Shown in pieces: positions 1-64,000 of a DNA stretch of 64,000 nt. Source of the stretch: Thermoplasmata archaeon (lineage in GTDB: Archaea > Thermoplasmatota > DTKX01 > JAHFTX01); assembly GCA_023265395.1 (NCBI GenBank), contig JAHFTX010000009.1:12308-76307 (forward strand), read 5' to 3'. The notes beneath the pieces were generated by a model. That model did not search any database. It had not been told where the DNA came from and saw only the letters and a list, made by a program, of their open reading frames with translations. The translations under genes were made by a program, and so were the position numbers. Position 1 is the stretch's first letter. Each line of letters starts with the position of its first letter.

Positions 1-2
1 GT

Positions 3-3000
3 GACGCGGTGCTCGCCATGATGGTCTACGGGTACGAGGCGATCGTCCTTCGCAACGACGGGGAGGTGGCACGCACCGACCTGACCACCTTCCTGGGGAA
101 CAGCAACCAGACGGCCCTGGAGGTCACCGGTGCGCTCGCACTCGCCACTGGTGTCGGTGGCATCGATGTCGCCGTCATCGGCACCAACGACAGCGTCGAG
201 CTGCTGCGGATCGATGACGCCTCCCTCGACGGGGTGCGCTCGATCCCCATCGATGGTCCGGTGCGCGGAATCGTCACCAACGGCTCCGAGGCCGTCGTCG
301 CGGCTGACAGCGGGCTCTTCGTCCTGTCCCTGCAGACTGGCGCCGTGCTCTGGCGCACCCACGATGGCCCGGTGCGCTCCCCGCTGCTGTGCGACGGTCG
401 CATATTCGCCCTGCTGGACGAGGACATCGTCGCCTACGGCAGCCGCCCCAGCGTCGCGCTCGCTGCCACCACGCCGTTGCAGGTCAGCCACGGGGCGGAG
501 CTCGCCCTCGAAGGGAATCTGACCAGCGGTGACGCCATCGGTTTCCGCTGGAGCAGCGATGTCGATGGCATCCTCACCCAGGGGTCGATGGCCAACAGCA
601 CCGTGCTCGCCTCCCTCTCCGAGGGATTCCACAACGTCACCCTCCAGGCCCAGGATGCCAATTTCAGCTGGTCCGACCCCGCCGACCTAGGTGCACGCAT
701 CCAGGTCGAAGTCCTGCCTCCAGCGCAATGGATCGCACAGGGGCGCGACCACCTGCGCACCAGCGGCGGCGACATCGCTCCGCCGGTGGCAGGGACCATC
801 AAGTGGGTCCACGATGGCGATGCACCGAGCTTCAGCGAGGTCGTGAGCTCCCCCGTCATCGATGGCAACACCATCTACTACAGCGACGCCCTCGATGGGC
901 GGACCTTCGCTGTCGACCGCACCAGCGGTCAGCGACGCTGGGTCTACCAACCAAGCCTCGACAGCGCCTCGGGCAGCCCCACGATCTATCGTGGTGACCT
1001 GATCATCCCCCGCGGGGACACGAAGGTCCACCGGGTCTTCGTCAACGAGTTCGGTGACCCCGAGGAGCGCTGGGCCACCGACCTGCCCACCCCCATCGCC
1101 GGGTCTCCCACCGTGGTGGGCGAACGCGTGTTGGTGACCACCTTCTCCGACCAGGCCATCCAGAATCCCAAGGCCGGAAAGGTGTTCGCGTTGAACACCA
1201 ATGGTCAGATCCTCTGGAATTGGTCCATGGTCGACCCCTCCAAGTCTCCTCGGACGGCCCCGGCGGTCGCCCAGGGGTTGGTCGTGGTGGGCACCGACGA
1301 CGACCAGGTCGTCGCACTCCACCTGCAGAACGGGACGGTGGCATGGCAGACCCCGATCCTTGGGGACTCCTTTGGCTCTCCGCTGATCGCCGAGGGCCTC
1401 GTCTTCATCGGCTCCGACATCGGCCGCTTCTACGCGTTGAACCTCCAAGACGGCGGGATCGCCTGGACCAAGGACCTCCCCTCAGGCGCGCGAATCATCG
1501 CTGCACCTGCCTACGGGAACGGCACCGTCGTCGTGGTCGGCGAGGACGGCGCCGCCTACGCCTGGAACGCCGCCAGCGGCACCGCGCGCTGGAACGTGAC
1601 GCTTCCGCAGGGCTCCGTCACCCAGCCGCTCGTTCTGCGCAACACCGTCATCCTGGCAAGCGTCGGCGGTACCGTCGCGACCTTCGACCTCAGCAACGGC
1701 ACCGCCGGCTGGAGCACGGACATCGGCGGAGGAATCACCGCCAGGGCGATGGCGGCCGCCGATACCGAGATCTACGTCGGATCGAGCAGCCAGCGCCTCG
1801 TCGCGATCGGTCAGAGCCCCGACCTGGCGGTCGTGAGGCTGACGGTCAATCAACCCGTGGTGGTCAAGGCGCCCACGACCATCGAGGTCGACGTCACCAA
1901 CCTCGGGTCGCTCGCGGCGACCGCAGAGCTGTCGGTGCTGCTGGGCGCGACGGAGCTGGAACGCCCCGACGTCTCGGTCGCTCCCGGCGCCCACCAGCTT
2001 TTCGTGATCGACTGGACCCCGCAGGCACCCGGCGACTCCATCATCCGTGCGGAGCTGTTCAACACCTCGCCCACCGACTACCTCCCCGGCAACGATGCGA
2101 TGCAAGTCAGCGTCAGCGTCACCCCTGGGGGATTTGGCTGGCGCATGTTCCGGGGCACCCCTGACCACACCGCCTTCAGCAGCGTACCGACCCCCGCCAA
2201 CAACCAGCTTGGTGTCGGCTACCCGATCGCGTTGTCCGTCCCGACCACTTCCAGCCCCGTGGTGGCAGACGACCTGATCTACATCGGCACCGGGTCGAAG
2301 CTGCAATCGGTCCACGACCCCACCGCCACCCCCTTCGTCTCGCGCGCAACCGCAGGCCTGACCACCACGACCCCGGCGGTGGTCGGAGGCCGGGTGTTCT
2401 TCACCTCCAGCGACAACGTGCTGCATGCCGTCGGCTCCCAGCAGCTCGACTCGTTGTGGGATCTGCCGATGCCCGTCTCGCAGAGCGCACCGACGGTCAG
2501 CGGCTCGCGCCTCTTCATCGGCACCGCCGAGGGCCGGCTGCTTGCGGTCGACACCACCTCTGGTGCGGTGCTGCTCAACATCTCCGTCGGCGAACGAATC
2601 GACAGCACCCCCGCCTACACCAACGGGCTCGTGGTCGTGGGGGCGAAGACGGCTGAGGGTGGAGGGATCATCGCCGCCTACAACTCCACCGGGGCCAAGG
2701 TGTGGCAGTTCACGACCTCCTCACCGGTGAGTGCCTCGGCGGCGATCAGCGACAACGTCGTCTACACCGCCTCCGAGGGGGGCCGGGTCTTCGCCCTCGA
2801 GCTTGTGGGCGACAGCACCGATGACGGCCAGACCGACCCGCCGGAGGCGGTCGGCGTCGACCTGATCTGGAACAGCACTCCCATCGAAGGTGGAGGCATC
2901 CTCAGCTCCCCCGCCGTGGGCGAGGGGCTGGTGGTCCTGGGGGTGGGCACCTCCAACGTCGTCGCGCTGTTCGCGACCGACCCCGAGGAGGGTGGCCAAG

Positions 3001-4775
3001 CCGGCGATGTCGCCTGGAACACCTCCTTGCCCCCTGCGGCGGAGCCGATCGTCTCCTCGCCGGCGATCGGCGGCGGCAAGGTCTACATCGGCGGTGCGGG
3101 GTTCCACGCACTCGACCTGCTCACTGGAGCACGTCTGTGGGACTACACCGCGTTGAGCGACCTGGTCGTCAGCAGCCCGGCGCTGCTCAACAACGCCGTC
3201 TACGTCGCTTCGCGCGATGGGCAGCTGCTCAAGTTCAGCAACCTCACCTACCTGCCACCCACCGCGGTGATCGCGACGACGCCCAGGGGCACCTCCTTCA
3301 CCGCCGGGCTGCCCGTGACCTTCGACGGGAGTGGCTCGACCGATGACGGCGTCATCCGCACCTACACGTGGACCCTCGAGCGAGTCGACTCCAACGCCAG
3401 TCAGCCCCAGCTCCCGAGCACGCCCTCGGTGGCCGTGACCTTTGAAGAGCCGGGGCGCTATCGTCTCATCCTGACGGTGACGGACAATGAGAAGGTCATC
3501 CCGCCGCTGCAGGGGACCACGGAGCTGGAGTTCACCATCCGGGAGGATGCCGCCCCGCTGCTCTCGGCGCTGGCGCTCTCCCCGGCCGATGGGATCATCG
3601 AAGCGGGACAGAACGTCACCGTGACGGTAGTCTACCACGACATCGACAACCAGCTGCCGAGCAGCATCGTGGCGCAGGTTGGCGGCTTCACCGTACCTCT
3701 GCCACCCATCGATGCCGCGGACCTGACCGTCAGCGACAACAACACCCGTTTCAGCGGCGTCATCAGCGGGCTGCCCTCGGGCCGTTTCCCCCTCGATATC
3801 GTCGCCAGCGACGGGGTCAAGGAGGTCACGCTCGCCTCGGCCGTCCCGGTGACCGTGTGGCAGCAGATCGAGATATCGGAAGGGCTCAACCTGCTGGTGC
3901 GCGTCCGCCTGGTCGGTACGGTCGAGGTCCTCGTGGAACCCACCGAGTCGGCCGAGCAGCTGGCGCCGCCGACCGGCCGTGCCGCCGTGACCTACTACAC
4001 CATCCAGCTCGACCCGGTCGCCGAGGTCGTCGAGCTCGGCTACATCGAGGTGCGCTACAACTACACCTCCGTGCTCGATCGCACTGGCCAGTTTGGCCTT
4101 GCCAACGCCAATGCGCTGCGGGTCTACCGCTACGACCGCGTCGGTCTGAGCTGGGTCGGCCCCGACATCGCGCTCGATGACCGCACCAACCACTGGGCGA
4201 TCAGCCGACTGACCCCGACGATACTGGAGGTCAAGGGCAGCGACTACCTGCCCCTGCTCGTCAGTGTCCAGGGCCCTGCCCTGCCGACGGTCGGCCCGCA
4301 ACCGCTCGTCGATCTGCGTGCCGACCGTTCCAGCCATACCATGGTGGTCGGTCAGACGATCACGCTCACCGCACAGGTGCGATGGGACGACAACTCCAAC
4401 CAGACGCCGGTGACCTACCGCTGGTCCGTCGACACCACGCCCCGCAACGTCACGGGCGGAACCTTCGAGTTCTCGAGCAAGAAGCCGGGTGTGTTCACCA
4501 TCCACGTGCGCATCATCGATGCCAACAACCGCACCGCCGACGACGAGCTGACGGTGACCGTCCAGAGTGAGAACACCACGAGCGTGATGGTGCTCGTCGC
4601 CATCCTGGCGGTGGGAGCATTGGTGGTGATCATCCTGCTGCCTGAACGCCCAGAGGACGAGGAGAGCCTCCCCATCAAGCCGGCGCGCACCCGCCTTCCG
4701 ACCGCTGAGGTGGCACCGGAAGCGGCCGCCATCGAGGAGGAGCAGCTCGGCAGCGGCACCGATGCCGAGGAGTGA
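3..4775 (+). CDS. Giant cell-surface protein, 5'-partial: PQQ-like beta-propeller repeats plus PKD/Ig-like domains, C-terminal TM anchor and acidic cytoplasmic tail
   Basis: The frame is open to the window edge. The first in-window start (GTG 9) gives no signal peptide, so the N-terminus probably lies upstream. Many blade-like repeats are present (e.g. GRTFAVDRTSGQRRWVY, VVALHLQNGTVAWQT, FYALNLQDGGIAWTK, LLAVDTTSGAVLL). PKD-like motifs include FDGSGSTDDGVIRTYTWTL and VTYRWSVD. A hydrophobic VMVLVAILAVGALVVIILL segment is followed by a D/E-rich tail. Confidence 0.75.
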   Translation, partial: DAVLAMMVYGYEAIVLRNDGEVARTDLTTFLGNSNQTALEVTGALALATGVGGIDVAVIGTNDSVELLRIDDASLDGVRSIPIDGPVRGIVTNGSEAVVAADSGLFVLSLQTGAVLWRTHDGPVRSPLLCDGRIFALLDEDIVAYGSRPSVALAATTPLQVSHGAELALEGNLTSGDAIGFRWSSDVDGILTQGSMANSTVLASLSEGFHNVTLQAQDANFSWSDPADLGARIQVEVLPPAQWIAQGRDHLRTSGGDIAPPVAGTIKWVHDGDAPSFSEVVSSPVIDGNTIYYSDALDGRTFAVDRTSGQRRWVYQPSLDSASGSPTIYRGDLIIPRGDTKVHRVFVNEFGDPEERWATDLPTPIAGSPTVVGERVLVTTFSDQAIQNPKAGKVFALNTNGQILWNWSMVDPSKSPRTAPAVAQGLVVVGTDDDQVVALHLQNGTVAWQTPILGDSFGSPLIAEGLVFIGSDIGRFYALNLQDGGIAWTKDLPSGARIIAAPAYGNGTVVVVGEDGAAYAWNAASGTARWNVTLPQGSVTQPLVLRNTVILASVGGTVATFDLSNGTAGWSTDIGGGITARAMAAADTEIYVGSSSQRLVAIGQSPDLAVVRLTVNQPVVVKAPTTIEVDVTNLGSLAATAELSVLLGATELERPDVSVAPGAHQLFVIDWTPQAPGDSIIRAELFNTSPTDYLPGNDAMQVSVSVTPGGFGWRMFRGTPDHTAFSSVPTPANNQLGVGYPIALSVPTTSSPVVADDLIYIGTGSKLQSVHDPTATPFVSRATAGLTTTTPAVVGGRVFFTSSDNVLHAVGSQQLDSLWDLPMPVSQSAPTVSGSRLFIGTAEGRLLAVDTTSGAVLLNISVGERIDSTPAYTNGLVVVGAKTAEGGGIIAAYNSTGAKVWQFTTSSPVSASAAISDNVVYTASEGGRVFALELVGDSTDDGQTDPPEAVGVDLIWNSTPIEGGGILSSPAVGEGLVVLGVGTSNVVALFATDPEEGGQAGDVAWNTSLPPAAEPIVSSPAIGGGKVYIGGAGFHALDLLTGARLWDYTALSDLVVSSPALLNNAVYVASRDGQLLKFSNLTYLPPTAVIATTPRGTSFTAGLPVTFDGSGSTDDGVIRTYTWTLERVDSNASQPQLPSTPSVAVTFEEPGRYRLILTVTDNEKVIPPLQGTTELEFTIREDAAPLLSALALSPADGIIEAGQNVTVTVVYHDIDNQLPSSIVAQVGGFTVPLPPIDAADLTVSDNNTRFSGVISGLPSGRFPLDIVASDGVKEVTLASAVPVTVWQQIEISEGLNLLVRVRLVGTVEVLVEPTESAEQLAPPTGRAAVTYYTIQLDPVAEVVELGYIEVRYNYTSVLDRTGQFGLANANALRVYRYDRVGLSWVGPDIALDDRTNHWAISRLTPTILEVKGSDYLPLLVSVQGPALPTVGPQPLVDLRADRSSHTMVVGQTITLTAQVRWDDNSNQTPVTYRWSVDTTPRNVTGGTFEFSSKKPGVFTIHVRIIDANNRTADDELTVTVQSENTTSVMVLVAILAVGALVVIILLPERPEDEESLPIKPARTRLPTAEVAPEAAAIEEEQLGSGTDAEE

Positions 4776-4802
4776 GGCTCAATCCGGGGGCCATCCCGCT
4801 CC

Positions 4803-4810
4803 CTTTAAGG
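4803..4810 (+). promoter_or_regulatory. TATA-like box CTTTAAGG upstream of the 4843 gene
   Basis: This is the only A/T-rich octamer in the 67-nt spacer. It is centred about 36 nt upstream of ATG 4843, implying a roughly 10-nt leader. Confidence 0.35.
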
Positions 4811-4842
4811 TCGGTCGCCCCCGACCAAGAGGCGAGGCAGCC

Positions 4843-7800
4843 ATGGCCAGCGCCATCGCACGCCCGAGCATCGCCAAGGGATCCCGCGCCGAGACCATCG
4901 CATTGCTGGCGCTGTGTGCACTCTTCGTGCTCCCGGTGGCTGATGCCCTGCCGCAGGCACGCATCATCGTCTCATCCGAGTCGGTCTCGCTGACTCTCGC
5001 CGGGGGGAACTTCACCTCCCCTACACCCCTGCCCAGCAGCTGGCCGCTGGGTACGAGCGTGACGTTGATTGGGCAGGTCGTCGACGGCGATCACGTGCCG
5101 CTCTGGCAAGGTGGGGCGCAGAGCAACGCCGCGGTCGACGCTCCAGGGACCATCCTGCGCTATCGCCTCGATGGGGGCCTGTGGCATCAGAGCCGGACGC
5201 TGCACGCGGCAGCACCTCGCCCGGCAGGGGCCTTCCTCCTTCCCATCGATGTGCCGCAGCAGCTTGGCCCGAGCGCGACGCTCCAGGTGGAGTTCCCCGG
5301 GGTGCGCATCGGCACGGCCGGCGCGCTGGTGCAGCTGTACGGTGCCGCCAGCTCCTCGTTGCTGCTGCCCGTCAGTGCGCCCGTGACCATCGCCGTCTCC
5401 CCACCGCCGATGCTGCTGGCAGGGACCACCACGGTGCTGCACGGCACCGTCACCACCACGGCGGGCGCGGCGATCGACAGCGGTGTGACCGCGACGCGCG
5501 ATGGGATCCCTCTGGCACGGCCTACCGGTGCTGGCGTGGCGATCGATGCCATGCGGCTCGATGCAGGGGGCCAGGTCCTGCTCAGCGAGGAGTTCGAGGG
5601 CGCGGCCCTCCCCCCAGGGTGGTCCATCAGCGGCAGCGGGACCCCCTGGTCGGTCGGTTCGATGGCCACCGGCAGCCCGCCGTGCCCGAACGGAGGCTGC
5701 GCCTCTGTCGGTGCGGGTGCGTACGACTATGCCACCCAGGGGTGGCTGACCTCACCTCTGCTCGACCTCAGCGGCGCGCTGCAAGGGCAGCTGGACTTTC
5801 AGCTGCTCGCGGACGTGGGTGCCGACGACCTCCTCGAGGTGCAGTGGAGCAACGACGACGGTGCGACCTGGCCGCTCTCCTCGGTGCTGCCCCATCAGTC
5901 GCACTGGATGACGCTGGCGGTGGCGATCCCCGATGCCACGCCGACCCAACAGTTTGGCACGGTCGCGTTCCTGGGCGAGCCGCAGGTGCGCCTTCGCGTG
6001 CACCTGCTGGTACGCACGCTGCCCTACCCCGTGCATGATGGCGCGTTCGCCATCCCCGTGTCGATCTCCCCCAATTCGACTGCGGGGATGACCACGGTCC
6101 GCATCAGTCATCCCTCCATGGAGGGGCTGGGAGCAGCCGATCTGGTGCTTTCCCCACGGGTGGTCGTCACCCCCCAACTCGACCTCGAGCTCCCGACCGC
6201 CGCTCTGCGAGGCGGGGCGGTGCCCTTGGAGGTCGCAGTCCTCGATGGCACAGCGGCGCCCGTGCTTGGCGGTCCGCCCCTGGTCATCTCGTGGAAGACC
6301 GCTCCGACCAACCCGTACGTGACGGTCGGCACGTTCCCCACACCCGATGGAGAACTCCGCACGGTCCTGTACCTCTCCGCAACCCATCCACTGGGAATCA
6401 CCGTGATCCGTGTCGCCCGCGCCGCAGACGAACACGGCCTCTCTGCCGTCGCCGAGACGATTCTCCGGGTACGAGCAGCCGCCGCGGTCGAGGTCCGCCT
6501 CGATCCGCCCTCGCCCCAAGCGGGCGAGCCGGTCACCATCCTCGGGTCTGTCTGGAGCGCGCCCCCAAGCGGTGGCTCGCGCGAGCCCTTGGTCGACCGG
6601 GCGGTGACCCTGTGGATCGATGGCGTCCAAGAGGCCGTGGCCACCAGCGACTCCTCTGGGCAGGTGCGCTTTGCGCTCCCGGCGACCCCCGCGGGGCTGC
6701 AGCAGGTGCGCATCAGCCTCGACCCGACTCCCGACTACGAGGGCGCGCAGGCCCGCCTCGACCTCAGCGGGTGGGTCGAGCCGACCCTGCAGGTCCGCAC
6801 CACCGTCGATGCGACGGGGCAGACGCTTTGGGTCGAAGGGACGCTCCTGGCGGCGGGGCATCCACTGACGGGTCAGCCACTGCGAATCGCCCTGCCTGCG
6901 TCGACGACCTCGGAGCTCAGTCTCGATGAGCGCGGAGGGTTCTCGGGTTCCTTGCCGCTGCGGGAGGGTTGGCGCGGGAGCGTCATCCCACTCGAAGTCT
7001 CCTTTGCTGGTGCCGCCGGTGTCCGACCGCTCGGGCGCACCATCGAGATCGGCGTCCCGGCGCACGTGCAGCTGGCGATCGAGCCGATGCAAGGTCCCTT
7101 CCACCGCGGCGCGGTCGTCACCCTCCACGGCAGTGCGACGATCCCCGACCTCGAGCTCAGTGACGTTGTCACTGACCATGTGCGCCTCGAGGTGGTCGCC
7201 GCGGGCATCGTCGTCGATGTCCCTATCGTCAGTGGCAGGTTCTCGGTGGCGCTGCTCATCCCCCTCAACGCCACCGGGTTCGTGCCGGTCACCGTCGCGC
7301 TGGCCTCTCATGCCCTCCTGGCTGCAGAACCGACCGGCCTCGACCTTCTCGTGGTGATTCCCACGCGTCTGAGCTGGAGCGTCAGCCCCTCGGCCGCTGC
7401 ACCCGGGGCTGCCGCCTTTGGGGTGGTCCTGCTCAGCGATGACCGCGGCGTCCCGCTGCCGGGGCAGACAGTCCGGCTGGTGCGCGCCGGCGCGCAACAA
7501 CGGGATCTCCTGGCCAGTGGTCGCACCGATGACCACGGTGCACTGCGCCTCGATCAGCCCTTGGCCGTGCCGGTGGGCAGCTCGCAGGTCGAGGCGGTCT
7601 TCGATGGCGATGGCAGCTACCTCGGTAGCGAGGCATCCACACCGATGCTCGTGGGCCCCGCCGCCGCCCAGGCGGGGCCTCCGCCACTGCGTCCCGTCAC
7701 CGTCGCCGGCCTCTCGCTCTCGGCTTCAGCGCTGGTGGCGTTGGTGCTTGCCGAGCCCACAAAGTACTTGTTGGCCAAGATGCTCTTGGTGCCTGTGTTC

Positions 7801-8226
7801 ACCCGCGTCAAGGGCGAGAGTACCCTCGACCATTTCGTCCGCGGGCAGATCTATGGACTGGTGCGCCTCCACCCGGGGGTCCACTACAACCTCATCAAGC
7901 GCAACCTGCGGCTGACCAACGGCCAGCTCGCCCACCACCTGCAGACCCTCGAGCGCGAGGGTTTCATCATCGCCGAGTGGCACGGCCCCTTCAAGCGCTT
8001 CTTCCCCAACGCGGTGACCTACGAGTACCCACTGTTCCTCTCGGCGTTGCAGAAGAGCATCGTCTCCCTGCTGCGCGATGAGCCGGGGCTGAGTCAGAAG
8101 GCGCTGGCACAGCGTCTGGGGAGCTCGACCTCGACGATCAACGACAACATCCGCGCACTCGTCGAGCAGGACCTGGTGCGTCTGGAGCGCTCCGGCAAAC
8201 ACTCGCGCTGCTTCGTCACCGACTGA
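4843..8226 (+). CDS. Membrane-tethered transcriptional regulator: signal peptide, ~900-aa beta-rich ectodomain, one TM, two C-terminal winged-helix HTH domains (COG3398-like)
   Basis: Start set at ATG 4843 (MASAIARPSIAKGSRAETIALLALCALFVLPVADA looks like a signal peptide). One ectodomain segment, EEFEGAALPPGWSISGSGTPWSV...WLTSPLLDLSG...LEVQWSNDDGATW, resembles choice-of-anchor-J/MAM-like domains. The TM VTVAGLSLSASALVALVLA lies at about nt 7696-7758. Then come LVPVFTRVKGESTLDHFVRGQIYGLVRLHPGVHYNLIKRNLRLTNGQLAHHLQTLEREGFI and a second wHTH, IVSLLRDEPGLSQKALAQRLGSSTSTINDNIRALVEQDLV. Confidence 0.75.
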   Translation: MASAIARPSIAKGSRAETIALLALCALFVLPVADALPQARIIVSSESVSLTLAGGNFTSPTPLPSSWPLGTSVTLIGQVVDGDHVPLWQGGAQSNAAVDAPGTILRYRLDGGLWHQSRTLHAAAPRPAGAFLLPIDVPQQLGPSATLQVEFPGVRIGTAGALVQLYGAASSSLLLPVSAPVTIAVSPPPMLLAGTTTVLHGTVTTTAGAAIDSGVTATRDGIPLARPTGAGVAIDAMRLDAGGQVLLSEEFEGAALPPGWSISGSGTPWSVGSMATGSPPCPNGGCASVGAGAYDYATQGWLTSPLLDLSGALQGQLDFQLLADVGADDLLEVQWSNDDGATWPLSSVLPHQSHWMTLAVAIPDATPTQQFGTVAFLGEPQVRLRVHLLVRTLPYPVHDGAFAIPVSISPNSTAGMTTVRISHPSMEGLGAADLVLSPRVVVTPQLDLELPTAALRGGAVPLEVAVLDGTAAPVLGGPPLVISWKTAPTNPYVTVGTFPTPDGELRTVLYLSATHPLGITVIRVARAADEHGLSAVAETILRVRAAAAVEVRLDPPSPQAGEPVTILGSVWSAPPSGGSREPLVDRAVTLWIDGVQEAVATSDSSGQVRFALPATPAGLQQVRISLDPTPDYEGAQARLDLSGWVEPTLQVRTTVDATGQTLWVEGTLLAAGHPLTGQPLRIALPASTTSELSLDERGGFSGSLPLREGWRGSVIPLEVSFAGAAGVRPLGRTIEIGVPAHVQLAIEPMQGPFHRGAVVTLHGSATIPDLELSDVVTDHVRLEVVAAGIVVDVPIVSGRFSVALLIPLNATGFVPVTVALASHALLAAEPTGLDLLVVIPTRLSWSVSPSAAAPGAAAFGVVLLSDDRGVPLPGQTVRLVRAGAQQRDLLASGRTDDHGALRLDQPLAVPVGSSQVEAVFDGDGSYLGSEASTPMLVGPAAAQAGPPPLRPVTVAGLSLSASALVALVLAEPTKYLLAKMLLVPVFTRVKGESTLDHFVRGQIYGLVRLHPGVHYNLIKRNLRLTNGQLAHHLQTLEREGFIIAEWHGPFKRFFPNAVTYEYPLFLSALQKSIVSLLRDEPGLSQKALAQRLGSSTSTINDNIRALVEQDLVRLERSGKHSRCFVTD

Positions 8227-8235
8227 GCGCGAGGT

Positions 8236-9318
8236 TCAGCTGAGTACACTGGCCAGCTTGCCTTTCGATGCTGCCGCGCGCAGCTCCTGGGCGATGCGCC
8301 GGCCCGTCGAGAGGTCGTCGGCGAGGTAGTCGGCATAGGGTGAGCCGGTGGTGTAGAGGTTGGTGCCTGCCACGATCCGGCTGGAGATCTCGAAGACGCG
8401 GAACTCCAGCTTGTCGGTGACGATCGTCTCGAGGCAGAATGGGCCGATCATGCCGCCAAAGAGGTCGAGCGCCGTCTCGACGACTGCCTCGCCCATGGCG
8501 AAGACCTTCGGCAGCAAGCTCTCGCGCAGGACCACGGGGATGTTGCCCGTGACGACGAAGCTGGGATAGATCCCCAGGTCCCGCAGCACCTCCTGGGCAC
8601 CCAGCTTGTACATCTCGTCGACGTTGCTCTCGTCGCGGCGGTCCAGCCCCAGCAGCTGCAGCGTGCCGCGGGAGCAGCGGTAGCCGACGTCGCTCAGCGG
8701 CGAGTAGAAGAAGTGGAGGTAGTAGCGGGTGCCCACGACGTACTCCTGGATCGTGTGGGGCACCTGCGGGTTGACCTTGTAGTACTCGGCCGAGTTCTTG
8801 GCGATGAAGGCCCCACGGCCTCCCTTGGCGCCATGGAGCTTGACGAACACGGGCCGGTCGATCTGTGCCGGGTCAGGCAACAGCCGCGGCATGGGGATGC
8901 CTGCCCGATCGAGCCACTCCCGCTGCCGTGCACGGTCGCTCTCCCACTGCAGCACCTTGCGATTGCCGAAGGTGGGCACCCGCAAGCGCAGGAAGTTGTC
9001 GGCCCCCAGGTACTCGACGATCGAGCCGGTGGGGATCACCACGACATTCTGCGCCCGCAGCTGCTGCTCGAGCCTGAGCAGGTCGGTGTATCGTTCGATG
9101 GAGAGGAATGCATCGGGTGCTGCGCGGGGGAATGCCTCGTAGAAGCGCGGCTGGGGCCCGAGGCAGATCCCCAGGGTCTTGTAGCCCTCCTTGCGCGCCC
9201 CGTGGAAGATCTGCAACGAGGTGTGGGAGCAGACCGTCGCGACCGTCAGGTCGTCGACGTCGTAGCCGCGCAGCAGCTCCTCGATGTCCACGTGCGCGGG
9301 AGCCGGTGCCTCTCCCAT
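8236..9318 (-). CDS. purP: 5-formaminoimidazole-4-carboxamide ribonucleotide (FAICAR) synthetase PurP, ATP-grasp
   Basis: The N-terminus LTVATVCSHTSLQIFHGARKEGYKTLGICLG matches the archaeal PurP signature (xATLGSHTSLxILKGAKxEGF). Start moved to ATG 9318 because a TATA-like box sits 27 nt upstream and the longer ORF extension is R/W/G-rich junk. Confidence 0.85.
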   Translation of the reverse strand: MGEAPAPAHVDIEELLRGYDVDDLTVATVCSHTSLQIFHGARKEGYKTLGICLGPQPRFYEAFPRAAPDAFLSIERYTDLLRLEQQLRAQNVVVIPTGSIVEYLGADNFLRLRVPTFGNRKVLQWESDRARQREWLDRAGIPMPRLLPDPAQIDRPVFVKLHGAKGGRGAFIAKNSAEYYKVNPQVPHTIQEYVVGTRYYLHFFYSPLSDVGYRCSRGTLQLLGLDRRDESNVDEMYKLGAQEVLRDLGIYPSFVVTGNIPVVLRESLLPKVFAMGEAVVETALDLFGGMIGPFCLETIVTDKLEFRVFEISSRIVAGTNLYTTGSPYADYLADDLSTGRRIAQELRAAASKGKLASVLS

Positions 9319-9341
9319 TGGGCCGCAAGGCCCAAGGTCGG

Positions 9342-9349
9342 ATAAAAAG
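9342..9349 (-). promoter_or_regulatory. TATA-like box (minus strand CTTTTTAT) for leaderless purP
   Basis: A/T-rich octamer in GC-rich DNA, centred about 27 nt upstream of ATG 9318. Confidence 0.5.
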
Positions 9350-9361
9350 CGTGCTGCCGCC

Positions 9362-10153
9362 CTACTGGGCGGTGACGCCGATGGGTACCATCCTGCCGCT
9401 GAGCCCCAGCCGATGGCTCTCCAAGGGGCCCAGATAGCGCAGCGGCCCCTCACCATCGCGCGTCGGCGCCTCGAAGATTCCCTCGGGACGGAGCACCTGG
9501 GGCTTGGTCCCGGCCGTCGAATGGGTGCGGCGCAGCTGGGTGCTGATGCCCACGAACAGCTCCCTCTCCTCGGGCAGGTGCTCGAAGAGGAAGTGCCAGA
9601 AGGTCAGGTTCTCCACCACGAAGCTGGCGGCAATCATCCTCTGGCGGTCATGGAGCCAGCAACGGCTGTCGAGGACCTCGTTATAGACCAGGCCTAGGAT
9701 CTCCCCGCTGCGGGTCGTCAGTGGATAGAAGGGGAATATCCGGCAGCTGATCGAGCGGTTGTCGCGCTCGCAGTGGTCGACCCCCTTGCAGACGACGTGG
9801 ATGTTGTAGGGGTCGACCTCGTCGACCATCCGCTGGTCCATCCGCGAGATCGGCACCCAGCGGTGCCACAGGTCGGTGCGGCGCTCCAACAGGCGGAGCT
9901 CCGGCTCATAGGCCACCGGCACCGCCACCGAGTGGTCGCAGCAGAACGGGATCCCCCCGTTGTGCTCCCGGCACTTGGTGCCACAGTCGAAGGGCACGGC
10001 GGGTGAGTGCAGCGTCTGGTAGACCCACTCGACGTCTTCGTCGGTGAGGCTGCGGCCGCTACCGTTGCGTGCGCGCCGACGCCATTGCAGCTGCTCCGAG
10101 AGCGGCGGCAGCCCTCCTGGGCCCACCGGGTCGGGGCGCACCTTGCGTGCCAT
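9362..10153 (-). CDS. YkgJ/UPF0153-type cysteine-cluster (Zn/Fe-S) protein
   Basis: Contains FDCGTKCREHNGGIPFCCDH and a C-terminal CKGVDHCERDNRSISCRIFPFYP, resembling the CxxCxxCC ... C-x-RP-x-x-CRxFP pattern of PF03692. Start set at ATG 10153 (MARKVRPD); the upstream extension has shadow-ORF composition. Confidence 0.6.
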   Translation of the reverse strand: MARKVRPDPVGPGGLPPLSEQLQWRRRARNGSGRSLTDEDVEWVYQTLHSPAVPFDCGTKCREHNGGIPFCCDHSVAVPVAYEPELRLLERRTDLWHRWVPISRMDQRMVDEVDPYNIHVVCKGVDHCERDNRSISCRIFPFYPLTTRSGEILGLVYNEVLDSRCWLHDRQRMIAASFVVENLTFWHFLFEHLPEERELFVGISTQLRRTHSTAGTKPQVLRPEGIFEAPTRDGEGPLRYLGPLESHRLGLSGRMVPIGVTAQ

Positions 10154-10228
10154 CGGCGATGCAGCAGGCAGGGGGCTACTTAGGTCCTTGGCACCGCCCC
10201 TGGCGGTGACGGGGCCTCCAAAAATGGT

Positions 10229-10256
10229 GGTACCCGCGTCAGGGCACGCGGGTACC
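10229..10256. promoter_or_regulatory. Perfect 11-bp inverted repeat GGTACCCGCGT-N6-ACGCGGGTACC in the orc1/cdc6 upstream spacer
   Basis: Read directly: 10229-10239 is the reverse complement of 10246-10256. The half-site core TACCCGC recurs at 10410-10435. Confidence 0.5.
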
Positions 10257-10304
10257 GATGTGGTGAGGGACTGCGCGACCACCGTCGCACGACACGCCCG
10301 TGGG

Positions 10305-10318
10305 CGCATCGCGATGCG
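10305..10318. repeat. 14-bp palindrome CGCATCGCGATGCG; its core CATCGCGA repeats at 10328-10335
   Basis: Read directly from the sequence. Confidence 0.45.
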
Positions 10319-10403
10319 AGCAAGCCCCATCGCGACCTTAAGCCTCAGGGGGAGGGGAGGGTGTGAGTGGCTCGCTGGCTCCGGGGAAGGCCGAGAGTCA
10401 AAG

Positions 10404-10411
10404 GCTTAGTA
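10404..10411 (+). promoter_or_regulatory. Weak TATA-like box GCTTAGTA upstream of orc1/cdc6
   Basis: Centred about 31 nt upstream of ATG 10439. A/T content is only modest, so confidence is low. Confidence 0.3.
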
Positions 10412-10435
10412 CCCGCCTTGCAGATACCCCGCCTT
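10410..10435 (+). repeat. Tandem direct repeats TACCCGCCTT / TACCCCGCCTT between the putative TATA box and the orc1/cdc6 start
   Basis: The copies lie at 10410-10419 and 10425-10435. They share the TACCCGC core with the 10229-10256 palindrome. Confidence 0.45.
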
Positions 10436-10438
10436 ACC

Positions 10439-11644
10439 ATGCCGATGTTGCGGCGACCCCACTCCCCTATCGTCGCCAACCACCGGGTCTTGGACTTCGA
10501 CTACATCCCCGAGCGCCTGCCCCACCGCCAGGAGCAGATGGACCAGCTGGCCGCCCTCTTCGAGGGGCTCTTTGGCGGCCCCGTCTCGCAACGGGCCCTC
10601 CTCAAGGGCAGCACCGGCACCGGCAAGACCACCCTGGCCAAGCGATTCTGCATCGACCTGCAGGCCCTGGCTGCCGCCGAGGGACGCACCATCCGCTGGC
10701 TGCACATCAACTGCCGCCGTCGCGCCACCACCCAGGGGGTGCTCCAGGAGATCGTCAACAGCACCCAGGACCAGCTGCCGGTGCGGGGCTTTTCCGTCTC
10801 GGAGCTGCTGGACATCCTCAAGAAGGACCTGCGCAAGCAGCGCGCCAGCCTGGTGGTGGTCCTCGACGAGGTCGACGCCCTGATCGCCCGCAGCGGCAGC
10901 GAGCTGATCTACCAACTGAGCCGCTTCGACGAGGAGGAGAAGGGGCTGCAGGGCTCGCTGTCGCTGCTGCTGGTCTCCCAGCGCAACGTGCTCGAGCTAC
11001 TCGATGCGCCGACGCTGTCGGCCTTCAAGCGCGGCAACATCGTCAACCTCGACCGCTACACCGTCAGCCAGCTGCTCGATATCGTCACCCAGCGGGCGGG
11101 ACTGGCCCTCATCGAGGGGGCCGCACCGCCCGAGGTGCTGGCGCTGATCGCCGAGGCCGCCGGCGAGTACGGGGACGCGCGCTTTGCCATCGAGTTGCTC
11201 GAGCGCTCCGCCGCCGCGGCGACCCAGGAGGGTGTCAGCGCCATCGGCCCCGAGCACGTGCGTGCCGCCAAGGCGGTGACCAAGGCCGAGGGAATCACCA
11301 ACCTCGACGAGCTGGAGCTGCTCAGCCCCCACCAGCGGCTGGTGCTGCTGGGGATCGCCCGGGCGCTGCGCACCCGCGCGAGCCTGACCACCGGGCAGGC
11401 GGAGGTCACCTACCGCACCGTCTGTGAGGAGGTGCAGGAGCCTCCGCGGGCGCACACCCAGTTCTCCAAGTACCTCAAGGAGCTCGATGGCCTGGGGATG
11501 ATCAACGCCCAGCGCAGCAGCGGGGCCGACGGCACCACCACCATCATCCGCCTCGTCGACGCACCGGCCATCGAGCTGGTGCGGGCTCTCGAGGGGCTGC
11601 TGCCCCGCAGCGGCGGCAACGTCGACGAGGCCGTGCGGACGTAG
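10439..11644 (+). CDS. cdc6: Orc1/Cdc6 replication initiator (AAA+ plus C-terminal winged helix)
   Basis: VLDFDYIPERLPHRQEQMDQL is the typical Orc1 N-terminus. Walker A is GSTGTGKTT and Walker B is VVVLDEVD. The ORF has the expected AAA+ length plus a C-terminal wH region. Start set at ATG 10439. Confidence 0.9.
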   Translation: MPMLRRPHSPIVANHRVLDFDYIPERLPHRQEQMDQLAALFEGLFGGPVSQRALLKGSTGTGKTTLAKRFCIDLQALAAAEGRTIRWLHINCRRRATTQGVLQEIVNSTQDQLPVRGFSVSELLDILKKDLRKQRASLVVVLDEVDALIARSGSELIYQLSRFDEEEKGLQGSLSLLLVSQRNVLELLDAPTLSAFKRGNIVNLDRYTVSQLLDIVTQRAGLALIEGAAPPEVLALIAEAAGEYGDARFAIELLERSAAAATQEGVSAIGPEHVRAAKAVTKAEGITNLDELELLSPHQRLVLLGIARALRTRASLTTGQAEVTYRTVCEEVQEPPRAHTQFSKYLKELDGLGMINAQRSSGADGTTTIIRLVDAPAIELVRALEGLLPRSGGNVDEAVRT

Positions 11645-11721
11645 TGCCGCACATCGGGCATGGCGACTGCTTCTTGGACGTTGCCCTCGCGATGGAAGGC
11701 GAGCGACACACGGGGTCCTCG

Positions 11722-12192
11722 ATGACGCGGCAGGGCTCGAAGAGGAAGAGGGCCGCTCGGAAGGGGAGATGCCTCTACACTATCGGTTACGAGGGGAAGG
11801 ATCTCCAAGCGGTCCTGACCTCCCTGTTGACCCACGGCGTGGAACAACTGGTGGACGTCCGAGAGAACCCGATGAGCCGCAAGCCAGGCTTCTCGAAGAG
11901 CACACTCCGCGAGAGCCTGATCGCGAAAGGGATCGGCTACCTCCACCTTCGCGAGCTGGGCACCCCCCAGGCGGTACGTGACGCATACCGGTCGGACGGC
12001 GATCTCGACGTGTTCCGGCGCCGCTACGAATCTCACCTCTCAGGCCAGGAAGAGGCGTTGATGATGCTCTCGGCCTTGGCGAAGACCAAGGTCTCGGCTC
12101 TCCTGTGTTTCGAGGCGGACTGGAGGGCGTGCCACAGGAGTATCCTCTGCGACACGCTCGAGCGAGAAGGGCTCACGCCGATTCATCTTTGA
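11722..12192 (+). CDS. DUF488 family protein
   Basis: LYTIGYEGKDLQAVLTSLLTHGVEQLVDVRENPMSRKPGFSKSTLRESLIAKGIGYLHLRELG matches the DUF488 pattern (TIGhs...DVR..P.Sr.p.F). The start is ambiguous (GTG 11644, ATG 11692 or ATG 11722). Confidence 0.7.
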   Translation: MTRQGSKRKRAARKGRCLYTIGYEGKDLQAVLTSLLTHGVEQLVDVRENPMSRKPGFSKSTLRESLIAKGIGYLHLRELGTPQAVRDAYRSDGDLDVFRRRYESHLSGQEEALMMLSALAKTKVSALLCFEADWRACHRSILCDTLEREGLTPIHL

Positions 12193-12210
12193 CGCTCTTT
12201 CGGGATCCGG

Positions 12211-12241
12211 GGTCCCCCGGGTCGGCGGCGGCCGGGGGACC
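12211..12241. other. Hairpin GGTCCCCCGG-N11-CCGGGGGACC downstream of the DUF488 gene
   Basis: A 10-bp perfect stem read directly. No oligo-T tract follows, so a terminator role is uncertain. Confidence 0.3.
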
Positions 12242-12319
12242 AGAGTATCGCGATGCACACGTCCGCGTGCGGGGCCGACCCGAGGACTTTTGTAGGGGCT
12301 CACCCCAGTGCAGCACGCC

Positions 12320-13078
12320 ATGACGCTGCGAGACATCCGATGGGGGCAGGCGAAGTCTCTGCGCAAGTACGAGAACGTCGAGATGATGCCCCAGGAGCAC
12401 GCCGAGCTGCTCTTTCGGATCATGGACGTCCAGGCGGACACGGAGTTCGCCTCGGTGCAGCAGCACCGCCCCTGGATGGACCAGGCGCCCACGATGGAGG
12501 ACCGCTGGCTCCAGGCCAAGGTCATGGAGGACGAGATGCGCCACGGCCTGCAGGTATGCCAGGTGCTGCGCATGTTCGGTGAGCGCGGCAGCGCGCGCGT
12601 CGAGGAACTGCTCTCGCGCAAGCTCGGCGACCACAAGCTGGACAGCTTCAACATCCCCTTCCACGAATGGTCCGACGTGCTGGCCTTCACCTGCTTCGTC
12701 GACCGCGTGGGGATCTACCAGTTGGGGATGTTCCAGGAGTGCAGCTTCGGACCGTTGGCGCGGGCGATCCCGCTGATGCTCCACGAGGAGCAGCTGCACA
12801 TCGGCTTTGGGTACAACGGCCTCAAGCGCATGGTCCAGGACGACAGCTACTACGGCAACAAGGAGATGGCGCAGGACGCGCTGTGCAAGTGGTTCCCGCG
12901 CGCACTGGACATGTTCGGTCACTCCAAGAGCCGCAACAGCCAGCTGGCGGTCGACGCCGGCCTCAAGCGCACCACCAACGAGGTGGCACGGGAGCAGTAC
13001 GTCAAGGATGTCCGCCCGCTGATCGACGCCCTGGGGCTGTGGATGCCCGACCCCGATGCTGGGCGCAACATCGGCTGA
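12320..13078 (+). CDS. Ferritin-like di-iron protein of the PaaA/PaaC (phenylacetate-CoA oxygenase) family, stand-alone
   Basis: Two ExxH motifs (MEDEMRHG and LHEEQLHIG) lie in a helical, PF05138-like context. No paaB/C/D/E partners are adjacent. Start is ATG 12320 (alternative GTG 12308), with a TTTTGTA-like box about 30 nt upstream. Confidence 0.6.
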   Translation: MTLRDIRWGQAKSLRKYENVEMMPQEHAELLFRIMDVQADTEFASVQQHRPWMDQAPTMEDRWLQAKVMEDEMRHGLQVCQVLRMFGERGSARVEELLSRKLGDHKLDSFNIPFHEWSDVLAFTCFVDRVGIYQLGMFQECSFGPLARAIPLMLHEEQLHIGFGYNGLKRMVQDDSYYGNKEMAQDALCKWFPRALDMFGHSKSRNSQLAVDAGLKRTTNEVAREQYVKDVRPLIDALGLWMPDPDAGRNIG

Positions 13079-13081
13079 GCG

Positions 13082-13939
13082 CTACCCCTTGGGGTAGTCG
13101 TAGAAGCCGCCGCCGCTCTTGCGGCCCAGCCGTCCGGCACGCACCATCTTGCGCAGCAGCGGCGCTGGGCGGTACTTGGGGTCCCCAAAGCCCTGCTGCA
13201 GCACCGTCATGATCGAGAGGCAGGTGTCCAGGCCGATGAGGTCGGCCAGCGCCAGCGGGCCCATCGGGTGGTTCATCCCCAGCTGCATGATGCCATCGAT
13301 GGCCTGCGGCGTACCGACCCCCTCCTCGACGCAGAAGATCGCCTCGTTGATCATCGGCATCAGCACCCGGTTGGAGACGAACCCTGGGTAGTCGTTGCAT
13401 TGTAGGGCGGTCTTCCCCAGCTTGGCCGCGACCTCGAGGACGAGGGCCATCGTCGAATCCGAGGTGGCCATGCCACGGATGACCTCGATCAGCTGCATCC
13501 GCGGGACCGGATTCATGAAGTGCATGCCGATGAAGCGGTCAGGGCGCGTCGTCGCCGCCGCCAGCTCGGTGATCGAGATCGAGGAGGTGTTGGTGGCCAG
13601 CACGGCCGAAGGGCCCAGCAACGGATCGACGGCGGCGAAGACCTTCTTCTTGAGGGTCGGGTCCTCGACGACGGCTTCGACGACCAAGAAGGCAGAGGAG
13701 AGCACCTTCACATCGGTGGTCCCGCGGAGTCTCCCCAGCGCACCATCGCGCAGGGCGGCGTCGACCTTGCCCTTGGCCACGCCCTTGTCGAGGTCGGTGC
13801 GGATTACGCCCAAGCCGCGGTCGACGAATCGCTGTTCGATGTCCTGCAACACCACCTCGTATCCGGCCATCGCGGCCACCTGGGCGATACCGGCACCCAT
13901 CTGCCCAGCGCCGATGACGCCGATGGTGTTCGTGGCCAC
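13082..13939 (-). CDS. 3-hydroxyacyl/3-hydroxybutyryl-CoA dehydrogenase (NAD-binding)
   Basis: [29 protein letters not shown] is a Rossmann motif, followed by a full Hbd/PaaH-like sequence ([25 protein letters not shown]). Confidence 0.9.
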
Positions 13940-13967
13940 TGTCCTCCCAACCTCGGGGCTCGCCCCG

Positions 13968-15179
13968 CTAGAGGCGCTCGAGGACCATCGCGACGCCGTT
14001 TCCGCCGCCGAGGCACATCGTCACCAGGCCCCGGCGCACCCGGCGCTGCTTCATCAGGTGCAGCAGGGTCGTCGTCAGCCGCGCACCGGTCGCGCCGATG
14101 GGATGCCCCAGCGCCACCGCGCCGCCGTGGACGTTGAGCTTGTTCTGGTCGAGCCCCAGTTCCTTGCTGACGGCCAGCGGTTGGCTCGAGAAGGCTTCGT
14201 TGAGCTCCACCAGCCCCAGGTCCTTGATCTTGAGGTCGAGCTGCTCCATGAGCAGTCGCGTCGTCGGCACCGGAGCGATCATCACCATCGTCGGCTCGAC
14301 GCCGCAGGTGCCGTAGCCCAGGATTCGACCCATGACCTCGAGGCCGAGCTCCTTGGCCTTGTCCTCGCGCATCAGCGCCATGGCCGAGGCTGCGTCGTTG
14401 ATCTGGCTGCTGTTGCCCGCCGTGACCGTGCCATCGCTCTTGAAGTAGGGCCGCAGGCGCGCGAGCCCCTCGATGGTGGTGTCGGCGCGTGGTCCCTCGT
14501 CGGTGTCGAAGACCACGGTCTCGCCCTTGCGCGAGGGGATCTCCACCGGGACGATCTCGTCCTTGAACCGGCCCTGCTCGATGGCCTTGAGGGCGCGCTG
14601 GTGTGAGCGCAGGGCGAACTCATCCTGGTCCGCGCGCGAGATACCGAACTTCTCGGCGACGATGTCGCCGGTCTCGCCCATGTGGATGTCGTAGTAGGCG
14701 TCCCACAGGCCGTCGTGGATCATGCCGTCGATGACGCGGTCGTGGCCCATGCGCAGTCCGTTGCGGGCCTTGGGCAGGTAGTAGGGCACGGCGCTCATGT
14801 TCTCCATCCCACCGGCGATGACGACCTCCGAATCGCCGGCGCGGATGGACTGGGCCCCGAGCATGATGGCCTTGAGCCCGCTGCCGCAGACCTTGTTGAC
14901 CGAGAAGCTCCCGACCTCGACGGGCAACCCGGCGAAGATCCCGACTTGGCGCGCCGGGTTCTGGCCCAGCCCTGCCGAGAGCACGTTGCCCATGATCAGC
15001 TCGTCGACCATCTCGGGCTTGAGCCCGGTGCGCTTGAGCACCTCGGTGACGACGACGGCCCCCAGGCGCGGCGCGGGGATCTCCGCCAGGCGCCCCTGGA
15101 ACTTGCCGATCGGCGTGCGGCAGGGGCCGACGATGACCACAGGGTTGCTCTCAGGCTCGATGCGCTGGCGTCGGGCCAT
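13968..15179 (-). CDS. Acetyl-CoA C-acetyltransferase (thiolase II)
   Basis: Active-site context [12 protein letters not shown], plus [20 protein letters not shown] and [13 protein letters not shown] near the C-terminus. Lies 28 nt upstream of the dehydrogenase gene on the same strand. Confidence 0.92.
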
Positions 15180-15264
15180 CTCCCTTCCTCCACCTCCGAG
15201 AGCGGAAAGGGAGGTTTCAAGCTTCGCCCGCGCCAGCGACGGTCGACCCCGGGACCTTAAGGGG

Positions 15265-15272
15265 GCGGCGGC
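15265..15272 (+). promoter_or_regulatory. TATA-like box CCTTAAGG upstream of carS
   Basis: Centred about 30 nt upstream of ATG 15299. Confidence 0.4.
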
Positions 15273-15298
15273 ACATGTGACCGACGAGGGAAGGGACC

Positions 15299-15883
15299 AT
15301 GGACCCCGGCCAGCTGCCGATCGTCCTGCTCGAGGGCCTGATCAGCGGCCTGTGGCTGATGTTCCCCGCCTTCGTCGCTGGCCCAGGAGCGGTCTTTTGC
15401 GGCGGCGGTCCGCCGATCGACGGTGGACGGGTCGGGCGCGATGGACAGCGGCTGCTGGGGGACGGCAAGACCTGGCGTGGGCTCCTGGGCGGCGTCGCTG
15501 TCGCGATGGCGGTCGGTGTGGCGCAGCAACAAGCGCAGGCGCGCATCGGCCATCCGTGGCTGAGCGATTTCGGCACTGCGGCCTACGGGGTAGGATTCCT
15601 CTACATCCTCTTCCTGTTGGGTCTTGGGTCGATGCTGGGGGATCTGGCCAAGTCCTACGCCAAGCGACGGCTAGGCAAGGGACGCGGCACGCCGCTGCCG
15701 CTGGCGGACCAGCTGGACTTCCTGCTCGGTGCCTGGCTCCTGCTGTTGCTGGGTGCGACGAGCTTCGCGTTCTCGAGCATCGACGGTGCACAGGTGCTGC
15801 TGCTGCTGCTGGTGACGCCGGCGATGCACCGCGTGACCAACCAGGTCGGCTTCCGCATGGGCCGCAAGAAGGAGCCCTGGTAG
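15299..15883 (+). CDS. carS: CDP-archaeol synthase (CDP-2,3-bis-O-geranylgeranyl-sn-glycerol synthase, DUF46)
   Basis: Multi-TM protein of about 190 aa with PIDGGR...DGKTWRGLLGG and GDLAKSYAKRRLG...PLADQLDF motifs characteristic of CarS. Confidence 0.85.
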   Translation: MDPGQLPIVLLEGLISGLWLMFPAFVAGPGAVFCGGGPPIDGGRVGRDGQRLLGDGKTWRGLLGGVAVAMAVGVAQQQAQARIGHPWLSDFGTAAYGVGFLYILFLLGLGSMLGDLAKSYAKRRLGKGRGTPLPLADQLDFLLGAWLLLLLGATSFAFSSIDGAQVLLLLLVTPAMHRVTNQVGFRMGRKKEPW

Positions 15884-15937
15884 CACGGTGGGAGCCAACG
15901 GTTATCTCCCCAGCCTGCCTGGCCAGCGCCGGTCCCC

Positions 15938-17347
15938 ATGGTGGTCGTCCTGCTGCTCGGCGGCGGCGCGCGGGAATCGGCCCTCGCCGCAGCGCTGCTC
16001 CGCACCGAAGGCACCAAGCTGGTGGTGCTCGCGCCCAACGCCAACCCGCAGCTGCAGGCCTGGGCGCACCACTTCCACAAGGGCGCGGTCACCGACCCTG
16101 CGCTGGCGACGTCCCTTGCCGCCGACCATGGCGTCGAGCTCGCCGTCATCGGCCCCGAGGCACCGCTGGGCGCCGGGGTCTCCGACGAGCTGCGCAAGGC
16201 CGGAATCGCCGTGGTCGGCCCTTCGAAGCGCGCGGCGCAGGTCGAGCTCTCCAAGTCCTTCATGCGCAACCTGCTCGACCGACACAAGGTGCCTGGTCGG
16301 GTGGCCCATGGGGTCTTCGACGACCCCATGCGTGCGGCAGAGCACATCCACGCGCTGGGTGGCCGAGTGGCCGTCAAGCCGCTGGGGCTGACCGGCGGCA
16401 AGGGCGTCAAGGTCAGCGGCGACCAGCTGCCGACGGAGGCCGACGCCGTGGCTTATGCCACCGACGTCATCCGAGAGGGCATCGGGGGCGCTCACCAGGT
16501 GCTGATCGAGGAACAGCTCATCGGTGAGGAGTTCAGCCTGCAGGTGCTCACCGACGGCACCGCGGTCGTCCCTACACCGGCAGTGCAGGACCACAAGCGC
16601 GCCGAGGAGGGAGACTTGGGCCCCAACACCGGTGGGATGGGTTCCTATTCCGCACCCGACCACCTGCTGCCCTTCCTGCAGCGCAGCGAGTACGATGCCG
16701 CCCTGGCGGCCTTGCAAGGGGTCGTCGACGGCCTGCGCACCGACCGCACCCCCTTCCAAGGGATCCTCTATGGCCAGTTCATGCTCACCACCGACGGTCC
16801 ACGGATCATCGAGTTCAACGCGCGCTTTGGCGACCCTGAGGCGATGAACGTCCTGCCGCTGCTGCGGGGGGACTTCGTCGCCGTCTGCAGGGCAATCGCC
16901 AAGGGCGGCCTGCGTGACGTCGTCCCCTCCTTTGCCTCAGAGGCGACCGTCTGCAAGTACGTCGTCCCCAACGGCTACGGCTACACCAGCGACTCGGGCC
17001 ACCCGGTGCACGTCGACGAGAGGGCGATCGCGCAGACGGGGGCGCTCCTCTACTATGCCGCCGTCGACCGCCGCGAGGGGGGGCTGTTCACCAGTGCCAG
17101 CCGCACGTTGGGGTTGGTCGGGACCGGGCCGAGCATCGCGATCGCCGAGCAGGTCGCCGCCGAGGCGTTGCGGCATGTCCACGGCAAGGTGACCTATCGC
17201 AAGGACATTGGCACATCGGCGGCCATCGCCGCGCGGGTGGCGCACATGCAGGCCCTGCGTCAGGGGGGGGCTCCCCCGGGTCAGCCCAGGGCTGATTTCA
17301 AGTCCTCCCGACCCGACGGGGGCCCCGCGGAGAAGCCAAAGGCTTGA
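15938..17347 (+). CDS. purD: Phosphoribosylamine-glycine ligase PurD
   Basis: VVLLLGGGARESALAAAL, AVIGPEAPL, VKPLGLTGGKGV and QDHKRAEEGDLGPNTGGMG are present. A ~30-aa low-complexity C-terminal extension follows the conserved end. Confidence 0.92.
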   Translation: MVVVLLLGGGARESALAAALLRTEGTKLVVLAPNANPQLQAWAHHFHKGAVTDPALATSLAADHGVELAVIGPEAPLGAGVSDELRKAGIAVVGPSKRAAQVELSKSFMRNLLDRHKVPGRVAHGVFDDPMRAAEHIHALGGRVAVKPLGLTGGKGVKVSGDQLPTEADAVAYATDVIREGIGGAHQVLIEEQLIGEEFSLQVLTDGTAVVPTPAVQDHKRAEEGDLGPNTGGMGSYSAPDHLLPFLQRSEYDAALAALQGVVDGLRTDRTPFQGILYGQFMLTTDGPRIIEFNARFGDPEAMNVLPLLRGDFVAVCRAIAKGGLRDVVPSFASEATVCKYVVPNGYGYTSDSGHPVHVDERAIAQTGALLYYAAVDRREGGLFTSASRTLGLVGTGPSIAIAEQVAAEALRHVHGKVTYRKDIGTSAAIAARVAHMQALRQGGAPPGQPRADFKSSRPDGGPAEKPKA

Positions 17348-17405
17348 AGTGGCGACCCGACCGCTGCCCTCCAGCGTTGGTCCGCCGATCGTGTGGTCGT
17401 GAAAG

Positions 17406-19334
17406 ATGCTCCAGTACGTCATCTCCGTGGTGCTGATGGCCCTTCTTGGGCTTTCCGTCAGCAAGGGCAAGATCCAGCTGAAGTTGCTCGGCGGTGCCAT
17501 CCTCGCCGGGCTGGTGCTCACCTTCCTCATGCAGGTGACGTGGAGCTACTACATCGGGACTCTGCCGCAGGTGCTCACCTGGGCGATCCCTGTGCTGGCG
17601 ATCGGGTTCGTCATCTCCTACGTCTCGGCCACCAAGCCCGAGCGCTTCGGCCGCAGCCTGCGGCTGATGCTGGCCATGCCCGTCCTGGCAGTGGTGCTGG
17701 TGGCGGCGACCAACTTCTACGTCGCCCTGCTCCCGATCGTCGCCCTCCCGATCATCGTGCTCGTGCCGGTGCGCAAGAACCTCGGCGAGGCAATCCTGCC
17801 CGCCCTCAAGGCCGCCGGCGCGCTGGCGTGTGTGAGCATGCTCCTGGTGATGACCTTCAACCCCGTGTTCCACCCCTCCGACGTGCAGAACCCGCTGCTG
17901 CAGAGCCTCAACGAGAACCCCCGGAGCGGGCCGCAGCCGCGCGCCGTGACTGACACCGAGCAAGTGCGCGTGGTCAGCTGGAGGCTGGCGACGGCCTATC
18001 TCGAGCGCGCCTACTCCGACCGTGCCTCGGTGCTCGACACCGATCCAGAGGTGCTGGCACAGGACACCGACCCGACCTATGTCGACGGACGCTTCCTGTG
18101 GGTCAACGCGCCACGCTTCGAGACCTGGAAGTGGTTCGGCGACCAGGACGTCCCGTTCTTCGTCTACGTCTCCAACGAGCCCTCGAAGATGAAGGACGAG
18201 GACCCGGCGATCGTCCATCGCCCCGACGTCCCGCTCAACGTCCACCAGGAGAAGATCGAATGGAAGGACCGCATCTGGCGCCAGCTCTCGTGGCAGTACG
18301 CCGGCAAGTACGAGGTCACCCAGATCCGCATCGACCTCGACGACCAGTACATGCCCCACTGGGTGATCTACCTCTCGGACCGCGATGTGCGCTATAATCT
18401 CCCGACCCTGCGCAAGGTGGTCATAATGTCGGTCGACGACATCAACGACTTCACGGCCTATGACCCCGATGATTCCGCGATCCCCTCATGGATGGAAGTC
18501 GTCTACCCTGACGACTACGTCTTCGAGTGGGTCGAATACTGGGCCGGCCAACGCTTCGGCGTCGGGTACTCGCTGGTGGACAAGAAGCACCTCTACGACC
18601 CCGACGACATCGATGCGCGGTTCTTGGTCATCGACAGCCACACCTTCTGGCAGGTGCCGGTGCGGCAGAAGGACAGCAACGTCCTGGGCGGATTCGTGCA
18701 AGTCGACACCCGGACCGGGGTCGCGACCTTCTGGGACCGTGAGGCCCACTCCTACGCTTCCTCCCTGACGGCCTTCACCCAGGTGCAGACCTTCCTGGCC
18801 TCGGGCGCCGAGGGCTTCAGCCAGCTGACCCTCGACGAGGGCTACCTCTACCCGCTGCGGCTGACCGATAACTCGATCCGTGAGGCCTACATCTTCCCGC
18901 TCTATGCCGGCTTCACGGTCCAGAAATACGCCATCGTCGACGCCGAGGACTACACCGCGCCCCCGACCATCGACAACGACCTCCCCACGGCGATCTCCCG
19001 GTACACCGACCGCCGCTCGGCTGCCCAGCCGGCGGGCAACAACACGACCTTGCACTGGGAGCAGGTCCGCATCCGCAACGCCTACGCCGACGACAACGAG
19101 GCGGTGATCACCCTCGACAACGGCAGCGCACAGTCGACCTCGGTGGTGACCGAGGAGCTGCTCAAGGGCGGATTGGTCGCTGATGCGCACGACGAGATGC
19201 GGGAGCTGCGCCTGGCGGTCTCGGCCTTTGGCCAGAGCGGCAACGAGACCCTCTGGGTCGTCGAGCAATCCGACGGGCGGATCGTCGATGTCGACTATCT
19301 GGGCGCGACGTTGGTCGTCGCCGCCCATGGGTGA
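17406..19334 (+). CDS. Uncharacterised integral membrane protein (about 6 N-terminal TM helices plus ~480-aa soluble domain)
   Basis: Coding-like composition with a hydrophobic N-terminal third. I recognise no diagnostic catalytic motif. The architecture and motifs such as VVYPDDYVFEW and KVVIMSVDDINDFTAY weakly recall UPF0182-type proteins (unverified). Confidence 0.6.
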   Translation: MLQYVISVVLMALLGLSVSKGKIQLKLLGGAILAGLVLTFLMQVTWSYYIGTLPQVLTWAIPVLAIGFVISYVSATKPERFGRSLRLMLAMPVLAVVLVAATNFYVALLPIVALPIIVLVPVRKNLGEAILPALKAAGALACVSMLLVMTFNPVFHPSDVQNPLLQSLNENPRSGPQPRAVTDTEQVRVVSWRLATAYLERAYSDRASVLDTDPEVLAQDTDPTYVDGRFLWVNAPRFETWKWFGDQDVPFFVYVSNEPSKMKDEDPAIVHRPDVPLNVHQEKIEWKDRIWRQLSWQYAGKYEVTQIRIDLDDQYMPHWVIYLSDRDVRYNLPTLRKVVIMSVDDINDFTAYDPDDSAIPSWMEVVYPDDYVFEWVEYWAGQRFGVGYSLVDKKHLYDPDDIDARFLVIDSHTFWQVPVRQKDSNVLGGFVQVDTRTGVATFWDREAHSYASSLTAFTQVQTFLASGAEGFSQLTLDEGYLYPLRLTDNSIREAYIFPLYAGFTVQKYAIVDAEDYTAPPTIDNDLPTAISRYTDRRSAAQPAGNNTTLHWEQVRIRNAYADDNEAVITLDNGSAQSTSVVTEELLKGGLVADAHDEMRELRLAVSAFGQSGNETLWVVEQSDGRIVDVDYLGATLVVAAHG

Positions 19335-19350
19335 GGATCCGCAGAAAGAA

Positions 19351-19373
19351 GGCCGCCCCCGATGGGGGCGGCC
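19351..19373. terminator. Perfect hairpin GGCCGCCCCC-GAT-GGGGGCGGCC between the convergent 17406 gene and tRNA-Tyr
   Basis: A 10-bp GC stem with a 3-nt loop, lying 17 nt after stop 19334 and 5 nt beyond the tRNA 3' end. No T-tract is present. Confidence 0.35.
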
Positions 19374-19377
19374 GGAG

Positions 19378-19487
19378 TCCCGCCTCCCGGATTTGAACCG
19401 GGGGCCTGCTGATGGCCACGGCTGGCCGGATCCGATCCGGTGTCTCCACTACAGTCAGCCGCTCTAGCCAGGCTGAGCTAAGGCGGG
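19378..19487 (-). tRNA. tRNA-Tyr: tRNA-Tyr (anticodon GUA) with a 35-nt intron at the canonical 37/38 position; no encoded CCA
   Basis: Folded by hand on the minus strand. Acceptor CCCGCCT/AGGCGGG with discriminator A. D arm GCTC-AGCCTGGCTA-GAGC. Anticodon stem GCTGA/TCAGC with loop CTGTAG + intron + A. T arm CCCGG-TTCAAAT-CCGGG. The C1:G72 pair is the archaeal/eukaryal tRNA-Tyr identity pair. Confidence 0.9.
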
Positions 19488-19512
19488 GCGACCGCCCAAC
19501 CCAGCATCCGCA

Positions 19513-19518
19513 CAAATA
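19513..19518 (-). promoter_or_regulatory. TATA-like element (minus strand TATTTG) upstream of tRNA-Tyr
   Basis: Centred about 28 nt upstream of the mature tRNA 5' end. Confidence 0.4.
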
Positions 19519-19549
19519 CCTTCGCCCTGGGGTGGAGCAGGTCGGGACT

Positions 19550-21580
19550 CTACGGTGCCTGGCCATCCTTCGCCGCGCGCCGTGCACGCAGCGTCTTGCG
19601 CACGCGCTGCACCACCAACAGGCTGACCGCTACGGCGATCAGGACCACCAGCAGCGGCAGCAGCAACACCGAGATCGGAGAGGTGGTCGTCGTCGGGCCC
19701 TGGGCGCTCGAGAAGGTGACGTTGTCGGAGAGCGAGTGGGAGCCACCGCCGACGGCGCGCACCGATACGACATGGGTGCCGCTTCGCAGATGCCGGGTAT
19801 CGACACGTACCGACCAGTTCCAGAAGGTCCCGTCGCCGCTGTCGTCGGTGGCGTTGCGCCACGGGCCGTCGTCGATGTGATACTGCACCCCCTCGACGCC
19901 GCGCAGCTGGCGGTCCCAGGAGGAGCCGTTGATCGTCACCAGGCCGCTGACGTTCCCCAGCAGGGCGTCGGAGGGTTGCAGCACGTAGGCCTGCAGCCCG
20001 ACGTCGAGGGTGTCGACCTCGGTCAGGTCACGGGCCATGACGGTGGCGTTGTAGGCATCGATGATGCCATACCCGACCTCGCGGTTCCACACCGGGTCGA
20101 GGTCGGGGTCGGTGGCGTTCCATCCTCGTCGCTCGGCGGTCAGCTTGAGGATCTCCTTGATCTGGTCATGGGTGAGGTTGCTGTTGGCCTGGAGCATCAG
20201 CGCCGCGACCCCGGCGACGTTGGGGCCGGCATAGCTGGTCCCGCTGCCGCGCGGACCGTAGGTGCTGCTGCTCCCATCGCCGAAGCGGTCGTAGTTGGCC
20301 TGCAGGATGTCGGTTCCGGGGGCTGTCAGGTCGGGGAGCAACTCGTCGTAGGGGTTGGCGTCGCCGTCGTCGGCACGAGGGCCGCGGCTGCTGTAGTCGG
20401 CGATGCCGTCGTCCCGACGGTCGACCGTGTTGCGGTCGTCGCTGCTGGCGGTGGTGATTCCCCGCTCGGTCGCGGAGATCGAGGCGATACCTTGGTTGTC
20501 CGGGCCGGCGTTGCCGGCGATGGTGACGGTGACGATGCCCGCCTCGACGGCAGCGTCCAGCGCGCGGCTGTAGGGGTCGGTCCCGTCGGAGCTGTCCCCA
20601 GCGCCGCCCCAGAAGCTGATGGTGATGATGTCGATGCCTTCCGCCCCAGGCGGTCCGTTGGTCCACTTCTGGTCCTTGTGGGAGATCGCCCAGTCGAAGG
20701 CCCGCAGGATGCTGTCGAAGATCTTGGCGTCGAGGACGCCTCCGACGGAGAAGCCCAGCGCGGTGCCGATGCGCACGTCGACCAGCCCGGCGCCAGGGGC
20801 ATTGCCGGCGTAGGTGCCCGCCGCGCCGCCGGTGCCAAGGGCGATGCCCGCGCAGGTGGTGCCATGACCCTGGGCGTCGTCGGGATCGTCGGAGCCGTCC
20901 TTGGGCCAGAGGATCGGCACCGTGGGCTTGGTCATGTCCGCGCCGCCGAGGAACTTGCCTGAGAAGCTCTCGTGGCCATCATCGACGCCCGTGTCGAGCA
21001 CGGCAAGGGCGACACCCTCACCATCATAGCCGAGCTCCTCCCAGACGGTGTGGGGCGAATACTCGGGACTGCCACGGACCTTGACGGCCGGATTGGCCAC
21101 GTCGCTCCCGGGCACGAGCGATGGCTTGGACTCGACGAAGACCACGTGCGGGAGCGCAGCGAGCGCTTCGATCCCTCCCAAGGGTACGCCACTGAGCGAG
21201 AGCAGCTGCAGGTAGGCGAAGTGGTCGAGAATCAGGATCCCCAGCTCCTCAAGGTTGGCAACGTCAGAACCGGTGGGCACCCGGTCGTAATCGAGGTAGA
21301 CCTCGGCGGTCGTGGCGGGGCCGTAGGTCCGCAGCCAGCCCTCCAGGCGGTCCTCGACATGGTCTCGGTCCGTGTCGCGGCTGGTGCGATCGTACCAGGG
21401 CACGCTGCTCGGTGCGCGTGCGTGCCAGTGGCCCGGTTCTACGTCGCCCAGCCAGGGCCGGGGCATCCGCAGATGCTGGGGGAAGGCCGGAGGCTGCAGC
21501 GCGCTCGAGAGCCCGGTCGTGAGCAGCAGCAGCACGACTGCCAGGGCCAGTGCGCCGCTGCGGATCGGCCCCGTCACCAT
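19550..21580 (-). CDS. Secreted subtilisin-like serine protease (peptidase S8, halolysin-like) with C-terminal TM anchor
   Basis: Signal peptide MVTGPIRSGALALAVVLLLLTTGLSSA. Catalytic motifs ALAVLDTGVDDGH (Asp), HGTTCAGIA (His) and GTSYAGPNVAGVAALM (Ser). C-terminal ISVLLLPLLVVLIAVAVSLLVV is followed by a basic tail. Start set at ATG 21580. Confidence 0.88.
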   Translation of the reverse strand: MVTGPIRSGALALAVVLLLLTTGLSSALQPPAFPQHLRMPRPWLGDVEPGHWHARAPSSVPWYDRTSRDTDRDHVEDRLEGWLRTYGPATTAEVYLDYDRVPTGSDVANLEELGILILDHFAYLQLLSLSGVPLGGIEALAALPHVVFVESKPSLVPGSDVANPAVKVRGSPEYSPHTVWEELGYDGEGVALAVLDTGVDDGHESFSGKFLGGADMTKPTVPILWPKDGSDDPDDAQGHGTTCAGIALGTGGAAGTYAGNAPGAGLVDVRIGTALGFSVGGVLDAKIFDSILRAFDWAISHKDQKWTNGPPGAEGIDIITISFWGGAGDSSDGTDPYSRALDAAVEAGIVTVTIAGNAGPDNQGIASISATERGITTASSDDRNTVDRRDDGIADYSSRGPRADDGDANPYDELLPDLTAPGTDILQANYDRFGDGSSSTYGPRGSGTSYAGPNVAGVAALMLQANSNLTHDQIKEILKLTAERRGWNATDPDLDPVWNREVGYGIIDAYNATVMARDLTEVDTLDVGLQAYVLQPSDALLGNVSGLVTINGSSWDRQLRGVEGVQYHIDDGPWRNATDDSGDGTFWNWSVRVDTRHLRSGTHVVSVRAVGGGSHSLSDNVTFSSAQGPTTTTSPISVLLLPLLVVLIAVAVSLLVVQRVRKTLRARRAAKDGQAP

Positions 21581-21600
21581 GGGCCTTGCACCCTCGCTTC

Positions 21601-21610
21601 GGGATTTGGG
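21601..21610 (-). promoter_or_regulatory. Weak TATA-like element (minus strand CCCAAATCCC) upstream of the S8 protease
   Basis: Centred about 26 nt upstream of ATG 21580. Confidence 0.3.
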
Positions 21611-21656
21611 GTTGTTGGTGCGCACGGGGACCGACCTCGGGCGATCCCCCACCAAT

Positions 21657-21663
21657 GTTTATG
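21657..21663 (+). promoter_or_regulatory. TATA-like box GTTTATG upstream of the CBS-domain gene
   Basis: Centred about 30 nt upstream of ATG 21690. This supports the short version of ORF 21372..22196. Confidence 0.45.
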
Positions 21664-21689
21664 CGCTCGTTGCCCATCTGCGACGCATC

Positions 21690-22196
21690 ATGGCGACGCC
21701 TGCGGGACGGACGCTCGACAAGGTCCGCGACGCCCACCGCTCCTTTGGTCGCGCCCCGGCGATCGTCCCCTCGGGAGCCACCATCAGACGGGCGGTCGAG
21801 GAATGCCTCCGGCATCCGGACACCGCTTCGGTCTACGTCGTCGACGCCAGGGGCACGCTCGTCGGTGTCGTGCGCCTGTGCGACCTGTTACGCACGGAGC
21901 CGGCCCGCTCCGTCACCAACCGCGGCGACGTCGCCTCCCTCGCCCGTTCCTGGAACAAGCACCTCTCGACCCAGCAGGTCGACGGTGCGATGCACCCGCC
22001 CACGTCGGTGCGCGAGGACGACCTCCTGATCGACGCCTGGGAGAAGATGGTCGCCTTGCAGCTGAGCGACCTGCCGGTGGTCGATCGCGACCAGCGGTTG
22101 GTCGGCGAGCTCAACGCGCCCGACCTGCTCAAGTTCCTCCTCGAGGACGTCCGCAGCGGCGCGAGCGGTGGCGACCTCATCCCCCCTGTACCCTGA
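21690..22196 (+). CDS. CBS-domain pair protein
   Basis: Two CBS-like units (IVPSGATIRRAVEECLRHPDTASVYVVDARGTLVGVVRLCDLL and SVREDDLLIDAWEKMVALQLSDLPVVDRDQRLVGELNAPDLL). The upstream part of the ORF overlaps the protease gene and was discarded. Confidence 0.65.
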   Translation: MATPAGRTLDKVRDAHRSFGRAPAIVPSGATIRRAVEECLRHPDTASVYVVDARGTLVGVVRLCDLLRTEPARSVTNRGDVASLARSWNKHLSTQQVDGAMHPPTSVREDDLLIDAWEKMVALQLSDLPVVDRDQRLVGELNAPDLLKFLLEDVRSGASGGDLIPPVP

Positions 22197-22235
22197 AGAA
22201 TCGGGGCCCAGAATAGGCCGAAGCATTACCGGCCT

Positions 22236-22264
22236 CGATAGGGGGAGACTGAGCCCCGATAGGG
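22236..22264 (+). repeat. Direct repeat CGATAGGG x2 (21-nt spacing) upstream of the FG-GAP gene; a related AATAGG lies at 22212-22217
   Basis: Copies at 22236-22243 and 22257-22264, read directly. Extended similarity is CCTCGATAGGGGG versus CCCCGATAGGGTG. Confidence 0.4.
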
Positions 22265-22279
22265 TGCGCGAACGCACCC
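22262..22279. other. Hairpin GGGTGCG-CGAA-CGCACCC (7-bp stem, tetraloop)
   Basis: Read directly. Lies 66 nt downstream of the CBS gene stop and 66 nt upstream of ATG 22345. Confidence 0.3.
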
Positions 22280-22344
22280 CGTCCCCCGCTCTGCGTTCGT
22301 GGGTATGAGCCTTTCGTGCGTCCATCCCTGTCCCGCTTCGCAGT

Positions 22345-25300
22345 ATGGGCGGGAAGTCGAAACGTATATCGGCCGTCATCCCCAGCGGCCGCCGCCGGCT
22401 GGCCTCCGGTCCGGGTGAGACGTTGGTGAGCACGAACGGTCTCCTTGGGGCCCTGTTGGTGCTGCTTGCCCTGCTCCCGGTCCTGCCCGTGCCCGTTGGT
22501 GGCGTCGCCCCCATCGACGATGCACCCCATACCTGGTTGGGCAACGTCGGCATCTCGTTCCTGGGCGAGGGCGACAACGAGGAGAGTGGCCGTGGCGAGG
22601 CATTCCTTGGGGATGTCAATGGCGATGGCCGGGATGACTTCGCCATCACCAGCAACTTCGCCGACGAACCGGGGAATGGGGACGTGGGCAAGATCTACCT
22701 CTTCTTCGGACGGGTCCAGCCATGGGGAGCCAACCTGAGCCTCGCCAACTCTGACGCCTCATACTATGGCGAGGATCCTGACGACCGCGCCGGCCGTCGC
22801 GTGACTGGCCCCGGGGACCTCGACGGGGACGGGTTCGACGACTTCGTCGTCGCCGGGCCCGAGGTCGACTCCAATGGATCCAATTCAGGCGCCTGCTACC
22901 TCTTCTATGGTCGTAGCCAAGGGTGGATCCTCAACGGCCACCTCAACGCTGCCGACGCACGGATTATCGGCCAACCGGGGCATCGGTTCTGCAACGATGT
23001 CGCCGGGCCGGGTGACGTCAACGCCGATGGCTATCCCGATCTGTTGGTCGGGACCGACAGCACCGACCGCGCTTACCTGTTCTACGGCGGCCCGCAGCGC
23101 CTGTCGGGGACGGTCACGACCGCCAGCGCTGCTGCCACCTTCGTCGCCTCCAACGGTGACCGATTGGGCTGGGACGTCTCCTGGGTGGGCGACGTCAATG
23201 GCGACCAGATCGACGATCTGCTGATGGGGGCGCCCTATGCGGCCGATGGCGGCAACTGGGACGCCGGCAAGGCCTATCTGTACTTCGGCCGCCCCGAAGG
23301 CTGGAAGGCCTCGACCGGCGCTGGCGAGGCCGACGTCACCTTCCTCGGCCCCTCGGCGACGAGCCAGGCCGGCTACACGGTCGCTGGGCCTGGGGACGTC
23401 AACGGGGACGGGCTCGATGATGTGCTCGTGGGGGCGCCGAAGGATTCCCCCCTCGCCCTCGAGTCGGGGTCGGTCTACCTCTACCTGGGCAGACCCACGG
23501 CGGAGTGGCAACCGACACTCCCCGCCGCCCTCGCCGATACCAGCTTCATCGGGACTGCAGAGGACCACGAGCTTGGCGAGGCGATCCCCATCGGGAGCGA
23601 CGTCAACGGCGACGGCCTGAGCGACATGCTCCTGTGCGGCGCACCCAATGACACGCTCGACCAGCACGCCGGTGAGGCGTACCTCATCCTGGGCAGCCTC
23701 GTGGGTTGGACCTCGAACCAGCCGCCCCTTCCCGTCGCAGCGGCGAGCTACATCGGGGAGGCCTCCTACGATCGCGCATGCGACGAGGCCGGCGGCGGCG
23801 GGGACCTCGACGGCGATGGGCTCGATGACTTCCTCATCGGTGCACCCCAGAACGATCAGGCCGGCAACGGCATGGGCAAGGCGTACGGCCTGACACCCGC
23901 TCACAACGACCGGCCCAATGGGGTCCTTGGTGTGACCGTCTATGGTGATGTGGCACGGGAGCAGCCGATCGCCACCGCGGCGGTCGGCCAACGGGTCTTC
24001 GTGCAGGTCGATGGCCTCGACGCCTCACCGCTGAGCATCGACCGGTGCCAGGTCGAGATCCGATCGGATTCGCACCTGCGACACATCCGCATCGACCTGA
24101 CCGAGACGGCGCTCAACTCCGGTGCCTACGCTGGTGAGGTGCTGGTGACCAATCGCACCCATGAGCGCTTCGGCTGGATTGCGGCGGACCTGGGCGATAC
24201 GTTGACCCTCTCCTCGGTCGAGGCCCCGGCCAAGTCGATCGACCTGCCCATCCGCGGCATCGATCTGCCGGCGAACCTGACCGACCTGGTGGTGCTCGAA
24301 GATGCGACGCTCGACCTGCCCCTGGTCGCGGTCAACGGGACGGCGACTGGCTGGGACGTTCGCAGCGACGGAGGCTGGGTCACCTTCGACCCGTTGACCA
24401 TTCGCCTCCAAGGGACGCCCACCCACGCCGACGTGGGCTCCTACTGGCTGCAGGTCGAGACCGGCGATGCGTATGGCAACGTCGCCGAGCGCAACCTCAG
24501 CCTGCAGGTGCTCAACCGGCCCCCCCAGGTGCTCATCGCGCCCCCAAGCAGCGTCGACCAGGACGCAACCTACGCCGCCGACCTCGACAGCGACGATGAC
24601 CCTTACAGCGCGATCGTGTGGGCGCTCTCCCCTCCTGGCGCGTGGTTGAGCATCGACAACGACAGCGGGGCGCTCTTGGGCACCCCACGTGCCCCTGACG
24701 TCGGGCTCAACCACTTCAACGTCAGCATGGTCGACGACCTCGGCGGTGTGGGGTGGTTCAACCTCACCATCCTTGTCGGTGACCTCCCCGACGCACCGTC
24801 GGTGACGACGATGCAGCTGCCGCCAGCGTGGGAGGATTCGTTCTATGAGGTGACCCTCAACGGCAGCGACCCCGACATCGGCTCCCTCGCCCCCACCTGG
24901 CGCCTGCTGGATGCCCCAGCATGGCTCTCCCTCGATGGTACCCTTGGGCTCCTCCTCGGCACGCCGGAGAACGCCGACGTCGGCATCCGTACCATCACCA
25001 TCGAGGTCAGCGACGCTGAGGACCACCGGACCAACACCTCGTTTCCCCTGGAGGTACGCAACACCAACGATCCCCCGCTGGTGGTCAGCCAGCCACCGAC
25101 GGCCGCAGCGGTCGGCTCCCCCTTCCTCTATCAGGTGGAGGCGGTCGACGACGACATCGGTGAGGTGCTGCACTACGAGCTCGACACCTGGCCCTCGGGG
25201 ATGTCGATCGGGTCGACGACTGGCCTGTTGGAGTGGGTGCCCGCCGAGGGGCAGCGCGGGATGCAGCACGTGATCATCGCGATCGGGGATGGCAACGCCA

Positions 25301-27762
25301 CGGTGGTGCAGGACTTCTCCATCGTCGTCAACTCACCGCCGCGGTTCGAGAGCCTCCCACCGCCGATGGCCAAGGTCGGGGTCGACTATGTCTACCAACC
25401 GCTGGTGACCGATCCTGACGGCATCGCGGGTCTGCGCTACACCCTCATCCAAGCACCCGACGGGATGGCGGTCGCCACGACCACGGGACGGTTGGTGTGG
25501 ACCCCTCAGGGCCGCGACGTGGGATTGCACACGGTCAGCCTGCAGGTCGTCGACGCCTTCACGAGCGCTGAGCAACGCTTCGGCATCGAGGTGCTCTCGA
25601 GCAGTGCCTCCGATGCCCCCAGCGTCGAGCTGCTCGACCCCGTCGACGGCGTGGCGGTCTACACCACCCTCGTCCAGCTACGCTGGCACGCCACCGACCC
25701 CGACGGTGATCCGATCAGCGCCAGCGTCTTCCTCTCCAACGACAGCCTTGCGGTCGCGCTCCGAGAGCCCTCGACGCTGATCGGCAACGTCACGGGCCAG
25801 GTGTCGCAGCTGCGTGTCCCCACGCCCCTGGTGCCGGGGCAGCACTATTCGTGGGCGGTCAGTGTCTCCGATGGCCTCTGGCAGGTCCACGGCACCCAGA
25901 CCTTCGATTTCCTTGTCTCGCCGCGCGCGACGGTCAACGAGCCCCCGTTGGCAGTCGGTCCGGCGAACTGGGAGTTCGTCGTCGAGACCTCGGCCACCTT
26001 CTCCCTGCTGGCTTCCGACGTCGAAGGGGATACGTTGACCTTCTCCCTGCTCGAGGGCCCTGAAGGGGCGACGGTCAGCCGCAGTGGTGCCGTCAGCTGG
26101 ACCCCCGCGAAGAGCATGGTCGGCCAGCACCTCCTCCAATGGGTCGTCGACGACGGGTCCTCCCGCGCCGTCGGGGTCGTCCACCTGACGGTCCAGGCAT
26201 CCGGCATCGACGGAGGCAAGGACGACCACCGGGCAGGACCGGGGGTGCTCAGCGTCTTCACCAGCCCGCTTGGGCTCGCAGCCCTGGGTGTGCTCGGTGC
26301 GGTGGTGCTCCTGGCCCTGGTGGTCGCGCGCCGTCGCAAGGACCACAGCCCGACACCCGCGCCGCCGCCGGTTGACGAGGCCGCACCACCTTCCTCCGAT
26401 CTTGGACCACGGCTGGGGACCGAACCGGGGCCGACCCCAGCCCTCGCCAAGGGAGCCCGCGCTGCGGTCGATCCCTTCCACGTCGTCTCGGTGCTGCTGA
26501 TCCATGCCGATGGCCGGCTCATCACCCATCGGCAGGCTGCCGGAACGCCCGAAGGCGAGGAGGAGGAGGACGAGTTACCCGCAGACCTCGTCTCGGGCAT
26601 GCTCGTGGCGATCCAGACCTTCGTGCAAGAGAGCTTCAAGTCTGAAGCGGGGCTGCAGACCTTCGCCTTCGATCGGTTCAAGGTCGTGCTCCATGGCCAA
26701 GGTGAGGTGCTCGCGGCGGTGCTCGTCTCGGGCACGCCTCCGCCGCAGATGGCTGAGGAGCTCGAGCGCGTCGCCGTGGCCGTCAATGGCAACTATGGGG
26801 CGATGCTCGACCACTGGGATGGGGACCTCGAAGGTCTGCCGGGGATCGAGGGCCACCTCGAGCCGATCTTCGCCCTGGAGCGATCCCTGGTGCAGCGCAA
26901 GGTGGTCCGTCGGGTGCGCGTGCGCTCGGGGCTGGAGTTCTTCCAGGGGTACCTGCGGCTCAAGGTCGCCGTCGTCAACGATACGACCGTCCCGATCTCG
27001 GGCTGCGAACTCCTGCTCGACTTCGATCATGCCTACCTGCGACTCGACCACATCGAACCCGCCCTGGGGCGTTCGGGTGAAGCGGTCCTCGTGGGGACCG
27101 TCCCCGGCCGGGAGAAGCGCACGGTCGCCTATCTGCTCGACCCCGTCATCTGTCAGACCTCGACGCTGGGATGCACCCTCTCCTACGGCGACGTCGGGGG
27201 CACACGGCGGACCTTGGTGATGAAGCCAAAGCCCCTCGATGTCGTCTGCCCGATCTTCTACACCCCCAAGACGGTCAACCTCGCCATCCTGCGGCGCCTG
27301 CTGAGCCATGCCTCGGTGCGCGACCACCGTTCCTTCCGGCCGCCCTCGTCGATGACCCTCGACGCCCTCTACCAGCACATCCGTGACATCGTCGCAGGCT
27401 ATGACGTGCGGATGGTGCGCGAGCTTGCCGCGGAGGATGCACCGGTTCTTGCCTCCGACCAGCCGATGGGGAAGGTCGCGTGGTTCTATGGCAAGGTCCC
27501 GCAGGGCGGCGAGGAGATCGTCATCACGGTGGCAGTCAACGAGAGCGGTGGGACCGTCGAGCTGGGGGTCGCATGCCGCAACGTCGCCTCCTTGACGGGC
27601 CTGCTCGCCGACATCGCTCACCAAGTGGTCAAGTCCAAGCCCACGGTCCGTAGCACGCACCAACCGAACTCGGAGGACGTGGTCGCCCAGACCATGCACC
27701 TGCTCGAAGGCATCGACGAGGACCCGACGGCGCCCCAGGGGCCCATCGGTCCTGCTGATTGA
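22345..27762 (+). CDS. Integrin-alpha-like (FG-GAP repeats) plus cadherin-like/putative-Ig ectodomain, single TM, ~470-aa cytoplasmic module
   Basis: N-terminal hydrophobic LLGALLVLLALLPVLPV. At least seven FG-GAP/Ca-binding repeats (GDVNGDGRDDF, GDLDGDGFDDF, GDVNADGYPDL, GDVNGDQIDDL, GDVNGDGLDDV, SDVNGDGLSDM, GDLDGDGLDDF). Repeated dystroglycan-type units follow (GTPTHADVGSYWLQVE, GTPRAPDVGLNHFNVS, GTPENADVGIRTITIEV and others). TM LGLAALGVLGAVVLLALVVA lies at about nt 26266-26328, followed by RRRK and a long non-repetitive cytoplasmic region. Confidence 0.8.
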   Translation: MGGKSKRISAVIPSGRRRLASGPGETLVSTNGLLGALLVLLALLPVLPVPVGGVAPIDDAPHTWLGNVGISFLGEGDNEESGRGEAFLGDVNGDGRDDFAITSNFADEPGNGDVGKIYLFFGRVQPWGANLSLANSDASYYGEDPDDRAGRRVTGPGDLDGDGFDDFVVAGPEVDSNGSNSGACYLFYGRSQGWILNGHLNAADARIIGQPGHRFCNDVAGPGDVNADGYPDLLVGTDSTDRAYLFYGGPQRLSGTVTTASAAATFVASNGDRLGWDVSWVGDVNGDQIDDLLMGAPYAADGGNWDAGKAYLYFGRPEGWKASTGAGEADVTFLGPSATSQAGYTVAGPGDVNGDGLDDVLVGAPKDSPLALESGSVYLYLGRPTAEWQPTLPAALADTSFIGTAEDHELGEAIPIGSDVNGDGLSDMLLCGAPNDTLDQHAGEAYLILGSLVGWTSNQPPLPVAAASYIGEASYDRACDEAGGGGDLDGDGLDDFLIGAPQNDQAGNGMGKAYGLTPAHNDRPNGVLGVTVYGDVAREQPIATAAVGQRVFVQVDGLDASPLSIDRCQVEIRSDSHLRHIRIDLTETALNSGAYAGEVLVTNRTHERFGWIAADLGDTLTLSSVEAPAKSIDLPIRGIDLPANLTDLVVLEDATLDLPLVAVNGTATGWDVRSDGGWVTFDPLTIRLQGTPTHADVGSYWLQVETGDAYGNVAERNLSLQVLNRPPQVLIAPPSSVDQDATYAADLDSDDDPYSAIVWALSPPGAWLSIDNDSGALLGTPRAPDVGLNHFNVSMVDDLGGVGWFNLTILVGDLPDAPSVTTMQLPPAWEDSFYEVTLNGSDPDIGSLAPTWRLLDAPAWLSLDGTLGLLLGTPENADVGIRTITIEVSDAEDHRTNTSFPLEVRNTNDPPLVVSQPPTAAAVGSPFLYQVEAVDDDIGEVLHYELDTWPSGMSIGSTTGLLEWVPAEGQRGMQHVIIAIGDGNATVVQDFSIVVNSPPRFESLPPPMAKVGVDYVYQPLVTDPDGIAGLRYTLIQAPDGMAVATTTGRLVWTPQGRDVGLHTVSLQVVDAFTSAEQRFGIEVLSSSASDAPSVELLDPVDGVAVYTTLVQLRWHATDPDGDPISASVFLSNDSLAVALREPSTLIGNVTGQVSQLRVPTPLVPGQHYSWAVSVSDGLWQVHGTQTFDFLVSPRATVNEPPLAVGPANWEFVVETSATFSLLASDVEGDTLTFSLLEGPEGATVSRSGAVSWTPAKSMVGQHLLQWVVDDGSSRAVGVVHLTVQASGIDGGKDDHRAGPGVLSVFTSPLGLAALGVLGAVVLLALVVARRRKDHSPTPAPPPVDEAAPPSSDLGPRLGTEPGPTPALAKGARAAVDPFHVVSVLLIHADGRLITHRQAAGTPEGEEEEDELPADLVSGMLVAIQTFVQESFKSEAGLQTFAFDRFKVVLHGQGEVLAAVLVSGTPPPQMAEELERVAVAVNGNYGAMLDHWDGDLEGLPGIEGHLEPIFALERSLVQRKVVRRVRVRSGLEFFQGYLRLKVAVVNDTTVPISGCELLLDFDHAYLRLDHIEPALGRSGEAVLVGTVPGREKRTVAYLLDPVICQTSTLGCTLSYGDVGGTRRTLVMKPKPLDVVCPIFYTPKTVNLAILRRLLSHASVRDHRSFRPPSSMTLDALYQHIRDIVAGYDVRMVRELAAEDAPVLASDQPMGKVAWFYGKVPQGGEEIVITVAVNESGGTVELGVACRNVASLTGLLADIAHQVVKSKPTVRSTHQPNSEDVVAQTMHLLEGIDEDPTAPQGPIGPAD

Positions 27763-27803
27763 GTCTCGACTGCGGCCGCGACGAGCATGGGGTCGACCTG
27801 GTG

Positions 27804-27829
27804 TATAGAAAATATAGAAACTGTTAAAA
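27804..27829 (+). promoter_or_regulatory. A/T-rich island: tandem TATAGAAA x2 followed by TGTTAAAA (probable TATA box of the 27853 gene)
   Basis: TATAGAAA lies at 27804-27811 and 27813-27820. TGTTAAAA at 27822-27829 is centred about 27 nt upstream of ATG 27853. It is the most A/T-rich stretch I saw in the window. Confidence 0.5.
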
Positions 27830-27852
27830 CCTAGGCTGCTGATGGCCATGGC

Positions 27853-30800
27853 ATGACGCGTTCGTCCCCCTGCGCTCTCGTGGCGCTGCGCTCGGTGCCT
27901 GCGATGATGGTCGTGCTGCTGCTCCTGTTCCCCTCGGCAAGTTTGGCTGCCGCCCCCGAAGGCGACAGCGCTGAGGGAACGCTGCTTGGATCGGTCCGGC
28001 CGATCGCCACGGTCGAGAGCCTCCCCCTTGCGGCATCGTCGGTCACCGACGACCGCGGAGCGGCCATCTTGCGCGCGCCGTTGCCTGTCCTGGCAGCCTT
28101 GGAGGTCGAGCACCTCGAGTTGCAGGGGGGAACGCTCCCACAGGAGCGACTGGTGCACTCGGCGACCACTCAGGACGAACCTGCGCTCGAGGTCCATGTG
28201 GACGCACAAGGGACGCCGCTGGTCGGCATCAAGGGCAAGAAGGTGGGCGCCGCGGCGCTCCATCTCGAAGCGTCGACCTTCGCTCAGGCCACCGGGGGGA
28301 CCATCAGCGGTGAGCTCGAGGTCCCTGCGACCTTGCGCATCGACGCCGCGGTCGTGCAGGTGCTCCCCCCGCCGATAGACTCCCAGTGGGTCTATCCCGC
28401 AGCGCGTTGGCGCACGGACCTCACCCTCGTCTCCCCCGGGCCGCTCGCCGAGCAGCTGGTGGACCTGATCGTACCAATCGAGGAGGGCTGGGAAGTCCGA
28501 GAGGCGGGCTCAGGGCCGACCTCCCCTCCGCTGTCGCTGTGTGCAGGGATCGCCCTGACGTGGCATCCTGCCAGCGGCCCACAGCAGGAACTGCCCTTCG
28601 AGATGCTCGGCGTCGCGTCGACGCGCGAGGGCCGCTCGCTGCTGGTGCGAACGCTGTTGCCGCAGCGGAGCACGGATCACATCGAACTCTCCGTCTATCG
28701 GGGTAGCGTCCCGTTGCCGGGGATGCAGAGCGACTTCGGTGGCGGCGACTTCGTCCTGCGGCCCCGCATCGGGTTGGAGGCTTTTGCAGCGGCAGACACC
28801 TCCGCAGGAGTCGGCTCGGCGATCGGAGCGCCCCTGGACGTGGCGATCGCGCCTGACGGGTATGTGGCCGTGACGGATGCGGGGAGATCGCAAGTGCGGC
28901 TCTACGACTCCGAGCTGGTCCTTCGTCGAGTGATCGGCGCCGATGGTGGGAGCTCCTACCCGACCAGTTTCTCCAAGCCCCAGGGGATAGCCTTCGCCGC
29001 CAAGGGGGCGGCGATGGCCATCGCCGACACCGGCAATGGTCGGGTACAACTGATCGACCGCCAGGGCGAGCTGATCGGCATCCTCGATTCGACGGCGGGC
29101 CAGTCCGACGCGCTGAGTTTCCCAACCGACGTCACCATCGACGGGAACGGTCGCGTGCTGGCCTCCGACCCGCAGCGGGGAGCGGTGTTCCGGTTCGCTC
29201 CCACCTCCGGACCGGGGGAGCGGCTCCTCGAAGGGACCGACCTCGGCTGGCCCAGGGCGATCGCCGAACGCCAGGGGGACCTGTTCGTGCTCGACGAAGG
29301 TTCCGATTCGGTCTCGCGGTACGCTCTGGCAGGGGTCGGCGGCCCTGACCCCTTTGGCCCGCTGCACTTGGCCACGACGTTTGCGCTGGCTGTCGGTGAT
29401 GCGACCGCAGCACTCTCGAGCGGTGGGGAGGAGGGTGTGCTCTTGGCACAGCCTCAAGGCGGTGCCCCGCTGCGGCTGGACGCTCCGGTCTTGCGCCACC
29501 CCCGTGGCATGGCGTTCGATGACCTGGGGCGGCTGTGGGTCGCCGACAGCGGACGCGCGCAAGTGGTCCTCTTCCATCGGTTGACCATCTCCACCAGCCC
29601 GACGCTCGAGGAGCCCGTGCTCGAATCCGCCACGTTGCAGCTTGGGACGCTCGAGTTCCTCCTCTCCCCCTCTTCTACGGTGTCGAGCGAGGTCCCGATC
29701 CCTCCCACGGGGATCCTCCTGGATGCTGGGGCCCTCAGCTGGGAGTTGCGTTGGAGCGGCTCGACCTCCCCCGCCGGCATGAACCTGGTCGTGAGTGGCC
29801 CGTGGTTGCTGCCGCTAGGGAGTTGCACGGCGTGCGTCGATGTCGGAGTTGATGGGGAGAATGTCCTACAGATGAGCGTCGAGATCGACCCCGACCTGCC
29901 CCTCTCCCACCCACCCATCGCGCTGGCGATCGAGGGTCTTGCCTTGGGGGTCGTTGGGATCCACTGGCCAGCCGAGTTGCCTCTGCTGGCACAATCGCCG
30001 CTGCCCTGCGACTCACCCGTGAGAGTCCTGCGCCTGTTGCCACTGCCAAACCCGTGGCAGCCCAAGCAGACCCTCCCACTCGCTCTGACGATCGATGATG
30101 GGGGGAATAGCTCGAGCGCAGTTGTCGATGATCGGGGTATCCTCACCGTCGATTGCGATCCGACGGTGGGGATGACGCAACGTGCCCTGACTCTCCGACT
30201 GGTCCTCGCGCCGCTGCTGCCCACCGGTCCGCTCCCGGAGGCGGCCCTCCAGAGGTTGCTGTTGGGCTGGCCCACACCCGTGCCGCAGGTCTCGATCATC
30301 GCAGCCACCGAGGCAGAGGTCACTAGCCGTGGAGCACTGGTCGTACCGGCATCGGCGGTCGTCGAACCTGCCGAAGCCGCCGCCAACCTCCAATTGAGCC
30401 TCGAACCGAGCTTGCCCGACCTGGCGTGGGATGGCCAGAACGTCACCTGGCTCCATCCGCTGCCGGAGGTCGGGCAGCTCGAGCTCGTCGCCGTCGTAGG
30501 GGCGATCGAGGTCCGCCAGGCGTTACTGCTCCGCTGGGAGATCCCCCCATCCCGATGGGAGGCGACGGTAGAACCGATTGGTGAGGTCCAGGCCGGCAGT
30601 CAGCTCCGAGCCCGCATGCTCTTGCTCGAGGACGGGACCGTCGTCGATCGTCCGCTGCTGCTGCTCGATGGCCCAAAGGGGCTGCTGCTGCTCGAGGACG
30701 GGACCGTCCTCTGGAACATCCCTTGGGACGCTCCCCCTTTGGTGACGCTGACGGTCGACGCCGCGCTCGAGCAGCCCTTGCGGGCGACGATCGCCATCGA

Positions 30801-31719
30801 GCCGCTGCCGGTGCAGGTCGATCTGGCAGACGACCTCGCCAGCGGTCTGCTCCAAGGCGACATCCTAGGCTCGACGATCCACTGGAGCATCCCTCCGACG
30901 CTCATCAGCCAGGTCCCGCTGCCAGCGGTGCGGTTGCAGCTCGACGGGGGGGTATGGCGTTCTCCCGCGACCATGGGACAGTCTCACGGGCACGGGTCCG
31001 CGGTCGCTTCCGTCGGCACCGGCGCTCTCGAGCCAGGGTCGCATCGCGTCTTGTGGCGTGTCGACTTCGGCCCGCTGCGATTCGAACGGACCCACACCTT
31101 CGTGATCGGCACCGGTCCTGCGACGATCGAGCCCGTCGCCGCCTCTGTGACACTCCCGCTGACCTCGACGACGCTCGTCGTGGCGCTGAGCTTCGCCATC
31201 GCCCTGAGCGTGGCGGTGCGCTGGCGCGCCGCCCGCAAGGCCCCTTTCGTGGCCACCCCGTCGCCGACCGAGGCGCCGCCCCAGGCGCGGGACCCTCACC
31301 CCGGCGAGGGGGGCGACCTGCCCACCTCCGACGAGGAGGAAGGGCCATCGCCCGCCGTCGGGTCGGCGCCGCAGATGGTCACCTCGACGGTACCGACCGA
31401 ACCGATGCCGCTTCCCCCGCCGCCCCCGTGGTGGAAGGGTCCCCCGCTTCCGCACGTGACCGCCACCCAAGATGTACCGCTCCGCTGTGGGCTGTGCTTT
31501 GGGCTTTTCAAGCACGAGGTCGACCGCTGGGCGTGTCCCTGCGGGAGCCTGCTGCACCTGAGTTGCTCCCTGCGGGCAGGCCGCTGCCCCAGTTGCAAAC
31601 AGGCGCCACTGGGCCCACTCCCCACCAAGGGCGGCTCGGCGACGACCGGCCTGCCCTTCCTGCGGGCAAGCCCTCCCCCGCCGTTTGTTGCGGCCCCCTC
31701 GACGGAGGTGACGTCATGA
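27853..31719 (+). CDS. NHL-repeat beta-propeller surface protein, single TM, cytoplasmic Pro-rich linker and C4HC3 cross-brace-type zinc finger
   Basis: Signal peptide CALVALRSVPAMMVVLLLLFPSASLAAAPEG. NHL-like blades include LDVAIAPDGYVAVTDAGRSQVRLYD, PQGIAFAAKGAAMAIADTGNGRVQLID, PTDVTIDGNGRVLASDPQRGAVFRF and PRGMAFDDLGRLWVADSGRAQVVLF. TM TLVVALSFAIALSVAV lies at about nt 31147-31222. Then PLPPPPPWWKGPPLP, and C-x2-C-x12-C-x-C-x4-H-x2-C-x6-C-x2-C at nt 31486-31596. Confidence 0.8.
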   Translation: MTRSSPCALVALRSVPAMMVVLLLLFPSASLAAAPEGDSAEGTLLGSVRPIATVESLPLAASSVTDDRGAAILRAPLPVLAALEVEHLELQGGTLPQERLVHSATTQDEPALEVHVDAQGTPLVGIKGKKVGAAALHLEASTFAQATGGTISGELEVPATLRIDAAVVQVLPPPIDSQWVYPAARWRTDLTLVSPGPLAEQLVDLIVPIEEGWEVREAGSGPTSPPLSLCAGIALTWHPASGPQQELPFEMLGVASTREGRSLLVRTLLPQRSTDHIELSVYRGSVPLPGMQSDFGGGDFVLRPRIGLEAFAAADTSAGVGSAIGAPLDVAIAPDGYVAVTDAGRSQVRLYDSELVLRRVIGADGGSSYPTSFSKPQGIAFAAKGAAMAIADTGNGRVQLIDRQGELIGILDSTAGQSDALSFPTDVTIDGNGRVLASDPQRGAVFRFAPTSGPGERLLEGTDLGWPRAIAERQGDLFVLDEGSDSVSRYALAGVGGPDPFGPLHLATTFALAVGDATAALSSGGEEGVLLAQPQGGAPLRLDAPVLRHPRGMAFDDLGRLWVADSGRAQVVLFHRLTISTSPTLEEPVLESATLQLGTLEFLLSPSSTVSSEVPIPPTGILLDAGALSWELRWSGSTSPAGMNLVVSGPWLLPLGSCTACVDVGVDGENVLQMSVEIDPDLPLSHPPIALAIEGLALGVVGIHWPAELPLLAQSPLPCDSPVRVLRLLPLPNPWQPKQTLPLALTIDDGGNSSSAVVDDRGILTVDCDPTVGMTQRALTLRLVLAPLLPTGPLPEAALQRLLLGWPTPVPQVSIIAATEAEVTSRGALVVPASAVVEPAEAAANLQLSLEPSLPDLAWDGQNVTWLHPLPEVGQLELVAVVGAIEVRQALLLRWEIPPSRWEATVEPIGEVQAGSQLRARMLLLEDGTVVDRPLLLLDGPKGLLLLEDGTVLWNIPWDAPPLVTLTVDAALEQPLRATIAIEPLPVQVDLADDLASGLLQGDILGSTIHWSIPPTLISQVPLPAVRLQLDGGVWRSPATMGQSHGHGSAVASVGTGALEPGSHRVLWRVDFGPLRFERTHTFVIGTGPATIEPVAASVTLPLTSTTLVVALSFAIALSVAVRWRAARKAPFVATPSPTEAPPQARDPHPGEGGDLPTSDEEEGPSPAVGSAPQMVTSTVPTEPMPLPPPPPWWKGPPLPHVTATQDVPLRCGLCFGLFKHEVDRWACPCGSLLHLSCSLRAGRCPSCKQAPLGPLPTKGGSATTGLPFLRASPPPPFVAAPSTEVTS

Positions 31720-32051
31720 ATCCGCGCACGCCGCCAGCTGAAACCACAACTGATAAGTACCCTGCCCCAAGTCGCATCGCTGCGACCGACGGGGAGCGGA
31801 CCGGCGACATGGATGCCAAGGCAATCTTGATGGCCGTCGAGGAACGGCGCCGCTGGGAACAGCGCCGTACCGACCTGCTGGGCGAGCTGCGCGCGATGCC
31901 CTTCCGGGAGCGTCGCCGACGCACCGGTGACCTCCAGCGGATCGACCACATGCTCGCCTACTATGACGGGCTGGTGCGCGACATGAAGCGCAAGGTCCAA
32001 CGTGGGACCTCTGTCAACACGTTCCTTGACCGATTCGGAGCCTCCGAGTAG
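31716..32051 (+). CDS. Small (111 aa) predicted helical/coiled-coil protein, translationally coupled to the NHL/zinc-finger gene
   Basis: ATG 31716 overlaps stop TGA 31717-31719 (ATGA). It is the in-frame tail of track ORF 30723..32051, whose upstream part is a shadow of the NHL gene. The sequence is charged and heptad-like (AILMAVEERRRWEQRRTDLLGELRAM...LAYYDGLVRDMKRKVQ). An alternative start is ATG 31809 (MDAKAIL). Confidence 0.5.
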   Translation: MNPRTPPAETTTDKYPAPSRIAATDGERTGDMDAKAILMAVEERRRWEQRRTDLLGELRAMPFRERRRRTGDLQRIDHMLAYYDGLVRDMKRKVQRGTSVNTFLDRFGASE

Positions 32052-32062
32052 TGCCACTCCGC

Positions 32063-33757
32063 TTACGCTGCAGAAGGTAGTGCCCCGACACCCTCGGGCT
32101 CGACGGTCCCCTCGAGACGCAGCTCCAGAGCGACCGTCGGAGCGGCCAGACCAAAGGCTTCGAGCATCGCCGGATGGATCTCGCCGAGCACCCCGACCTC
32201 CCGATGGTCGGCGGTCAGGAGGATGCCCACCCTGCCGACGATGAACCCTGCCCGCTCACGAGCGATCATCTGCGCGTCGACGCCCAAGTCCTGCAGGAGC
32301 CGCTGCCCGACGCCCTTGATATCGCTCCAGCCGACCTTCGATGCGATCCACACCAGCCCAAGGGCGCGCACGTTGCGATGGTCGATGATCACGTCTCCGA
32401 CCTCGAAGATCCGTTGCGGCAAGTCGTTCTGACGGTTGAGCCGCAACTGGCCCAGCAGCCCCGGCAGCAGCGAGGTGCGCAGCAGCGTCTGCTCATCGCT
32501 GGTGGGATTGCTGATGCGCGTGGGGTTGGGTGGTGGCAACCCCGAGGTCCCGTACTGTTCGAGGTCGTTGCTGAGGGTGAAACCCACCATCTCGGTGAAC
32601 CCCATGCCCAGCGCGCCGATGCGCGCACGAGAATCGACGAGCCGCAGCGGCAGGGGGCGACCAAAGGTCTGGGCGGTGGGCAGCGAGCCGCCGAACCGGT
32701 CGAAGCCGTATCCGATGGCGACCTCCTCGAGCCAATCGACCGCGTGGAGGAAGTCGACGCGGTAGGCCGGTGTCGCCACCTGCACCGTACGGCCATCGGC
32801 GGCGGGCTTGGCCTCATGGCCCATGCGCGCGAGGCACTGCGCGACCTTCGCGGCATCCAGGGGGACGCCCAGAAGGGCGCACGCCTGGTCCACGGCCACG
32901 ACAGCGGCGCGGGGTCTGAGGTCCGGAGCGACCAGGCTGCCATCGGGGCGCACGATGGTCACCGCCTCGAGCACGCCGCCGCGCTCGAGGAGCATGGTCA
33001 TCATGACGTTGAGCGCGGCGGCGACCGCGGTGCCGTCGGTGCCGGTGATGTCGAGGAAAAGGTCCGTCGTACGCGCCGTCACGGCGCTGTGCGTGCCGTT
33101 GATGATCGGTGGCATGCTCAGCACGCGCCGTTGTGAATCGAGGATGATGGGGACCGGACCGCGCTTCGGCAACAGGTGGGCGTAGGCGACTCCCTTCGGA
33201 TGCTCCCGCAGGATCGTGGCGATTTCCTGCTCGTGGGTCGGCCCCTCGGGGCCAAGCGCCGAGAGCGGGGCGAAGCTGAAGTCCCGTCCGACCGCCTTGT
33301 ACTCGAAGGGTGGGCTGAGGGAACGCAAGTCGTGCAGGCCGATCGAGACCTTGGCCCGCTGCCGCCCCAGCGTGAGGTCGAGCTTCTCCTGCAAACCGAT
33401 CAACGAGGTGATGGTGGGATCGTCAAGGTGCAGGTTCCGCGCGATCCCACAGACGATGTGGGGACGCAGGGGCACGACCGAAGGGTGGACCTTGAGGCTC
33501 ACCGTGGGTGCGCTCACCGCAAAGTGCACGGTCGGTGTCCCTAGGCCAAGGTAGCACCGCAACGCCCGGGCAATCCCCTCGACGCTGTAGCAGTCGGGCC
33601 GGTTGGGGAAGAATTCCACCGCCAGCTCATCGCCCTCGACATGGTCGATGTCACAGCCCATCAGCGGGAGCTGCGCAAGCAGCGTCTCCCGTGGAGGTGG
33701 CGAGCCCAACAGGCGCTCGAGCTCCGGAAGCTGGACTGAGATGACGGGCATCATCAC
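32063..33757 (-). CDS. pheT: Phenylalanyl-tRNA synthetase beta subunit (archaeal type)
   Basis: MPVISVQLPELERLLG...LPLMGCDIDHVEGDELAVEFFPNRPDCYSVEGIARALR is the typical archaeal PheT N-terminus. Length is about 560 aa. Three consecutive Met codons sit at the start. Confidence 0.9.
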   Translation of the reverse strand: MMMPVISVQLPELERLLGSPPPRETLLAQLPLMGCDIDHVEGDELAVEFFPNRPDCYSVEGIARALRCYLGLGTPTVHFAVSAPTVSLKVHPSVVPLRPHIVCGIARNLHLDDPTITSLIGLQEKLDLTLGRQRAKVSIGLHDLRSLSPPFEYKAVGRDFSFAPLSALGPEGPTHEQEIATILREHPKGVAYAHLLPKRGPVPIILDSQRRVLSMPPIINGTHSAVTARTTDLFLDITGTDGTAVAAALNVMMTMLLERGGVLEAVTIVRPDGSLVAPDLRPRAAVVAVDQACALLGVPLDAAKVAQCLARMGHEAKPAADGRTVQVATPAYRVDFLHAVDWLEEVAIGYGFDRFGGSLPTAQTFGRPLPLRLVDSRARIGALGMGFTEMVGFTLSNDLEQYGTSGLPPPNPTRISNPTSDEQTLLRTSLLPGLLGQLRLNRQNDLPQRIFEVGDVIIDHRNVRALGLVWIASKVGWSDIKGVGQRLLQDLGVDAQMIARERAGFIVGRVGILLTADHREVGVLGEIHPAMLEAFGLAAPTVALELRLEGTVEPEGVGALPSAA

Positions 33758-33776
33758 AGCAGCAGGGTAGGCCCAT

Positions 33777-34283
33777 ATGAGCGTAGCTCAGACATCGCAG
33801 ACCGACGACCTTATCGACGACCTGTGGAGCAGCGGGTTGGCAGGCATGCGTCGCGTATTGCCGCGGGCCCCGAGGCTCTCCGTCCTGATGCTACAGGTGG
33901 GTCTGCTCGCCACCAGCATCGCAGTGTCGTTGCTGATTTGGTGGGCACTCCGCGGTCTTGGCGATACGGGACCTCTTCGGGTGTTTCCGTCAGGCCCCTC
34001 CAACTTCCCCATGGCCGTGGCTGCTCTGCCACTCCTTGGACTGGGTCTGCTGCTGATCGCTTTCGGGTGGCTGCTCGGGCCAGGGATCCGGGAGGAGAGC
34101 TTCGACGAGGAACCCGAGCTGGGGGAACATCCCCCCTCCGCCTTGGTGATGCTCGGCCCTGTGCCGTTCGTCCTCGGAGGAGATGCGACGACCCGGCCTC
34201 GGTTGGCACAACTCGGCTGGGCACTGGGTGTGGCAATCGCTCTGGTGATCGTGGTGACTATCGTCTGGTCGATGCTATCCTAG
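33777..34283 (+). CDS. Small hypothetical membrane protein (3-4 TM)
   Basis: Hydrophobic segments LSVLMLQVGLLATSIAVSLLIWWAL, AVAALPLLGLGLLLIAFGWLL and LGWALGVAIALVIVVTIVW. No recognisable motif. The start is uncertain because it lies only 19 nt from the divergent pheT. Confidence 0.45.
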   Translation: MSVAQTSQTDDLIDDLWSSGLAGMRRVLPRAPRLSVLMLQVGLLATSIAVSLLIWWALRGLGDTGPLRVFPSGPSNFPMAVAALPLLGLGLLLIAFGWLLGPGIREESFDEEPELGEHPPSALVMLGPVPFVLGGDATTRPRLAQLGWALGVAIALVIVVTIVWSMLS

Positions 34284-34289
34284 CCCGCC

Positions 34290-34745
34290 CTAGGTCGAGT
34301 CGGTGTCGGGGGCGTCGACGAGCTTCTGGATCCACCAGCGGCTGTCGCCCTGCTGGTGCCGCTCCATGCGCAACCCATCGAGGACGAGGATGGTGACCTC
34401 TGCCAAGACGCACACGGAGCCGCCGAAGAGGTGTCCGCCCACCACCTTGTTCTCCTGGTCGGAGAGGATCCCGTGCAGGTGGACCAGGGGCTGGTCCTCG
34501 GGCTGCCGCCAGTTGAGCGAGCCCTGCAGGGAGAGAAGCTCCAGGGGTCCATGGAAGGGGTTGCGCAGGTAGGTCCCTTCAGAGGTCAGGTAGGCCAGCT
34601 CGAAGTCGCGTAACATCCCTACCCCGCTGACGACCACACCGCCCTGGAGCCCCTCACGGCGTTGGACCGTGGCGATGGAATCCCCCAGCTGCTCGCCGTC
34701 GGCGAGCAAAAGGTAGAGGAGCTGCCCCTCACGCCGGTACTCCAT
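34290..34745 (-). CDS. PPC/DUF296 domain protein
   Basis: GPLELLSLQGSL...PLVHLHGILSDQENKVVGGHLFGGSVCVLAEVTILVL matches the PPC (PF03479) pattern. Start set at ATG 34745 (MEYRREG), 19 nt downstream of the acyl-CoA dehydrogenase gene. Confidence 0.7.
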   Translation of the reverse strand: MEYRREGQLLYLLLADGEQLGDSIATVQRREGLQGGVVVSGVGMLRDFELAYLTSEGTYLRNPFHGPLELLSLQGSLNWRQPEDQPLVHLHGILSDQENKVVGGHLFGGSVCVLAEVTILVLDGLRMERHQQGDSRWWIQKLVDAPDTDST

Positions 34746-34764
34746 CGTGGTGGCTCCGCCGCTC

Positions 34765-35907
34765 CTACCGTAGGCCCAGCTGGCCGGCGATGACGACGCG
34801 CTGGATCTCGTTGGTCCCCTCGTAGATCTCGGTGATCTTCGAGTCGCGGTAGAACCGCTCCACAGGATAGTCCTTCGAATAGCCGTAGCCCCCATAGATC
34901 TGCACGGCCTTTCGCGCAGCAGTCACGCAGGCCTCGGCCGCGAAGAGCTTGGCCATGGCGCTGCTCATGATGTAGTCAGCACCCGTGTCCTCGTGCCACG
35001 CGGCACGGTAGGTCAGCAGCCGTGAGACTTCGACGTCGGTGGCAATGTCGGCGAGCATCCACTGGATCGCCTGCATCTGGCCCAGCGTCTTGCCAAAGGC
35101 CTCGCGCACCTTTGCATAGGCGACCGCCTCGTCGAGGCACCCCTGGGCGATCCCCAGCGCCTGGGCAGCGATGCCGATGCGCCCGCCGTTGAGGGTGTTC
35201 ATGGCCACCTTGAACCCCTGGCCGACCTCGCCGAGCACGTTCTCCTTGGGAATCCGCACGTTGCTGAGGAAGATCTCCGTGGTCGCCGTCGCCCGGATCC
35301 CCATCTTCTCCTCCTCGGTGCCCACGGTCAAGCCATCGACGTCTCGAGGCACGATGAAGGCCGTGATCCCCTTGTAGCGCTTGGCGGGCTCCGTCATGGC
35401 GAAGAGGACGTAGGTCTGCGCGGCGCCACCGCAGGTGATGAAGATCTTGTTGCCGTTGAGCAGCCAGGAGTCACCGTCGAGGACGGCGGTGGCCTTCTGC
35501 TTGGCCGCATCGGAGCCGGCAGCCGGCTCGGTCAGCGCATAGGCACCTAGCTCCTCGCCCTTGGCCATGGGCACGAGGTAGCGCTGCTTCTGCTCCTCCG
35601 TGCCATAGTGGAGGATCGGCCAGCACGCCAGCGAGTTGTTGACCGAGACGATCACGCCGTGGCTGGCGCAGATGCGGCTGAGCTCCTCGATCGCGATGGC
35701 GTAGCTGACCGTGTCGGTGCCACTGCCACCGTACTCGGGGGGCACGACCATCCCCAGCAGGCCCAACTGCGCCATCTTCTTGACGGTCGCCAGGGGGAAC
35801 TCGCCGCTCTTGTCGATGGCCTTGGCGATCGGCGCGACCTCCCGCTGGGCGAACTCCCGCACCATCGCCCGGATGAGCTGCTGCTGCTCGCTGTGCTCGA
35901 AGTCCAC
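34765..35907 (-). CDS. Acyl-CoA dehydrogenase (short/medium-chain, butyryl-CoA dehydrogenase-like)
   Basis: Full-length ACAD: FEHSEQQQLIRAMVREFAQREVAP, ALTEPAAGSDAA, QIYGGYGYSKDYPVERFYRDSKITEIYEGTNEIQRVVIA. Confidence 0.93.
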   Translation of the reverse strand: MDFEHSEQQQLIRAMVREFAQREVAPIAKAIDKSGEFPLATVKKMAQLGLLGMVVPPEYGGSGTDTVSYAIAIEELSRICASHGVIVSVNNSLACWPILHYGTEEQKQRYLVPMAKGEELGAYALTEPAAGSDAAKQKATAVLDGDSWLLNGNKIFITCGGAAQTYVLFAMTEPAKRYKGITAFIVPRDVDGLTVGTEEEKMGIRATATTEIFLSNVRIPKENVLGEVGQGFKVAMNTLNGGRIGIAAQALGIAQGCLDEAVAYAKVREAFGKTLGQMQAIQWMLADIATDVEVSRLLTYRAAWHEDTGADYIMSSAMAKLFAAEACVTAARKAVQIYGGYGYSKDYPVERFYRDSKITEIYEGTNEIQRVVIAGQLGLR

Positions 35908-35942
35908 GGCCGACGCCCCAGCGCCGGACGAACCGAAGCGGT

Positions 35943-35950
35943 CTTAACTG
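35943..35950 (+). promoter_or_regulatory. TATA-like box CTTAACTG upstream of queE
   Basis: Centred about 28 nt upstream of ATG 35975, consistent with a leaderless transcript. Confidence 0.4.
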
Positions 35951-35974
35951 TATGGTGCCCAGGGGGGAACTACC

Positions 35975-36607
35975 ATGACCCTGCGGGTGACCGAGGTGTT
36001 CCGATCCCTCCAAGGGGAAGGGTTGCAGCAGGGGACGCCGATGGCGTTCGTACGCTTGACCGGCTGTCCCTTGCGGTGTAGCTGGTGCGACACGACCTAC
36101 TCGTTCCGCGGCGGGACGACCCTGAGCGAGCGGCAGGTCCTCTCGGCGGTGCGTTCGCTGGGATGTTCCTGGGTCTCACTGACGGGTGGAGAGCCGTTGG
36201 CGCAGGATCTCAACGTGCTGACTGAGCTGCTCCTGGGGGAGGGCTTCAAGATCCACCTCGAGACTGGTGGGAGCGAGCCTCTCGCTGCTCTGCGTACCCA
36301 CCCCCAGGTCCACATCGCGATGGATTTGAAGTGCCCAAGCAGCGGCATGGCCGGGCGGAACCTCCTGGCGAACCTCGGACTCCTCAAGGTGACCGACGAG
36401 GTCAAGTTCGTCATCGGCGACAGTGCCGACCTCGCCTTCGTCCGAGGGCTGCTCAGCCGCCATCCGCTCCCCTGCAGCGGTGTCCTCCAGCCTGTCTTTG
36501 GGGCCCCACTCGGCTCGACCCTCAAACAGGCGCAAGAGGATCCTCTCCCCCTGCTCTATCGAGTCCAGCTGCACAAGCACCTCTACGGCCAGCGAGCGGG
36601 TACCTAG
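35975..36607 (+). CDS. queE: 7-carboxy-7-deazaguanine synthase QueE (radical SAM; archaeosine/queuosine precursor pathway)
   Basis: VTEVFRSLQGEG, a radical-SAM cluster motif CPLRCSWCDT, and a size of about 210 aa typical of QueE. Confidence 0.85.
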   Translation: MTLRVTEVFRSLQGEGLQQGTPMAFVRLTGCPLRCSWCDTTYSFRGGTTLSERQVLSAVRSLGCSWVSLTGGEPLAQDLNVLTELLLGEGFKIHLETGGSEPLAALRTHPQVHIAMDLKCPSSGMAGRNLLANLGLLKVTDEVKFVIGDSADLAFVRGLLSRHPLPCSGVLQPVFGAPLGSTLKQAQEDPLPLLYRVQLHKHLYGQRAGT

Positions 36608-36775
36608 CCGGACATGGCCCAGCTCCTCGCAACGACCCCTCCTCCCTGAAGGGGGCCCACCGTAGCGTTCATATACGCTTTGGAGGGTGACGCGGCCCAA
36701 GTCGCACTAGAATAGGGGCGCCCCCACCACCGACGTGCCTGTTGGCCGACTGGTCTGCCCTAAGGACTGTTCCCC

Positions 36776-39700
36776 ATGGCTGACACCACCGCCGATGAAG
36801 AGGATTCCCCCCCCGCCGAGGAGGAGGGGCAAGGGGAGGTCCTCGACGGGGTTGGCGGCCAAGAGGACTCGGTGACCGAGGAGACGGATTCGCTCGCGGC
36901 CACCGACTCGTCGGACGAAGACCGGGACGAACCTCTCGATGACGAGGAGGAGGCTGAGGAGCCCACCGAACCGGGGGAGCCCGATGACGAGGAGGTGCCG
37001 CGGCCCACGAAAGCCAAGGCGACAAAGACCCGCTCCACGAGGACCACCTCCCGCTGGTGGGGCACCTCGACGCGCGGGGACGCTCCGTCGGACGAGAAGG
37101 CTCCACCAACCTGGGTGGGCCGTCTGGCCGTCCCGCTGCTGTTGCTGTCCTTCTTCTTGCTGGCGATGTTCATCCGTTCCTACTTCTACTGGCAGGTCGC
37201 CGTCCAACCCGTCGAGGACCTCGGCGTCAACTTCTTCTCCCTCTCTGGGAACGACCCCAACTACCACAAGCGGGTCATCGACTATGTCCAGCTCAACCAC
37301 CGGCAGCTGATCATCGACCCGCTGCTGAGCTACCCCAACGGCGCCGTCAACCCCAACCCGCCGCTGTTCGAGTGGAGCATCGTCCTGCTCGGCTACCTGC
37401 TGTCGCCCTTCCTTGGCAACGACGTTCAACTGGCCACGTGGTACGCCCACGAGTTCGGATCGGCGTTCTGGGCTTCAATGACGATCTTCCCCGTCTACGC
37501 CTACGCCAAGGACATGTTCGGGCGGCGACCCGCGATCCTCTCGGCGTTCTTCATCGCCGTCATGGCCGGCAACGTCGAGCGTACCCCTGTGGGCTTCTCC
37601 GACCACGATGCCTTCGTCGTGTTCTTCGTCGTCGTCGCCCTCTTCTTCCTGATGCGCGCCCTGCGCGGCCTACGGGAGGGCACCTACGTCGAGCGCTGGG
37701 GTGACTTCGCCAGCGTCACCCGCGGCGTCGACCGATTCTTGAAACACAACCGCAAGCCGCTGCTCAACGCCGTCATGTCGGGATTGGCGATCGCCACGGT
37801 CTTCCTGGCGTGGAAGGGCATCGCCTATCTCGAAGGGATCCTCCTCGTCTACCTGGTCTTCCATCTCCTGGTCAAGCGGGCACGCAAGGAGGAGAGCCTC
37901 GGGATCGGGGTGATCATCCTGACCACCCTGGCGGTGGCCCTGATCATCCCGATCCCCTACTACGCCTTCGCCCACCTGGCGGTGTGGTACGAGACCCCGC
38001 TGTTCATCTGGGCGTTCCTGGCGATCATCGTCCTGTTCCTCGTCCCCTCGCGCAACACCCCCTGGACCCTGTTGCTCGCCGAGATCGGTGGCACCGTCGC
38101 GTTGGTCTACGTCGTGGCCTCGCGGTTCTTCCCGCAGGTCTGGCAGACGCTGACGGAGCTGCAAGGGTACTTCTTGCGCACCAAGCTCTACACCACCATC
38201 GCCGAGGCCCAAGCGCCGGACTTCAGCCGACTAGTGTTCAGCTACGGCATCGCCACCTTCTTCTTGGCCCTCATCGGGCTCGTGCTCCTCGTGCTGCGGC
38301 TCCGCAAGGAGCGCTTCCGCAACGACCTGATCATCACGCTCATCTGGAGCGGGATGAGCTTCTACCTGGCGACCTCTGCCGTCCGGTTCGTCTACAACGG
38401 GACACCGGTGGTCGCGATCATGGCCGGGTGGGTCGCGTGGGAGGTCATCGAGCGCACCGGCTTCGACCGACTGAGCAAGTCGATGGCCATGACCACCGGT
38501 GCGTGGAACAAGCTGCGGCAGATCAACTTCTGGCACGTCTCGACGACCCTCTTCGTCGTGCTGATGTTGATCGTGCCCAACGTCTGGTACGGTGTCGACG
38601 CGGGCATCCCCTTCGAGACGAAGCAGAAGTACGACAAGGAGGTCTACGACGCCCTCCCCTCGTTCCTGCGCCCCGGCACCGACGTCTACGACCCCGACAC
38701 CGGCGGCTTGTGGTACCTTGGTGCCTTCGGCACCGCCTTCCCGAGCGACTATTGGCTCGATAGCCTGCATTGGTTGGCGCAGCAGGATACCGACCTGCCC
38801 ATCGAGGATCGGCCCGCGTTCGTCAGTTGGTGGGACTATGGTCACTGGTCCGTCCACTGGGGGGAACATCCCTCTGCCGCGGACAACTTCCAACACGGCT
38901 ACCAGTTCACCGGGCAGATGATCACAGCACCCAACGAATCGGTCTCCATCGCCCTGATGGCGGCGCGCATCGCCGAGGGCACCTACAAGAACAACCCGCA
39001 GGTCGAACCCTACCTGCGCGCCCAGCTGGGCGACGAGGTCACCAACGACCTGTTGGACCTCTACAAGAATCCCGGACCCTACGCCCAGGTCATCCTCGAT
39101 GACCCCGACACCTATGGCCGCTTCACGGAGAAGTACCAGGGCCCCGGCGGCACGACACTGCGCCATGACCTCGACCCCCTGAATGTCAAGTGGGCCTATG
39201 GGTCCCGCACCATCCTCAACGCCCTCGACGGCGATGAGGATCGCCTAGTGGACTTCCTGGCTGGTCTCGAGGGTATCACGGGCAAGCAGATGCGGTACTT
39301 CGCCGTCGACAGCCGCCTCTTCCCTTACTCGGCGTCCAACACCGGCATCTTCTACGCGCCGGTGCGCCTCTCCGACCAGGAGATCGACGACTTCCTGTTG
39401 ATTGAAGCGACGCTCAGCAACGGCCAGACGGTCAAGAGCTCCGAGATCAAGGGCGACCTCCAGCAACAGATCCAGCGGGGCGAGGTGAGCATCAACAGCT
39501 TCTCCTTGACCTACGAGCCACCCTTCCTCGACTCGCTCTTCTATCGCGCCTACGTCGGCTACAGCGGGGCGGACATCGGCCGCACCGACCCGACCTGCCT
39601 GCCGGCGATGCGGGTCTCCCAGGTGAAGGGTGGTCAGAACGCCTGCACCCAGCTGCTCCCCCTGCAAGGATGGGGACTTGAGCACTGGAAACTGGTCTAT

Positions 39701-42700
39701 CGCAGCCAGTACTGGAACCCCAACGCCACGGACCTGAGCAACCACACCGACGAATGGAGGATCGTCTCCCCGGAGTTGGCGGCGGAGCTGTCGGGCCAGC
39801 AGGACCCCGAGCTGGCCGGTACCTTGGACACGACCCTGCGCGGCCTGCTCAGTGGGGTGTTCTACCTACGGTACTATCCTGGGGTCGTCGCCGAGGGTGC
39901 CGTCACCGCCAGCGACGGCAGCCCCGTGGCCAACGCCCGGGTGACGGTCTTCGACGACCTCAAGGCACTCGACCCTTCGCTCCCGGGGGTTCCTCACCAG
40001 AGCGTGCGCACCGATGCCCAGGGACACTACCGGATCATCCTGCCTCCTGGGGAGGTGTTGCTGCGCGTCACCAACGGTGGCGACGGGGACACCAACGCTG
40101 CCGAGCAGAACCGCATCCTGATGCAGGACTACCGCCTGCTCGCCGAGCAGCGGCTGACCATCCTGCCCGACCAGGCCGAGCGGTCGGTCGGCGACCTCAA
40201 CGGCGACGGCCAACCCGACTGGAAGCTGCGCCAGGACTTCGTCATCCCCCTGGCATCGGTCGAGGGCAACGTCTACTGGGATGTCGACGGTGATGGGAGC
40301 CTCGACGCCGGGACGGATCTGCCCATCAGTGGCTCGATCCGCCTGAGCAGCGTCGCGGGGGACTCGACGCTCCTTGCGCAAATCGGCACGGACGGGACCT
40401 ACCGCCTGACCGACGTCATCCCTGGCGATTACCAGATGGTCCTCCTCCACGAAGGCACCGACTTCACCTTCGAGCAATTGAAGGTCGACCCCTCGGACCA
40501 TCTGACCGAGGACCGGGGCGTCACGCCTGCCGGGCTCAACGGGACGCTCGCGGTGATCGAGGGGTCCAACACCAGCCTCGCTGGGGCGCAACTCGTGTTG
40601 CGTGCCGCCGACGGGCACTCGGTCGCCCGGACCCGCACCAACGCCACGGGCGCCTACGTCATGACCCGGCTGCTGCCCGGGACCTTCAACCTCACGCTCG
40701 AGGAGCAGCGGTTCTTCCCTGCGCGCGAACCCGTCAGCCTCATCGACGGGGCCAACAGCTCGGTCAACCTCACCATCCGCCCTACCTCGACGGTCATCGG
40801 CGTGGTGCAGCTGCCCGATGGCAGCCCAGCCGCCAATGCTACACTGCTGTTTGCGCACCGGACCAATCAGAGCCTGACCCTGACGGCGACCGCAGGAGCG
40901 GGGGGCTCGTACCGGGCCTATCTCGCGGCGGGGTCCTACGCCCTGACCGTGCAGTATGCGCGCGGGGGGCTCCCCTATGGGATGCTGCAGGACCTCGAGG
41001 TCGTGGGCGAAGGCACCGTCGTCGAGTTGCCCGTGCAGCTGGCGCGCGCAACCGCCTTCAGCGGACGCACCTTCATCGACACCAACGGCAACAACAGCTA
41101 CGACCTTCTGCGCCTCAAGGTGGTCTCGGGCCCGGGCGGTCCGGGCAACGTCGGCGGTGGCGGCCTAGGGGACATAGCGACCAAACCGATCGAGGGTGTC
41201 CTGCCGGGTGTGGGCAGGCCCGAGGAGGCGGGCCACCGCTCCGTGACCGTCTTCGGCCCCTTGGGCCTGCAGACCGTGCGCACCGACGCTGCGGGTCACC
41301 TGTCGCTGCTGCTCCCCAGCGGCGACTATACGATACTGGCCAACTCCAAGGAGCAACCCAGTGGAGCGGCCCAGACGAAGCTGCGACAGCTCAGCGTCGG
41401 TCTGACCCCCCAGCCGTCGGCGACCTTGGACCTGCAGTTGAGCAACGGCACGATCTTCGACGGCGTATTGTTCGAGGACCGCAACGACGACGGCCTGACC
41501 GACCCCGGCGAGCACCTGCGATCGGGCACCGTCAGCCTGACGCCATCCCGGGGAACTCCCTTCTCCTTCCCCATCGACATCAACGGGACCTTCAACTGGT
41601 CCCTGCCCGCCGGGACCTACCACCTACGGGCAGCTGCCACTGGTTACGTGCCCGCAGACACCGACGTCGTGCTCAGTGGCACCCACCTGACCAAACCGGT
41701 GGCGTTGGTACGCAGCCAGGTCCCCGTGGAGCTGCATGTGGGCACCGATGAAGACGGCGACGGGATCGTCGATGCGGGGGTGGCACTCCCGCTCCAGCTC
41801 CGCGGCGCTGGCACCTCCCAGGAGGTCAGCTCCGACCTCACGGGCAAACTCTCCCTCGACCTGCTGCCCGGGAGCTACTCCATCTCCGTCGACACCAACC
41901 GGACCGAGGAGGGCTCGACGGTCCGCTACAAGGGGGCGACGACCCTCAACCTGACCCTCGGGGATGGACCCACCATCGCGGAGTTCCCGCTCCAGCAGCT
42001 GCTCCACCTGCAGGGGACGCTCTACCGTGACTCCGACCATGACGGCGCCATCGACCAGAGCGAGCGGCGCAATGGTCGGGTGGAAGCGTATGCCGCTGGC
42101 GGTCACGAGGCGGGCACCGCCCGGGCCGACAGCGATGGCCGCTTCGAACTCTACCTGCCGCAGGGCGCCTACAGCCTCCACGCCCGCGAGAGCGACCTGC
42201 TCAGCCCCAGCGGGGTGAGCGTCGCCTTGCTGTCCGTCGACCTCGACGGTCCGACGGCGGTCATACTGAAGCTCGAGACGGCCGTCCGGCTGTTCGGTCA
42301 CACCTACTCCGACGGCAATGGCGATGGGATCCGGCGGATCTCCGAAGACCGGCCAGAGGTCCCGATCCTCCTCCGGGTCGACGGCCAGGGATGGTTCCCC
42401 GCCACCAGCAACGATGCCGCCGAGTTCGAGGTGTTCGTCCCGGCCACCAGTACGTTGCATCTGTTGGTCGACAGCCCCGACACTGATACCGATGGCACAC
42501 CCACGGGCGTGCGCCTCGTCGCGGACCTGCCGCTGAGCATCGACACCGAGGACCGGCAGGTCGACGTGGCGATCGAGGAGTTCGTCGACCTCTCCGGAAC
42601 CCTCAGCTTCGACAGCGACGGTGATGGCAAGGTCGACGCCGGAGAGGAACTCGCGAACGTGACGCTCTCCTTCCCCACCGATGCGGGCGTCATCACGGCC

Positions 42701-44212
42701 CGTACCGATGCGGCAGGCCGGTATGCGGTGGCGGTGCCCGCGGGGACCTACCATCCGACGATCGACGCCCCTGGGTATGACACCAACCTCTCGAGCCTCA
42801 ACGTCGCCGCCGGGACTCCGGCGCACAACCTGACCGCGCTGGCGACCCACCTGCAGGTGAGCGGGACAATCTTCGGCGACAGCAACGGCAACGGCAAGCT
42901 CGACGGCTCCGAGGCCGGACTGGCACTCTCGATCACGCTCCATGGCGCCGGTGAGAGCATCGTCAACCTCACCTCCGACTCCTTTGGCAACATCGCTGGC
43001 GAGGCCAAGGCGGGGAACTACACGCTGTGGGTCGGCAGCGGCAGCGGTCCGGCCACACTGGCCTTGGCCACCACCATCACCATCGCCCCAGGTCGCGGTG
43101 GAGCCGACCTGCTGCTCCCACTGGCACCGACGCTCAAGCTCAAGGTGACGCCGCAGCTCCACGACGAGTCGGGGGCGGAGCGATCCTTGGCGGGGGTCAA
43201 CATCACCGTGACGGCCGCTCTCGGGCAGGAGCAGGTGGTCCCCGCCACGACGGTGCAGGAGCTGTTCCTCCCCGCCGGCAACTACAGCCTGCACGGCAGC
43301 ACGGCCATCGTCGAGTTCGGCAGGCCAGCGACCTACACCCTCGACCAGCAGGTCGTCCTCGACCATCCCCAGGCCCTGTCGGTGCCCTTCGAGAAGGAGC
43401 TGGCCCTCTACGCGCGCGTCGAAGCCGTCGCCCCCCAACTGAGTGGTCTGCAAGCCAACGACAGCATCAACGTCACGTTGCACGTCACCAACGTCGGCAA
43501 CAGCCCCGAGACCTTCCGCCTGCGCACCACCAGCGTCCCCGCGGAGTGGAAGGTCGCCTTCGACCCGCAGGAGGTCACCCTCGGGCTCGACCAGATGGCC
43601 ACGGTCGTCGCCACGGTCAACGTCAGCGCCAAGCCCAACGGCGGCGAGAACTCCCTGCGCTTCAATGCCACCCCCAAGAGGGACGGCACCCAGGGCGGTG
43701 ACCTGCGCCTGACGGCGTCCGTCGACCTGGTCTCATCGGTCCAGCTCAGCCCCGCGGCCAATGCGGTGACGATCCGCGAGGGAGCGTTCGTCTTCACCTT
43801 CACCGTCGCCAACGATGGCAACCACCAGGAAGGGGTCAACCTCACCATCGCCAGCCTCCCCCAGGGCTGGCTGGGGACGCTCGACAACTACAACCCCTCG
43901 GTCCCGCCGGGCAAGACGGCCGACGTCCAGGTGACGGTGCGAGTCCCTGCTGGTGCCGCCCCCGGCGCCAAGACCTTCATCGACATCGCGGCCCGCGCCG
44001 AAGGCGGTGGCAGCGACCGTCTCTCCCTGCCCGTCGACTTCCCCGACCTCGTCGTGGGCAAGGGCGCGATCAAGGTCGAAGGGGCGAAGGTCTCGTTGAA
44101 GAAGTCCACCAGCAGCGGCAGATGGCTGCCCATCCCCAGCTTCGAGGCACCGCTTGCCGTGCTGGCGCTTGGGGTCGTGCTGGTCCTGCATCACCGCCGC
44201 AGGGAGGGCTGA
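36776..44212 (+). CDS. aglB: Oligosaccharyltransferase AglB/STT3 fused to a ~1450-aa extracellular array of beta-sandwich repeats with a second C-terminal TM
   Basis: An acidic ~100-aa N-terminal tail precedes about 13 TM helices. The WWDYG catalytic motif lies at nt 38828-38842 (FVSWWDYGHW). From about nt 39870 there are many CarboxypepD_reg/prealbumin-like units (GAVTASDGSPVANARVTVFD...TDAQGHYRI). NEW3/CARDB-like units follow (LHVTNVGNSPETFRLRTTSVPAEWKV). The C-terminus is PSFEAPLAVLALGVVLVLHHRRREG. Confidence 0.88.
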   Translation: MADTTADEEDSPPAEEEGQGEVLDGVGGQEDSVTEETDSLAATDSSDEDRDEPLDDEEEAEEPTEPGEPDDEEVPRPTKAKATKTRSTRTTSRWWGTSTRGDAPSDEKAPPTWVGRLAVPLLLLSFFLLAMFIRSYFYWQVAVQPVEDLGVNFFSLSGNDPNYHKRVIDYVQLNHRQLIIDPLLSYPNGAVNPNPPLFEWSIVLLGYLLSPFLGNDVQLATWYAHEFGSAFWASMTIFPVYAYAKDMFGRRPAILSAFFIAVMAGNVERTPVGFSDHDAFVVFFVVVALFFLMRALRGLREGTYVERWGDFASVTRGVDRFLKHNRKPLLNAVMSGLAIATVFLAWKGIAYLEGILLVYLVFHLLVKRARKEESLGIGVIILTTLAVALIIPIPYYAFAHLAVWYETPLFIWAFLAIIVLFLVPSRNTPWTLLLAEIGGTVALVYVVASRFFPQVWQTLTELQGYFLRTKLYTTIAEAQAPDFSRLVFSYGIATFFLALIGLVLLVLRLRKERFRNDLIITLIWSGMSFYLATSAVRFVYNGTPVVAIMAGWVAWEVIERTGFDRLSKSMAMTTGAWNKLRQINFWHVSTTLFVVLMLIVPNVWYGVDAGIPFETKQKYDKEVYDALPSFLRPGTDVYDPDTGGLWYLGAFGTAFPSDYWLDSLHWLAQQDTDLPIEDRPAFVSWWDYGHWSVHWGEHPSAADNFQHGYQFTGQMITAPNESVSIALMAARIAEGTYKNNPQVEPYLRAQLGDEVTNDLLDLYKNPGPYAQVILDDPDTYGRFTEKYQGPGGTTLRHDLDPLNVKWAYGSRTILNALDGDEDRLVDFLAGLEGITGKQMRYFAVDSRLFPYSASNTGIFYAPVRLSDQEIDDFLLIEATLSNGQTVKSSEIKGDLQQQIQRGEVSINSFSLTYEPPFLDSLFYRAYVGYSGADIGRTDPTCLPAMRVSQVKGGQNACTQLLPLQGWGLEHWKLVYRSQYWNPNATDLSNHTDEWRIVSPELAAELSGQQDPELAGTLDTTLRGLLSGVFYLRYYPGVVAEGAVTASDGSPVANARVTVFDDLKALDPSLPGVPHQSVRTDAQGHYRIILPPGEVLLRVTNGGDGDTNAAEQNRILMQDYRLLAEQRLTILPDQAERSVGDLNGDGQPDWKLRQDFVIPLASVEGNVYWDVDGDGSLDAGTDLPISGSIRLSSVAGDSTLLAQIGTDGTYRLTDVIPGDYQMVLLHEGTDFTFEQLKVDPSDHLTEDRGVTPAGLNGTLAVIEGSNTSLAGAQLVLRAADGHSVARTRTNATGAYVMTRLLPGTFNLTLEEQRFFPAREPVSLIDGANSSVNLTIRPTSTVIGVVQLPDGSPAANATLLFAHRTNQSLTLTATAGAGGSYRAYLAAGSYALTVQYARGGLPYGMLQDLEVVGEGTVVELPVQLARATAFSGRTFIDTNGNNSYDLLRLKVVSGPGGPGNVGGGGLGDIATKPIEGVLPGVGRPEEAGHRSVTVFGPLGLQTVRTDAAGHLSLLLPSGDYTILANSKEQPSGAAQTKLRQLSVGLTPQPSATLDLQLSNGTIFDGVLFEDRNDDGLTDPGEHLRSGTVSLTPSRGTPFSFPIDINGTFNWSLPAGTYHLRAAATGYVPADTDVVLSGTHLTKPVALVRSQVPVELHVGTDEDGDGIVDAGVALPLQLRGAGTSQEVSSDLTGKLSLDLLPGSYSISVDTNRTEEGSTVRYKGATTLNLTLGDGPTIAEFPLQQLLHLQGTLYRDSDHDGAIDQSERRNGRVEAYAAGGHEAGTARADSDGRFELYLPQGAYSLHARESDLLSPSGVSVALLSVDLDGPTAVILKLETAVRLFGHTYSDGNGDGIRRISEDRPEVPILLRVDGQGWFPATSNDAAEFEVFVPATSTLHLLVDSPDTDTDGTPTGVRLVADLPLSIDTEDRQVDVAIEEFVDLSGTLSFDSDGDGKVDAGEELANVTLSFPTDAGVITARTDAAGRYAVAVPAGTYHPTIDAPGYDTNLSSLNVAAGTPAHNLTALATHLQVSGTIFGDSNGNGKLDGSEAGLALSITLHGAGESIVNLTSDSFGNIAGEAKAGNYTLWVGSGSGPATLALATTITIAPGRGGADLLLPLAPTLKLKVTPQLHDESGAERSLAGVNITVTAALGQEQVVPATTVQELFLPAGNYSLHGSTAIVEFGRPATYTLDQQVVLDHPQALSVPFEKELALYARVEAVAPQLSGLQANDSINVTLHVTNVGNSPETFRLRTTSVPAEWKVAFDPQEVTLGLDQMATVVATVNVSAKPNGGENSLRFNATPKRDGTQGGDLRLTASVDLVSSVQLSPAANAVTIREGAFVFTFTVANDGNHQEGVNLTIASLPQGWLGTLDNYNPSVPPGKTADVQVTVRVPAGAAPGAKTFIDIAARAEGGGSDRLSLPVDFPDLVVGKGAIKVEGAKVSLKKSTSSGRWLPIPSFEAPLAVLALGVVLVLHHRRREG

Positions 44213-45189
44213 TGGCTCGCCGACTGCTGCCTAGGAGCGGGGCCCCCAAGGGCGCGTGGTTGCTGCTGGCGGTGCCCCTGCTGCTGCTGGCGGCGCTGGC
44301 CCCGATGCTCGGGAGCGGTGACCTCAACGGCGCGCCGACCACCAACGTCGAGAATGCCAATTGCGTCTGCCACACCCTGCCGACGCCGGGCTCGGAGCTG
44401 GCGGTCTCCCTGGCCATCGCCGGTCCGGAGAGGATCGCCGCCAACAGCTCGGCCAACGTCTACGCCGTCACCCTCGACGTCGCTGGTCTCCCCTCCTCCA
44501 TCGATGCGGAACACCTCTCCTGGGGCTTCTCCGCTGACCTCGACGGTGAGCACCTGACCGGCGCGCGGCTGAGCGCCGACGTCCCGTCGGAGACCTACGA
44601 GGCCGGGTCCCAGCTGGCCTCGAGCGATTACCTGCGCGACGACCACTTCAACGTCACGTTGCGGGGTCCCTCTGCGGCGGGCTCGCTGACCCTGACCGTG
44701 GTGGGCATGTACACCAACGCCGACCGTGGCGCCGAGGGGGACCCCTGGGCGACCGCGACGATGCGGATCGAGGTGGTCCCCCAACGCTTCGTCAACCTCA
44801 CGGTGCAGGTGGACAACACCGGCGGCGCGGAGGCCTCCGGCATCGTGGCGGACTTCTCCATCGACGGCCTGCACGTCGGCAACGACACCCTCGAACGCCT
44901 CGATGTGGGCACCTCCGAGAACCTCACGTTCCAATGGGACGCGAGCTTCGTGCTCCCTGGTGACTACCTGGTCGAGGTCGATGTCCATGCAGGAGAAGGG
45001 CAGGTCGAGCTCGATGACGGCAACAACCACCGCAGCCAGGTCATCCACGTCGGGGCCATCACCAAGCCCCCCAAGGCCACCGGCGGCGACGAAGTCACCC
45101 CGCTGCTGTCGTCGAAGATCTTCCTCTTCATCTACGTCATTGTCGGCATGGCGGTGACGGTGGCACTGCTGGGACGCTGGCTGCGGTAG
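44212..45189 (+). CDS. CARDB-like domain membrane protein, translationally coupled to aglB
   Basis: ATG 44212 shares one nt with the aglB stop (TGATG). Signal/TM GAWLLLAVPLLLLAALAPMLG. CARDB-like segment VNLTVQVDNTGGAEASGIVADFSIDG...GDYLVEVDVHAGEGQVELDDGNN. C-terminal TM IFLFIYVIVGMAVTVALLG ends in RWLR. Confidence 0.6.
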   Translation: MARRLLPRSGAPKGAWLLLAVPLLLLAALAPMLGSGDLNGAPTTNVENANCVCHTLPTPGSELAVSLAIAGPERIAANSSANVYAVTLDVAGLPSSIDAEHLSWGFSADLDGEHLTGARLSADVPSETYEAGSQLASSDYLRDDHFNVTLRGPSAAGSLTLTVVGMYTNADRGAEGDPWATATMRIEVVPQRFVNLTVQVDNTGGAEASGIVADFSIDGLHVGNDTLERLDVGTSENLTFQWDASFVLPGDYLVEVDVHAGEGQVELDDGNNHRSQVIHVGAITKPPKATGGDEVTPLLSSKIFLFIYVIVGMAVTVALLGRWLR

Positions 45190-45307
45190 TGCCGACCGCC
45201 CCACGGCTCCTCGCAACGGTTAAATCCCGCCCGTCCACTGGTGCGTCTGCCCACGGTGCCGGGGGGGCGTCCCCGAGGGTGGGCTCAGATCGCGGAGCGG
45301 CGGACCG

Positions 45308-45754
45308 ATGAGCAAGCTGTACGAGGAATCCTTCGGGGACCGCCTCTCTGCCACCTTTGGTGGCCGCGGGAAGGTCGTCTTCGAGGTCGTCGACGAGCGC
45401 GGGATCTCCCAGGCTCCGGCCTTCACCATCCGATTGTACCAGTACTCGACCTCGCAGGCTCCCAAGGTGCTGGGGCAGATGGCCTTCTTGGTGCACCCCG
45501 ACCGCCGCGCGGAGATCCAGAGCTTCACCATCGAGGACTGGAGCGAGAAGGGCATGTACGGCAACCGTCTGATCAAGTGGTTCATCGGCTTCGTCCGCCG
45601 CAAGAAGAAGGCCAGGTCGATCAACGGCCAGATCTTCGGCACGGACATGCACACGGGCAAGAAGCTCGATGTGTTCCGCGCCTTTGGCTTCGACATCCGC
45701 GAGATGGGCTCGATGGCCGGACATATGGAGTACGCCGTCGAGAAGCGCTTCTGA
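45308..45754 (+). CDS. Hypothetical protein, possibly GNAT-fold acetyltransferase-like
   Basis: Non-shadow composition (K/F/Y/I-containing, unlike GC-frame artefacts). The segment EKGMYGNRLIKWFIGFVRR loosely resembles GNAT motif A. It overlaps only the discarded 5' part of ORF 45241..46803. Confidence 0.45.
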   Translation: MSKLYEESFGDRLSATFGGRGKVVFEVVDERGISQAPAFTIRLYQYSTSQAPKVLGQMAFLVHPDRRAEIQSFTIEDWSEKGMYGNRLIKWFIGFVRRKKKARSINGQIFGTDMHTGKKLDVFRAFGFDIREMGSMAGHMEYAVEKRF

Positions 45755-45802
45755 GGCGCCCCTGCCGACCTTCCTCTGGCTCACTGCCCCCGTTGCTAAG
45801 TG

Positions 45803-45810
45803 CTTTAATA
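45803..45810 (+). promoter_or_regulatory. TATA-like box CTTTAATA upstream of the polyprenyl synthase gene
   Basis: Centred about 25 nt upstream of in-frame GTG 45832. This favours a leaderless GTG start over ATG 45874. Confidence 0.5.
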
Positions 45811-45831
45811 GGCGTCGGTGATTGGGCGCCC

Positions 45832-46803
45832 GTGCCTCCACAGGGGCTGGACCTCGCACTCATCAGCGAGGAGATGGCCAAGGTCGAAGGGGCGATCCAG
45901 AGCGCCGTCTCGACCGACGATGCGCGCCTCAAGGAGGCTGCGCTCCACCTCATCGTCGCCGGGGGCAAGCGCTACCGGCCGGCGCTGGGGGTGACGATCT
46001 ATCGCGCCCTGGGCGGTCCGCGCATCGAGGAGATGGTCCCGGTCGCCGCGGCGATCGAACTGATCCACACCGCCACCTTGATCCACGACGACATCAACGA
46101 CCGCAGCACCACGCGGCGGGGCATCGTCACCACCCATCGACGCTATGGGCGCTCCCGTGCGCTGGTGGCCGGGGACTTCCTCTTCGCCCGCGCCTTTGGG
46201 ATGGTGGGCAACGTCGACCCGCAGGTCATCGACATCGCCGCCCGCGCCTGCACCGAGCTGGCCGAGGGCGAGTTCCTCCAGCTGCAGTACCCCATCGGCC
46301 GGATGACGGAGCAGACCTACCTGCGGATGGTCTCGCTCAAGACCGGGTCGCTCATGCGCGCTGGCGCAGAGGCTGCGACGGTGTTGGCCAAGGCTCCGCC
46401 CCCGCAGGTCGAGGGGATGACCCGCTACGGCCATGCGGTGGGGGTGGGCTTCCAGATCGCCGATGACTACCTCGACGTCCTGGGGGGGAACGGCTGGGGC
46501 AAGCCGCTGGGTGCCGACATGCTCCAGGGCAAGGCGACCCTCGTGGGGGTCCACGCGCTCGCCCAGGTCAGCGGCAAGGACCGCAAGACCCTGCTGGCAG
46601 CCCACGCCCGCAACGGCAAGGGGCGCCCCTACATCGCTCGGGCGATCAAGATCATGGACCGTTGTGGCTCGCTCGACCATGCGCGGACGGTCGCACGCCG
46701 CTACATCTCGGAGGCGCAGCAGGAGTTGCGCCAGCTGCCCGCGACCCCGTACCGCCGACAGCTCGATGCGCTGACCACGTACGCTGTCGGACGCGAGGTC
46801 TAG
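45832..46803 (+). CDS. Polyprenyl (geranylgeranyl) diphosphate synthase
   Basis: First Asp-rich motif LIHDDINDRSTTRRG, second Asp-rich motif FQIADDYLDV, and GKRYRPAL. The start is GTG 45832 (alternative ATG 45874). The 5' 590 nt of the track ORF is rejected. Confidence 0.88.
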   Translation: MPPQGLDLALISEEMAKVEGAIQSAVSTDDARLKEAALHLIVAGGKRYRPALGVTIYRALGGPRIEEMVPVAAAIELIHTATLIHDDINDRSTTRRGIVTTHRRYGRSRALVAGDFLFARAFGMVGNVDPQVIDIAARACTELAEGEFLQLQYPIGRMTEQTYLRMVSLKTGSLMRAGAEAATVLAKAPPPQVEGMTRYGHAVGVGFQIADDYLDVLGGNGWGKPLGADMLQGKATLVGVHALAQVSGKDRKTLLAAHARNGKGRPYIARAIKIMDRCGSLDHARTVARRYISEAQQELRQLPATPYRRQLDALTTYAVGREV

Positions 46804-46811
46804 GGGGTCGC

Positions 46812-47930
46812 ATGACCCGCTGCGACGTGCTCGTCGTCGGGGGCGGTCCGGCTGGCAGCTGCGCCGCCTGGGCTGCCGCTGGCGCTGGTGCCTCGACGAT
46901 CCTGGTCGAACGCAAGAAGAGGTACGGGGTGCCCGTGCAATGCGGGGAGTACTTCCCCACCTTGGCGACGAGCATGCAGATGATGCCCCGGGCCACCGGG
47001 CTGCCGGAGCTGATGGGGCTGGTGGAGGACCACTGTGCCCGTGCCTCACCGACCCTGGACATCCTCTCCCCCCGCGGTCGGCGCTACAGCCTGCCCTTCT
47101 CGGGGATGGGGATCTTCCGCGACCGTTTCGAAGCAGCGCTGGCGGCACGGGCGCACGATGTCGGGGCGCAGACCCACACCGGGGTGACCGTCCGTCGGAT
47201 CGAGGGCCTCCTCGGTGGCGGCCCCGTGGAGGTGGAGACCAACAGGCTCGGGACCATCTCCGCCAACGTGGTCATCGGTGCCGATGGCCCGCAATCGCTG
47301 GTGCGGCGCACCTTGGGCCTGCCAGACCCGCAGATCCTCGCTCCGTGTGCGCAGTTCGGCTTCGCCGGGGAGTTCTCCGATGCCACCGAGCTGTACTTTG
47401 GCGAGGTCGCTCCCGGTGGCTATGCGTGGGTGATTCCCAAGTGCGACGGCGCCAACATCGGTGTTGGGGTGCAGCCGCAGTTCAGCCGCATGCCGCTGCG
47501 CAAGGTCCTCGAGCACTTCTTGCGTCGTCTGGGGCTGCAGGATACCACGCCCATCTACGGCAACGGCGGCTGGGTCCCCTGCAGCGGCCCGATCCATTCG
47601 ACCGCGAAGGGGCGAGCGCTGCTGGCGGGCGACGCCGCCGGGATGGTCATGGCCTCCAACGGGGGAGGCATGCTCACGGCGATGCTCGCCGGGCGCGAGG
47701 CTGGACGTACCGCGGCCGACCACCTTCACCATGGGATCGCGTTGTCGACGTATGAGGTGCGTTGGAAGGAGCAGATGGGGGACCTCCTCCACCACTCCTT
47801 GGTCACCAAGCAGCTCGCCGACCGCTTCTTCGGCAATGACCGTATCTTGGAGCTGATCATGCGCCTGATGGGACCCAGGGCGATGCTCCGGGCCGTCTCC
47901 TGCAAACGCCTCTACCCTTTCCTCCCTTGA
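46812..47930 (+). CDS. Geranylgeranyl reductase family flavoprotein (digeranylgeranylglycerophospholipid reductase-like)
   Basis: MTRCDVLVVGGGPAGSCAAWAAAGAG is an FAD-binding GxGxxG motif, with RALLAGDAAGMV near the C-terminal FAD motif. Lies 8 nt after the polyprenyl synthase stop. Confidence 0.88.
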   Translation: MTRCDVLVVGGGPAGSCAAWAAAGAGASTILVERKKRYGVPVQCGEYFPTLATSMQMMPRATGLPELMGLVEDHCARASPTLDILSPRGRRYSLPFSGMGIFRDRFEAALAARAHDVGAQTHTGVTVRRIEGLLGGGPVEVETNRLGTISANVVIGADGPQSLVRRTLGLPDPQILAPCAQFGFAGEFSDATELYFGEVAPGGYAWVIPKCDGANIGVGVQPQFSRMPLRKVLEHFLRRLGLQDTTPIYGNGGWVPCSGPIHSTAKGRALLAGDAAGMVMASNGGGMLTAMLAGREAGRTAADHLHHGIALSTYEVRWKEQMGDLLHHSLVTKQLADRFFGNDRILELIMRLMGPRAMLRAVSCKRLYPFLP

Positions 47931-47952
47931 TGTGGCGGTATCGCTGCCGAGA

Positions 47953-49170
47953 ATGACAGCGCCTCCCTCATGTAATTCCCAGCATCCTGAGCGGTCCGTG
48001 CCATCGGAGCCTCCCAATCCCGCCGCGCCCCCGGCTCCCAGGGTGCTGGAGCCCCCTGCCCTCCCTGGCACGATCGACCCGTGGCAGTTCTACTACCACA
48101 CCAACGACCTGATGGTGATCGGCAACCTCGGTGGTCGGTTCCTGGCGACCAACCCCGCTTGGGAGCGCACGCTGGGCTGGACGGAAGCCGAACTCACCTC
48201 GCGGCCCTGGAGTGACTTCGTCCACCCTGACGACCTGGCATCGAGCCAGGCCGCCGCAGGGCGCCTGGAGGGGGAGGACCTGCTGTTCTTCGAGAACCGG
48301 TTCCGTACCCGCGATGGGGGGTGGCGCCACCTCGCCTGGCACGCGACCCGGCCCATCGATGGCCACACCTACGGCGTCGCCAGGGACATCACCTTCCAGC
48401 ATCACGCCTACGAAGCCCAGCGCAGCTTGCGCCACGCCACCGAGTCGAGCTCGCGCAAGTCCCAGTTCGTCGCCATGACCAGCCACGAGATGATCACCCC
48501 GCTCAACGCGCTGCTGGGCTTCCTGCACAGGGTCCTCGACCACCCGTCGGCGCAGCTGGATCACCGCGACCGCGCCAACCTGCTCTCGGCGCTGCGCAAC
48601 GGGCTGGCGCTCGAGCAGCTGACCAGGGACCTGCTGGACCTCTCCAAGGTCGAGGCCGGTCGTCTCGAGCTGCATCTGTCCGAGGTCGACCTGCCGACGC
48701 TCATCGAAGAGGTCCTTGCCGACGTCGGCGATGCCGCTAACACGAACGCGGTCACGCTCACCTCCACCTGCCCCCCGCTGCCCCTCCACACCGATCGTGC
48801 ACGGGTGCGACAGATCCTGCTCAACCTGCTGCGGAACGCCGTAGCCTTCTCGGCCGGTGGCACCGTCCGCCTCGATGCCACGATCGAACCGCACGGTGGG
48901 GTGACCATCGCGATCACGGACGACGGCGTGGGGGTCGACCCCGCCCGCCTCTCCCAGATCTTCGAGCCGTACTTCCGCTGGGATTCGGCGAAGACTCCCT
49001 CTCGGCCGGGGGCGGGCCTGGGGTTGACCATCAGTCGTCACTTCGCCCGAGCCCTGGGGGGAGACTTGGTCGCGAACTCCGTCTCGGGGAGTGGGAGCAC
49101 CTTCTCGCTCACCCTGCCTCCCCAGCCGCCTGCTGGTGCAACCATGCCCCTGCCTCGCCTCGATGGCTAG
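47953..49170 (+). CDS. Cytoplasmic PAS-domain sensor histidine kinase (no TM, no adjacent response regulator)
   Basis: PAS segment NPAWERTLGWTEAELTSRPWSDFVHPDDL...RFRTRDGGWRHLAW. H-box FVAMTSHEMITPLNALLGF. HATPase_c motifs LLNLLRNAVAF, DDGVGV and GAGLGLTISR. The start could also be GTG 47932, 1 nt after the reductase stop. Confidence 0.85.
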   Translation: MTAPPSCNSQHPERSVPSEPPNPAAPPAPRVLEPPALPGTIDPWQFYYHTNDLMVIGNLGGRFLATNPAWERTLGWTEAELTSRPWSDFVHPDDLASSQAAAGRLEGEDLLFFENRFRTRDGGWRHLAWHATRPIDGHTYGVARDITFQHHAYEAQRSLRHATESSSRKSQFVAMTSHEMITPLNALLGFLHRVLDHPSAQLDHRDRANLLSALRNGLALEQLTRDLLDLSKVEAGRLELHLSEVDLPTLIEEVLADVGDAANTNAVTLTSTCPPLPLHTDRARVRQILLNLLRNAVAFSAGGTVRLDATIEPHGGVTIAITDDGVGVDPARLSQIFEPYFRWDSAKTPSRPGAGLGLTISRHFARALGGDLVANSVSGSGSTFSLTLPPQPPAGATMPLPRLDG

Positions 49171-49241
49171 CCGACCGTTTCACTGCTGGCGCGAGAGAAG
49201 GCTCATGTAGCGCCCCTCTGCCTGCCGCGGCCGGGGCCCTC

Positions 49242-51197
49242 ATGGCGGAGACACGACTAGGCGACCTGCTGCTGCGGTGGTGTGACCGTTGTGACCTGCC
49301 GGTGCTCAAGGAGCACTGGTGTGGGCGGTGCGATGGGCGCACGGTGCGGGTGCGGATCACCCCCCCCGGCGACGTCCGGCCCGCCTTCGCAGGTGACCTC
49401 GAGCTCCTTCGTAAGGTCATGCAGCGGCAGTTCGGCGTCGACCTGCTTCCCACCGACCGGGTGATCCTGCTCAACCGCTGCCCCGCCATCGATCGGTGCG
49501 ACGAGGTCATCGTCGACGGCAAGGTCTGGGGCAACCTCACCTTCCTGCCCCCCGACCGCTATGTCTTCCGCCCGCGGGTCTACTTCGCACGCACCTTTGC
49601 GCAACGGCTCCGCCGCGGCTGGGTCCAGGCTGCAGAGGACGCGATCCCCTTCGTGCTCTCGGGCACCTCGCTGCTGGCGATCGGCGTCGACTCGGCCGAT
49701 GCGAGTCTGCGTGCCAAGGACGAGGTGGTGGTCGTCGACTCGCGCCACCGGGCCATCGGGGTCGGTACGGCCCTGCTCGATGGCCCCGCCTTGGTCCGCA
49801 CCACCAAAGGCAAGGGGGTGCGCGTGCGGGCGCACCTGCACGTCCTCGAGGACCGCGACCGCCGCCCGGGCGGACCCACGCCCAAGCCCAGCACCTGGAC
49901 GGATGTCGTCGAAGCGAACCAGCGTTTCCTCGAACGCTCACTGCGACGCGGCGTCGACTTCGTCCATGCGACCATGGCTTCGGTGCGCAAGCCCATCGCG
50001 GTCAGCCTCTCGGGAGGCAAGGACAGCCTTGCGACGCTGCTGGTGTGCTTGGCAGCTGGCACCCGCCCGTCGGTGCTCTTCATCGACACGGGGCTAGAAT
50101 TCCCTGAGACGGTCGCCCATGTCCACGAGGTCGTCGCCCGGTACGACCTGAAGCTGCTGCAGCGCAAGGCGGGGGACCAGTTCTGGGATTCGCTGGCCTA
50201 CTTCGGCCCTCCGGGGAAGGACTACCGCTGGTGCTGCAAGGCCATCAAGCTCGGCCCGATCGTCTCGATGATCGAGGAGCACTTCCCCACGGGTGTGCTC
50301 ACCTTCATCGGGCAGCGGCGCTACGAGAGCTCGGCCCGAGCGGCGCATGGTGCCGTCTGGCGCAACCCTTGGGTCGAGAAGCAGGTCGGGGCCTCTCCCA
50401 TCCAGGATTGGACCGCGCTGCACGTGTGGCTCTATCTGATGCAGCAGGGCGTGCCGGTCAATCCCTGGTACGAGAAGGGCATGGAGCGGATCGGCTGTTT
50501 CATGTGTCCGGCATCGAGCCTGGCCGACCTCGATACTGTCCGCCGCACCTACCCCGGGATGGAGCGTTGGGATTCGGCCCTCGAGGCACATGCCCAGCGA
50601 CAGGGCCAGCCGCAGGCCTACACCGACTACGCGCTCTGGCGCTGGAAGACCCTGCCCGAGGGGATGACGCAGCTGCTCTCGCCGGGTGAGCTGGCGGCCT
50701 CGCTGACCGCACGCACCCGCCCGATGGCGGTCAGTGGCGGCGTGCCGCTGGAGTTCCACAGCGCCGGAGGCTACGAGCCTTGCATCGGCGGCGTCTCGCG
50801 CGAGGGGGCCTTCACCAAGGCGATCCAGATGGAGCGGGCCTCAAACTTCCTGGTGGTGCTCGGGCCCATCGAGCGCGACGAGCATGGCATCAGCGTCACC
50901 CAGGAGGGCATCGAAGTGTTCGCCGAGGGGGCCGTCATCTCCCGCGGTGCCGACACGCAGCGTGTCGATTCGCAGATGACCGATGCCGTCGACCAGATCT
51001 TCCGGGCCATCGATTGCATCGGCTGCGGGGTGTGCGTGGGCAAGTGCCCCACCGAGAGCGTCTCGATGCGCGACAACCTCGCGTGGATCGACGAGGAGAC
51101 CTGCGTCCACTGCAACAAGTGCATGGACAAGTGCCCCATCACCAGCTTCTCGCCGGCGATGAAGTTCAAGGACTGGGAGTTCACCCCCCAGGAGTAG
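49242..51197 (+). CDS. Fusion protein: Zn-ribbon plus PUA-like domain plus PP-loop ATP pyrophosphatase (PAPS reductase family) plus 2x[4Fe-4S] ferredoxin
   Basis: CDRCDLPV...CGRCDG zinc ribbon. PUA-like VVVVDSRHRAIGVGTALLDGP...KGKGVRVR. PP-loop AVSLSGGKDSLATL with IDTGLEFPET and YRWCCKAIK (PAPS reductase family). C-terminal CIGCGVCVGKCP and CVHCNKCMDKCP. Confidence 0.8.
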   Translation: MAETRLGDLLLRWCDRCDLPVLKEHWCGRCDGRTVRVRITPPGDVRPAFAGDLELLRKVMQRQFGVDLLPTDRVILLNRCPAIDRCDEVIVDGKVWGNLTFLPPDRYVFRPRVYFARTFAQRLRRGWVQAAEDAIPFVLSGTSLLAIGVDSADASLRAKDEVVVVDSRHRAIGVGTALLDGPALVRTTKGKGVRVRAHLHVLEDRDRRPGGPTPKPSTWTDVVEANQRFLERSLRRGVDFVHATMASVRKPIAVSLSGGKDSLATLLVCLAAGTRPSVLFIDTGLEFPETVAHVHEVVARYDLKLLQRKAGDQFWDSLAYFGPPGKDYRWCCKAIKLGPIVSMIEEHFPTGVLTFIGQRRYESSARAAHGAVWRNPWVEKQVGASPIQDWTALHVWLYLMQQGVPVNPWYEKGMERIGCFMCPASSLADLDTVRRTYPGMERWDSALEAHAQRQGQPQAYTDYALWRWKTLPEGMTQLLSPGELAASLTARTRPMAVSGGVPLEFHSAGGYEPCIGGVSREGAFTKAIQMERASNFLVVLGPIERDEHGISVTQEGIEVFAEGAVISRGADTQRVDSQMTDAVDQIFRAIDCIGCGVCVGKCPTESVSMRDNLAWIDEETCVHCNKCMDKCPITSFSPAMKFKDWEFTPQE

Positions 51198-51202
51198 GTC
51201 CA

Positions 51203-52366
51203 TCAGGTGACGATGTCGGGCAGGCGCCCCTGCGCGGCGGCCGTGGCGATCTCCTTGGCGATCCGGCGGCCGGTGGACATGGGCTTGCGCCAGAGGCTGT
51301 TGCCGTAAGGGTGCCCCAGCGCCATGTGGACGTTGGTCCCCCCGCCGACCCGTGGTGCGACGTCGTAGATCCAGAACCCCAGGTCCTTGTCGACGCAGGT
51401 CTGCAGGCAGAAGGGCCCGATGATCCCCGGTGCATGGTGCCGTGCCGCCGCCTCGACCCACGCCTCTGCAAGTTCGTAGGCCCGCTGCAGCAGGCTCTCA
51501 CGCAGCGTCGCGCTGTTGTGCCCGCAGACCGTGTACTCGGGCACCGCCTGGGGTCCTTCGAGGCTCAGCTGCTGCGCGGCCGGAAGCCGCACATGGCCGT
51601 CGAGGGAGGTCTCGAAGCGCCAGTCGATGCCCAGCAGCTCGATGGGTTCGGCCTGGTGCTCGAGGGGGGAGTAGAAGAAGTTGAGGTTGAAGACCGGACC
51701 GATGACGTAGCGCTCGATGCGGGCGAGGTCGAGGTCCTGCTGGGTGATGACCCCGCTGCGGATCAGTCCCGTCGCCTTCTCGAGGAACTGCTCGTAGGTC
51801 GCGGCGGTGAAGAAGCCCCGCTCGAGGGCCTTCTGCGCGTGGCGGAGCTTGACGATCACCAGGCCGTCGATCTCCTCGGGGCTCGCCACCGGCTCGGGGA
51901 AGGGCAGCCCAGCCTTCTCGAGCAACCAGTAGTAGTCCTTCTCGCTGCCGCGCTCCTCCGATGCCAGCAGCGCGCGGCTACCAAAGAGGGGGACGTCCCA
52001 CTGCTCCTCGATGGCACTGGCACCGCAGTAGGAGGTGAAGCTGCGGTTGGGGACGAAGATGACGTTGGCATCGCGAAGGGCCTTGCGATGGTGCGGCGCC
52101 AGGACGTCCTTGAACGCCGGCAGCACGAGCGTCTGGTCGACGATGCCACGGCGCCGTTCTCCCTCCGGGGTGCGGGCAGTGCGCAGGAACCTGCTGTAGG
52201 GCGCGTCGCGTCCTCTCTGACAGACCACGAGCGTCGGCAGCCCTTCGTCGACCGCTCCGTCACAGAGGTCGAGGGCGCTGTGGGAACCGATGCAGCCGAG
52301 GGTGACCTTGCCGGCATCGTAGCGGGCAGCCAGCTGCTGCATCTGGCTGCGTTCGACCCCGACCAT
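51203..52366 (-). CDS. PurP-family ATP-grasp protein (second, divergent paralogue)
   Basis: VTLGCIGSHSALDLCDGAVDEGLPTLVV corresponds to the PurP N-terminal signature, with an ATP-grasp-like remainder. It is clearly diverged from the copy at 8236..9318. Confidence 0.8.
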   Translation of the reverse strand: MVGVERSQMQQLAARYDAGKVTLGCIGSHSALDLCDGAVDEGLPTLVVCQRGRDAPYSRFLRTARTPEGERRRGIVDQTLVLPAFKDVLAPHHRKALRDANVIFVPNRSFTSYCGASAIEEQWDVPLFGSRALLASEERGSEKDYYWLLEKAGLPFPEPVASPEEIDGLVIVKLRHAQKALERGFFTAATYEQFLEKATGLIRSGVITQQDLDLARIERYVIGPVFNLNFFYSPLEHQAEPIELLGIDWRFETSLDGHVRLPAAQQLSLEGPQAVPEYTVCGHNSATLRESLLQRAYELAEAWVEAAARHHAPGIIGPFCLQTCVDKDLGFWIYDVAPRVGGGTNVHMALGHPYGNSLWRKPMSTGRRIAKEIATAAAQGRLPDIVT

Positions 52367-52441
52367 CCCACCACCTCTGAGCGAGGCGCCATGCGCGCAG
52401 AGCGCTCAAAAGGCTGCCGGGCTGGGCGCCCGGCGTTGCGC

Positions 52442-53314
52442 CTAGGTGTAGATGGCCTGGCCCTTGGCCTTGGAGCGCAAGTACCCCGCGAAGGCCGCCC
52501 AGGCGCCATAGAGCACGATGAAGATGATTCCCATCAGCAGGAGACTGTCGACCAGGCCCTGGCGCACGGTGTGCGTGACGGTGTAGGTGACGCTCGGTTT
52601 GGTGTCGGGGACGTTGTTCGTGACGATCAGGTCGTACACGCCGAAGTTCTGCGGATCCTGAAGGTATTCGTCGTTGGAATAGGTGAAGAAGGTCGTCCCG
52701 TTGGGGGTGTCGATCGCGGTGTCTCCATCGGGGATGGGGTTGACGCTAGCCTCGGCGTCCTCCTCCTTGAAGATCTGCGCGCTGACGGGGTGGTCCTCGT
52801 TGACCTTGAAGGAGACCGAGGTGGTGTCGGTGAGCAGCAGCAGGTCCTGACTCTCCCACTCGAAGGTCTGATCCCCGTACTTGATCCCGTCCGTCCTCTG
52901 CTCCTTGAGCACCGACGCCGCAGGTCCCGAGCCGGGGAGCCACACGACCAGCAGCACGAGTATGACTGCGAGGACCACCGTCGTGATCGCCCCCTTGAGC
53001 GAGCCGTTGGCCAGGATGTAGCGCTGCGATTCACTCTCGGTGGCGTGGATCTCCATCGCTCGGAACGCGATGCCGGTCAGGGCCATCAGCAGCAGGGCGA
53101 AGAGTGTGTTGGTCAGCAGGATCCCCAACGGGAGCAGCGGCTGGTGCTTGAGGCCCTCATAGGGCGCCATGCCCGAACGGTATCCCATGAACCAGAGGAT
53201 GACCATCAGCAGGAATTCGACCAGGAGCAACAAGGTACGCGAACGGCGGATGAGCCGGATCTTTGGGCTGCCACCCGAGGGGTCGAAGTCGCCTTGGATG
53301 TCGCTGTAGGACAT
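52442..53314 (-). CDS. Hypothetical membrane protein (3 TM, extracellular beta-rich domain, C-terminal TM)
   Basis: Start set at ATG 53314 (MSYSDIQ), supported by a TATA-like box 27 nt upstream. TM segments are LLLLVEFLLMVILWFMGY, LGILLTNTLFALLLMALTGIAF, ITTVVLAVILVLLVVWL and LLLMGIIFIVLYGAWAAFAGY. Confidence 0.55.
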   Translation of the reverse strand: MSYSDIQGDFDPSGGSPKIRLIRRSRTLLLLVEFLLMVILWFMGYRSGMAPYEGLKHQPLLPLGILLTNTLFALLLMALTGIAFRAMEIHATESESQRYILANGSLKGAITTVVLAVILVLLVVWLPGSGPAASVLKEQRTDGIKYGDQTFEWESQDLLLLTDTTSVSFKVNEDHPVSAQIFKEEDAEASVNPIPDGDTAIDTPNGTTFFTYSNDEYLQDPQNFGVYDLIVTNNVPDTKPSVTYTVTHTVRQGLVDSLLLMGIIFIVLYGAWAAFAGYLRSKAKGQAIYT

Positions 53315-53336
53315 GGCCGTCAGTGGTCTTGGACGA

Positions 53337-53344
53337 TGATAAAG
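53337..53344 (-). promoter_or_regulatory. TATA-like box (minus strand CTTTATCA) for the 53314 gene
   Basis: Centred about 27 nt upstream of ATG 53314. Confidence 0.45.
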
Positions 53345-53364
53345 CCTTACTGCCACCGCCGTGG

Positions 53365-55245
53365 TCAGCCACGGAAGGTCGGCTGCTTCGAGAGCAGCCT
53401 GGGCAGGGCCAGGGGGGCGCTAGGGTACCCCTCGACCATCTCCAGCAGGCGCTTTCGCAGCTGTGGTAGGGTCAGCTGCTCGGGTTGGGTTCCGCGCCAG
53501 CGCACCGGCAGGGCTGCCCCGCCGACCTCCTTGTCACCAAAGACGACGATGGCGTTGACCCACGCCTGCTCCGCCTCGCGGATCTTCTTGCCGATGCTCT
53601 CGTCGCGATCGTCGACCTCCACGCGCAGCGGGAGCAACTCCTCGGCCATCTGCACGCAGGCTGCAACGTGCTCGGATTTGACCGGCAGCACCCGTACCTG
53701 CGTCGGGCTCAGCCACAGCGGGAGCGCCGGCTTGTCCTTCTTGAGCGCGTGCTCGAGGATCGCATACATCCAGCGCTCGATCGACCCGATGGAGCTGTGG
53801 CAGATGATGCACCCCCGCTCGGTGTTGGTGCTGTCGGTGTAGGTGATGCCGTAGCGCTCGGCATCCATCACGTCGAGCTGGACCGTGCTCAGCTGCAGGC
53901 ATCCGCCGACGCTGTCGATGCCGTTGAACTCGTGCTTGACCGCCCAGTAGTGCTTCATCTCCGAGAGGACCTCGATCAGTGCGGGCTGCCCGCTGGAGGC
54001 GAGCATCGCCACGATCCGGTCCTTGTGCTCGCGGTAGAACGAGTCGACGACCCGGAAGGCGATCGCGTAGGAGATCCCGGTGTCCTTGACGAACTCGTCG
54101 TAGGCATCGTAGAGGAGGCGGTACTCGTCCCAGCCGCTGGGCACGTCGGCGGTGAAGCAGTGGATGTCGGGCATGTGGAACGCCCGCAGGCGCTTGAGCC
54201 CGGAGAGTTCTCCGCGTTGCTCGAAGCGGAAGGACTTGGAGAACTCGTAGACCCGAAGCGGCAGGTTGCGGTAGCTGAGCGTCGCGTCCCCCAGCATGCG
54301 GAAGAGCCCGAAGTCGCCGGCGAAGCGCAGCACGAAGGTGCGCCCCTCGTCGGTGATGATCCGGTAGTGGCGCTCGTGGAAGGACTTGGCCTGTTCGTTG
54401 ATGTCCGGCTGGGCCCAGTCGTAGAGGATCGGGGTCTCGATCTGGACGCACCCGAGCCGGTCGCGGGCGATATCGGTGGCCCACTGGCGCAGCAGGTCGA
54501 ACACCAGGGCGCCCTTGGGGTAGAGTCGGAAGTGGCCGCTGTCGGAGGCCGGTTCGTAGTCGACAAGCTCGAGCGACTGCATCGCCTTGATCGAGGGCGG
54601 CTCCTTGCCCGCGACGCCCTTGCGCACCTCGCTGAGGACCAACGTGCGCAGCGGGGGGTAGTGCGCCAAGAGGGGGTCTTCCTCGATGGCGTCGGCGGGC
54701 GGAAGAGGGTGCTCACGGCCATCGGGAAGCAGGATCAGCAGGCGGCTGGTGATCGACGCGACGACCTCCTCGCGGGTCTGTGCGGCACCCGCAGGGTGGC
54801 CGACCTTGGCGTACTCAGCCTCGCCCAGCGTTCGGCTGCGTTCGGAGAGCGGGTGCCCCTTGCAGGCGATGTCGAAGGCCTTGTACCAACCGAAGGGGGC
54901 GTTGTGCACCTTCACCTGCGGCAGCGCGCCGACCTCGTGGCGCAGGCGTTGGAGGATCGCCACGGCGGTGGCCGGCGGAGCAAGGTCCGAGGAGAGGTGT
55001 GCGTATGGGTAGAGCACCAGGGTGTCCGCCTTGACCTCGCTTGCGGCATCCCCGATGACCTTGGTCGCCGCAGCGACCGCCTGGTCCTGGTGCGCGCCAT
55101 CGACCTTCTCGACGGAGAGGAAGACTACCAGCGCTGGCCCGGTGCTCCCTCCCTGCTCGCTGCCCGCCGGGAGCGGCTCGGCCACGGGGGTCTTCTGGGT
55201 GATGCGATAGGAGAAGCGGTCTGCGTGGATCAGCAGCAGGCGCAT
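53365..55245 (-). CDS. thrS: Threonyl-tRNA synthetase, archaeal type with N-terminal editing domain
   Basis: MRLLLIHADRFSYRITQKTP is the characteristic archaeal ThrRS editing-domain N-terminus. A class II core and anticodon-binding domain follow (ALPLWLSPTQVRVLPV). Start set at ATG 55245. Confidence 0.92.
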   Translation of the reverse strand: MRLLLIHADRFSYRITQKTPVAEPLPAGSEQGGSTGPALVVFLSVEKVDGAHQDQAVAAATKVIGDAASEVKADTLVLYPYAHLSSDLAPPATAVAILQRLRHEVGALPQVKVHNAPFGWYKAFDIACKGHPLSERSRTLGEAEYAKVGHPAGAAQTREEVVASITSRLLILLPDGREHPLPPADAIEEDPLLAHYPPLRTLVLSEVRKGVAGKEPPSIKAMQSLELVDYEPASDSGHFRLYPKGALVFDLLRQWATDIARDRLGCVQIETPILYDWAQPDINEQAKSFHERHYRIITDEGRTFVLRFAGDFGLFRMLGDATLSYRNLPLRVYEFSKSFRFEQRGELSGLKRLRAFHMPDIHCFTADVPSGWDEYRLLYDAYDEFVKDTGISYAIAFRVVDSFYREHKDRIVAMLASSGQPALIEVLSEMKHYWAVKHEFNGIDSVGGCLQLSTVQLDVMDAERYGITYTDSTNTERGCIICHSSIGSIERWMYAILEHALKKDKPALPLWLSPTQVRVLPVKSEHVAACVQMAEELLPLRVEVDDRDESIGKKIREAEQAWVNAIVVFGDKEVGGAALPVRWRGTQPEQLTLPQLRKRLLEMVEGYPSAPLALPRLLSKQPTFRG

Positions 55246-55270
55246 CGGCGCCAACACCACCGATGGCACC

Positions 55271-55278
55271 CATAAGGT
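55271..55278 (-). promoter_or_regulatory. TATA-like box (minus strand ACCTTATG) upstream of thrS
   Basis: Centred about 29 nt upstream of ATG 55245. Confidence 0.35.
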
Positions 55279-55303
55279 TTGGGGGGTGTGGGCCTCACGC
55301 GAC

Positions 55304-58300
55304 TCATTCGTCCGGCCACTGCTCGGGCGGTTCGACGCGCAGCGGCGTGCTCACGAAGCGCAGGTCCAGTTCCTCGGCTGACGCCTCCGAGTCCCAGGAG
55401 GTGTCGATCCCGTGGCTGCTCGCGAGCGGGATTCCCTGCCGACGGTCGAGGGCGACCAGCTCGGCGTAGGTGGCGCTGAGCTCACCGGCGCGATGGAAGG
55501 CGCTGCGCGCCGCCTGGTCGCGACCCAGCGTCTCGAGGAGCTTGCCCTTGCCGTACCACGCGCGCGCGTCGGAGGGGTCCTTGCGCAGCAGGCTCTCGAA
55601 GGCTGCGAGCGCCTCGTCGCCCTTACCGCGCATCTGCGAGAGCAGCTCGGCGCGGGCCAGGGGGACCTCACTGCCGGGGACCTTGGCCTCGATGGCCTCC
55701 AAGAGCAGCGCGGCCGCCTCACCGCGACGCCCCAGCTCCGCGAGGACCTTGGCGGCGCCCAGGTAGGGTCCGGCCGGTCTCTGGTCGAGCTTGATGGCGG
55801 CGCGGAAGCATTCGAGGGCACCCTTGAGGTCCTCGTGGAACAGCAGCAGGTTGGCCCGGTTGAACCAGGTCTGATGGTGGGAAGGGTCCGTCTCGAGCGC
55901 CTTGGCGTAGCTCTGCTCGGCTTCGTCGAGCAGGCTGATCGACTCGAGGGCCACCCCGCGGTTGTTGAGCGCCAGCCAGTTGGTCGGTGCCAGCTGGAGC
56001 GCGCGGTCATAGGCGACGATGGCCTCACGGTACTCCTGGCGTCGCAGCAGCGCGTTGCCCCAGCTGAGCCAGGGGTCGGGGTCGGTCGGCCCGGCCTCGA
56101 TCGCCGCCATGTACGCTTGGGCTGCGTCCTCCGGTCGCTCTGCGGCGGCGAGGATGTTGCCCTTGTTGGTCCAGTAGAGCGGCGAGGGCCGCAGACGGAT
56201 GGCGGTGTCGATGTCGCTGAGCGCACCCGGCAGGTCCTTGAGGCTCGCGCGGGCGCAGGCGCGGTCGTTGTAGAGCGCAGGATCGTCGGGAGCGAGCATC
56301 AGCGCCGCGCCCAGATGCTTGAGCGCCTTGGTGGTCTTGCCCAGCTCATGACAGGCACGCGCACAGTTGTGGTGGATCTGCGAGGTCTCGGCAAGGGCCA
56401 ATCCCTTGGTCGCTGCCGCCAGCGCCTTGCGCGGTTCGTGCAGCTGCAGCCAGCAGTAGGCCTTGGCATTGTAGAGCTCGGCATCGTGGTCGACTTCGAG
56501 GTCGTACATCGCCAGGGCGTCCGCGAATCGACCCTCGGCCACCAACAGGTCGCCGACCTTGTGGTAGGCATCGGGGGTCCGGCGCACCTTTGCCGAGCGC
56601 AGATAGGCCTCCCTGGCCTCGGCGCTGCGTCCGAGCGCCTCGAGGACATGCCCAAGGACGAAGAGGATCTGTTCGTCGTCTGGGCGGAGCGCAAGCTCGC
56701 GCGCCAGGCCCTCCTGCAGTTCCTGCCAGACGCTGGGCTTGGTCTTGCGCAGCTGCTCCTGGTCGGTCAGGGCCAGCAGGGCGGTGTCCTTGCCCGCCAG
56801 GGCGGCGGGATGCTCCGGAGCCACGCCCAGGGCGCGAGCGAAGGCTGTGAGTGCCTCGGCAGGGCGTCCCAGCCGCACCGCGCACTCGCCCAGCCCGACG
56901 AATCCCTCGACGCTCTGGGGGTGGTGGTCGACCACGATCCGGAAGCGCTCCATCGCCCCCGCGTCATCGCCGCGCTCGACCTGCAACCGCGCCAGGTTGA
57001 GCGCGCCCTCCTCGTGGGCGGGGCTGAGGCTGACCACCCGTTCGAAGGCCTCGGCTGCCCGGTCGGTGTCCCCCGCGGCGTGGTAGCCCACGCCCAGCTC
57101 GTTGTAGGCCTCGGGGCTGTTGGGGTTGATACGGAGCAGTTGCTGCAACCGCGTCCGGGCGTCAGCCCATCGGCCTTGGGCGCGCAGCACCTGCGCCACG
57201 CGCAGGAGTGCCTCCTCGTTACCCCTGTCGATCGCCAGGGCCGCTTCGAAGCGGCCGATGGCACCATCGGAATCGCCGCTGATGGAGAGCGCACTGCCTG
57301 CAGCCAGCGCCCCCTCGACGCTATCGGGGACCAGCGCACCGACCTGGTCGAAGGCCTTGGCCGCGTCCTTGGTCGCCCCCAGGGCCAGCAGGGCGTGTCC
57401 GCGCAGATACCACGCCCGTGGCAGGTTCGGTTGCAACGCGACCGCCTTGTCGAGGTCCGCCAGGGCGTCGGCCGGCCTGCCCACCCGCAGCAGCGCCCAG
57501 CCCCGGGTCGTCCACAGCTGCGGGTCGCTCCCGCGCACGTCGAGGATGTGGGAGAGGTCCTCCAGCGCCCCGCTGGGATCCCCCAGCTGCAGCGCCGTCT
57601 GGGCCGCATTGAACCACGTCAGCGGAGTGGCCGCATCGAGCGAATCGACATGGCCGTAGCAGATGCGGGCCTGCGAGAACTCCCGCAGCAGGAACAGCGT
57701 GTTGCCCAGCATCGCCCATGACGGACCCCTGCCGGGCAGCTGCGCTGTGGCCTTGGTGAAGGCCTCGGCAGCCTCCTGGAGGTCCCCGCGCACGTAGAGG
57801 ATGGTCCCCAGGTCATGCCACGCCAGCCCCAGGTAGGGGTTGAGCTCCAGCGCCGTGCGCAGGTGCGCTTCTGCCTCGGGCCCCTTCCCCAGCAGTCGGA
57901 GGGCCCGACCCAGCGCGTAGTGCGCGAGGTAATCGTCCTTGTCGACCGCCAGGGCGCGCTCGAAGGCGGCGACCACCTCTCCCAGGCGCTCGGCGGGGAC
58001 CAGCCCCTCTCGGCCCTCCCAGGCCTTCTCGAGGTCGGGGTCGAGCGTGATCGCCCGTTCGAAGCAGGGGAGCGCTTCGGCCGGGTGCTCCAGCTGCTGG
58101 AGCACCTCGCCGTGGGCGTGCCAGAGCAGCGCGTCCTGCGGGTGGGCATGGACCAGCGCCGAGGAGACCTCCAGCGCCTCGGGCCATTCCCGCAGATGGC
58201 GCAGCAGTCGCAGCCGCGCGCGCAACACCTCCTCGTTGGTGGGGTCGATCGCGGTGGCGCGCTGGAGGCAGCGCAGGGCCTCGTGGTGGTCCCCCACCTG

Positions 58301-59245
58301 CTCGAGCAGCAGCCCGCGGTGCAGCAAGGGTGCCGACCCCGAAGGGTCGAGCCGCAGCAGTCGGTCGACGCAGGCGAGCGCCTCGGCATACCGACCTTGG
58401 GTCTGCCGGACTGCTGCGAGGTTGTTGAGCGTCGGCTGGTCGTCGGGGCGCAGTCGCAGGACCTGCTCGTAGCATTCCCCCTCCCCGGAGAAGTCGCCCG
58501 CCATCCCCAACGCCAGACCCCGGTTGTACCAGGCCTCTGGCCATCGGGTGTCGAGGATGACCGCCTGGTGGAATGCGAGGGCTGCTTCGGCCCCTTGGGT
58601 GCGTGCCAGGCGCACCGATCCGAGCAGGAACCATCCGTCCGCTCGCTTGGGGTGCTCCTGGGTCGCCCGCTCGGCGGCGGTCAGCGCCGCTGCCGGGTTG
58701 CCCGAATCGAGACCCGCGTAGCCGTCCGCGACCAGCTGCTCGAAGGTGCGTGGCTTGCCGACGTCCGTTGGGGGTTGCAGGGTCATCGCGACAGCGGGCT
58801 GGAGGTTGGGGAGCACCGCCATCCCCTCGGCAAGCCGCGCCAGTTCGCTGCCATCGATGACCTGCCACGAGGGTGGCAGCTGCTGCGGGGCCGTGGCGGT
58901 GGTCAGGAGCACCACCAGCTCCTTGGGAGGGTCGCGTACCAGGTCATCGATGACCGGTTGCGGCATCGGCCCCTGCGCGGTGATCGCCAGCACCCGCTCG
59001 GGTAGGCGCGGTGCGTCGACCGTCGCGGTCGCGCTCCTCTGCTGCTCTGCCAGCGATTGTTCGAGGCTGCGTCGCGCGGTCGCGCTCAGCGCACCCAGGG
59101 CGACCCACACCTGGTGGGTCGGGGAGTAGCCCAGGTCGGCGATCTGGATCCCTAGCGCCCGCAGCAGCTCACGGAGCACCGGTTCGAACAGAGACCGGTC
59201 CATCCCTTCGATCGCGCGCAGGGTGCGGCGATCGGGCGCGTCCAT
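55304..59245 (-). CDS. 1313-aa TPR-repeat protein with a distinct ~150-aa N-terminal domain (possibly a degenerate restriction-endonuclease/Mrr-like fold)
   Basis: Tens of 34-residue TPR-like units run almost end to end (e.g. AWYNRGLALGMAGDFSGEGECYEQVLRLRPDD, AWHDLGTILYVRGDLQEAAEAFTKA, AWYLRGHALLALGATKDAAKAFDQV). Start set at ATG 59245 because the longer ORF overlaps the aRF1 3' end. The N-terminus is SLFEPVLRELLRALGIQIADLGY...VLAITAQG...VVLLTTATAP...WQVIDGSELARL. Confidence 0.8.
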   Translation of the reverse strand: MDAPDRRTLRAIEGMDRSLFEPVLRELLRALGIQIADLGYSPTHQVWVALGALSATARRSLEQSLAEQQRSATATVDAPRLPERVLAITAQGPMPQPVIDDLVRDPPKELVVLLTTATAPQQLPPSWQVIDGSELARLAEGMAVLPNLQPAVAMTLQPPTDVGKPRTFEQLVADGYAGLDSGNPAAALTAAERATQEHPKRADGWFLLGSVRLARTQGAEAALAFHQAVILDTRWPEAWYNRGLALGMAGDFSGEGECYEQVLRLRPDDQPTLNNLAAVRQTQGRYAEALACVDRLLRLDPSGSAPLLHRGLLLEQVGDHHEALRCLQRATAIDPTNEEVLRARLRLLRHLREWPEALEVSSALVHAHPQDALLWHAHGEVLQQLEHPAEALPCFERAITLDPDLEKAWEGREGLVPAERLGEVVAAFERALAVDKDDYLAHYALGRALRLLGKGPEAEAHLRTALELNPYLGLAWHDLGTILYVRGDLQEAAEAFTKATAQLPGRGPSWAMLGNTLFLLREFSQARICYGHVDSLDAATPLTWFNAAQTALQLGDPSGALEDLSHILDVRGSDPQLWTTRGWALLRVGRPADALADLDKAVALQPNLPRAWYLRGHALLALGATKDAAKAFDQVGALVPDSVEGALAAGSALSISGDSDGAIGRFEAALAIDRGNEEALLRVAQVLRAQGRWADARTRLQQLLRINPNSPEAYNELGVGYHAAGDTDRAAEAFERVVSLSPAHEEGALNLARLQVERGDDAGAMERFRIVVDHHPQSVEGFVGLGECAVRLGRPAEALTAFARALGVAPEHPAALAGKDTALLALTDQEQLRKTKPSVWQELQEGLARELALRPDDEQILFVLGHVLEALGRSAEAREAYLRSAKVRRTPDAYHKVGDLLVAEGRFADALAMYDLEVDHDAELYNAKAYCWLQLHEPRKALAAATKGLALAETSQIHHNCARACHELGKTTKALKHLGAALMLAPDDPALYNDRACARASLKDLPGALSDIDTAIRLRPSPLYWTNKGNILAAAERPEDAAQAYMAAIEAGPTDPDPWLSWGNALLRRQEYREAIVAYDRALQLAPTNWLALNNRGVALESISLLDEAEQSYAKALETDPSHHQTWFNRANLLLFHEDLKGALECFRAAIKLDQRPAGPYLGAAKVLAELGRRGEAAALLLEAIEAKVPGSEVPLARAELLSQMRGKGDEALAAFESLLRKDPSDARAWYGKGKLLETLGRDQAARSAFHRAGELSATYAELVALDRRQGIPLASSHGIDTSWDSEASAEELDLRFVSTPLRVEPPEQWPDE

Positions 59246-59300
59246 GGAGGGAGTGGGAGCCGCAACCAGCCCCAAGAAGCCTTCGCCACGACGGCGTGCC

Positions 59301-60536
59301 TCAGAGGAGGCCTTGGGGTGAGTACCGCAGGATGGCCCCGACGCCCCCGAAGGCACGCAGCAGCATGCTGCCCTCCTCGCTCTCCCCCGAGATGAGTTCG
59401 ACGCTCGCTCCCGTGGTGTCCGCCAGGGCGCGCAGGTCGTCGACGAGGTCGACGCGCTCGGCGGGCACGTCCTGGACCTTCTTGCACCGTGGGCAGCGCA
59501 GCTCGTCTGCCTCATGGTCGATGGTGAGGTCTGAGACCACCTGGCACCCGCTGCAGGTCAGATGGACCCGGTCCTTGCGCAGCCCCTCGCTGCAGAGGAT
59601 GATCTGGGCTGCACCCAGTTCCAGGGCCTTGCGCACGTGGCCCTCACCATAGGTTCCCATGCTCTGGGAGTGCTTGGCGATCTCCTTGGTGAAGCGGTTC
59701 ATCAGGTCCCGCTCGTCGTTGAGGGCCAGCTGGGTCAGGCGGCTGCGAGCAGCCTCGACGAGCTCCTTGAGCCCCTGTTCGTTGGTGTAGCCGACATCGA
59801 AGGCGTCGACGATCCGCTTGACCAGCTCGTGGTGGATGAAGCCGCCATCCATGAACTCGTTCTTGGTGGCGCCTGGGCCGCCGATGAGGATCCCCTTGAG
59901 GAGCGGCTCGTTGAGGTAGACCTCGGTCATGATCTCCCCGACCTTCTTGAAGAAGTTGTGCGCCGACTCCTCGATGAGCCGCTCGAAGCGGCGTTGGGAC
60001 TGGCCCCCTCGGCCATGCTTGCGGGGCACCAGCGAGGGGATGTTGCGGATCGGGTCGATGCGGCTGCCGCGCAGGTAGCCCAGCGTCGCCTCGCCGCGGT
60101 CGATGACCACCAGGCCGTAGACCTGCTTCTCGGTGAGCATGTCCTTGAGGGGCTCGAGGAAGAAGGTGCTGTCGCAGCGGTAGTAGAAGGTCGGTACCGC
60201 CTCGGGGGGCTCGAGGACGAAGGCGACCATGCGGGTCTTGTCCCCGCCGATGGACTTGTGGCCGACGAAGATGGCCAATCCGTGCGGCGGGGGGCGGTTG
60301 AAGCCGCGCAGCCTCGAGAGGATCGACTCGATGGCTCCCTGGACGTTCTTCATCGTCGACTTGGACTTGATGTTGGAACTCTGCGAGTGCTCGTTGCGCA
60401 GGTAGGCGGTGACGTCACTGATCATCCGTTCCGGCGGGACGTAGACGGTGATCAGCTCGGTCCCGCGGCCGCGGGCGGCGGCGATCTCCTCGAGGGCGCG
60501 CTTGAACTGGTAGCGGGCCAGGGTGTTCTCGTCCAT
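59301..60536 (-). CDS. prf1: Peptide chain release factor aRF1
   Basis: YQFKRALEEIAAARGRGTELITVYVPP, NIKS motif (SSNIKSKS), GGQ motif (HGRGGQSQ), and a C-terminal CxxC...CPRC zinc element. Confidence 0.95.
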   Translation of the reverse strand: MDENTLARYQFKRALEEIAAARGRGTELITVYVPPERMISDVTAYLRNEHSQSSNIKSKSTMKNVQGAIESILSRLRGFNRPPPHGLAIFVGHKSIGGDKTRMVAFVLEPPEAVPTFYYRCDSTFFLEPLKDMLTEKQVYGLVVIDRGEATLGYLRGSRIDPIRNIPSLVPRKHGRGGQSQRRFERLIEESAHNFFKKVGEIMTEVYLNEPLLKGILIGGPGATKNEFMDGGFIHHELVKRIVDAFDVGYTNEQGLKELVEAARSRLTQLALNDERDLMNRFTKEIAKHSQSMGTYGEGHVRKALELGAAQIILCSEGLRKDRVHLTCSGCQVVSDLTIDHEADELRCPRCKKVQDVPAERVDLVDDLRALADTTGASVELISGESEEGSMLLRAFGGVGAILRYSPQGLL

Positions 60537-60825
60537 TCAGTACTCCATGACATCTGGGGCGTCAGCGAGCGGGCGCAGGGCGCACCGCTGCGGGCACGGT
60601 GCCACTCAGGCACTGGCGGGGCGGACGGCCCAGGGGCGACTGCCACAGGAGGCAGACCTGACACAGACCGCGCGTGCCATCAGGTGGGGCAGGGACCACC
60701 CCTTGATAAGCCTTGGGGGAGCCGCACGACGGCCAGAGGTCGTGGGGGCAGGAGCGGCACCATGCTACGTGTTAGCACGGGAAAACGCCTTCCTTCCGGT
60801 CGGGCCCGCTCATCTGTACGGCAAA

Positions 60826-60833
60826 GCTTTATG
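60826..60833 (+). promoter_or_regulatory. TATA-like box GCTTTATG (within the palindromic AAAGCTTT) upstream of the second S8 protease
   Basis: It is the strongest A/T-rich element in the 330-nt spacer (a weaker GCTTATCA-like one lies on the minus strand at 60701-60712). It is centred about 37 nt upstream of in-frame GTG 60867. ATG 60831 lies inside the box, so it is an unlikely start. Confidence 0.45.
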
Positions 60834-60866
60834 CCTCTTGGACGGGCGGCTAGAGGGGGTATCGCT

Positions 60867-63800
60867 GTGGCCGCCGTCCGCGTGCCCACCGGTCTGGTCG
60901 GAGGGGTCGTCCCTGCGGGGAAGGCCCCCTCGTGGCCACGCCGGCGGGTCTCTGTGCTGTGCGTGGTGCTGGCGATCCTGCTCTGCTCCGCGCCGGCCTC
61001 GCTTGGCGCCGCGCTGCAACCCCAGCCGCGCACGCATCCGGCAGGGGAGGATGACCCACTGGGTGCATCGACCACCGGTGGCGGGGATGACCAGGGAGCG
61101 ACGCTCCATCCGACCTGGCCACGCTACCTGTTGAACGGGCCCTTCACCCACCGGATGCTCGCCGACGACCCGGAGGTCTACCTCTTGGCCGACTACGTCG
61201 GCCAGTGGTTGGTGCAGGTGCCTGCCGACGAGGTCGCGACCCTGCAAGGCCGTGGCGGCACCCTCACTCCCCTCGAGGAGGTCGACCATGGTGTCATCGG
61301 GCGGATCCATTGGCAGGGCACCGCTGAGCCTCCGGAGCTCCTCTCCCTCGTCGCCGTCGACGGGGATCCCTACCTGATCATCCACCTGATCGGCCCCGCG
61401 GCCCCCGGCTGGATGGAGCAGGTGCAGGCGAGGGGCGCCAGCCTCACCCACGTGACGTTCGGACCGATGACGATGGTCGTGCGCGCCCCGCAGGCCATCC
61501 AGCCCGACATCATCGCGCTACCGTTCGTCGATTGGACCGCACCCTTCGTCCCGAGCCTCAAGGAGCGCCCCGGCCCCCTCGACCGCGCCTCGGTGATCGG
61601 TTACACCCTGGTGTTCTTCGCCGATGAGCCAGCGGCGTTCTCGTCCGGGCTCTCCCAACTGCAGCCGCGGGGCGCGACCCTCAAGGACATCGAGCGCTCC
61701 ACGGCCTGGTGGCGCGCGGCGCGGGTGCAGATGCCCTCATCGCTTGTGCCCTATGCCCTGAGCCTGCCCGGCCTCCAATGGCTCGAGCCCTTCGGCCCGA
61801 CCCAGGGGAGGATGGACCAAGTGCGCTGGGTCGTGCAGTCCAACATCCCCGGCGACAATGGGACGGTTCTGTGGGCACACGGGCTCCATGGGGAAGGGAT
61901 CGTCGTCGGGGACGCGGACACCGGCATCGACTACGACCACGCGTGCTTCTCCCAGAACGACACCACCGTCGGGACCTTTGGGCCCAGTCACCGCAAGATC
62001 GTCTCCTACAACACCAGCCTCGACGACTACGACGACCAGGGGCACGGGACGGGCACGGCGGGCTTGATGGTCTGTGACCAGCCACCGACCCTAGGGGATT
62101 ACGACCTGCGGGACGGCCTCGCGTTGGGCGCCAAGGTCACCTTCTACGACATCGTCTATCCCAGCGGCGTCTACGACCCGCCGATCATGACCGAGATCCT
62201 CCAGGATGCGCTCGACCATGGCGCACAGACCCACAGCGACTCGTGGGGCGACGACAGCGAGGAGTACACCATTCGGGCCGAGCAGATCGATCAGTTCCAG
62301 CTGGACCACCCGCAGTTCCTGACCTTCATCGCCCCGGGGAACACCTTCGGCTCGCCCGTCCTCGAGCCGGCCACGGGCAAGAACCTCGTCGGGGTCGCTG
62401 CGACCGGCAATGGGGCGACGGATTCGCTCGCCAGCTTCAATGCCCGAGGGCCGACCAAGGAGGGGGTGTTCCAACCAATCATCGCCGCTCCGGGGCAGAA
62501 CGTCTATGGCCCTGCTGGCGACGGCCAGAACTCCACCTTCAACAGCGGCTTCGACCAGAAGTTCGGCACCAGCTTCTCGACGCCGGTGGCCGCCGCAGCC
62601 TCGGCGCTGGTCCAGCAGTACTTCGCCGACGGCTTCTACCCCAGCGGGAGCGCGACCCCCGCCGACGGTTGGGATCCCAGCGGCCCGCTCAAGAAGGCCA
62701 TCCTGGCCACCAGCGGGGTCGACCAGTACCCCGGTCCCAACAGCGACAACCCCATCATCGGCACGCGCCAGGGCTGGGGCAAGATCAACCTCAACACGAC
62801 CCTGACCTTCGGGGGCGCCGAGCGACAGCTCGTCGTCGTCGACGGCTACCGCTCCTCGACGGCCAATGGCCTGAGCCAGGGCGCATCCGTGGACCTGGCC
62901 GTGGTGGCCGATGCCGGCTCACCGCTGGAGGTCAGCCTCGCCTACAACGACCTCCCTGGTGCCGGGCTGATGAACGACCTCGACCTGAGCGTCATCACCC
63001 CCAATGGGACGCTCCTGCTGGGCAACGTCTACTCTGGCGGGCACTCGGTCAGCGGTGGGAACGCCGACCACGCCAACCCCCTCGAGAGCGTCCTGGTCGA
63101 TGCCCCCGAGACGGGAATCTATACCATCCGTGTGGTCGCGACCGCGCTCAACCCGATGACGTCCGCCCAGCCCTACGCCCTGGTGGTCGCAGGGGACCTG
63201 CGTCCGACCAAGACGGGCACCCTCTTCCTCGACCGGCCGGTCTATGGACCCACGAGCCTGGTGACGATCCACCTCGTCGATGGCGATCTGGTCAATGAGA
63301 GCGTCGCTTCGCTGCAGCTGACCTCGGCGACCGAGCCGACGCCGTTGGTGGTGGGCGCTTCGGGCATCGATGGCTCGGCATCCTTCACGGCAGTGGTAGG
63401 GTTGACCGACGTGCCCGCCTCACCCAGCGATGGGATGCTCTCGGTGGTCGACGGCGACCAGATCACGGTCACCTACCTCGACGCTGAGGTCGACGGTGGT
63501 GGCAGTGGGGTCGCCACAGCGAGCGCCCTGATCGACGGCGCACCCCCGAACCTGCTGGGGATCTCCTTCGTCGATATCACCGACCGCACCGTTTCCGTTC
63601 GGCTGCAGAGCGACGAGGCTGCGGTCGGTGAGGTACTCGTGGGTACGGCGCCCCCCTTGCTCCCGCTGGGCAGCTGGCAAGTCCCGACCGTCGCACCGAT
63701 CATCGACCTCTCCAACCTCACCCCCGGGACGACGTACGACGTCGCGATCACCCTCTCCGACGCCTGGGGCAACACCCAGACCGACGACAACGGTACAGCC

Positions 63801-64000
63801 TTCTACCACTTCACCACCTTCTCGCACGTGCTGCGGGCACCGGTGCGCTCGGCCGGTTGGGCGGCCGTCGGCGCCTCGGTCAACCACCTCGATGACGCCT
63901 TCGTCTGGGTCGGTTCCGATGCAACCGCGCGGCGGATCGGCTTGGTGCAGTTCGACCTCTCGGGCCTCGACGACACCTCAGTGGTCCTGGCAGGGGAACT
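60867..64000 (+). CDS. Secreted subtilisin/kexin-like serine protease (peptidase S8), 3'-partial and running off the window; not listed in the ORF track because it has no stop
   Basis: Hand-translated in the frame whose codons start at positions divisible by 3. Signal peptide RRRVSVLCVVLAILLCSAPASLGA. Catalytic motifs VVGDADTGIDYDH (Asp), GHGTGTAG (His) and GTSFSTPVAAAASAL (Ser). A P-domain-like region (LEVSLAYNDLPG...YTIRVVA) and further beta domains follow. I checked that no stop occurs through nt 64000 in the stretches translated (60831-61920 and 63240-64000). Alternative starts are ATG 60831 and ATG 60762. Confidence 0.85.
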   Translation, partial: MAAVRVPTGLVGGVVPAGKAPSWPRRRVSVLCVVLAILLCSAPASLGAALQPQPRTHPAGEDDPLGASTTGGGDDQGATLHPTWPRYLLNGPFTHRMLADDPEVYLLADYVGQWLVQVPADEVATLQGRGGTLTPLEEVDHGVIGRIHWQGTAEPPELLSLVAVDGDPYLIIHLIGPAAPGWMEQVQARGASLTHVTFGPMTMVVRAPQAIQPDIIALPFVDWTAPFVPSLKERPGPLDRASVIGYTLVFFADEPAAFSSGLSQLQPRGATLKDIERSTAWWRAARVQMPSSLVPYALSLPGLQWLEPFGPTQGRMDQVRWVVQSNIPGDNGTVLWAHGLHGEGIVVGDADTGIDYDHACFSQNDTTVGTFGPSHRKIVSYNTSLDDYDDQGHGTGTAGLMVCDQPPTLGDYDLRDGLALGAKVTFYDIVYPSGVYDPPIMTEILQDALDHGAQTHSDSWGDDSEEYTIRAEQIDQFQLDHPQFLTFIAPGNTFGSPVLEPATGKNLVGVAATGNGATDSLASFNARGPTKEGVFQPIIAAPGQNVYGPAGDGQNSTFNSGFDQKFGTSFSTPVAAAASALVQQYFADGFYPSGSATPADGWDPSGPLKKAILATSGVDQYPGPNSDNPIIGTRQGWGKINLNTTLTFGGAERQLVVVDGYRSSTANGLSQGASVDLAVVADAGSPLEVSLAYNDLPGAGLMNDLDLSVITPNGTLLLGNVYSGGHSVSGGNADHANPLESVLVDAPETGIYTIRVVATALNPMTSAQPYALVVAGDLRPTKTGTLFLDRPVYGPTSLVTIHLVDGDLVNESVASLQLTSATEPTPLVVGASGIDGSASFTAVVGLTDVPASPSDGMLSVVDGDQITVTYLDAEVDGGGSGVATASALIDGAPPNLLGISFVDITDRTVSVRLQSDEAAVGEVLVGTAPPLLPLGSWQVPTVAPIIDLSNLTPGTTYDVAITLSDAWGNTQTDDNGTAFYHFTTFSHVLRAPVRSAGWAAVGASVNHLDDAFVWVGSDATARRIGLVQFDLSGLDDTSVVLAGE

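Follow-up and report, generated by a model that had tools for sequence, protein, structure and literature searches.

Cytoplasmic tails of giant Thermoplasmata surface proteins are predicted to combine a longin-type domain with an adaptin-appendage-like region

Within a 64,000-nucleotide stretch of DNA from a Thermoplasmata archaeon (the whole stretch is referred to here as the window), three genes lie side by side on the plus strand, and the first two encode giant surface proteins with a single transmembrane (TM) helix. An earlier note on this DNA had described them as one novel module. This raises the question of what the cytoplasmic parts of such proteins do beneath the membrane, and whether the three genes belong together. 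Their coordinates are as follows.

22345-27762, + strand: gene 1, type-I surface protein of 1805 aa (ORF and translation, Pfam, TM scan; also called as a gene on the source contig)
27853-31719, + strand: gene 2, type-I surface protein of 1288 aa (ORF, Pfam, TM scan)
31716-32051, + strand: gene 3, basic soluble protein of 111 aa (ORF; ATGA overlap with gene 2)

Genes for giant secreted or TM proteins make up approximately 49% of the window, so a neighbouring pair of such genes is unremarkable by itself. NCBIfam and PADLOC returned nothing relevant for any of the three proteins, which makes a defence system unlikely. The region at 19412-22216 contains an S8 peptidase gene on the minus strand and a gene for a CBS protein.

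The extracellular part of gene 1 was delimited with Pfam, the translation and a hydropathy scan, and comprises the following features.

22522-23919, + strand: FG-GAP propeller of seven repeats, integrin-α type (PF01839, translation)
24262-26199, + strand: array of He_PIG, Big_9 and cadherin-like Ig domains (PF05345, PF17963, PF17892)
26254-26328, + strand: TM helix, aa 1304-1328 (hydropathy scan)

A hydrophobic segment is found at the N-terminus (aa 26-57). FG-GAP (PF01839) matched 7 stretches (E 2.7e-34), and the propeller carries calcium-loop motifs of the DxNxDGxxD kind, with seven D-x-[ND]-x-D-[GQ]-x-x-D loops in the translation. Further, He_PIG (PF05345) matched 6 stretches (E 2.1e-42), while Big_9 (PF17963) and Cadherin_5 (PF17892) were found at aa 1198-1283. 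After the single TM helix come RRRK and then a Pro-rich linker of approximately 47 aa. In line with the earlier note, which had read an FG-GAP and cadherin-like ectodomain, one TM helix and a cytoplasmic region of ~470 aa, the tail comprises 477 aa.

This layout recalls the integrin α subunit, which also has a seven-repeat FG-GAP propeller with calcium loops, Ig-like domains, one TM helix and a cytoplasmic tail. However, integrin tails are short and unstructured, in contrast to the 477-aa tail of gene 1, which is predicted to be folded. Integrins also act together with a β subunit, talin and kindlin, whereas no β-subunit-like partner is evident for gene 1. FG-GAP propellers themselves are widespread among prokaryotic surface proteins.

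With regard to the tail, no Pfam family was matched even at E<=10, longin and roadblock included, and no match was obtained against PDB sequence profiles. AF2 models were compared with known structures by Foldseek, and four parts could be distinguished.

26470-26901, + strand: tail domain 1, longin-type, aa 1376-1519 (AF2 model, Foldseek, family conservation)
26914-27240, + strand: tail domain 2, Ig-like β-sandwich of GAE/appendage type, aa 1524-1632 (AF2, Foldseek)
27280-27639, + strand: tail domain 3, TBP-like α/β platform, aa 1646-1765 (AF2, Foldseek, HMM homology)
27676-27714, + strand: conserved C-terminal amphipathic helix (column statistics over 144 family members)

Domain 1 is predicted to have the secondary-structure order ββ-α-βββ-α-α, with β-rich domains after it, and carries DGR and WDG motifs that are invariant in the family. 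Modelled alone from 46 sequences, it reached a pLDDT of 88.7 and a pTM of 0.82. Its Foldseek matches included AP σ/μ (AP σ, E 4.8e-5), ζ-COP, Sec22b (TM-score 0.70, rmsd 4.0), Mon1-Ccz1, TRAPP, MglB and LAMTOR. The model of the whole tail had a mean pLDDT of 73.5, rising to 80–92 within the sandwich, with strands at residues 149-257 followed by an α-β-α-ββββ-α succession at 271-390. When searched against PDB, it matched the AP2 α-appendage best (E 2.6e-8), followed by the COPI γ/β and AP2 β2 appendages, the GAE-plus-platform subunits of the BBSome and AP μ. Domain 2 matched the AP2 α/β2 appendages, the GGA GAE domain and TRAP-β.

The whole-model pTM was 0.39, TM-scores to the appendages ranged between 0.2 and 0.35, and sequence identity was 7–15%. 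Together with the null results in Pfam and PDB sequence profiles, these values would suit the view that the eukaryote-like resemblance has been over-read, i.e., that ordinary prokaryotic Ig and generic α/β domains collected common-fold Foldseek matches in a medium-confidence model. The low whole-model TM-scores, though, arise because the inter-domain geometry is uncertain, as reflected in the pTM. Moreover, the top 50 matches were dominated by appendage, GAE-plus-platform and longin proteins and not by random Ig domains, the alignment to the α-adaptin appendage spans the entire ear (253 columns on a 238-residue target), and the high-confidence model of domain 1 matched solely longin/roadblock proteins, with TM-scores of 0.5–0.7. 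We therefore regard over-reading as very improbable, and take the tail as a predicted longin-type domain followed by an adaptin-appendage-like region, formed by an Ig sandwich and a TBP-like platform. The earlier note had anticipated the longin/roadblock-like start; its single β-rich domain thereafter is indeed rich in β-strands, but was an incomplete description of what is modelled as sandwich plus platform. Disorder or ordinary prokaryotic folds in the cytoplasmic regions would, according to the note, have counted against its reading; for gene 1 neither is seen, and the models are structured and eukaryote-like.

The C-terminal helix, modelled at low confidence, follows the motif D-x2-φ-[RK]-x2-φ-x4-L-L-[LI]-[DE]-[KR]-x2-E-x-E across 144 family members. 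Checked by eye against the MIM1 consensus, it does not fit in its spacing, so no claim of a MIM is made. No Vps28-C domain was detected in the gene 1 tail with Pfam.

Longin domains and adaptin ears are core parts of eukaryotic vesicle coats, and their archaeal versions have been discussed mainly for Asgard archaea and, among methanogens and haloarchaea, for a small number of ESCRT operons. The best structural matches of the gene 1 tail (AP-2 α/β2 and COPI γ/β ears, BBSome GAE-plus-platform subunits; E 2.6e-8 to 1e-6) share its two-subdomain architecture, at 8–15% sequence identity. The eukaryotic adaptin ear, however, is connected by a hinge to a HEAT-repeat trunk, has peptide-motif pockets (FxDxF, DPF/W, WxxF) and is part of a soluble adaptor, not of the cargo, while the gene 1 module has a TM helix and a longin domain in front and no solenoid. 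Similarly, domain 1 has the same order of secondary-structure elements as the longin domains of the σ/μ-adaptin N-termini, ζ-COP, Sec22b, Mon1-Ccz1 and TRAPP Bet5/Trs23, and as roadblock proteins, but differs from the curated longin/roadblock families in matching no Pfam profile and in having invariant motifs of its own.

A profile of the cytoplasmic module showed that gene 1 is a member of a very large unannotated family, so far found mainly in uncultured Thermoplasmata, with 6151 representative clusters at E<=1e-3 and 451 at E<=1e-30. A word-index homologue search with the gene 1 tail had returned only 6 matches, and thus badly underestimated the family. Members combine a highly variable adhesin-type ectodomain with one TM helix, a linker of ~40 aa and a conserved cytoplasmic module of ~420 aa, whose four parts are predicted to be the longin-fold domain, the Ig-like β-sandwich, the TBP-like platform and the short conserved C-terminal helix. 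The module is mostly located C-terminally to the TM helix on proteins of 1000–4900 aa. Among 144 representatives with the full module, a TM helix precedes the module by no more than 200 aa in 117 (median gap 42 aa), the ectodomain exceeds 1000 aa in 59, and the stretch after the module has a median length of 9 residues.

In GTDB genomes, the full module is confined to Thermoplasmata-type metagenome-assembled genomes, with three to five paralogues per genome, often in tandem, and domains 2–3 alone occur in Methanolobus and Methanoperedens. At two loci (L001 and L003), the module is carried by soluble proteins whose genes adjoin those of giant PKD/CARDB surface proteins. A Pfam search for Vps28-C or MIT in the helical domains at the N-termini of soluble members gave nothing significant, and all-against-all clustering of the neighbours of module genes at 28 loci brought together only module genes and shadow ORFs.

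The relatives in Methanolobus and Methanoperedens link the module to a described group of proteins. The gene 1 module matched Methanolobus by tblastn (E 3e-36), and the module HMM matched a protein of Methanolobus sp. ZRKC2 (E 1.9e-67; module positions 143-409, domains 2–3). The gene for this protein lies directly after genes for Snf7 and a Vps4-like AAA ATPase and adjoins one for an SPFH/Zn-ribbon protein, and the Methanoperedens homologues of the appendage part are likewise encoded beside Snf7 and Vps4. The sandwich-plus-platform part is thus a sequence homologue of the ESCRT-linked appendage proteins of Methanosarcinales, the 'Meth_adaptin'/arCOG15284 family, in which a TBP-like platform likewise comes after an Ig-like sandwich.

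Members of that family were reported to match AP-2 β and COPI β appendages by HHpred with 98% probability, and one of them is TM-linked to an extracytoplasmic (GOLD) domain (Makarova et al. 2024, mBio, PMC10936438). In the same study, the arCOG list as published contains no Thermoplasmata members, the ESCRT system of Thermoplasmata is described as reduced and without sorting components, and Asgard proteins with a longin and an appendage region in one polypeptide are proposed as cargo adaptors analogous to ESCRT-0 (Makarova et al. 2024, PMC10936438). The statement of the earlier note that no archaeal system with such a combination had been described was thus only partly true, as both the appendage and the Asgard longin-appendage combinations had already been reported in connection with archaeal ESCRT systems (PMC10936438).

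Gene 1 nevertheless represents a novel architecture within this known archaeal adaptin-appendage family. The Methanolobus and Methanoperedens homologues match the module from approximately position 143 onwards, with no match to the longin domain detected, carry Zn-ribbons and sit in Snf7/Vps4/SPFH operons, whereas in gene 1 the appendage region stands behind a longin domain at the C-terminal side of an ectodomain of 1300 aa, and ESCRT genes are absent from the vicinity. The Asgard proteins share with gene 1 the presence of both domains in one polypeptide; gene 1 differs from them in being membrane-anchored with a giant ectodomain and in belonging to a euryarchaeal (Thermoplasmata) lineage. Neither Vps4, nor ESCRT-III, nor SPFH was found in the 64-kb window or beside the module genes at 24 Thermoplasmata loci. 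Vps4-like matches close to the module genes of Thermoplasmata proved to be PAN, with a proteasomal OB domain.

The second part of the question concerns genes 2 and 3. Genes 1 and 2 are separated by a spacer of 90 bp with the A/T-rich island that the earlier note read as a promoter, in the form of a repeat with a GC content of 29% in a genome of 68% GC, located approximately 40 nt upstream of the gene 2 ATG.

27804-27820, + strand: tandem TATAGAAA repeat, candidate archaeal TATA element of gene 2 (sequence reading)
31486-31596, + strand: C4HC3 zinc-finger motif of gene 2, aa 1212-1248 (regex, Cys positions)

As had been described, gene 2 encodes an NHL propeller ectodomain (E 1.6e-13 in Pfam, ~aa 320-600), preceded by a signal-peptide-like N-terminus, and has one TM helix (aa 1101-1123) and a Pro-rich tail, with 34 Pro in 165 aa. 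The C4HC3 pattern, C-x2-C-x12-C-x-C-x4-H-x2-C-x6-C-x2-C, is also real and contains 7 of the 13 Cys of the protein, but its assignment to the RING/PHD type stayed under threshold: Prok-RING_1 (PF14446) scored 15.1 bits against a cut-off of 29.1, and zf-RING_2 13.6 bits against 27.3. The motif shares eight ligands and C4HC3 spacing with RING-CH/PHD fingers and Prok-RING_1, yet scores far below the family cut-off, and its last loop is just 6 residues long. Its weak sequence matches in Pfam and PDB were all RING domains (Slx1, Arkadia, RNF165, Pirh2), those in PDB at E>=0.04 (best 0.042). The tail found no match among 5.8 billion proteins, a search with full-length gene 2 returned homologues of the NHL part alone (10–29% of the protein), and a regex search of all loci for further C4HC3 tails returned only gene 2 and an unrelated zinc-ribbon protein. 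Gene 2 is thus an orphan, lineage-restricted NHL-propeller surface protein.

Gene 3, which gave only noise against PDB and Pfam (FXR_C1, PSK_trans_fac, UTP14), has a homologue with 82% identity in which codon changes are 36 synonymous vs. 20 non-synonymous. The ATGA overlap with gene 2, noted previously, is kept in this relative. Of the gene arrangement, only the order gene 2 end–gene 3–pheT was seen again, in a single close relative whose contig measures 1 kb. Gene 3 is therefore a real gene under purifying selection that is translationally coupled to gene 2, and its protein would probably bind the gene 2 tail.

The genes adjoin and share an orientation, each large protein has a structured element on the cytoplasmic side of its one TM helix, and the coupling of genes 2 and 3 is retained in a close relative. 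This is what one would expect if, as proposed in the earlier note, the three worked together as a module, with two receptors for outside-in signalling and a coupled helical adaptor. However, none of 39 related loci contains a homologue of gene 2 or gene 3, nor does the locus with the full-length protein closest to gene 1, and gene 2 has no orthologues elsewhere beyond its NHL propeller. The TATA-like island also separates gene 2 from gene 1, and half of the window consists of giant surface-protein genes. The partners sought in the 64-kb window, namely small GTPases and ubiquitin-like, E1 or E2 proteins, were not found there, and neither were JAB or ESCRT genes. A single three-gene module is thus highly unlikely. 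Genes 2 and 3 form a lineage-restricted pair of their own, no conserved system comprises all three genes, and genes 1 and 2 are neighbours within a region dense in giant surface-protein genes.

For gene 1, the reading that we favor, at a probability of around 0.5, is that the tail of its family is a built-in adaptor to a shared, probably ESCRT-type machinery, with genes 2 and 3 as a separate pair. In such a scheme, the longin domain would serve for dimerisation or partner docking and the appendage region as a protein-interaction hub, so that many different surface proteins could be coupled to one cytoplasmic machinery encoded elsewhere in the genome. This would most likely be the ESCRT-III/Vps4-type membrane-remodelling and sorting apparatus, and the surface proteins might in this way be sorted into vesicles or positioned in the membrane.

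Several of the proteins matched by domain 1 (Mon1-Ccz1, TRAPP, MglB, LAMTOR) are GTPase regulators, and such a role has been suggested for the longin domains of the Asgard appendage proteins (Makarova et al. 2024, PMC10936438). The longin/roadblock domain might accordingly form a GEF/GAP platform for a Ras/Arf/MglA-like GTPase whose state is altered by an outside ligand. A small-GTPase search of the window and related loci found only the query itself, apart from one Ras-family gene at a single locus (L040), 8 kb from a gene 1 relative; five genes lie in between, encoding a 1411-aa product, an HTH regulator, FtsZ, a CARDB protein and FtsJ. The longin domains of σ/μ-adaptins and Sec22b, which are also among the matches, do not regulate GTPases. 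We consider this device improbable.

Slightly less doubtful, albeit still unlikely, is a purely structural anchor, in which the module di- or oligomerises under the membrane and fastens giant glycocalyx proteins, in an archaeon that lacks a wall, either to one another or to a scaffold in the cytoplasm, and plays no part in sorting or signalling. One conserved module on very many ectodomains, several tandem paralogues per genome, the classic use of longin/roadblock folds as dimerisation units and the lack of a conserved enzymatic or regulatory neighbour would all be in line with an anchor. This contrasts with the closest sequence relatives of domains 2–3, which are tied genomically to ESCRT-III/Vps4 and not to cytoskeletal genes, and with the existence of soluble versions of the module.

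A predicted structural identity is now available for a very large family of thousands of representative clusters with no Pfam model, in which a longin and adaptin-ear fusion is placed behind a TM helix on hundreds of different giant Thermoplasmata surface proteins. The archaeal 'adaptin appendage' repertoire is thereby extended to a lineage whose ESCRT system was considered reduced. The family provides a natural fusion (a 'Rosetta stone') that joins surface adhesins and appendage-type adaptors, and it therefore makes the binding partners of archaeal appendage domains experimentally approachable with a soluble construct of 430 aa. In a bolder version, which we consider rather unlikely, uncultured Thermoplasmata would run a cargo-embedded proto-adaptor system, in which dozens of giant adhesins per lineage, each with a longin domain and an adaptin ear, recruit ESCRT-type or other membrane-remodelling machinery to external contact sites, and gene 2 would be a membrane-anchored RING-like E3 with gene 3 as its dedicated partner. 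If true, an elaborate use of eukaryote-type domains, for sorting through adaptors or for coupling from outside to inside, would already have existed in Euryarchaeota, outside the Asgard archaea.

The 64-kb window (~68% GC) is archaeal chromosomal DNA, whose genes include those for archaeal-type PheRS beta, aRF1, Cdc6/Orc1, CDP-archaeol synthase, geranylgeranyl reductase and a ThrRS carrying an archaea-specific editing domain. It derives from a 68.5-kb ENA metagenome contig, and genes for giant secreted or transmembrane (TM) proteins make up approximately 49% of it. The features considered here are the following (positions in the window):

9-4775, plus strand, 1588-aa PQQ-propeller/PKD TM protein
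4762-8226, plus strand, 1154-aa protein with an Ig-like ectodomain
8236-9456, minus strand, first of two paralogous DUF1246/DUF1297 (PurP-type ATP-grasp) genes
19550-21655, minus strand, large S8 subtilase
22345-27762, plus strand, gene 1, giant surface protein of 1805 aa
27853-31719, plus strand, gene 2, NHL-propeller surface protein of 1288 aa
31716-32051, plus strand, gene 3, small protein of 111 aa
36776-44212, plus strand, AglB/STT3 oligosaccharyltransferase of 2478 aa with numerous fused beta-sandwich domains (CarboxypepD_reg and NPCBM_assoc) and a C-terminal TM helix
51203-52366, minus strand, second DUF1246/DUF1297 gene
55304-59515, minus strand, 1403-aa TPR-repeat protein
60537-64000, plus strand, large S8 subtilase running off the window end

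The TPR-repeat protein and the two subtilases raise the giant-gene density of the window. The PQQ-propeller/PKD gene precedes that of the 1154-aa protein, which overlaps its end. The latter protein has a signal anchor, a TM helix near aa 978-997 and, past this helix on the cytoplasmic side, an HVO_0163-type HTH and a MarR-type winged helix, and looks like a membrane-tethered transcription regulator.

Translation, Pfam searches and a TM scan confirmed what an earlier note had read from the sequence of gene 1, namely an FG-GAP and cadherin-like ectodomain, one TM helix and a tail of ~470 aa. The basic N-terminus is followed by a hydrophobic segment (aa 26-57), and the ectodomain comprises seven FG-GAP repeats with DxNxDGxxD loops, six He_PIG domains, and Big_9 and cadherin-like domains. 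The single TM helix (aa 1304-1328), with RRRK directly after it, leads into a tail of 477 aa, for which a Pfam search returned no match at E<=10. Upstream of gene 1, a CGATAGGG motif is repeated at 22236-22265 in a GC-rich region where no TATA-like island was found, in contrast to the region upstream of gene 2.

The whole tail was modelled with AF2 from an alignment of the gene 1 tail and six homologues. In this model, residues 1-144 (domain 1) follow the order bb-a-bbb-a-a, residues 149-257 (domain 2) form a beta-sandwich (pLDDT 80-92) and residues 271-390 (domain 3) follow the order a-b-a-bbbb-a. The best Foldseek match in the PDB was the appendage of AP2 alpha-adaptin (E 2.6e-8), an ear of 238 residues to which 253 columns were aligned. 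Appendages of COPI and of AP2 beta2 were the other top matches, and AP mu subunits, BBSome GAE-plus-platform subunits, Fuzzy-Inturned and Mon1-Ccz1 ranked lower. Whole-tail TM-scores were low (0.2-0.35), as would be expected if the fold similarity had been over-read; we ascribe them to the uncertain inter-domain geometry (pTM 0.39), and ear and longin proteins predominated over generic Ig domains in the match list. When modelled alone from a 46-sequence alignment, domain 1 reached a pLDDT of 88.7 and a pTM of 0.82, showed the longin order of strands and helices, and matched only longin/roadblock-superfold proteins, including AP sigma and mu, zeta-COP, Mon1-Ccz1, TRAPP Bet5/Trs23, MglB and LAMTOR (against Sec22b: TM 0.70, rmsd 4.0). 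The predicted structure thereby bore out the longin/roadblock-like start of the tail that had been proposed. Taken together, the fold matches of the tail and of domain 1 indicate, at a probability of roughly 85%, that the tail consists of a longin domain and an adaptin-appendage-like region (an Ig sandwich plus a TBP-like platform).

Beyond a variable linker C-terminal to the appendage-like region, a conserved amphipathic helix was found (aa 1778-1790, window 27676-27714 in gene 1). Its family-wide motif is D-x2-phi-[RK]-x2-phi-x4-L-L-[LI]-[DE]-[KR]-x2-E-x-E, with the central Leu kept in 100 of 115 sequences, and it looks like a docking peptide. An identity as MIM1 was rejected, as the spacing does not match.

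The conserved cytoplasmic part of the tail, hereafter the module, belongs to a large family. A word-index search recovered only six relatives. In an exhaustive profile search, 6151 representative clusters matched with E<=1e-3, of which 3890 were retained when the limit was set to E<=1e-10 and 451 when it was set to E<=1e-30. In the 144 best representatives of the full module, a TM helix precedes the module by no more than 200 aa in 117 cases (median gap, 42 aa), and the ectodomain exceeds 300 aa in 96 and 1000 aa in 59. The module nearly always lies at the C-terminus, the median number of residues beyond it being 9. The entire gene 1 architecture is common to several clusters (e.g., P0077, 36% identity across 1793 aa). 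In GTDB species genomes, full-length module relatives were all in Thermoplasmata-type MAGs, with 3-5 copies per GTDB Thermoplasmata MAG, often in tandem (loci L011, L013 and L022). This agrees with a putative Thermoplasmatota origin of the window. Soluble module proteins with an N-terminal helical domain are encoded at two further loci, L001 (97-8402) and L003 (2-8400), adjoining genes for giant CARDB/PKD surface proteins and small single-TM proteins, a split arrangement that complements the fusion in the window. In L003, an 809-aa PKD ORF and an overlapping 133-aa TM ORF may be one frameshift-broken gene. Our literature search found no paper on a TM-anchored longin-plus-appendage family.

The earlier note had put forward genes 1 to 3 as a candidate module, with two large proteins in the topology of outside-in signalling receptors. 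Neither the three-gene module nor the receptor function found support in the comparative evidence: phmmer queries of gene 3 and of both the ectodomain and the tail of gene 2 matched nothing in 39 related loci, and ORF clustering across the window and 27 further, related loci (28 in all) detected no conserved neighbour of module genes except paralogues. L040, the locus of the closest full-length gene 1 relative, has gene 1 alone in common with the window; this relative is flanked by FtsZ, CARDB protein and FtsJ genes on one side and by A-ATPase genes on the other. A Ras-family small GTPase gene (PF00071; L040 1197-1745) lies 8 kb upstream of it, as might be expected if the tail were a longin platform regulating a GTPase; however, this single gene was the only GTPase context found in the window and the related loci. 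Its neighbours are a 1411-aa gene without Pfam match, an HTH regulator and FtsZ.

The anticipated features of gene 2, an NHL ectodomain, one TM helix and a proline-rich tail, were all recovered by Pfam and the TM scan (signal-peptide-like start, TM helix aa 1101-1123, 21% proline in the tail). The whole protein matched NHL propellers only, and no homologue of its tail was found. With regard to the proposed C4HC3 RING/PHD-type motif, the ligand pattern held (C-x2-C-x12-C-x-C-x4-H-x2-C-x6-C-x2-C, aa 1212-1248), while the RING assignment stayed below threshold: Prok-RING_1 scored 15.1 bits (cut-off 29.1), and the PDB matches (Slx1, Arkadia, RNF165 and Pirh2; E 0.04-0.5) were not significant, the weak matches being RING domains without exception. 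No ubiquitin-like, E1, E2 or JAB gene was found in the window. Genes 1 and 2 are 90 bp apart, and a tandem TATAGAAA repeat (27804-27820) lies in this spacer, ~40 nt ahead of the gene 2 ATG. The ATGA overlap of genes 2 and 3 was also verified, and it recurs on a JGI contig, where the preceding gene has a gene-2-like C-terminus and pheT is again convergent. The overlapping gene there encodes a protein 82% identical to that of gene 3, with 36 synonymous vs. 20 non-synonymous codon differences (15, 12 and 43 by codon position); gene 3 is a real gene. The synteny results and the conserved overlap show genes 2 and 3 to be a coupled pair that is restricted to one lineage and independent of gene 1.

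Outside Thermoplasmata, Methanolobus and Methanoperedens carry domains 2-3 of the module only. The Methanolobus sp. ZRKC2 homologue (HMM E 1.9e-67) has a C-terminal Zn-ribbon and immediately follows Snf7 and a Vps4-like AAA ATPase. The genes next to these encode an SPFH/Zn-ribbon protein and another, weaker appendage paralogue. Vps4 adjacency likewise occurs in Methanoperedens loci; one of these, L031 (Candidatus Methanoperedens, 447-12586), has five appendage-domain genes, all encoded on the same strand within ~12 kb. Four of them form a tandem array, a Vps4-like ATPase gene lies among the five, and the Meth_adaptin component has here expanded locally. These loci are the ESCRT system termed "Meth_adaptin" by Makarova et al. 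2024 (PMC10936438), in which a TM linker connects one member with a GOLD domain; the same study described Thermoplasmata ESCRT as reduced and lists no protein from Thermoplasmata under arCOG15284. In contrast to these two-domain, Vps4-adjacent homologues, gene 1 has the full module, and no ESCRT gene was found in the window or in Thermoplasmata loci with the module. AAA ATPases near Thermoplasmata module genes were rejected as Vps4, being PAN. Gene 1 is a new architectural variant of a known archaeal adaptin-appendage kind.

A single conserved cytoplasmic module is carried by very many unrelated ectodomains, and its nearest relatives are ESCRT-operon components proposed as cargo adaptors. We infer from this that the tail is most likely a built-in adaptor connecting surface proteins with one cytoplasmic partner common to them, and less likely a device that passively anchors or clusters them beneath the membrane. 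The leading candidate for such a partner would be ESCRT-III/Vps4-type sorting or membrane remodelling, although we consider ESCRT coupling itself tentative and less likely than not. The window holds one member of a large, apparently undescribed Thermoplasmata expansion of the adaptin-appendage kind, in which module tails would link diverse surface proteins to this shared partner.

Follow-up and report, generated by a model that had tools for sequence, protein, structure and literature searches.

A compact C4HC3 RING-superfamily finger, probably a cytoplasmic docking module, on the tail of an archaeal NHL-propeller surface protein

The window analysed here, the whole 64,000-nt stretch of DNA, carries on its plus strand a gene for a large surface protein whose only folded cytoplasmic element appears to be a cysteine-rich finger. 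The features of the gene and its product, in window coordinates, are as follows.

27804..27829, plus strand: AT-rich island TATAGAAAATATAGAAACTGTTAAAA, a candidate archaeal promoter of the TATA/BRE type, 24-49 nt 5' of the start codon

27853..31719, plus strand: surface-protein gene from the ORF list, 1288 aa, GC3 0.82, stop codon inside the range

27853..27954, plus strand: putative signal peptide or signal anchor, aa 1-34, MTRSS...LLLLFPSASLAAA, predicted from hydropathy

28831..29568, plus strand: extracellular NHL-repeat beta-propeller, about aa 327-572, from Pfam, NCBIfam and homologues

31162..31239, plus strand: single transmembrane helix, aa 1104-1122, followed by RWRAARK, aa 1123-1129, from hydropathy

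31240..31485, plus strand: Pro/acid-rich cytoplasmic linker, probably disordered, judged from its sequence and from AF2 pLDDT below 50 outside the finger

31408-31452, plus strand: polyproline stretch PLPPPPPWWKGPPLP, residues 1186-1200, within the linker, from sequence

31486..31596, plus strand: C4HC3 RING-superfamily zinc finger, aa 1212-1248, from motif, profiles and model

31597..31716, plus strand: C-terminal Pro-rich extension of 40 aa, KQAPLGPLPTKG..., from sequence

The island upstream of the start codon, read by eye in a window of 68% GC where the sigma-70 scanner is unsuited to archaeal DNA, is likely to be an archaeal promoter of the TATA/BRE type. The protein itself begins with a hydropathy maximum at aa 8-26, followed by an A-x-A-like site. 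The propeller is recognized by Pfam NHL (E 1.6e-13, strongest over 547-572; SGL and TEN_NHL add hints at 329-451) and by the NCBIfam ScyE/ScyF NHL model at aa 327-447, and a search with the full-length protein returned 79 NHL-only homologues. The membrane helix reaches a Kyte-Doolittle maximum of 2.01 and is followed directly by basic residues. An earlier note on this DNA had described an NHL propeller, a membrane anchor and a finger on the cytoplasmic side, and all three elements are borne out: the first by the profile match and the NHL-only homologues, the second by the N-terminal hydrophobic signal and the one helix with its RWRAARK segment, and the third by the positive-inside rule, which points the same way in this protein and across the family described below. 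By this rule, the tail of the 1288-aa protein probably faces the cytoplasm, as does the finger because of its location after the helix and the basic residues. An identical protein is found at NCBI (P0083, on an 82.9-kb contig), and two further sequences of the same length, P0001 and P0082, differ by 3-4 substitutions, none of them in the finger. Beyond the finger, the first ~12 residues of the C-terminal extension are partly kept in the closest relative, L001 (P47, G49, L51, P52, G55), and the remainder has low AF2 confidence.

The finger is encoded in frame and reads CGLCFGLFKHEVDRWACPCGSLLHLSCSLRAGRCPSC, residues 1212-1248 of 1288. Its eight ligands follow, from C1212 on, exactly the spacing given in the earlier note, C-x2-C-x12-C-x1-C-x4-H-x2-C-x6-C-x2-C. 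Seven of the 13 cysteines of the protein sit inside these 37 residues, a clustering reached in none of 20,000 shuffles (maximum 6, once), and six-frame translation of the window contains one loose binuclear pattern, compared with none across 30 shuffled windows. A chance origin of the cysteine cluster is excluded. High-GC genomes do give many long spurious ORFs, and several overlap this gene in other frames, so that the segment might be read as a chance cluster, a disulfide-bonded extracellular stretch or an artefact of a non-coding high-GC open frame. Such a reading is scarcely credible and is already effectively refuted, given the shuffling result, the GC3 of tail and finger (0.81-0.83 vs 0.82 for the entire gene, indicating a coding frame), the conservation of same-frame homologues in at least 30 proteins, and the position of the finger behind a transmembrane helix and basic residues, hence in the cytoplasm.

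The homologues were recovered chiefly with the finger. A full-length search yielded only the protein's own 90% cluster and the NHL-only matches, because NHL repeats filled the candidate list, and a scan of the genome collection with the query's own tail gave no relative. A metagenome scan with the query and L001 returned only false positives carrying a SEC-C-like DRWSCPCGSKKRLGDCC motif. Exhaustive phmmer over 1.84 billion representatives gave 35 matches, about 30 of which contain the same finger; P0084, P0087, P0088, P0096 and P0117 were set aside as repeat or low-complexity artefacts that lack it. Loss of ligands among homologues had been named as grounds for abandoning the finger, and all eight are kept in every one of the ~30 genuine fingers, a conservation that is partly built into the search because a Cys-rich 60-mer query favours sequences that keep their cysteines. 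Conservation extends to a non-ligand signature in an alignment of 51 fingers: I/V two residues after C1 (C1+2; 46/51), G (40/51), K (39/51), G after C4 (47/51), R at C6+3 (39/51), G (33/51) and P after C7 (43/51). The query retains the G, K, G, R, G and P of this series.

Most full-length relatives are giant single-pass surface proteins with one to four fingers beyond the membrane helix, and those traced to named genomes come from marine Thermoplasmatota or uncultured-archaeon MAGs. Assemblies with the family include Thermoplasmatota ETNP2_MAG_1 (JASLWR01), CAYFHS01, CAYSHM01 and GCA_041890195.1. For the window itself, an archaeal origin is indicated by its genes, and a placement in Thermoplasmatota is probable from where the family occurs. 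The order signal peptide, ectodomain, transmembrane helix, basic stretch, linker and 1-4 fingers recurs in P0085, P0090-93, P0097, P0099, P0109, P0111 and nine genome loci, and RRKK-type basic residues follow the helix in all family members. The ectodomains are mutually unrelated (LamG, FG-GAP, PKD, NosD, Ig, cohesin). The linkers measure 40-340 aa, comparable to that of the query yet non-homologous, and some tails also hold a zinc ribbon, a SHOCT-like helix or a globular domain; for the globular domain common to a neighbouring gene (22345-27762) and P0085, the best match is Fuz_longin_1 at only E 0.28. The polyproline stretch PLPPPPPWWKGPPLP, which the earlier note called SH3/WW-ligand-like, is not kept in L001, and as a specific ligand it was rejected in favour of one instance of the variable Pro/acid-rich linker seen in all family tails. 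A 111-aa ORF overlapping the stop codon was likewise dropped as a candidate conserved downstream partner, with no counterpart beside L001 or at the other loci. The finger is a real, conserved RING-type domain of a little-noticed family of receptors with RING tails in marine Thermoplasmatota.

Assignment of the finger to the RING superfamily, for which the spacing C-x2-C-x(9-39)-C-x(1-3)-[CH]-x(2-7)-[CH]-x2-C-x(4-48)-C-x2-C served as the criterion, agrees with the query spacing, where x4 separates ligands 4 and 5, as in PHD/C4HC3 fingers. Taken alone, the query lies below every Pfam cut-off and is marginal against the PDB (Slx1 RING 0.035, Arkadia 0.056). Prok-RING_1 is the best Pfam family for it, with 11.3 bits for the whole protein, 16.0 for the 115-aa tail and 19.1 for the 49-aa finger against a gathering cut-off of 29.1, and whole family proteins also score under that threshold, at 19.6-28.6 bits; precomputed annotation marks family members faintly with the same model. 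The family profile is far more informative. It gives full-length alignments to RING-H2 E3 structures (RNF24 8.9e-8, RNF4 3.1e-7, Arkadia 1.3e-6) and matches further RINGs (RNF13 3.6e-4, ZNRF3 7.9e-4), with seven of eight ligands in canonical RING columns and non-ligand residues aligned as well. Among the 51 fingers, Prok-RING_1 matches 50, for which it ranks first, zf-RING_2 matches 49 and PHD, weakly, 20. Modelled by AF2 from the family alignment (pLDDT 90.1), the finger has a beta-beta-alpha fold whose helix begins with H-x2-C and whose hairpin turn holds C-x-C; the model is metal-free, and its RING geometry may be reproduced from the alignment alone. For the 104-aa tail, AF2 on the single sequence gave no useful model (pLDDT 50). 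In Foldseek, the best 50 PDB matches of the family model are all RING or U-box domains (probability up to 1.0, TMq 0.5-0.69), with E-values that are weak (0.03-0.2) because the domain has only 49 residues. Together, homologues, profile matches and fold matches lend support to the RING-like structure first suggested from the spacing, for which a cross-brace is predicted. The two predicted Zn sites would be interleaved, C1212/C1215/H1235/C1238 and C1228/C1230/C1245/C1248, an assignment taken from the RING-H2 alignment and the secondary structure of the model, not from coordinates.

Two other folds must be weighed against the cross-brace. Other giant surface proteins in related loci bear DZR or zinc-ribbon tails, P0092 and P0097 show a plain CxxC...CxxC ribbon directly past the membrane helix, and short Cys-rich profiles attract one another in HMM searches, so the finger could consist of two sequential mononuclear sites (zinc ribbons or knuckles) that resemble RING in cysteine spacing alone. 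This arrangement, which the earlier note had named as the finding that would overturn its reading, is highly improbable. DZR is absent from the top 25 Pfam families for the fingers, and zinc-ribbon families are not among the leading matches. Ligands 5 and 6 lie on a helix in the metal-free model, where H-x2-C at the helix N-terminus and C-x-C in the hairpin turn correspond to treble-clef/RING geometry, the top fold matches are uniformly RING or U-box, and the agreement with RING-H2 domains includes residues other than ligands.

A PHD-, C1- or FYVE-like reader, in which the scaffold, instead of docking a folded protein, would recognise a peptide tail, the head-group of an acidic lipid, or nucleic acid on the inner face of the membrane, is suggested by the ligand pattern itself. 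C4-x4-H-x2-C is the PHD consensus spacing, and both PHD and RING-CH (RINGv/MARCH) fingers have the same C4HC3 ligand order as the query. Weak PHD, PHD_NSD and C1_1 matches occur in 20-26 of the 51 fingers, the PHD fingers of Pygopus appear in the PDB search at E 3e-4, and the conserved K and R of the family signature could contact anions. The last loop, however, runs to 12-46 residues in PHD and 11-25 in RING-CH, which also has x7 ahead of the His, whereas in the query it has six. PHD alignments in the PDB search cover profile positions 4-34 and end at ligand 6, before the last knuckle, whereas RING alignments span 2-48; Pfam PHD (PF00628) E-values are some 4-5 orders of magnitude worse than those of RING, with a best value of 0.0018. 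Neither PHD, RING-CH nor C1 domains occur among the best 50 fold matches. Profiles and model therefore support RING as a better fit than PHD, and a reader function of this kind has a slim chance of being correct.

In ligand order and compactness, the finger resembles prokaryotic RINGs. Prok-RING_1 (PF14446, prokaryotic RING finger family 1), for which a 2011 paper by Burroughs, Iyer and Aravind in Mol BioSyst 7:2261 is reportedly the reference, has a similarly compact C1-to-C7 spacing: residues 1211-1245 of the query align to profile positions 6-41, and the alignment ends at C7, leaving the last C-P-x-C knuckle of the query unmatched. The C4HC3 order is typical of prokaryotic RINGs, in which the insert separating the last two ligands is longer (PMC11354881); in contrast, the query has the canonical x2 there.

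At the level of the whole polypeptide, there are eukaryotic parallels. Transmembrane RING-H2 E3s of eukaryotes have a C3H2C3 ligand set, a 10-residue last loop with an E2-binding Trp, a single RING and known E2s. The PA-TM-RING proteins RNF13/GRAIL, together with ZNRF3/RNF43 and RNF24, follow the same plan as the query, with signal peptide, ectodomain, one helix and cytosolic RING. The archaeal proteins differ from them in the C4HC3 set and six-residue last loop of the query, in other ectodomains and in up to four fingers per tail, and independent assembly of the ectodomain-TM-RING plan in archaea and eukaryotes is more likely than descent. TRIM-NHL proteins (TRIM71/LIN-41, TRIM2/3, Brat) also combine a RING-type finger with NHL repeats in one polypeptide, which is entirely cytosolic and runs from an N-terminal RING through B-box and coiled coil to a C-terminal NHL. 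In the query, by contrast, the order is reversed (signal peptide, NHL, transmembrane helix, RING), the NHL propeller is extracellular and the RING cytoplasmic, and Pfam finds neither B-box nor coiled coil on the 1288-aa protein. The earlier caution against assuming common ancestry with this group was well placed, as the same finger sits behind many unrelated, non-NHL ectodomains. Because LamG, FG-GAP, PKD, NosD, Ig and cohesin modules take the place of NHL in front of homologous fingers, the pairing of RING and NHL is coincidental, an accident of domain shuffling. Some of the NHL homologues are auto-named 'tripartite motif-containing protein 71'.

A further question is whether the finger acts in ubiquitin-like ligation. 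Ubiquitin signalling in eukaryotes has the RING finger as its signature E3 module, whereas prokaryotic occurrences are regarded as sporadic. As a true transmembrane E3, the finger would recruit an E2~Ubl or a SAMP/Urm1-type modifier and, upon engagement of the ectodomain, mark cytoplasmic proteins or the receptor itself. Several observations are consistent with such an activity: the top PDB matches are RINGs of active E3s, including the membrane-anchored RNF24, RNF13 and ZNRF3, the hydrophobic residue between C1 and C2 (L1214 in the query) and the Pro after C7 are conserved in the signature given above, and the query carries a Lys, K1249, directly after C8, at the linchpin position. To our knowledge, srfp of Caldiarchaeum subterraneum is the sole biochemically reconstituted archaeal RING E3. 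The gene for this small, soluble RING-H2 protein shares its operon with those for ubiquitin, E1, E2 and Rpn11 (Hennell James et al. 2017, PMC5654768). Its I30, at the C1+2 position that corresponds to L1214, is essential, W58 is needed for efficient chain building, and W58 and R69 together are needed for full activity (PMC5654768). A cross-brace is predicted for srfp as well, with the third and fourth ligands (C3/H4) displaced by two residues and an extra Cys proposed for the second zinc (PMC5654768), features that resemble the C-x-C of the query.

These likenesses are set against differences at the catalytic surface and in genomic context. The helix Trp position falls in a four-residue deletion in the profile alignment, and most family members have Gly, Asn, Glu or Asp directly behind C8 (G 24/51, K 2/51), so that of the residues expected of a RING E3 the hydrophobic and Pro are present, the Trp is deleted and the linchpin is variable. 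Unlike srfp, the query finger belongs to the tail of a membrane protein of 1288 aa, and no comparable operon is found in seven neighbourhoods. Neither the 64-kb window (about 40 ORFs) nor six other annotated neighbourhoods, L002, L003/4, L016, L017 and L018/19 among them, gave a Pfam match to E1, E2, Ubl or JAB, and all genes in the seven have housekeeping roles or encode other surface proteins; over 300 kb, the tblastn queries UBE2D2, UBE2N and ubiquitin, a weak test, also returned nothing. A catalytic E3 would be unusual in carrying as many as four RINGs in tandem. Additionally, SAMP conjugation in euryarchaea works without E2 or E3 (PMC11354881). Of the alternatives put forward in the earlier note, protein-protein or E3-like signalling, the second half is unsupported, and the deleted E2-contact Trp, the unconserved linchpin and the lack of ubiquitin-system genes in the seven neighbourhoods where they were sought speak against it. 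A genuine transmembrane E3 at this locus is unlikely. Should the query be one, receptors of the PA-TM-RING/ZNRF3 type would offer the best working model.

A broader form of the same proposal, also distinctly unlikely, is that the RING-tailed surface proteins of marine Thermoplasmatota as a group are receptor-coupled E3 ligases that work with an unrecognised E2 or use a SAMP/Urm1-type modifier directly. If true, they would be the archaeal counterpart of PA-TM-RING and ZNRF3/RNF43 receptors, and receptor-linked ubiquitin-like signalling would reach Euryarchaeota-grade archaea, beyond the Asgard and Aigarchaeota lineages from which eukaryote-like E1/E2/RING cascades are known.

The most likely role of the finger is instead that of a zinc-stabilised module for cytoplasmic docking or oligomerisation, a function arrived at by exclusion. 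The joint reading, that of a compact C4HC3 cross-brace module of the RING superfamily that sits on the cytoplasmic tail and serves docking or oligomerisation and not E2-dependent ligation, seems reasonably probable as a whole. The finger would be the sole folded module on the cytoplasmic tail of a surface protein resembling a type-I receptor or adhesin, in a design where interchangeable ligand-binding or adhesion ectodomains precede the helix, a disordered linker and one to four fingers. By zinc-stabilised protein-protein docking or oligomerisation, rather than E2-dependent ligation, it would serve to tether the surface protein or gather it into clusters, or to bring a cytoplasmic partner to it, and in the present case it would link binding by the NHL propeller outside to the cell interior. 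In weighing this function, the retention of the E2-contact I/L at C1+2 and of the Pro after C7, with the Lys after C8 in the query, was counted against an adaptor-only view, as E2 binding may still occur, and the presence of tandem fingers alongside other interaction modules in the tails was counted in support of an adaptor.

In the coherent, multi-copy family outlined here, very large single-pass surface proteins terminate on the cytoplasmic side in a compact C4HC3 RING. The RING-tail finger family lacks an NCBIfam model, and as Pfam cut-offs also miss it, the genes are likely annotated by their ectodomains alone or as hypothetical. The literature searched, outside which Burroughs et al. 2011 and a 2012 review fall, holds no description of RING-tailed surface proteins in Thermoplasmatota/Poseidoniales. 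If the finger is an adaptor, the family opens a way to study how the elaborate surface proteins of these archaea are coupled to the cell interior, and it would illustrate a pre-ubiquitin, protein-binding role of RING; as an E3, it would extend ubiquitin-like ligation in archaea beyond its known range. The finger alignment (A2) can serve directly as the seed of a new domain model.

The window (67.6% GC) is archaeal by gene content, encoding CDP-archaeol synthase, Orc1/Cdc6, an archaeal-type PheRS β, ThrRS with an archaeal editing domain, aRF1, and an AglB/STT3 fusion. It also contains the gene for a 1288-residue membrane protein with a C-terminal zinc finger.

Layout of the RING-tailed gene and its product
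27804-27829, TATA-like AT-rich island 5′ of the ORF
27853-31719, + strand, RING-tailed gene, 1288 aa, GC3 0.82, coding-type
aa 1-34, hydrophobic N-terminal signal
aa ~327-572, NHL repeats (Pfam E 1.6e-13)
~500 aa between NHL repeats and membrane helix, ectodomain stretch without family assignment
aa 1104-1122, single membrane helix, then RWRAARK
between RWRAARK and the finger, Pro/acid-rich linker
aa 1212-1248 (window 31486-31596), zinc finger
40 aa after the finger, Pro-rich C-terminal end

The ligand spacing given in the earlier note matches window 31486-31596 exactly, and the cysteine cluster is real: seven of the 13 Cys in the protein lie inside 37 residues, a count that 20,000 shuffles never reached. 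In the six frames of the window, a loose binuclear pattern turns up a single time, against zero in 30 shuffled windows. A 111-residue ORF (31716-32051, + strand; GC3 0.77) follows; its ATG start shares bases with the RING-tailed gene's stop codon (an ATGA overlap), and it fills the gap exactly up to the convergent pheT. Its sequence is charged and helical-looking, with no Pfam match and no counterpart beside L001, the locus of the nearest finger relative.

A full-length protein search returned only proteins alike in the NHL region alone and the protein's own cluster, where one member matches it identically (P0083) and two (P0001 and P0082) have 3-4 substitutions, all outside the finger. An exhaustive HMMER search with a 60-residue finger query (E <= 1e-3) gave 35 matches, of which five were rejected as repeat artefacts and 30 carry the same finger, with all eight ligands in each and the consensus CxIC[FL]GxIKxGLxxxxCxCGxx[YF]HxxCAxRxGxCPxC. 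Ligand invariance in an alignment of 51 finger copies is partly by construction, as copies were extracted by regular expression and cysteines dominate the score; non-ligand positions are also common to these fingers, and the query retains the G, K, G, R, G, and P of the signature. Its nearest relative (P0089 at L001, 45-50% identity) is a C-terminal gene fragment on a contig of GC 0.67, the same as that of the window. Two metagenome matches (L014 3862-4815 and L015 3909-4862) were false positives; they encode a 318-residue protein that bears the SEC-C-like motif DRWSCPCGSKKRLGDCC and has no relation to the finger family.

Its motif, profile matches, and predicted fold all place the finger in the RING superfamily; the earlier note had called it RING/PHD-like. 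Among Pfam models, Prok-RING_1 matches 50 of the 51 fingers (best 2e-8) and zf-RING_2 matches 49 (2.1e-7), with nearly all scores below gathering cut-offs (16-19 bits against 29.1 for the query); no NCBIfam model matches the finger. Searched against the PDB, the family profile aligns over its full length with RING-H2 E3 structures (RNF24, 8.9e-8; RNF4, 3.1e-7; Arkadia, 1.3e-6), with further matches to RNF165, RNF126, RLIM, RNF13, and ZNRF3. The Pfam PHD model matches just 20 of 51 fingers (best 0.0018) and the alignment of PDB PHD fingers (Pygopus) to the profile ends at ligand 6; a PHD-like reader is improbable. Seven canonical RING ligand columns are occupied (C1, C2, the second Cys of C-x-C, His, C6, C7, and C8). 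At ligand 4, where RINGs canonically have His, the family has Lys or Ser, and an invariant Cys lying two residues before ligand 3 stands in for it. In a Caldiarchaeum RING E3, C3 and H4 are reported to be similarly shifted by two residues, together with an additional Cys (PMC5654768). The AF2 model built with the family alignment (pLDDT 90.1) is a β-hairpin plus helix, with C-x-C where the hairpin turns and H-x2-C where the helix begins. A Foldseek search of the PDB gave RING or U-box domains alone among its 50 top matches (probability up to 1.0, TMq 0.5-0.69, rmsd mostly 2-3.5 Å), at weak E-values (0.03-0.2) for a very short domain. We infer an interleaved, cross-brace pairing of the zinc ligands.

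Membership in the RING superfamily raises the question of ligase activity, and the E3-like signalling proposed in the earlier note is not upheld. A true E3 would be in keeping with a conserved Pro after C7, with the Lys that follows C8 in the query itself, and with a conserved hydrophobic residue between C1 and C2, the position of the essential I30 in srfp, the Caldiarchaeum small RING finger protein (PMC5654768). However, the last loop of the finger is only 6 residues long, and in profile alignments a deletion of 4 residues falls precisely on the E2-binding Trp site of RING-H2 domains, the counterpart of srfp W58, mutation of which impairs chain formation (PMC5654768). Of the 51 family fingers, 24 have Gly and just 2 have Lys at the linchpin position that follows C8 (srfp R69). 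Genes for E1, E2, Ubl, and JAB are absent from the window and six other annotated neighbourhoods, and a crude tblastn test of 300 kb, using E2s and ubiquitin as queries, gave no match. Taken together, the missing neighbours, the Trp-site deletion, and the mostly non-Lys linchpin are evidence against an E3, making ligase function unlikely.

Full-length family members share one layout: a signal peptide, a large ectodomain, a single membrane helix trailed by basic residues, a linker (40-340 residues) rich in acidic residues or Pro, and one to four fingers. The ectodomains are mutually unrelated (LamG with DUF2341, FG-GAP, PKD, NosD β-helix, Big_5, fn3, cohesin, and CBM96). Because one finger type follows unrelated ectodomains, the pairing of NHL and RING reflects domain shuffling and TRIM-NHL kinship is ruled out. 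The finger is also classed outside PHD, RING-CH, and DZR. Nine loci come from species-representative genomes, three from 'Thermoplasmatota archaeon ETNP2_MAG_1' and the rest from 'uncultured archaeon' MAGs, adjoined by archaeal housekeeping genes (NAC, CGI-121, Cbf5, PheRS α, and geranylgeranyl reductase). There are several paralogues per genome, some in tandem; adjacent RING-tailed genes at L007 (926-5560 and 5792-10321) and L016 (3321-9914 and 10001-15073) indicate local duplication and ectodomain diversification.

Other interaction-type modules also occur in family tails, among them plain zinc ribbons, SHOCT-like terminal helices, and one globular domain. The most economical reading, and probably the correct one, is that these are receptor- or adhesin-like proteins assembled from exchangeable ectodomains and equally exchangeable modules on the cytoplasmic side, one of them presumably the RING finger, which would mediate protein docking or oligomerisation in a zinc-dependent manner.

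The SHOCT-like conserved helix (LLMQLKKQLVNRE[IL][ST]IDE[FY]) ends the tails of P0092, P0093, P0094, and P0116, and a plain CxxC...CxxC zinc ribbon immediately follows the membrane helix in P0092 and P0097. On related Thermoplasmatota contigs, other giant surface proteins of NosD/Big_5 or CarboxypepD_reg type (L003 2094-8081 and L002 20119-23301) have DZR or zinc-ribbon domains in place of RING fingers, so zinc-binding tails seem a general theme. The upstream neighbour of the RING-tailed gene (22345-27762, + strand) encodes a surface protein of 1805 residues (FG-GAP/He_PIG/Big_9); its TM lies near aa 1301-1330, and its cytoplasmic tail is 475 residues long. Part of this tail (aa 1359-1510) is 30% identical (E 2e-12) to a globular domain that in the finger relative P0085 sits between the TM and three RING fingers (L002 14699-15157 and L010 9251-9709); Pfam gives this shared domain a faint longin hint alone (E 0.28). 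The 1154-residue product of 4762-8226 (+ strand) combines a hydrophobic N-terminal signal, a Big_3_5 ectodomain, and a hydrophobic helix near aa 979-997 with a cytoplasmic HVO_0163-type HTH and MarR-type winged helix. With this DNA-binding tail it resembles a membrane-tethered transcription factor and would be the window's second surface protein to have a cytoplasmic output domain.

Reportedly, C4HC3-ligand RINGs in prokaryotes were the subject of a 2011 paper, which may include a similar membrane architecture. No description of the RING-tailed family in Thermoplasmatota was found in the searchable literature, a search that did not extend to that paper. Prok-RING_1 is the nearest Pfam family, but the finger falls below its cut-off and differs in the last knuckle. 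In overall architecture, the window protein resembles eukaryotic transmembrane RING E3s (PA-TM-RING, ZNRF3/RNF43, and RNF24), a likeness of architecture that implies neither descent nor ligase activity.

Elsewhere in the window, 36776-44212 (+ strand) encodes a 2478-residue protein in which an AglB/STT3 oligosaccharyltransferase core is fused to ~1700 residues of CarboxypepD_reg and NPCBM-associated repeats, with a membrane anchor at the C-terminal end. Two PurP-type (DUF1246/DUF1297) paralogues lie within the 64 kb (8236-9456 and 51203-52366, both − strand), along with a β-oxidation cluster (thiolase, 3-hydroxyacyl-CoA dehydrogenase, and acyl-CoA dehydrogenase) and two large S8 subtilases.
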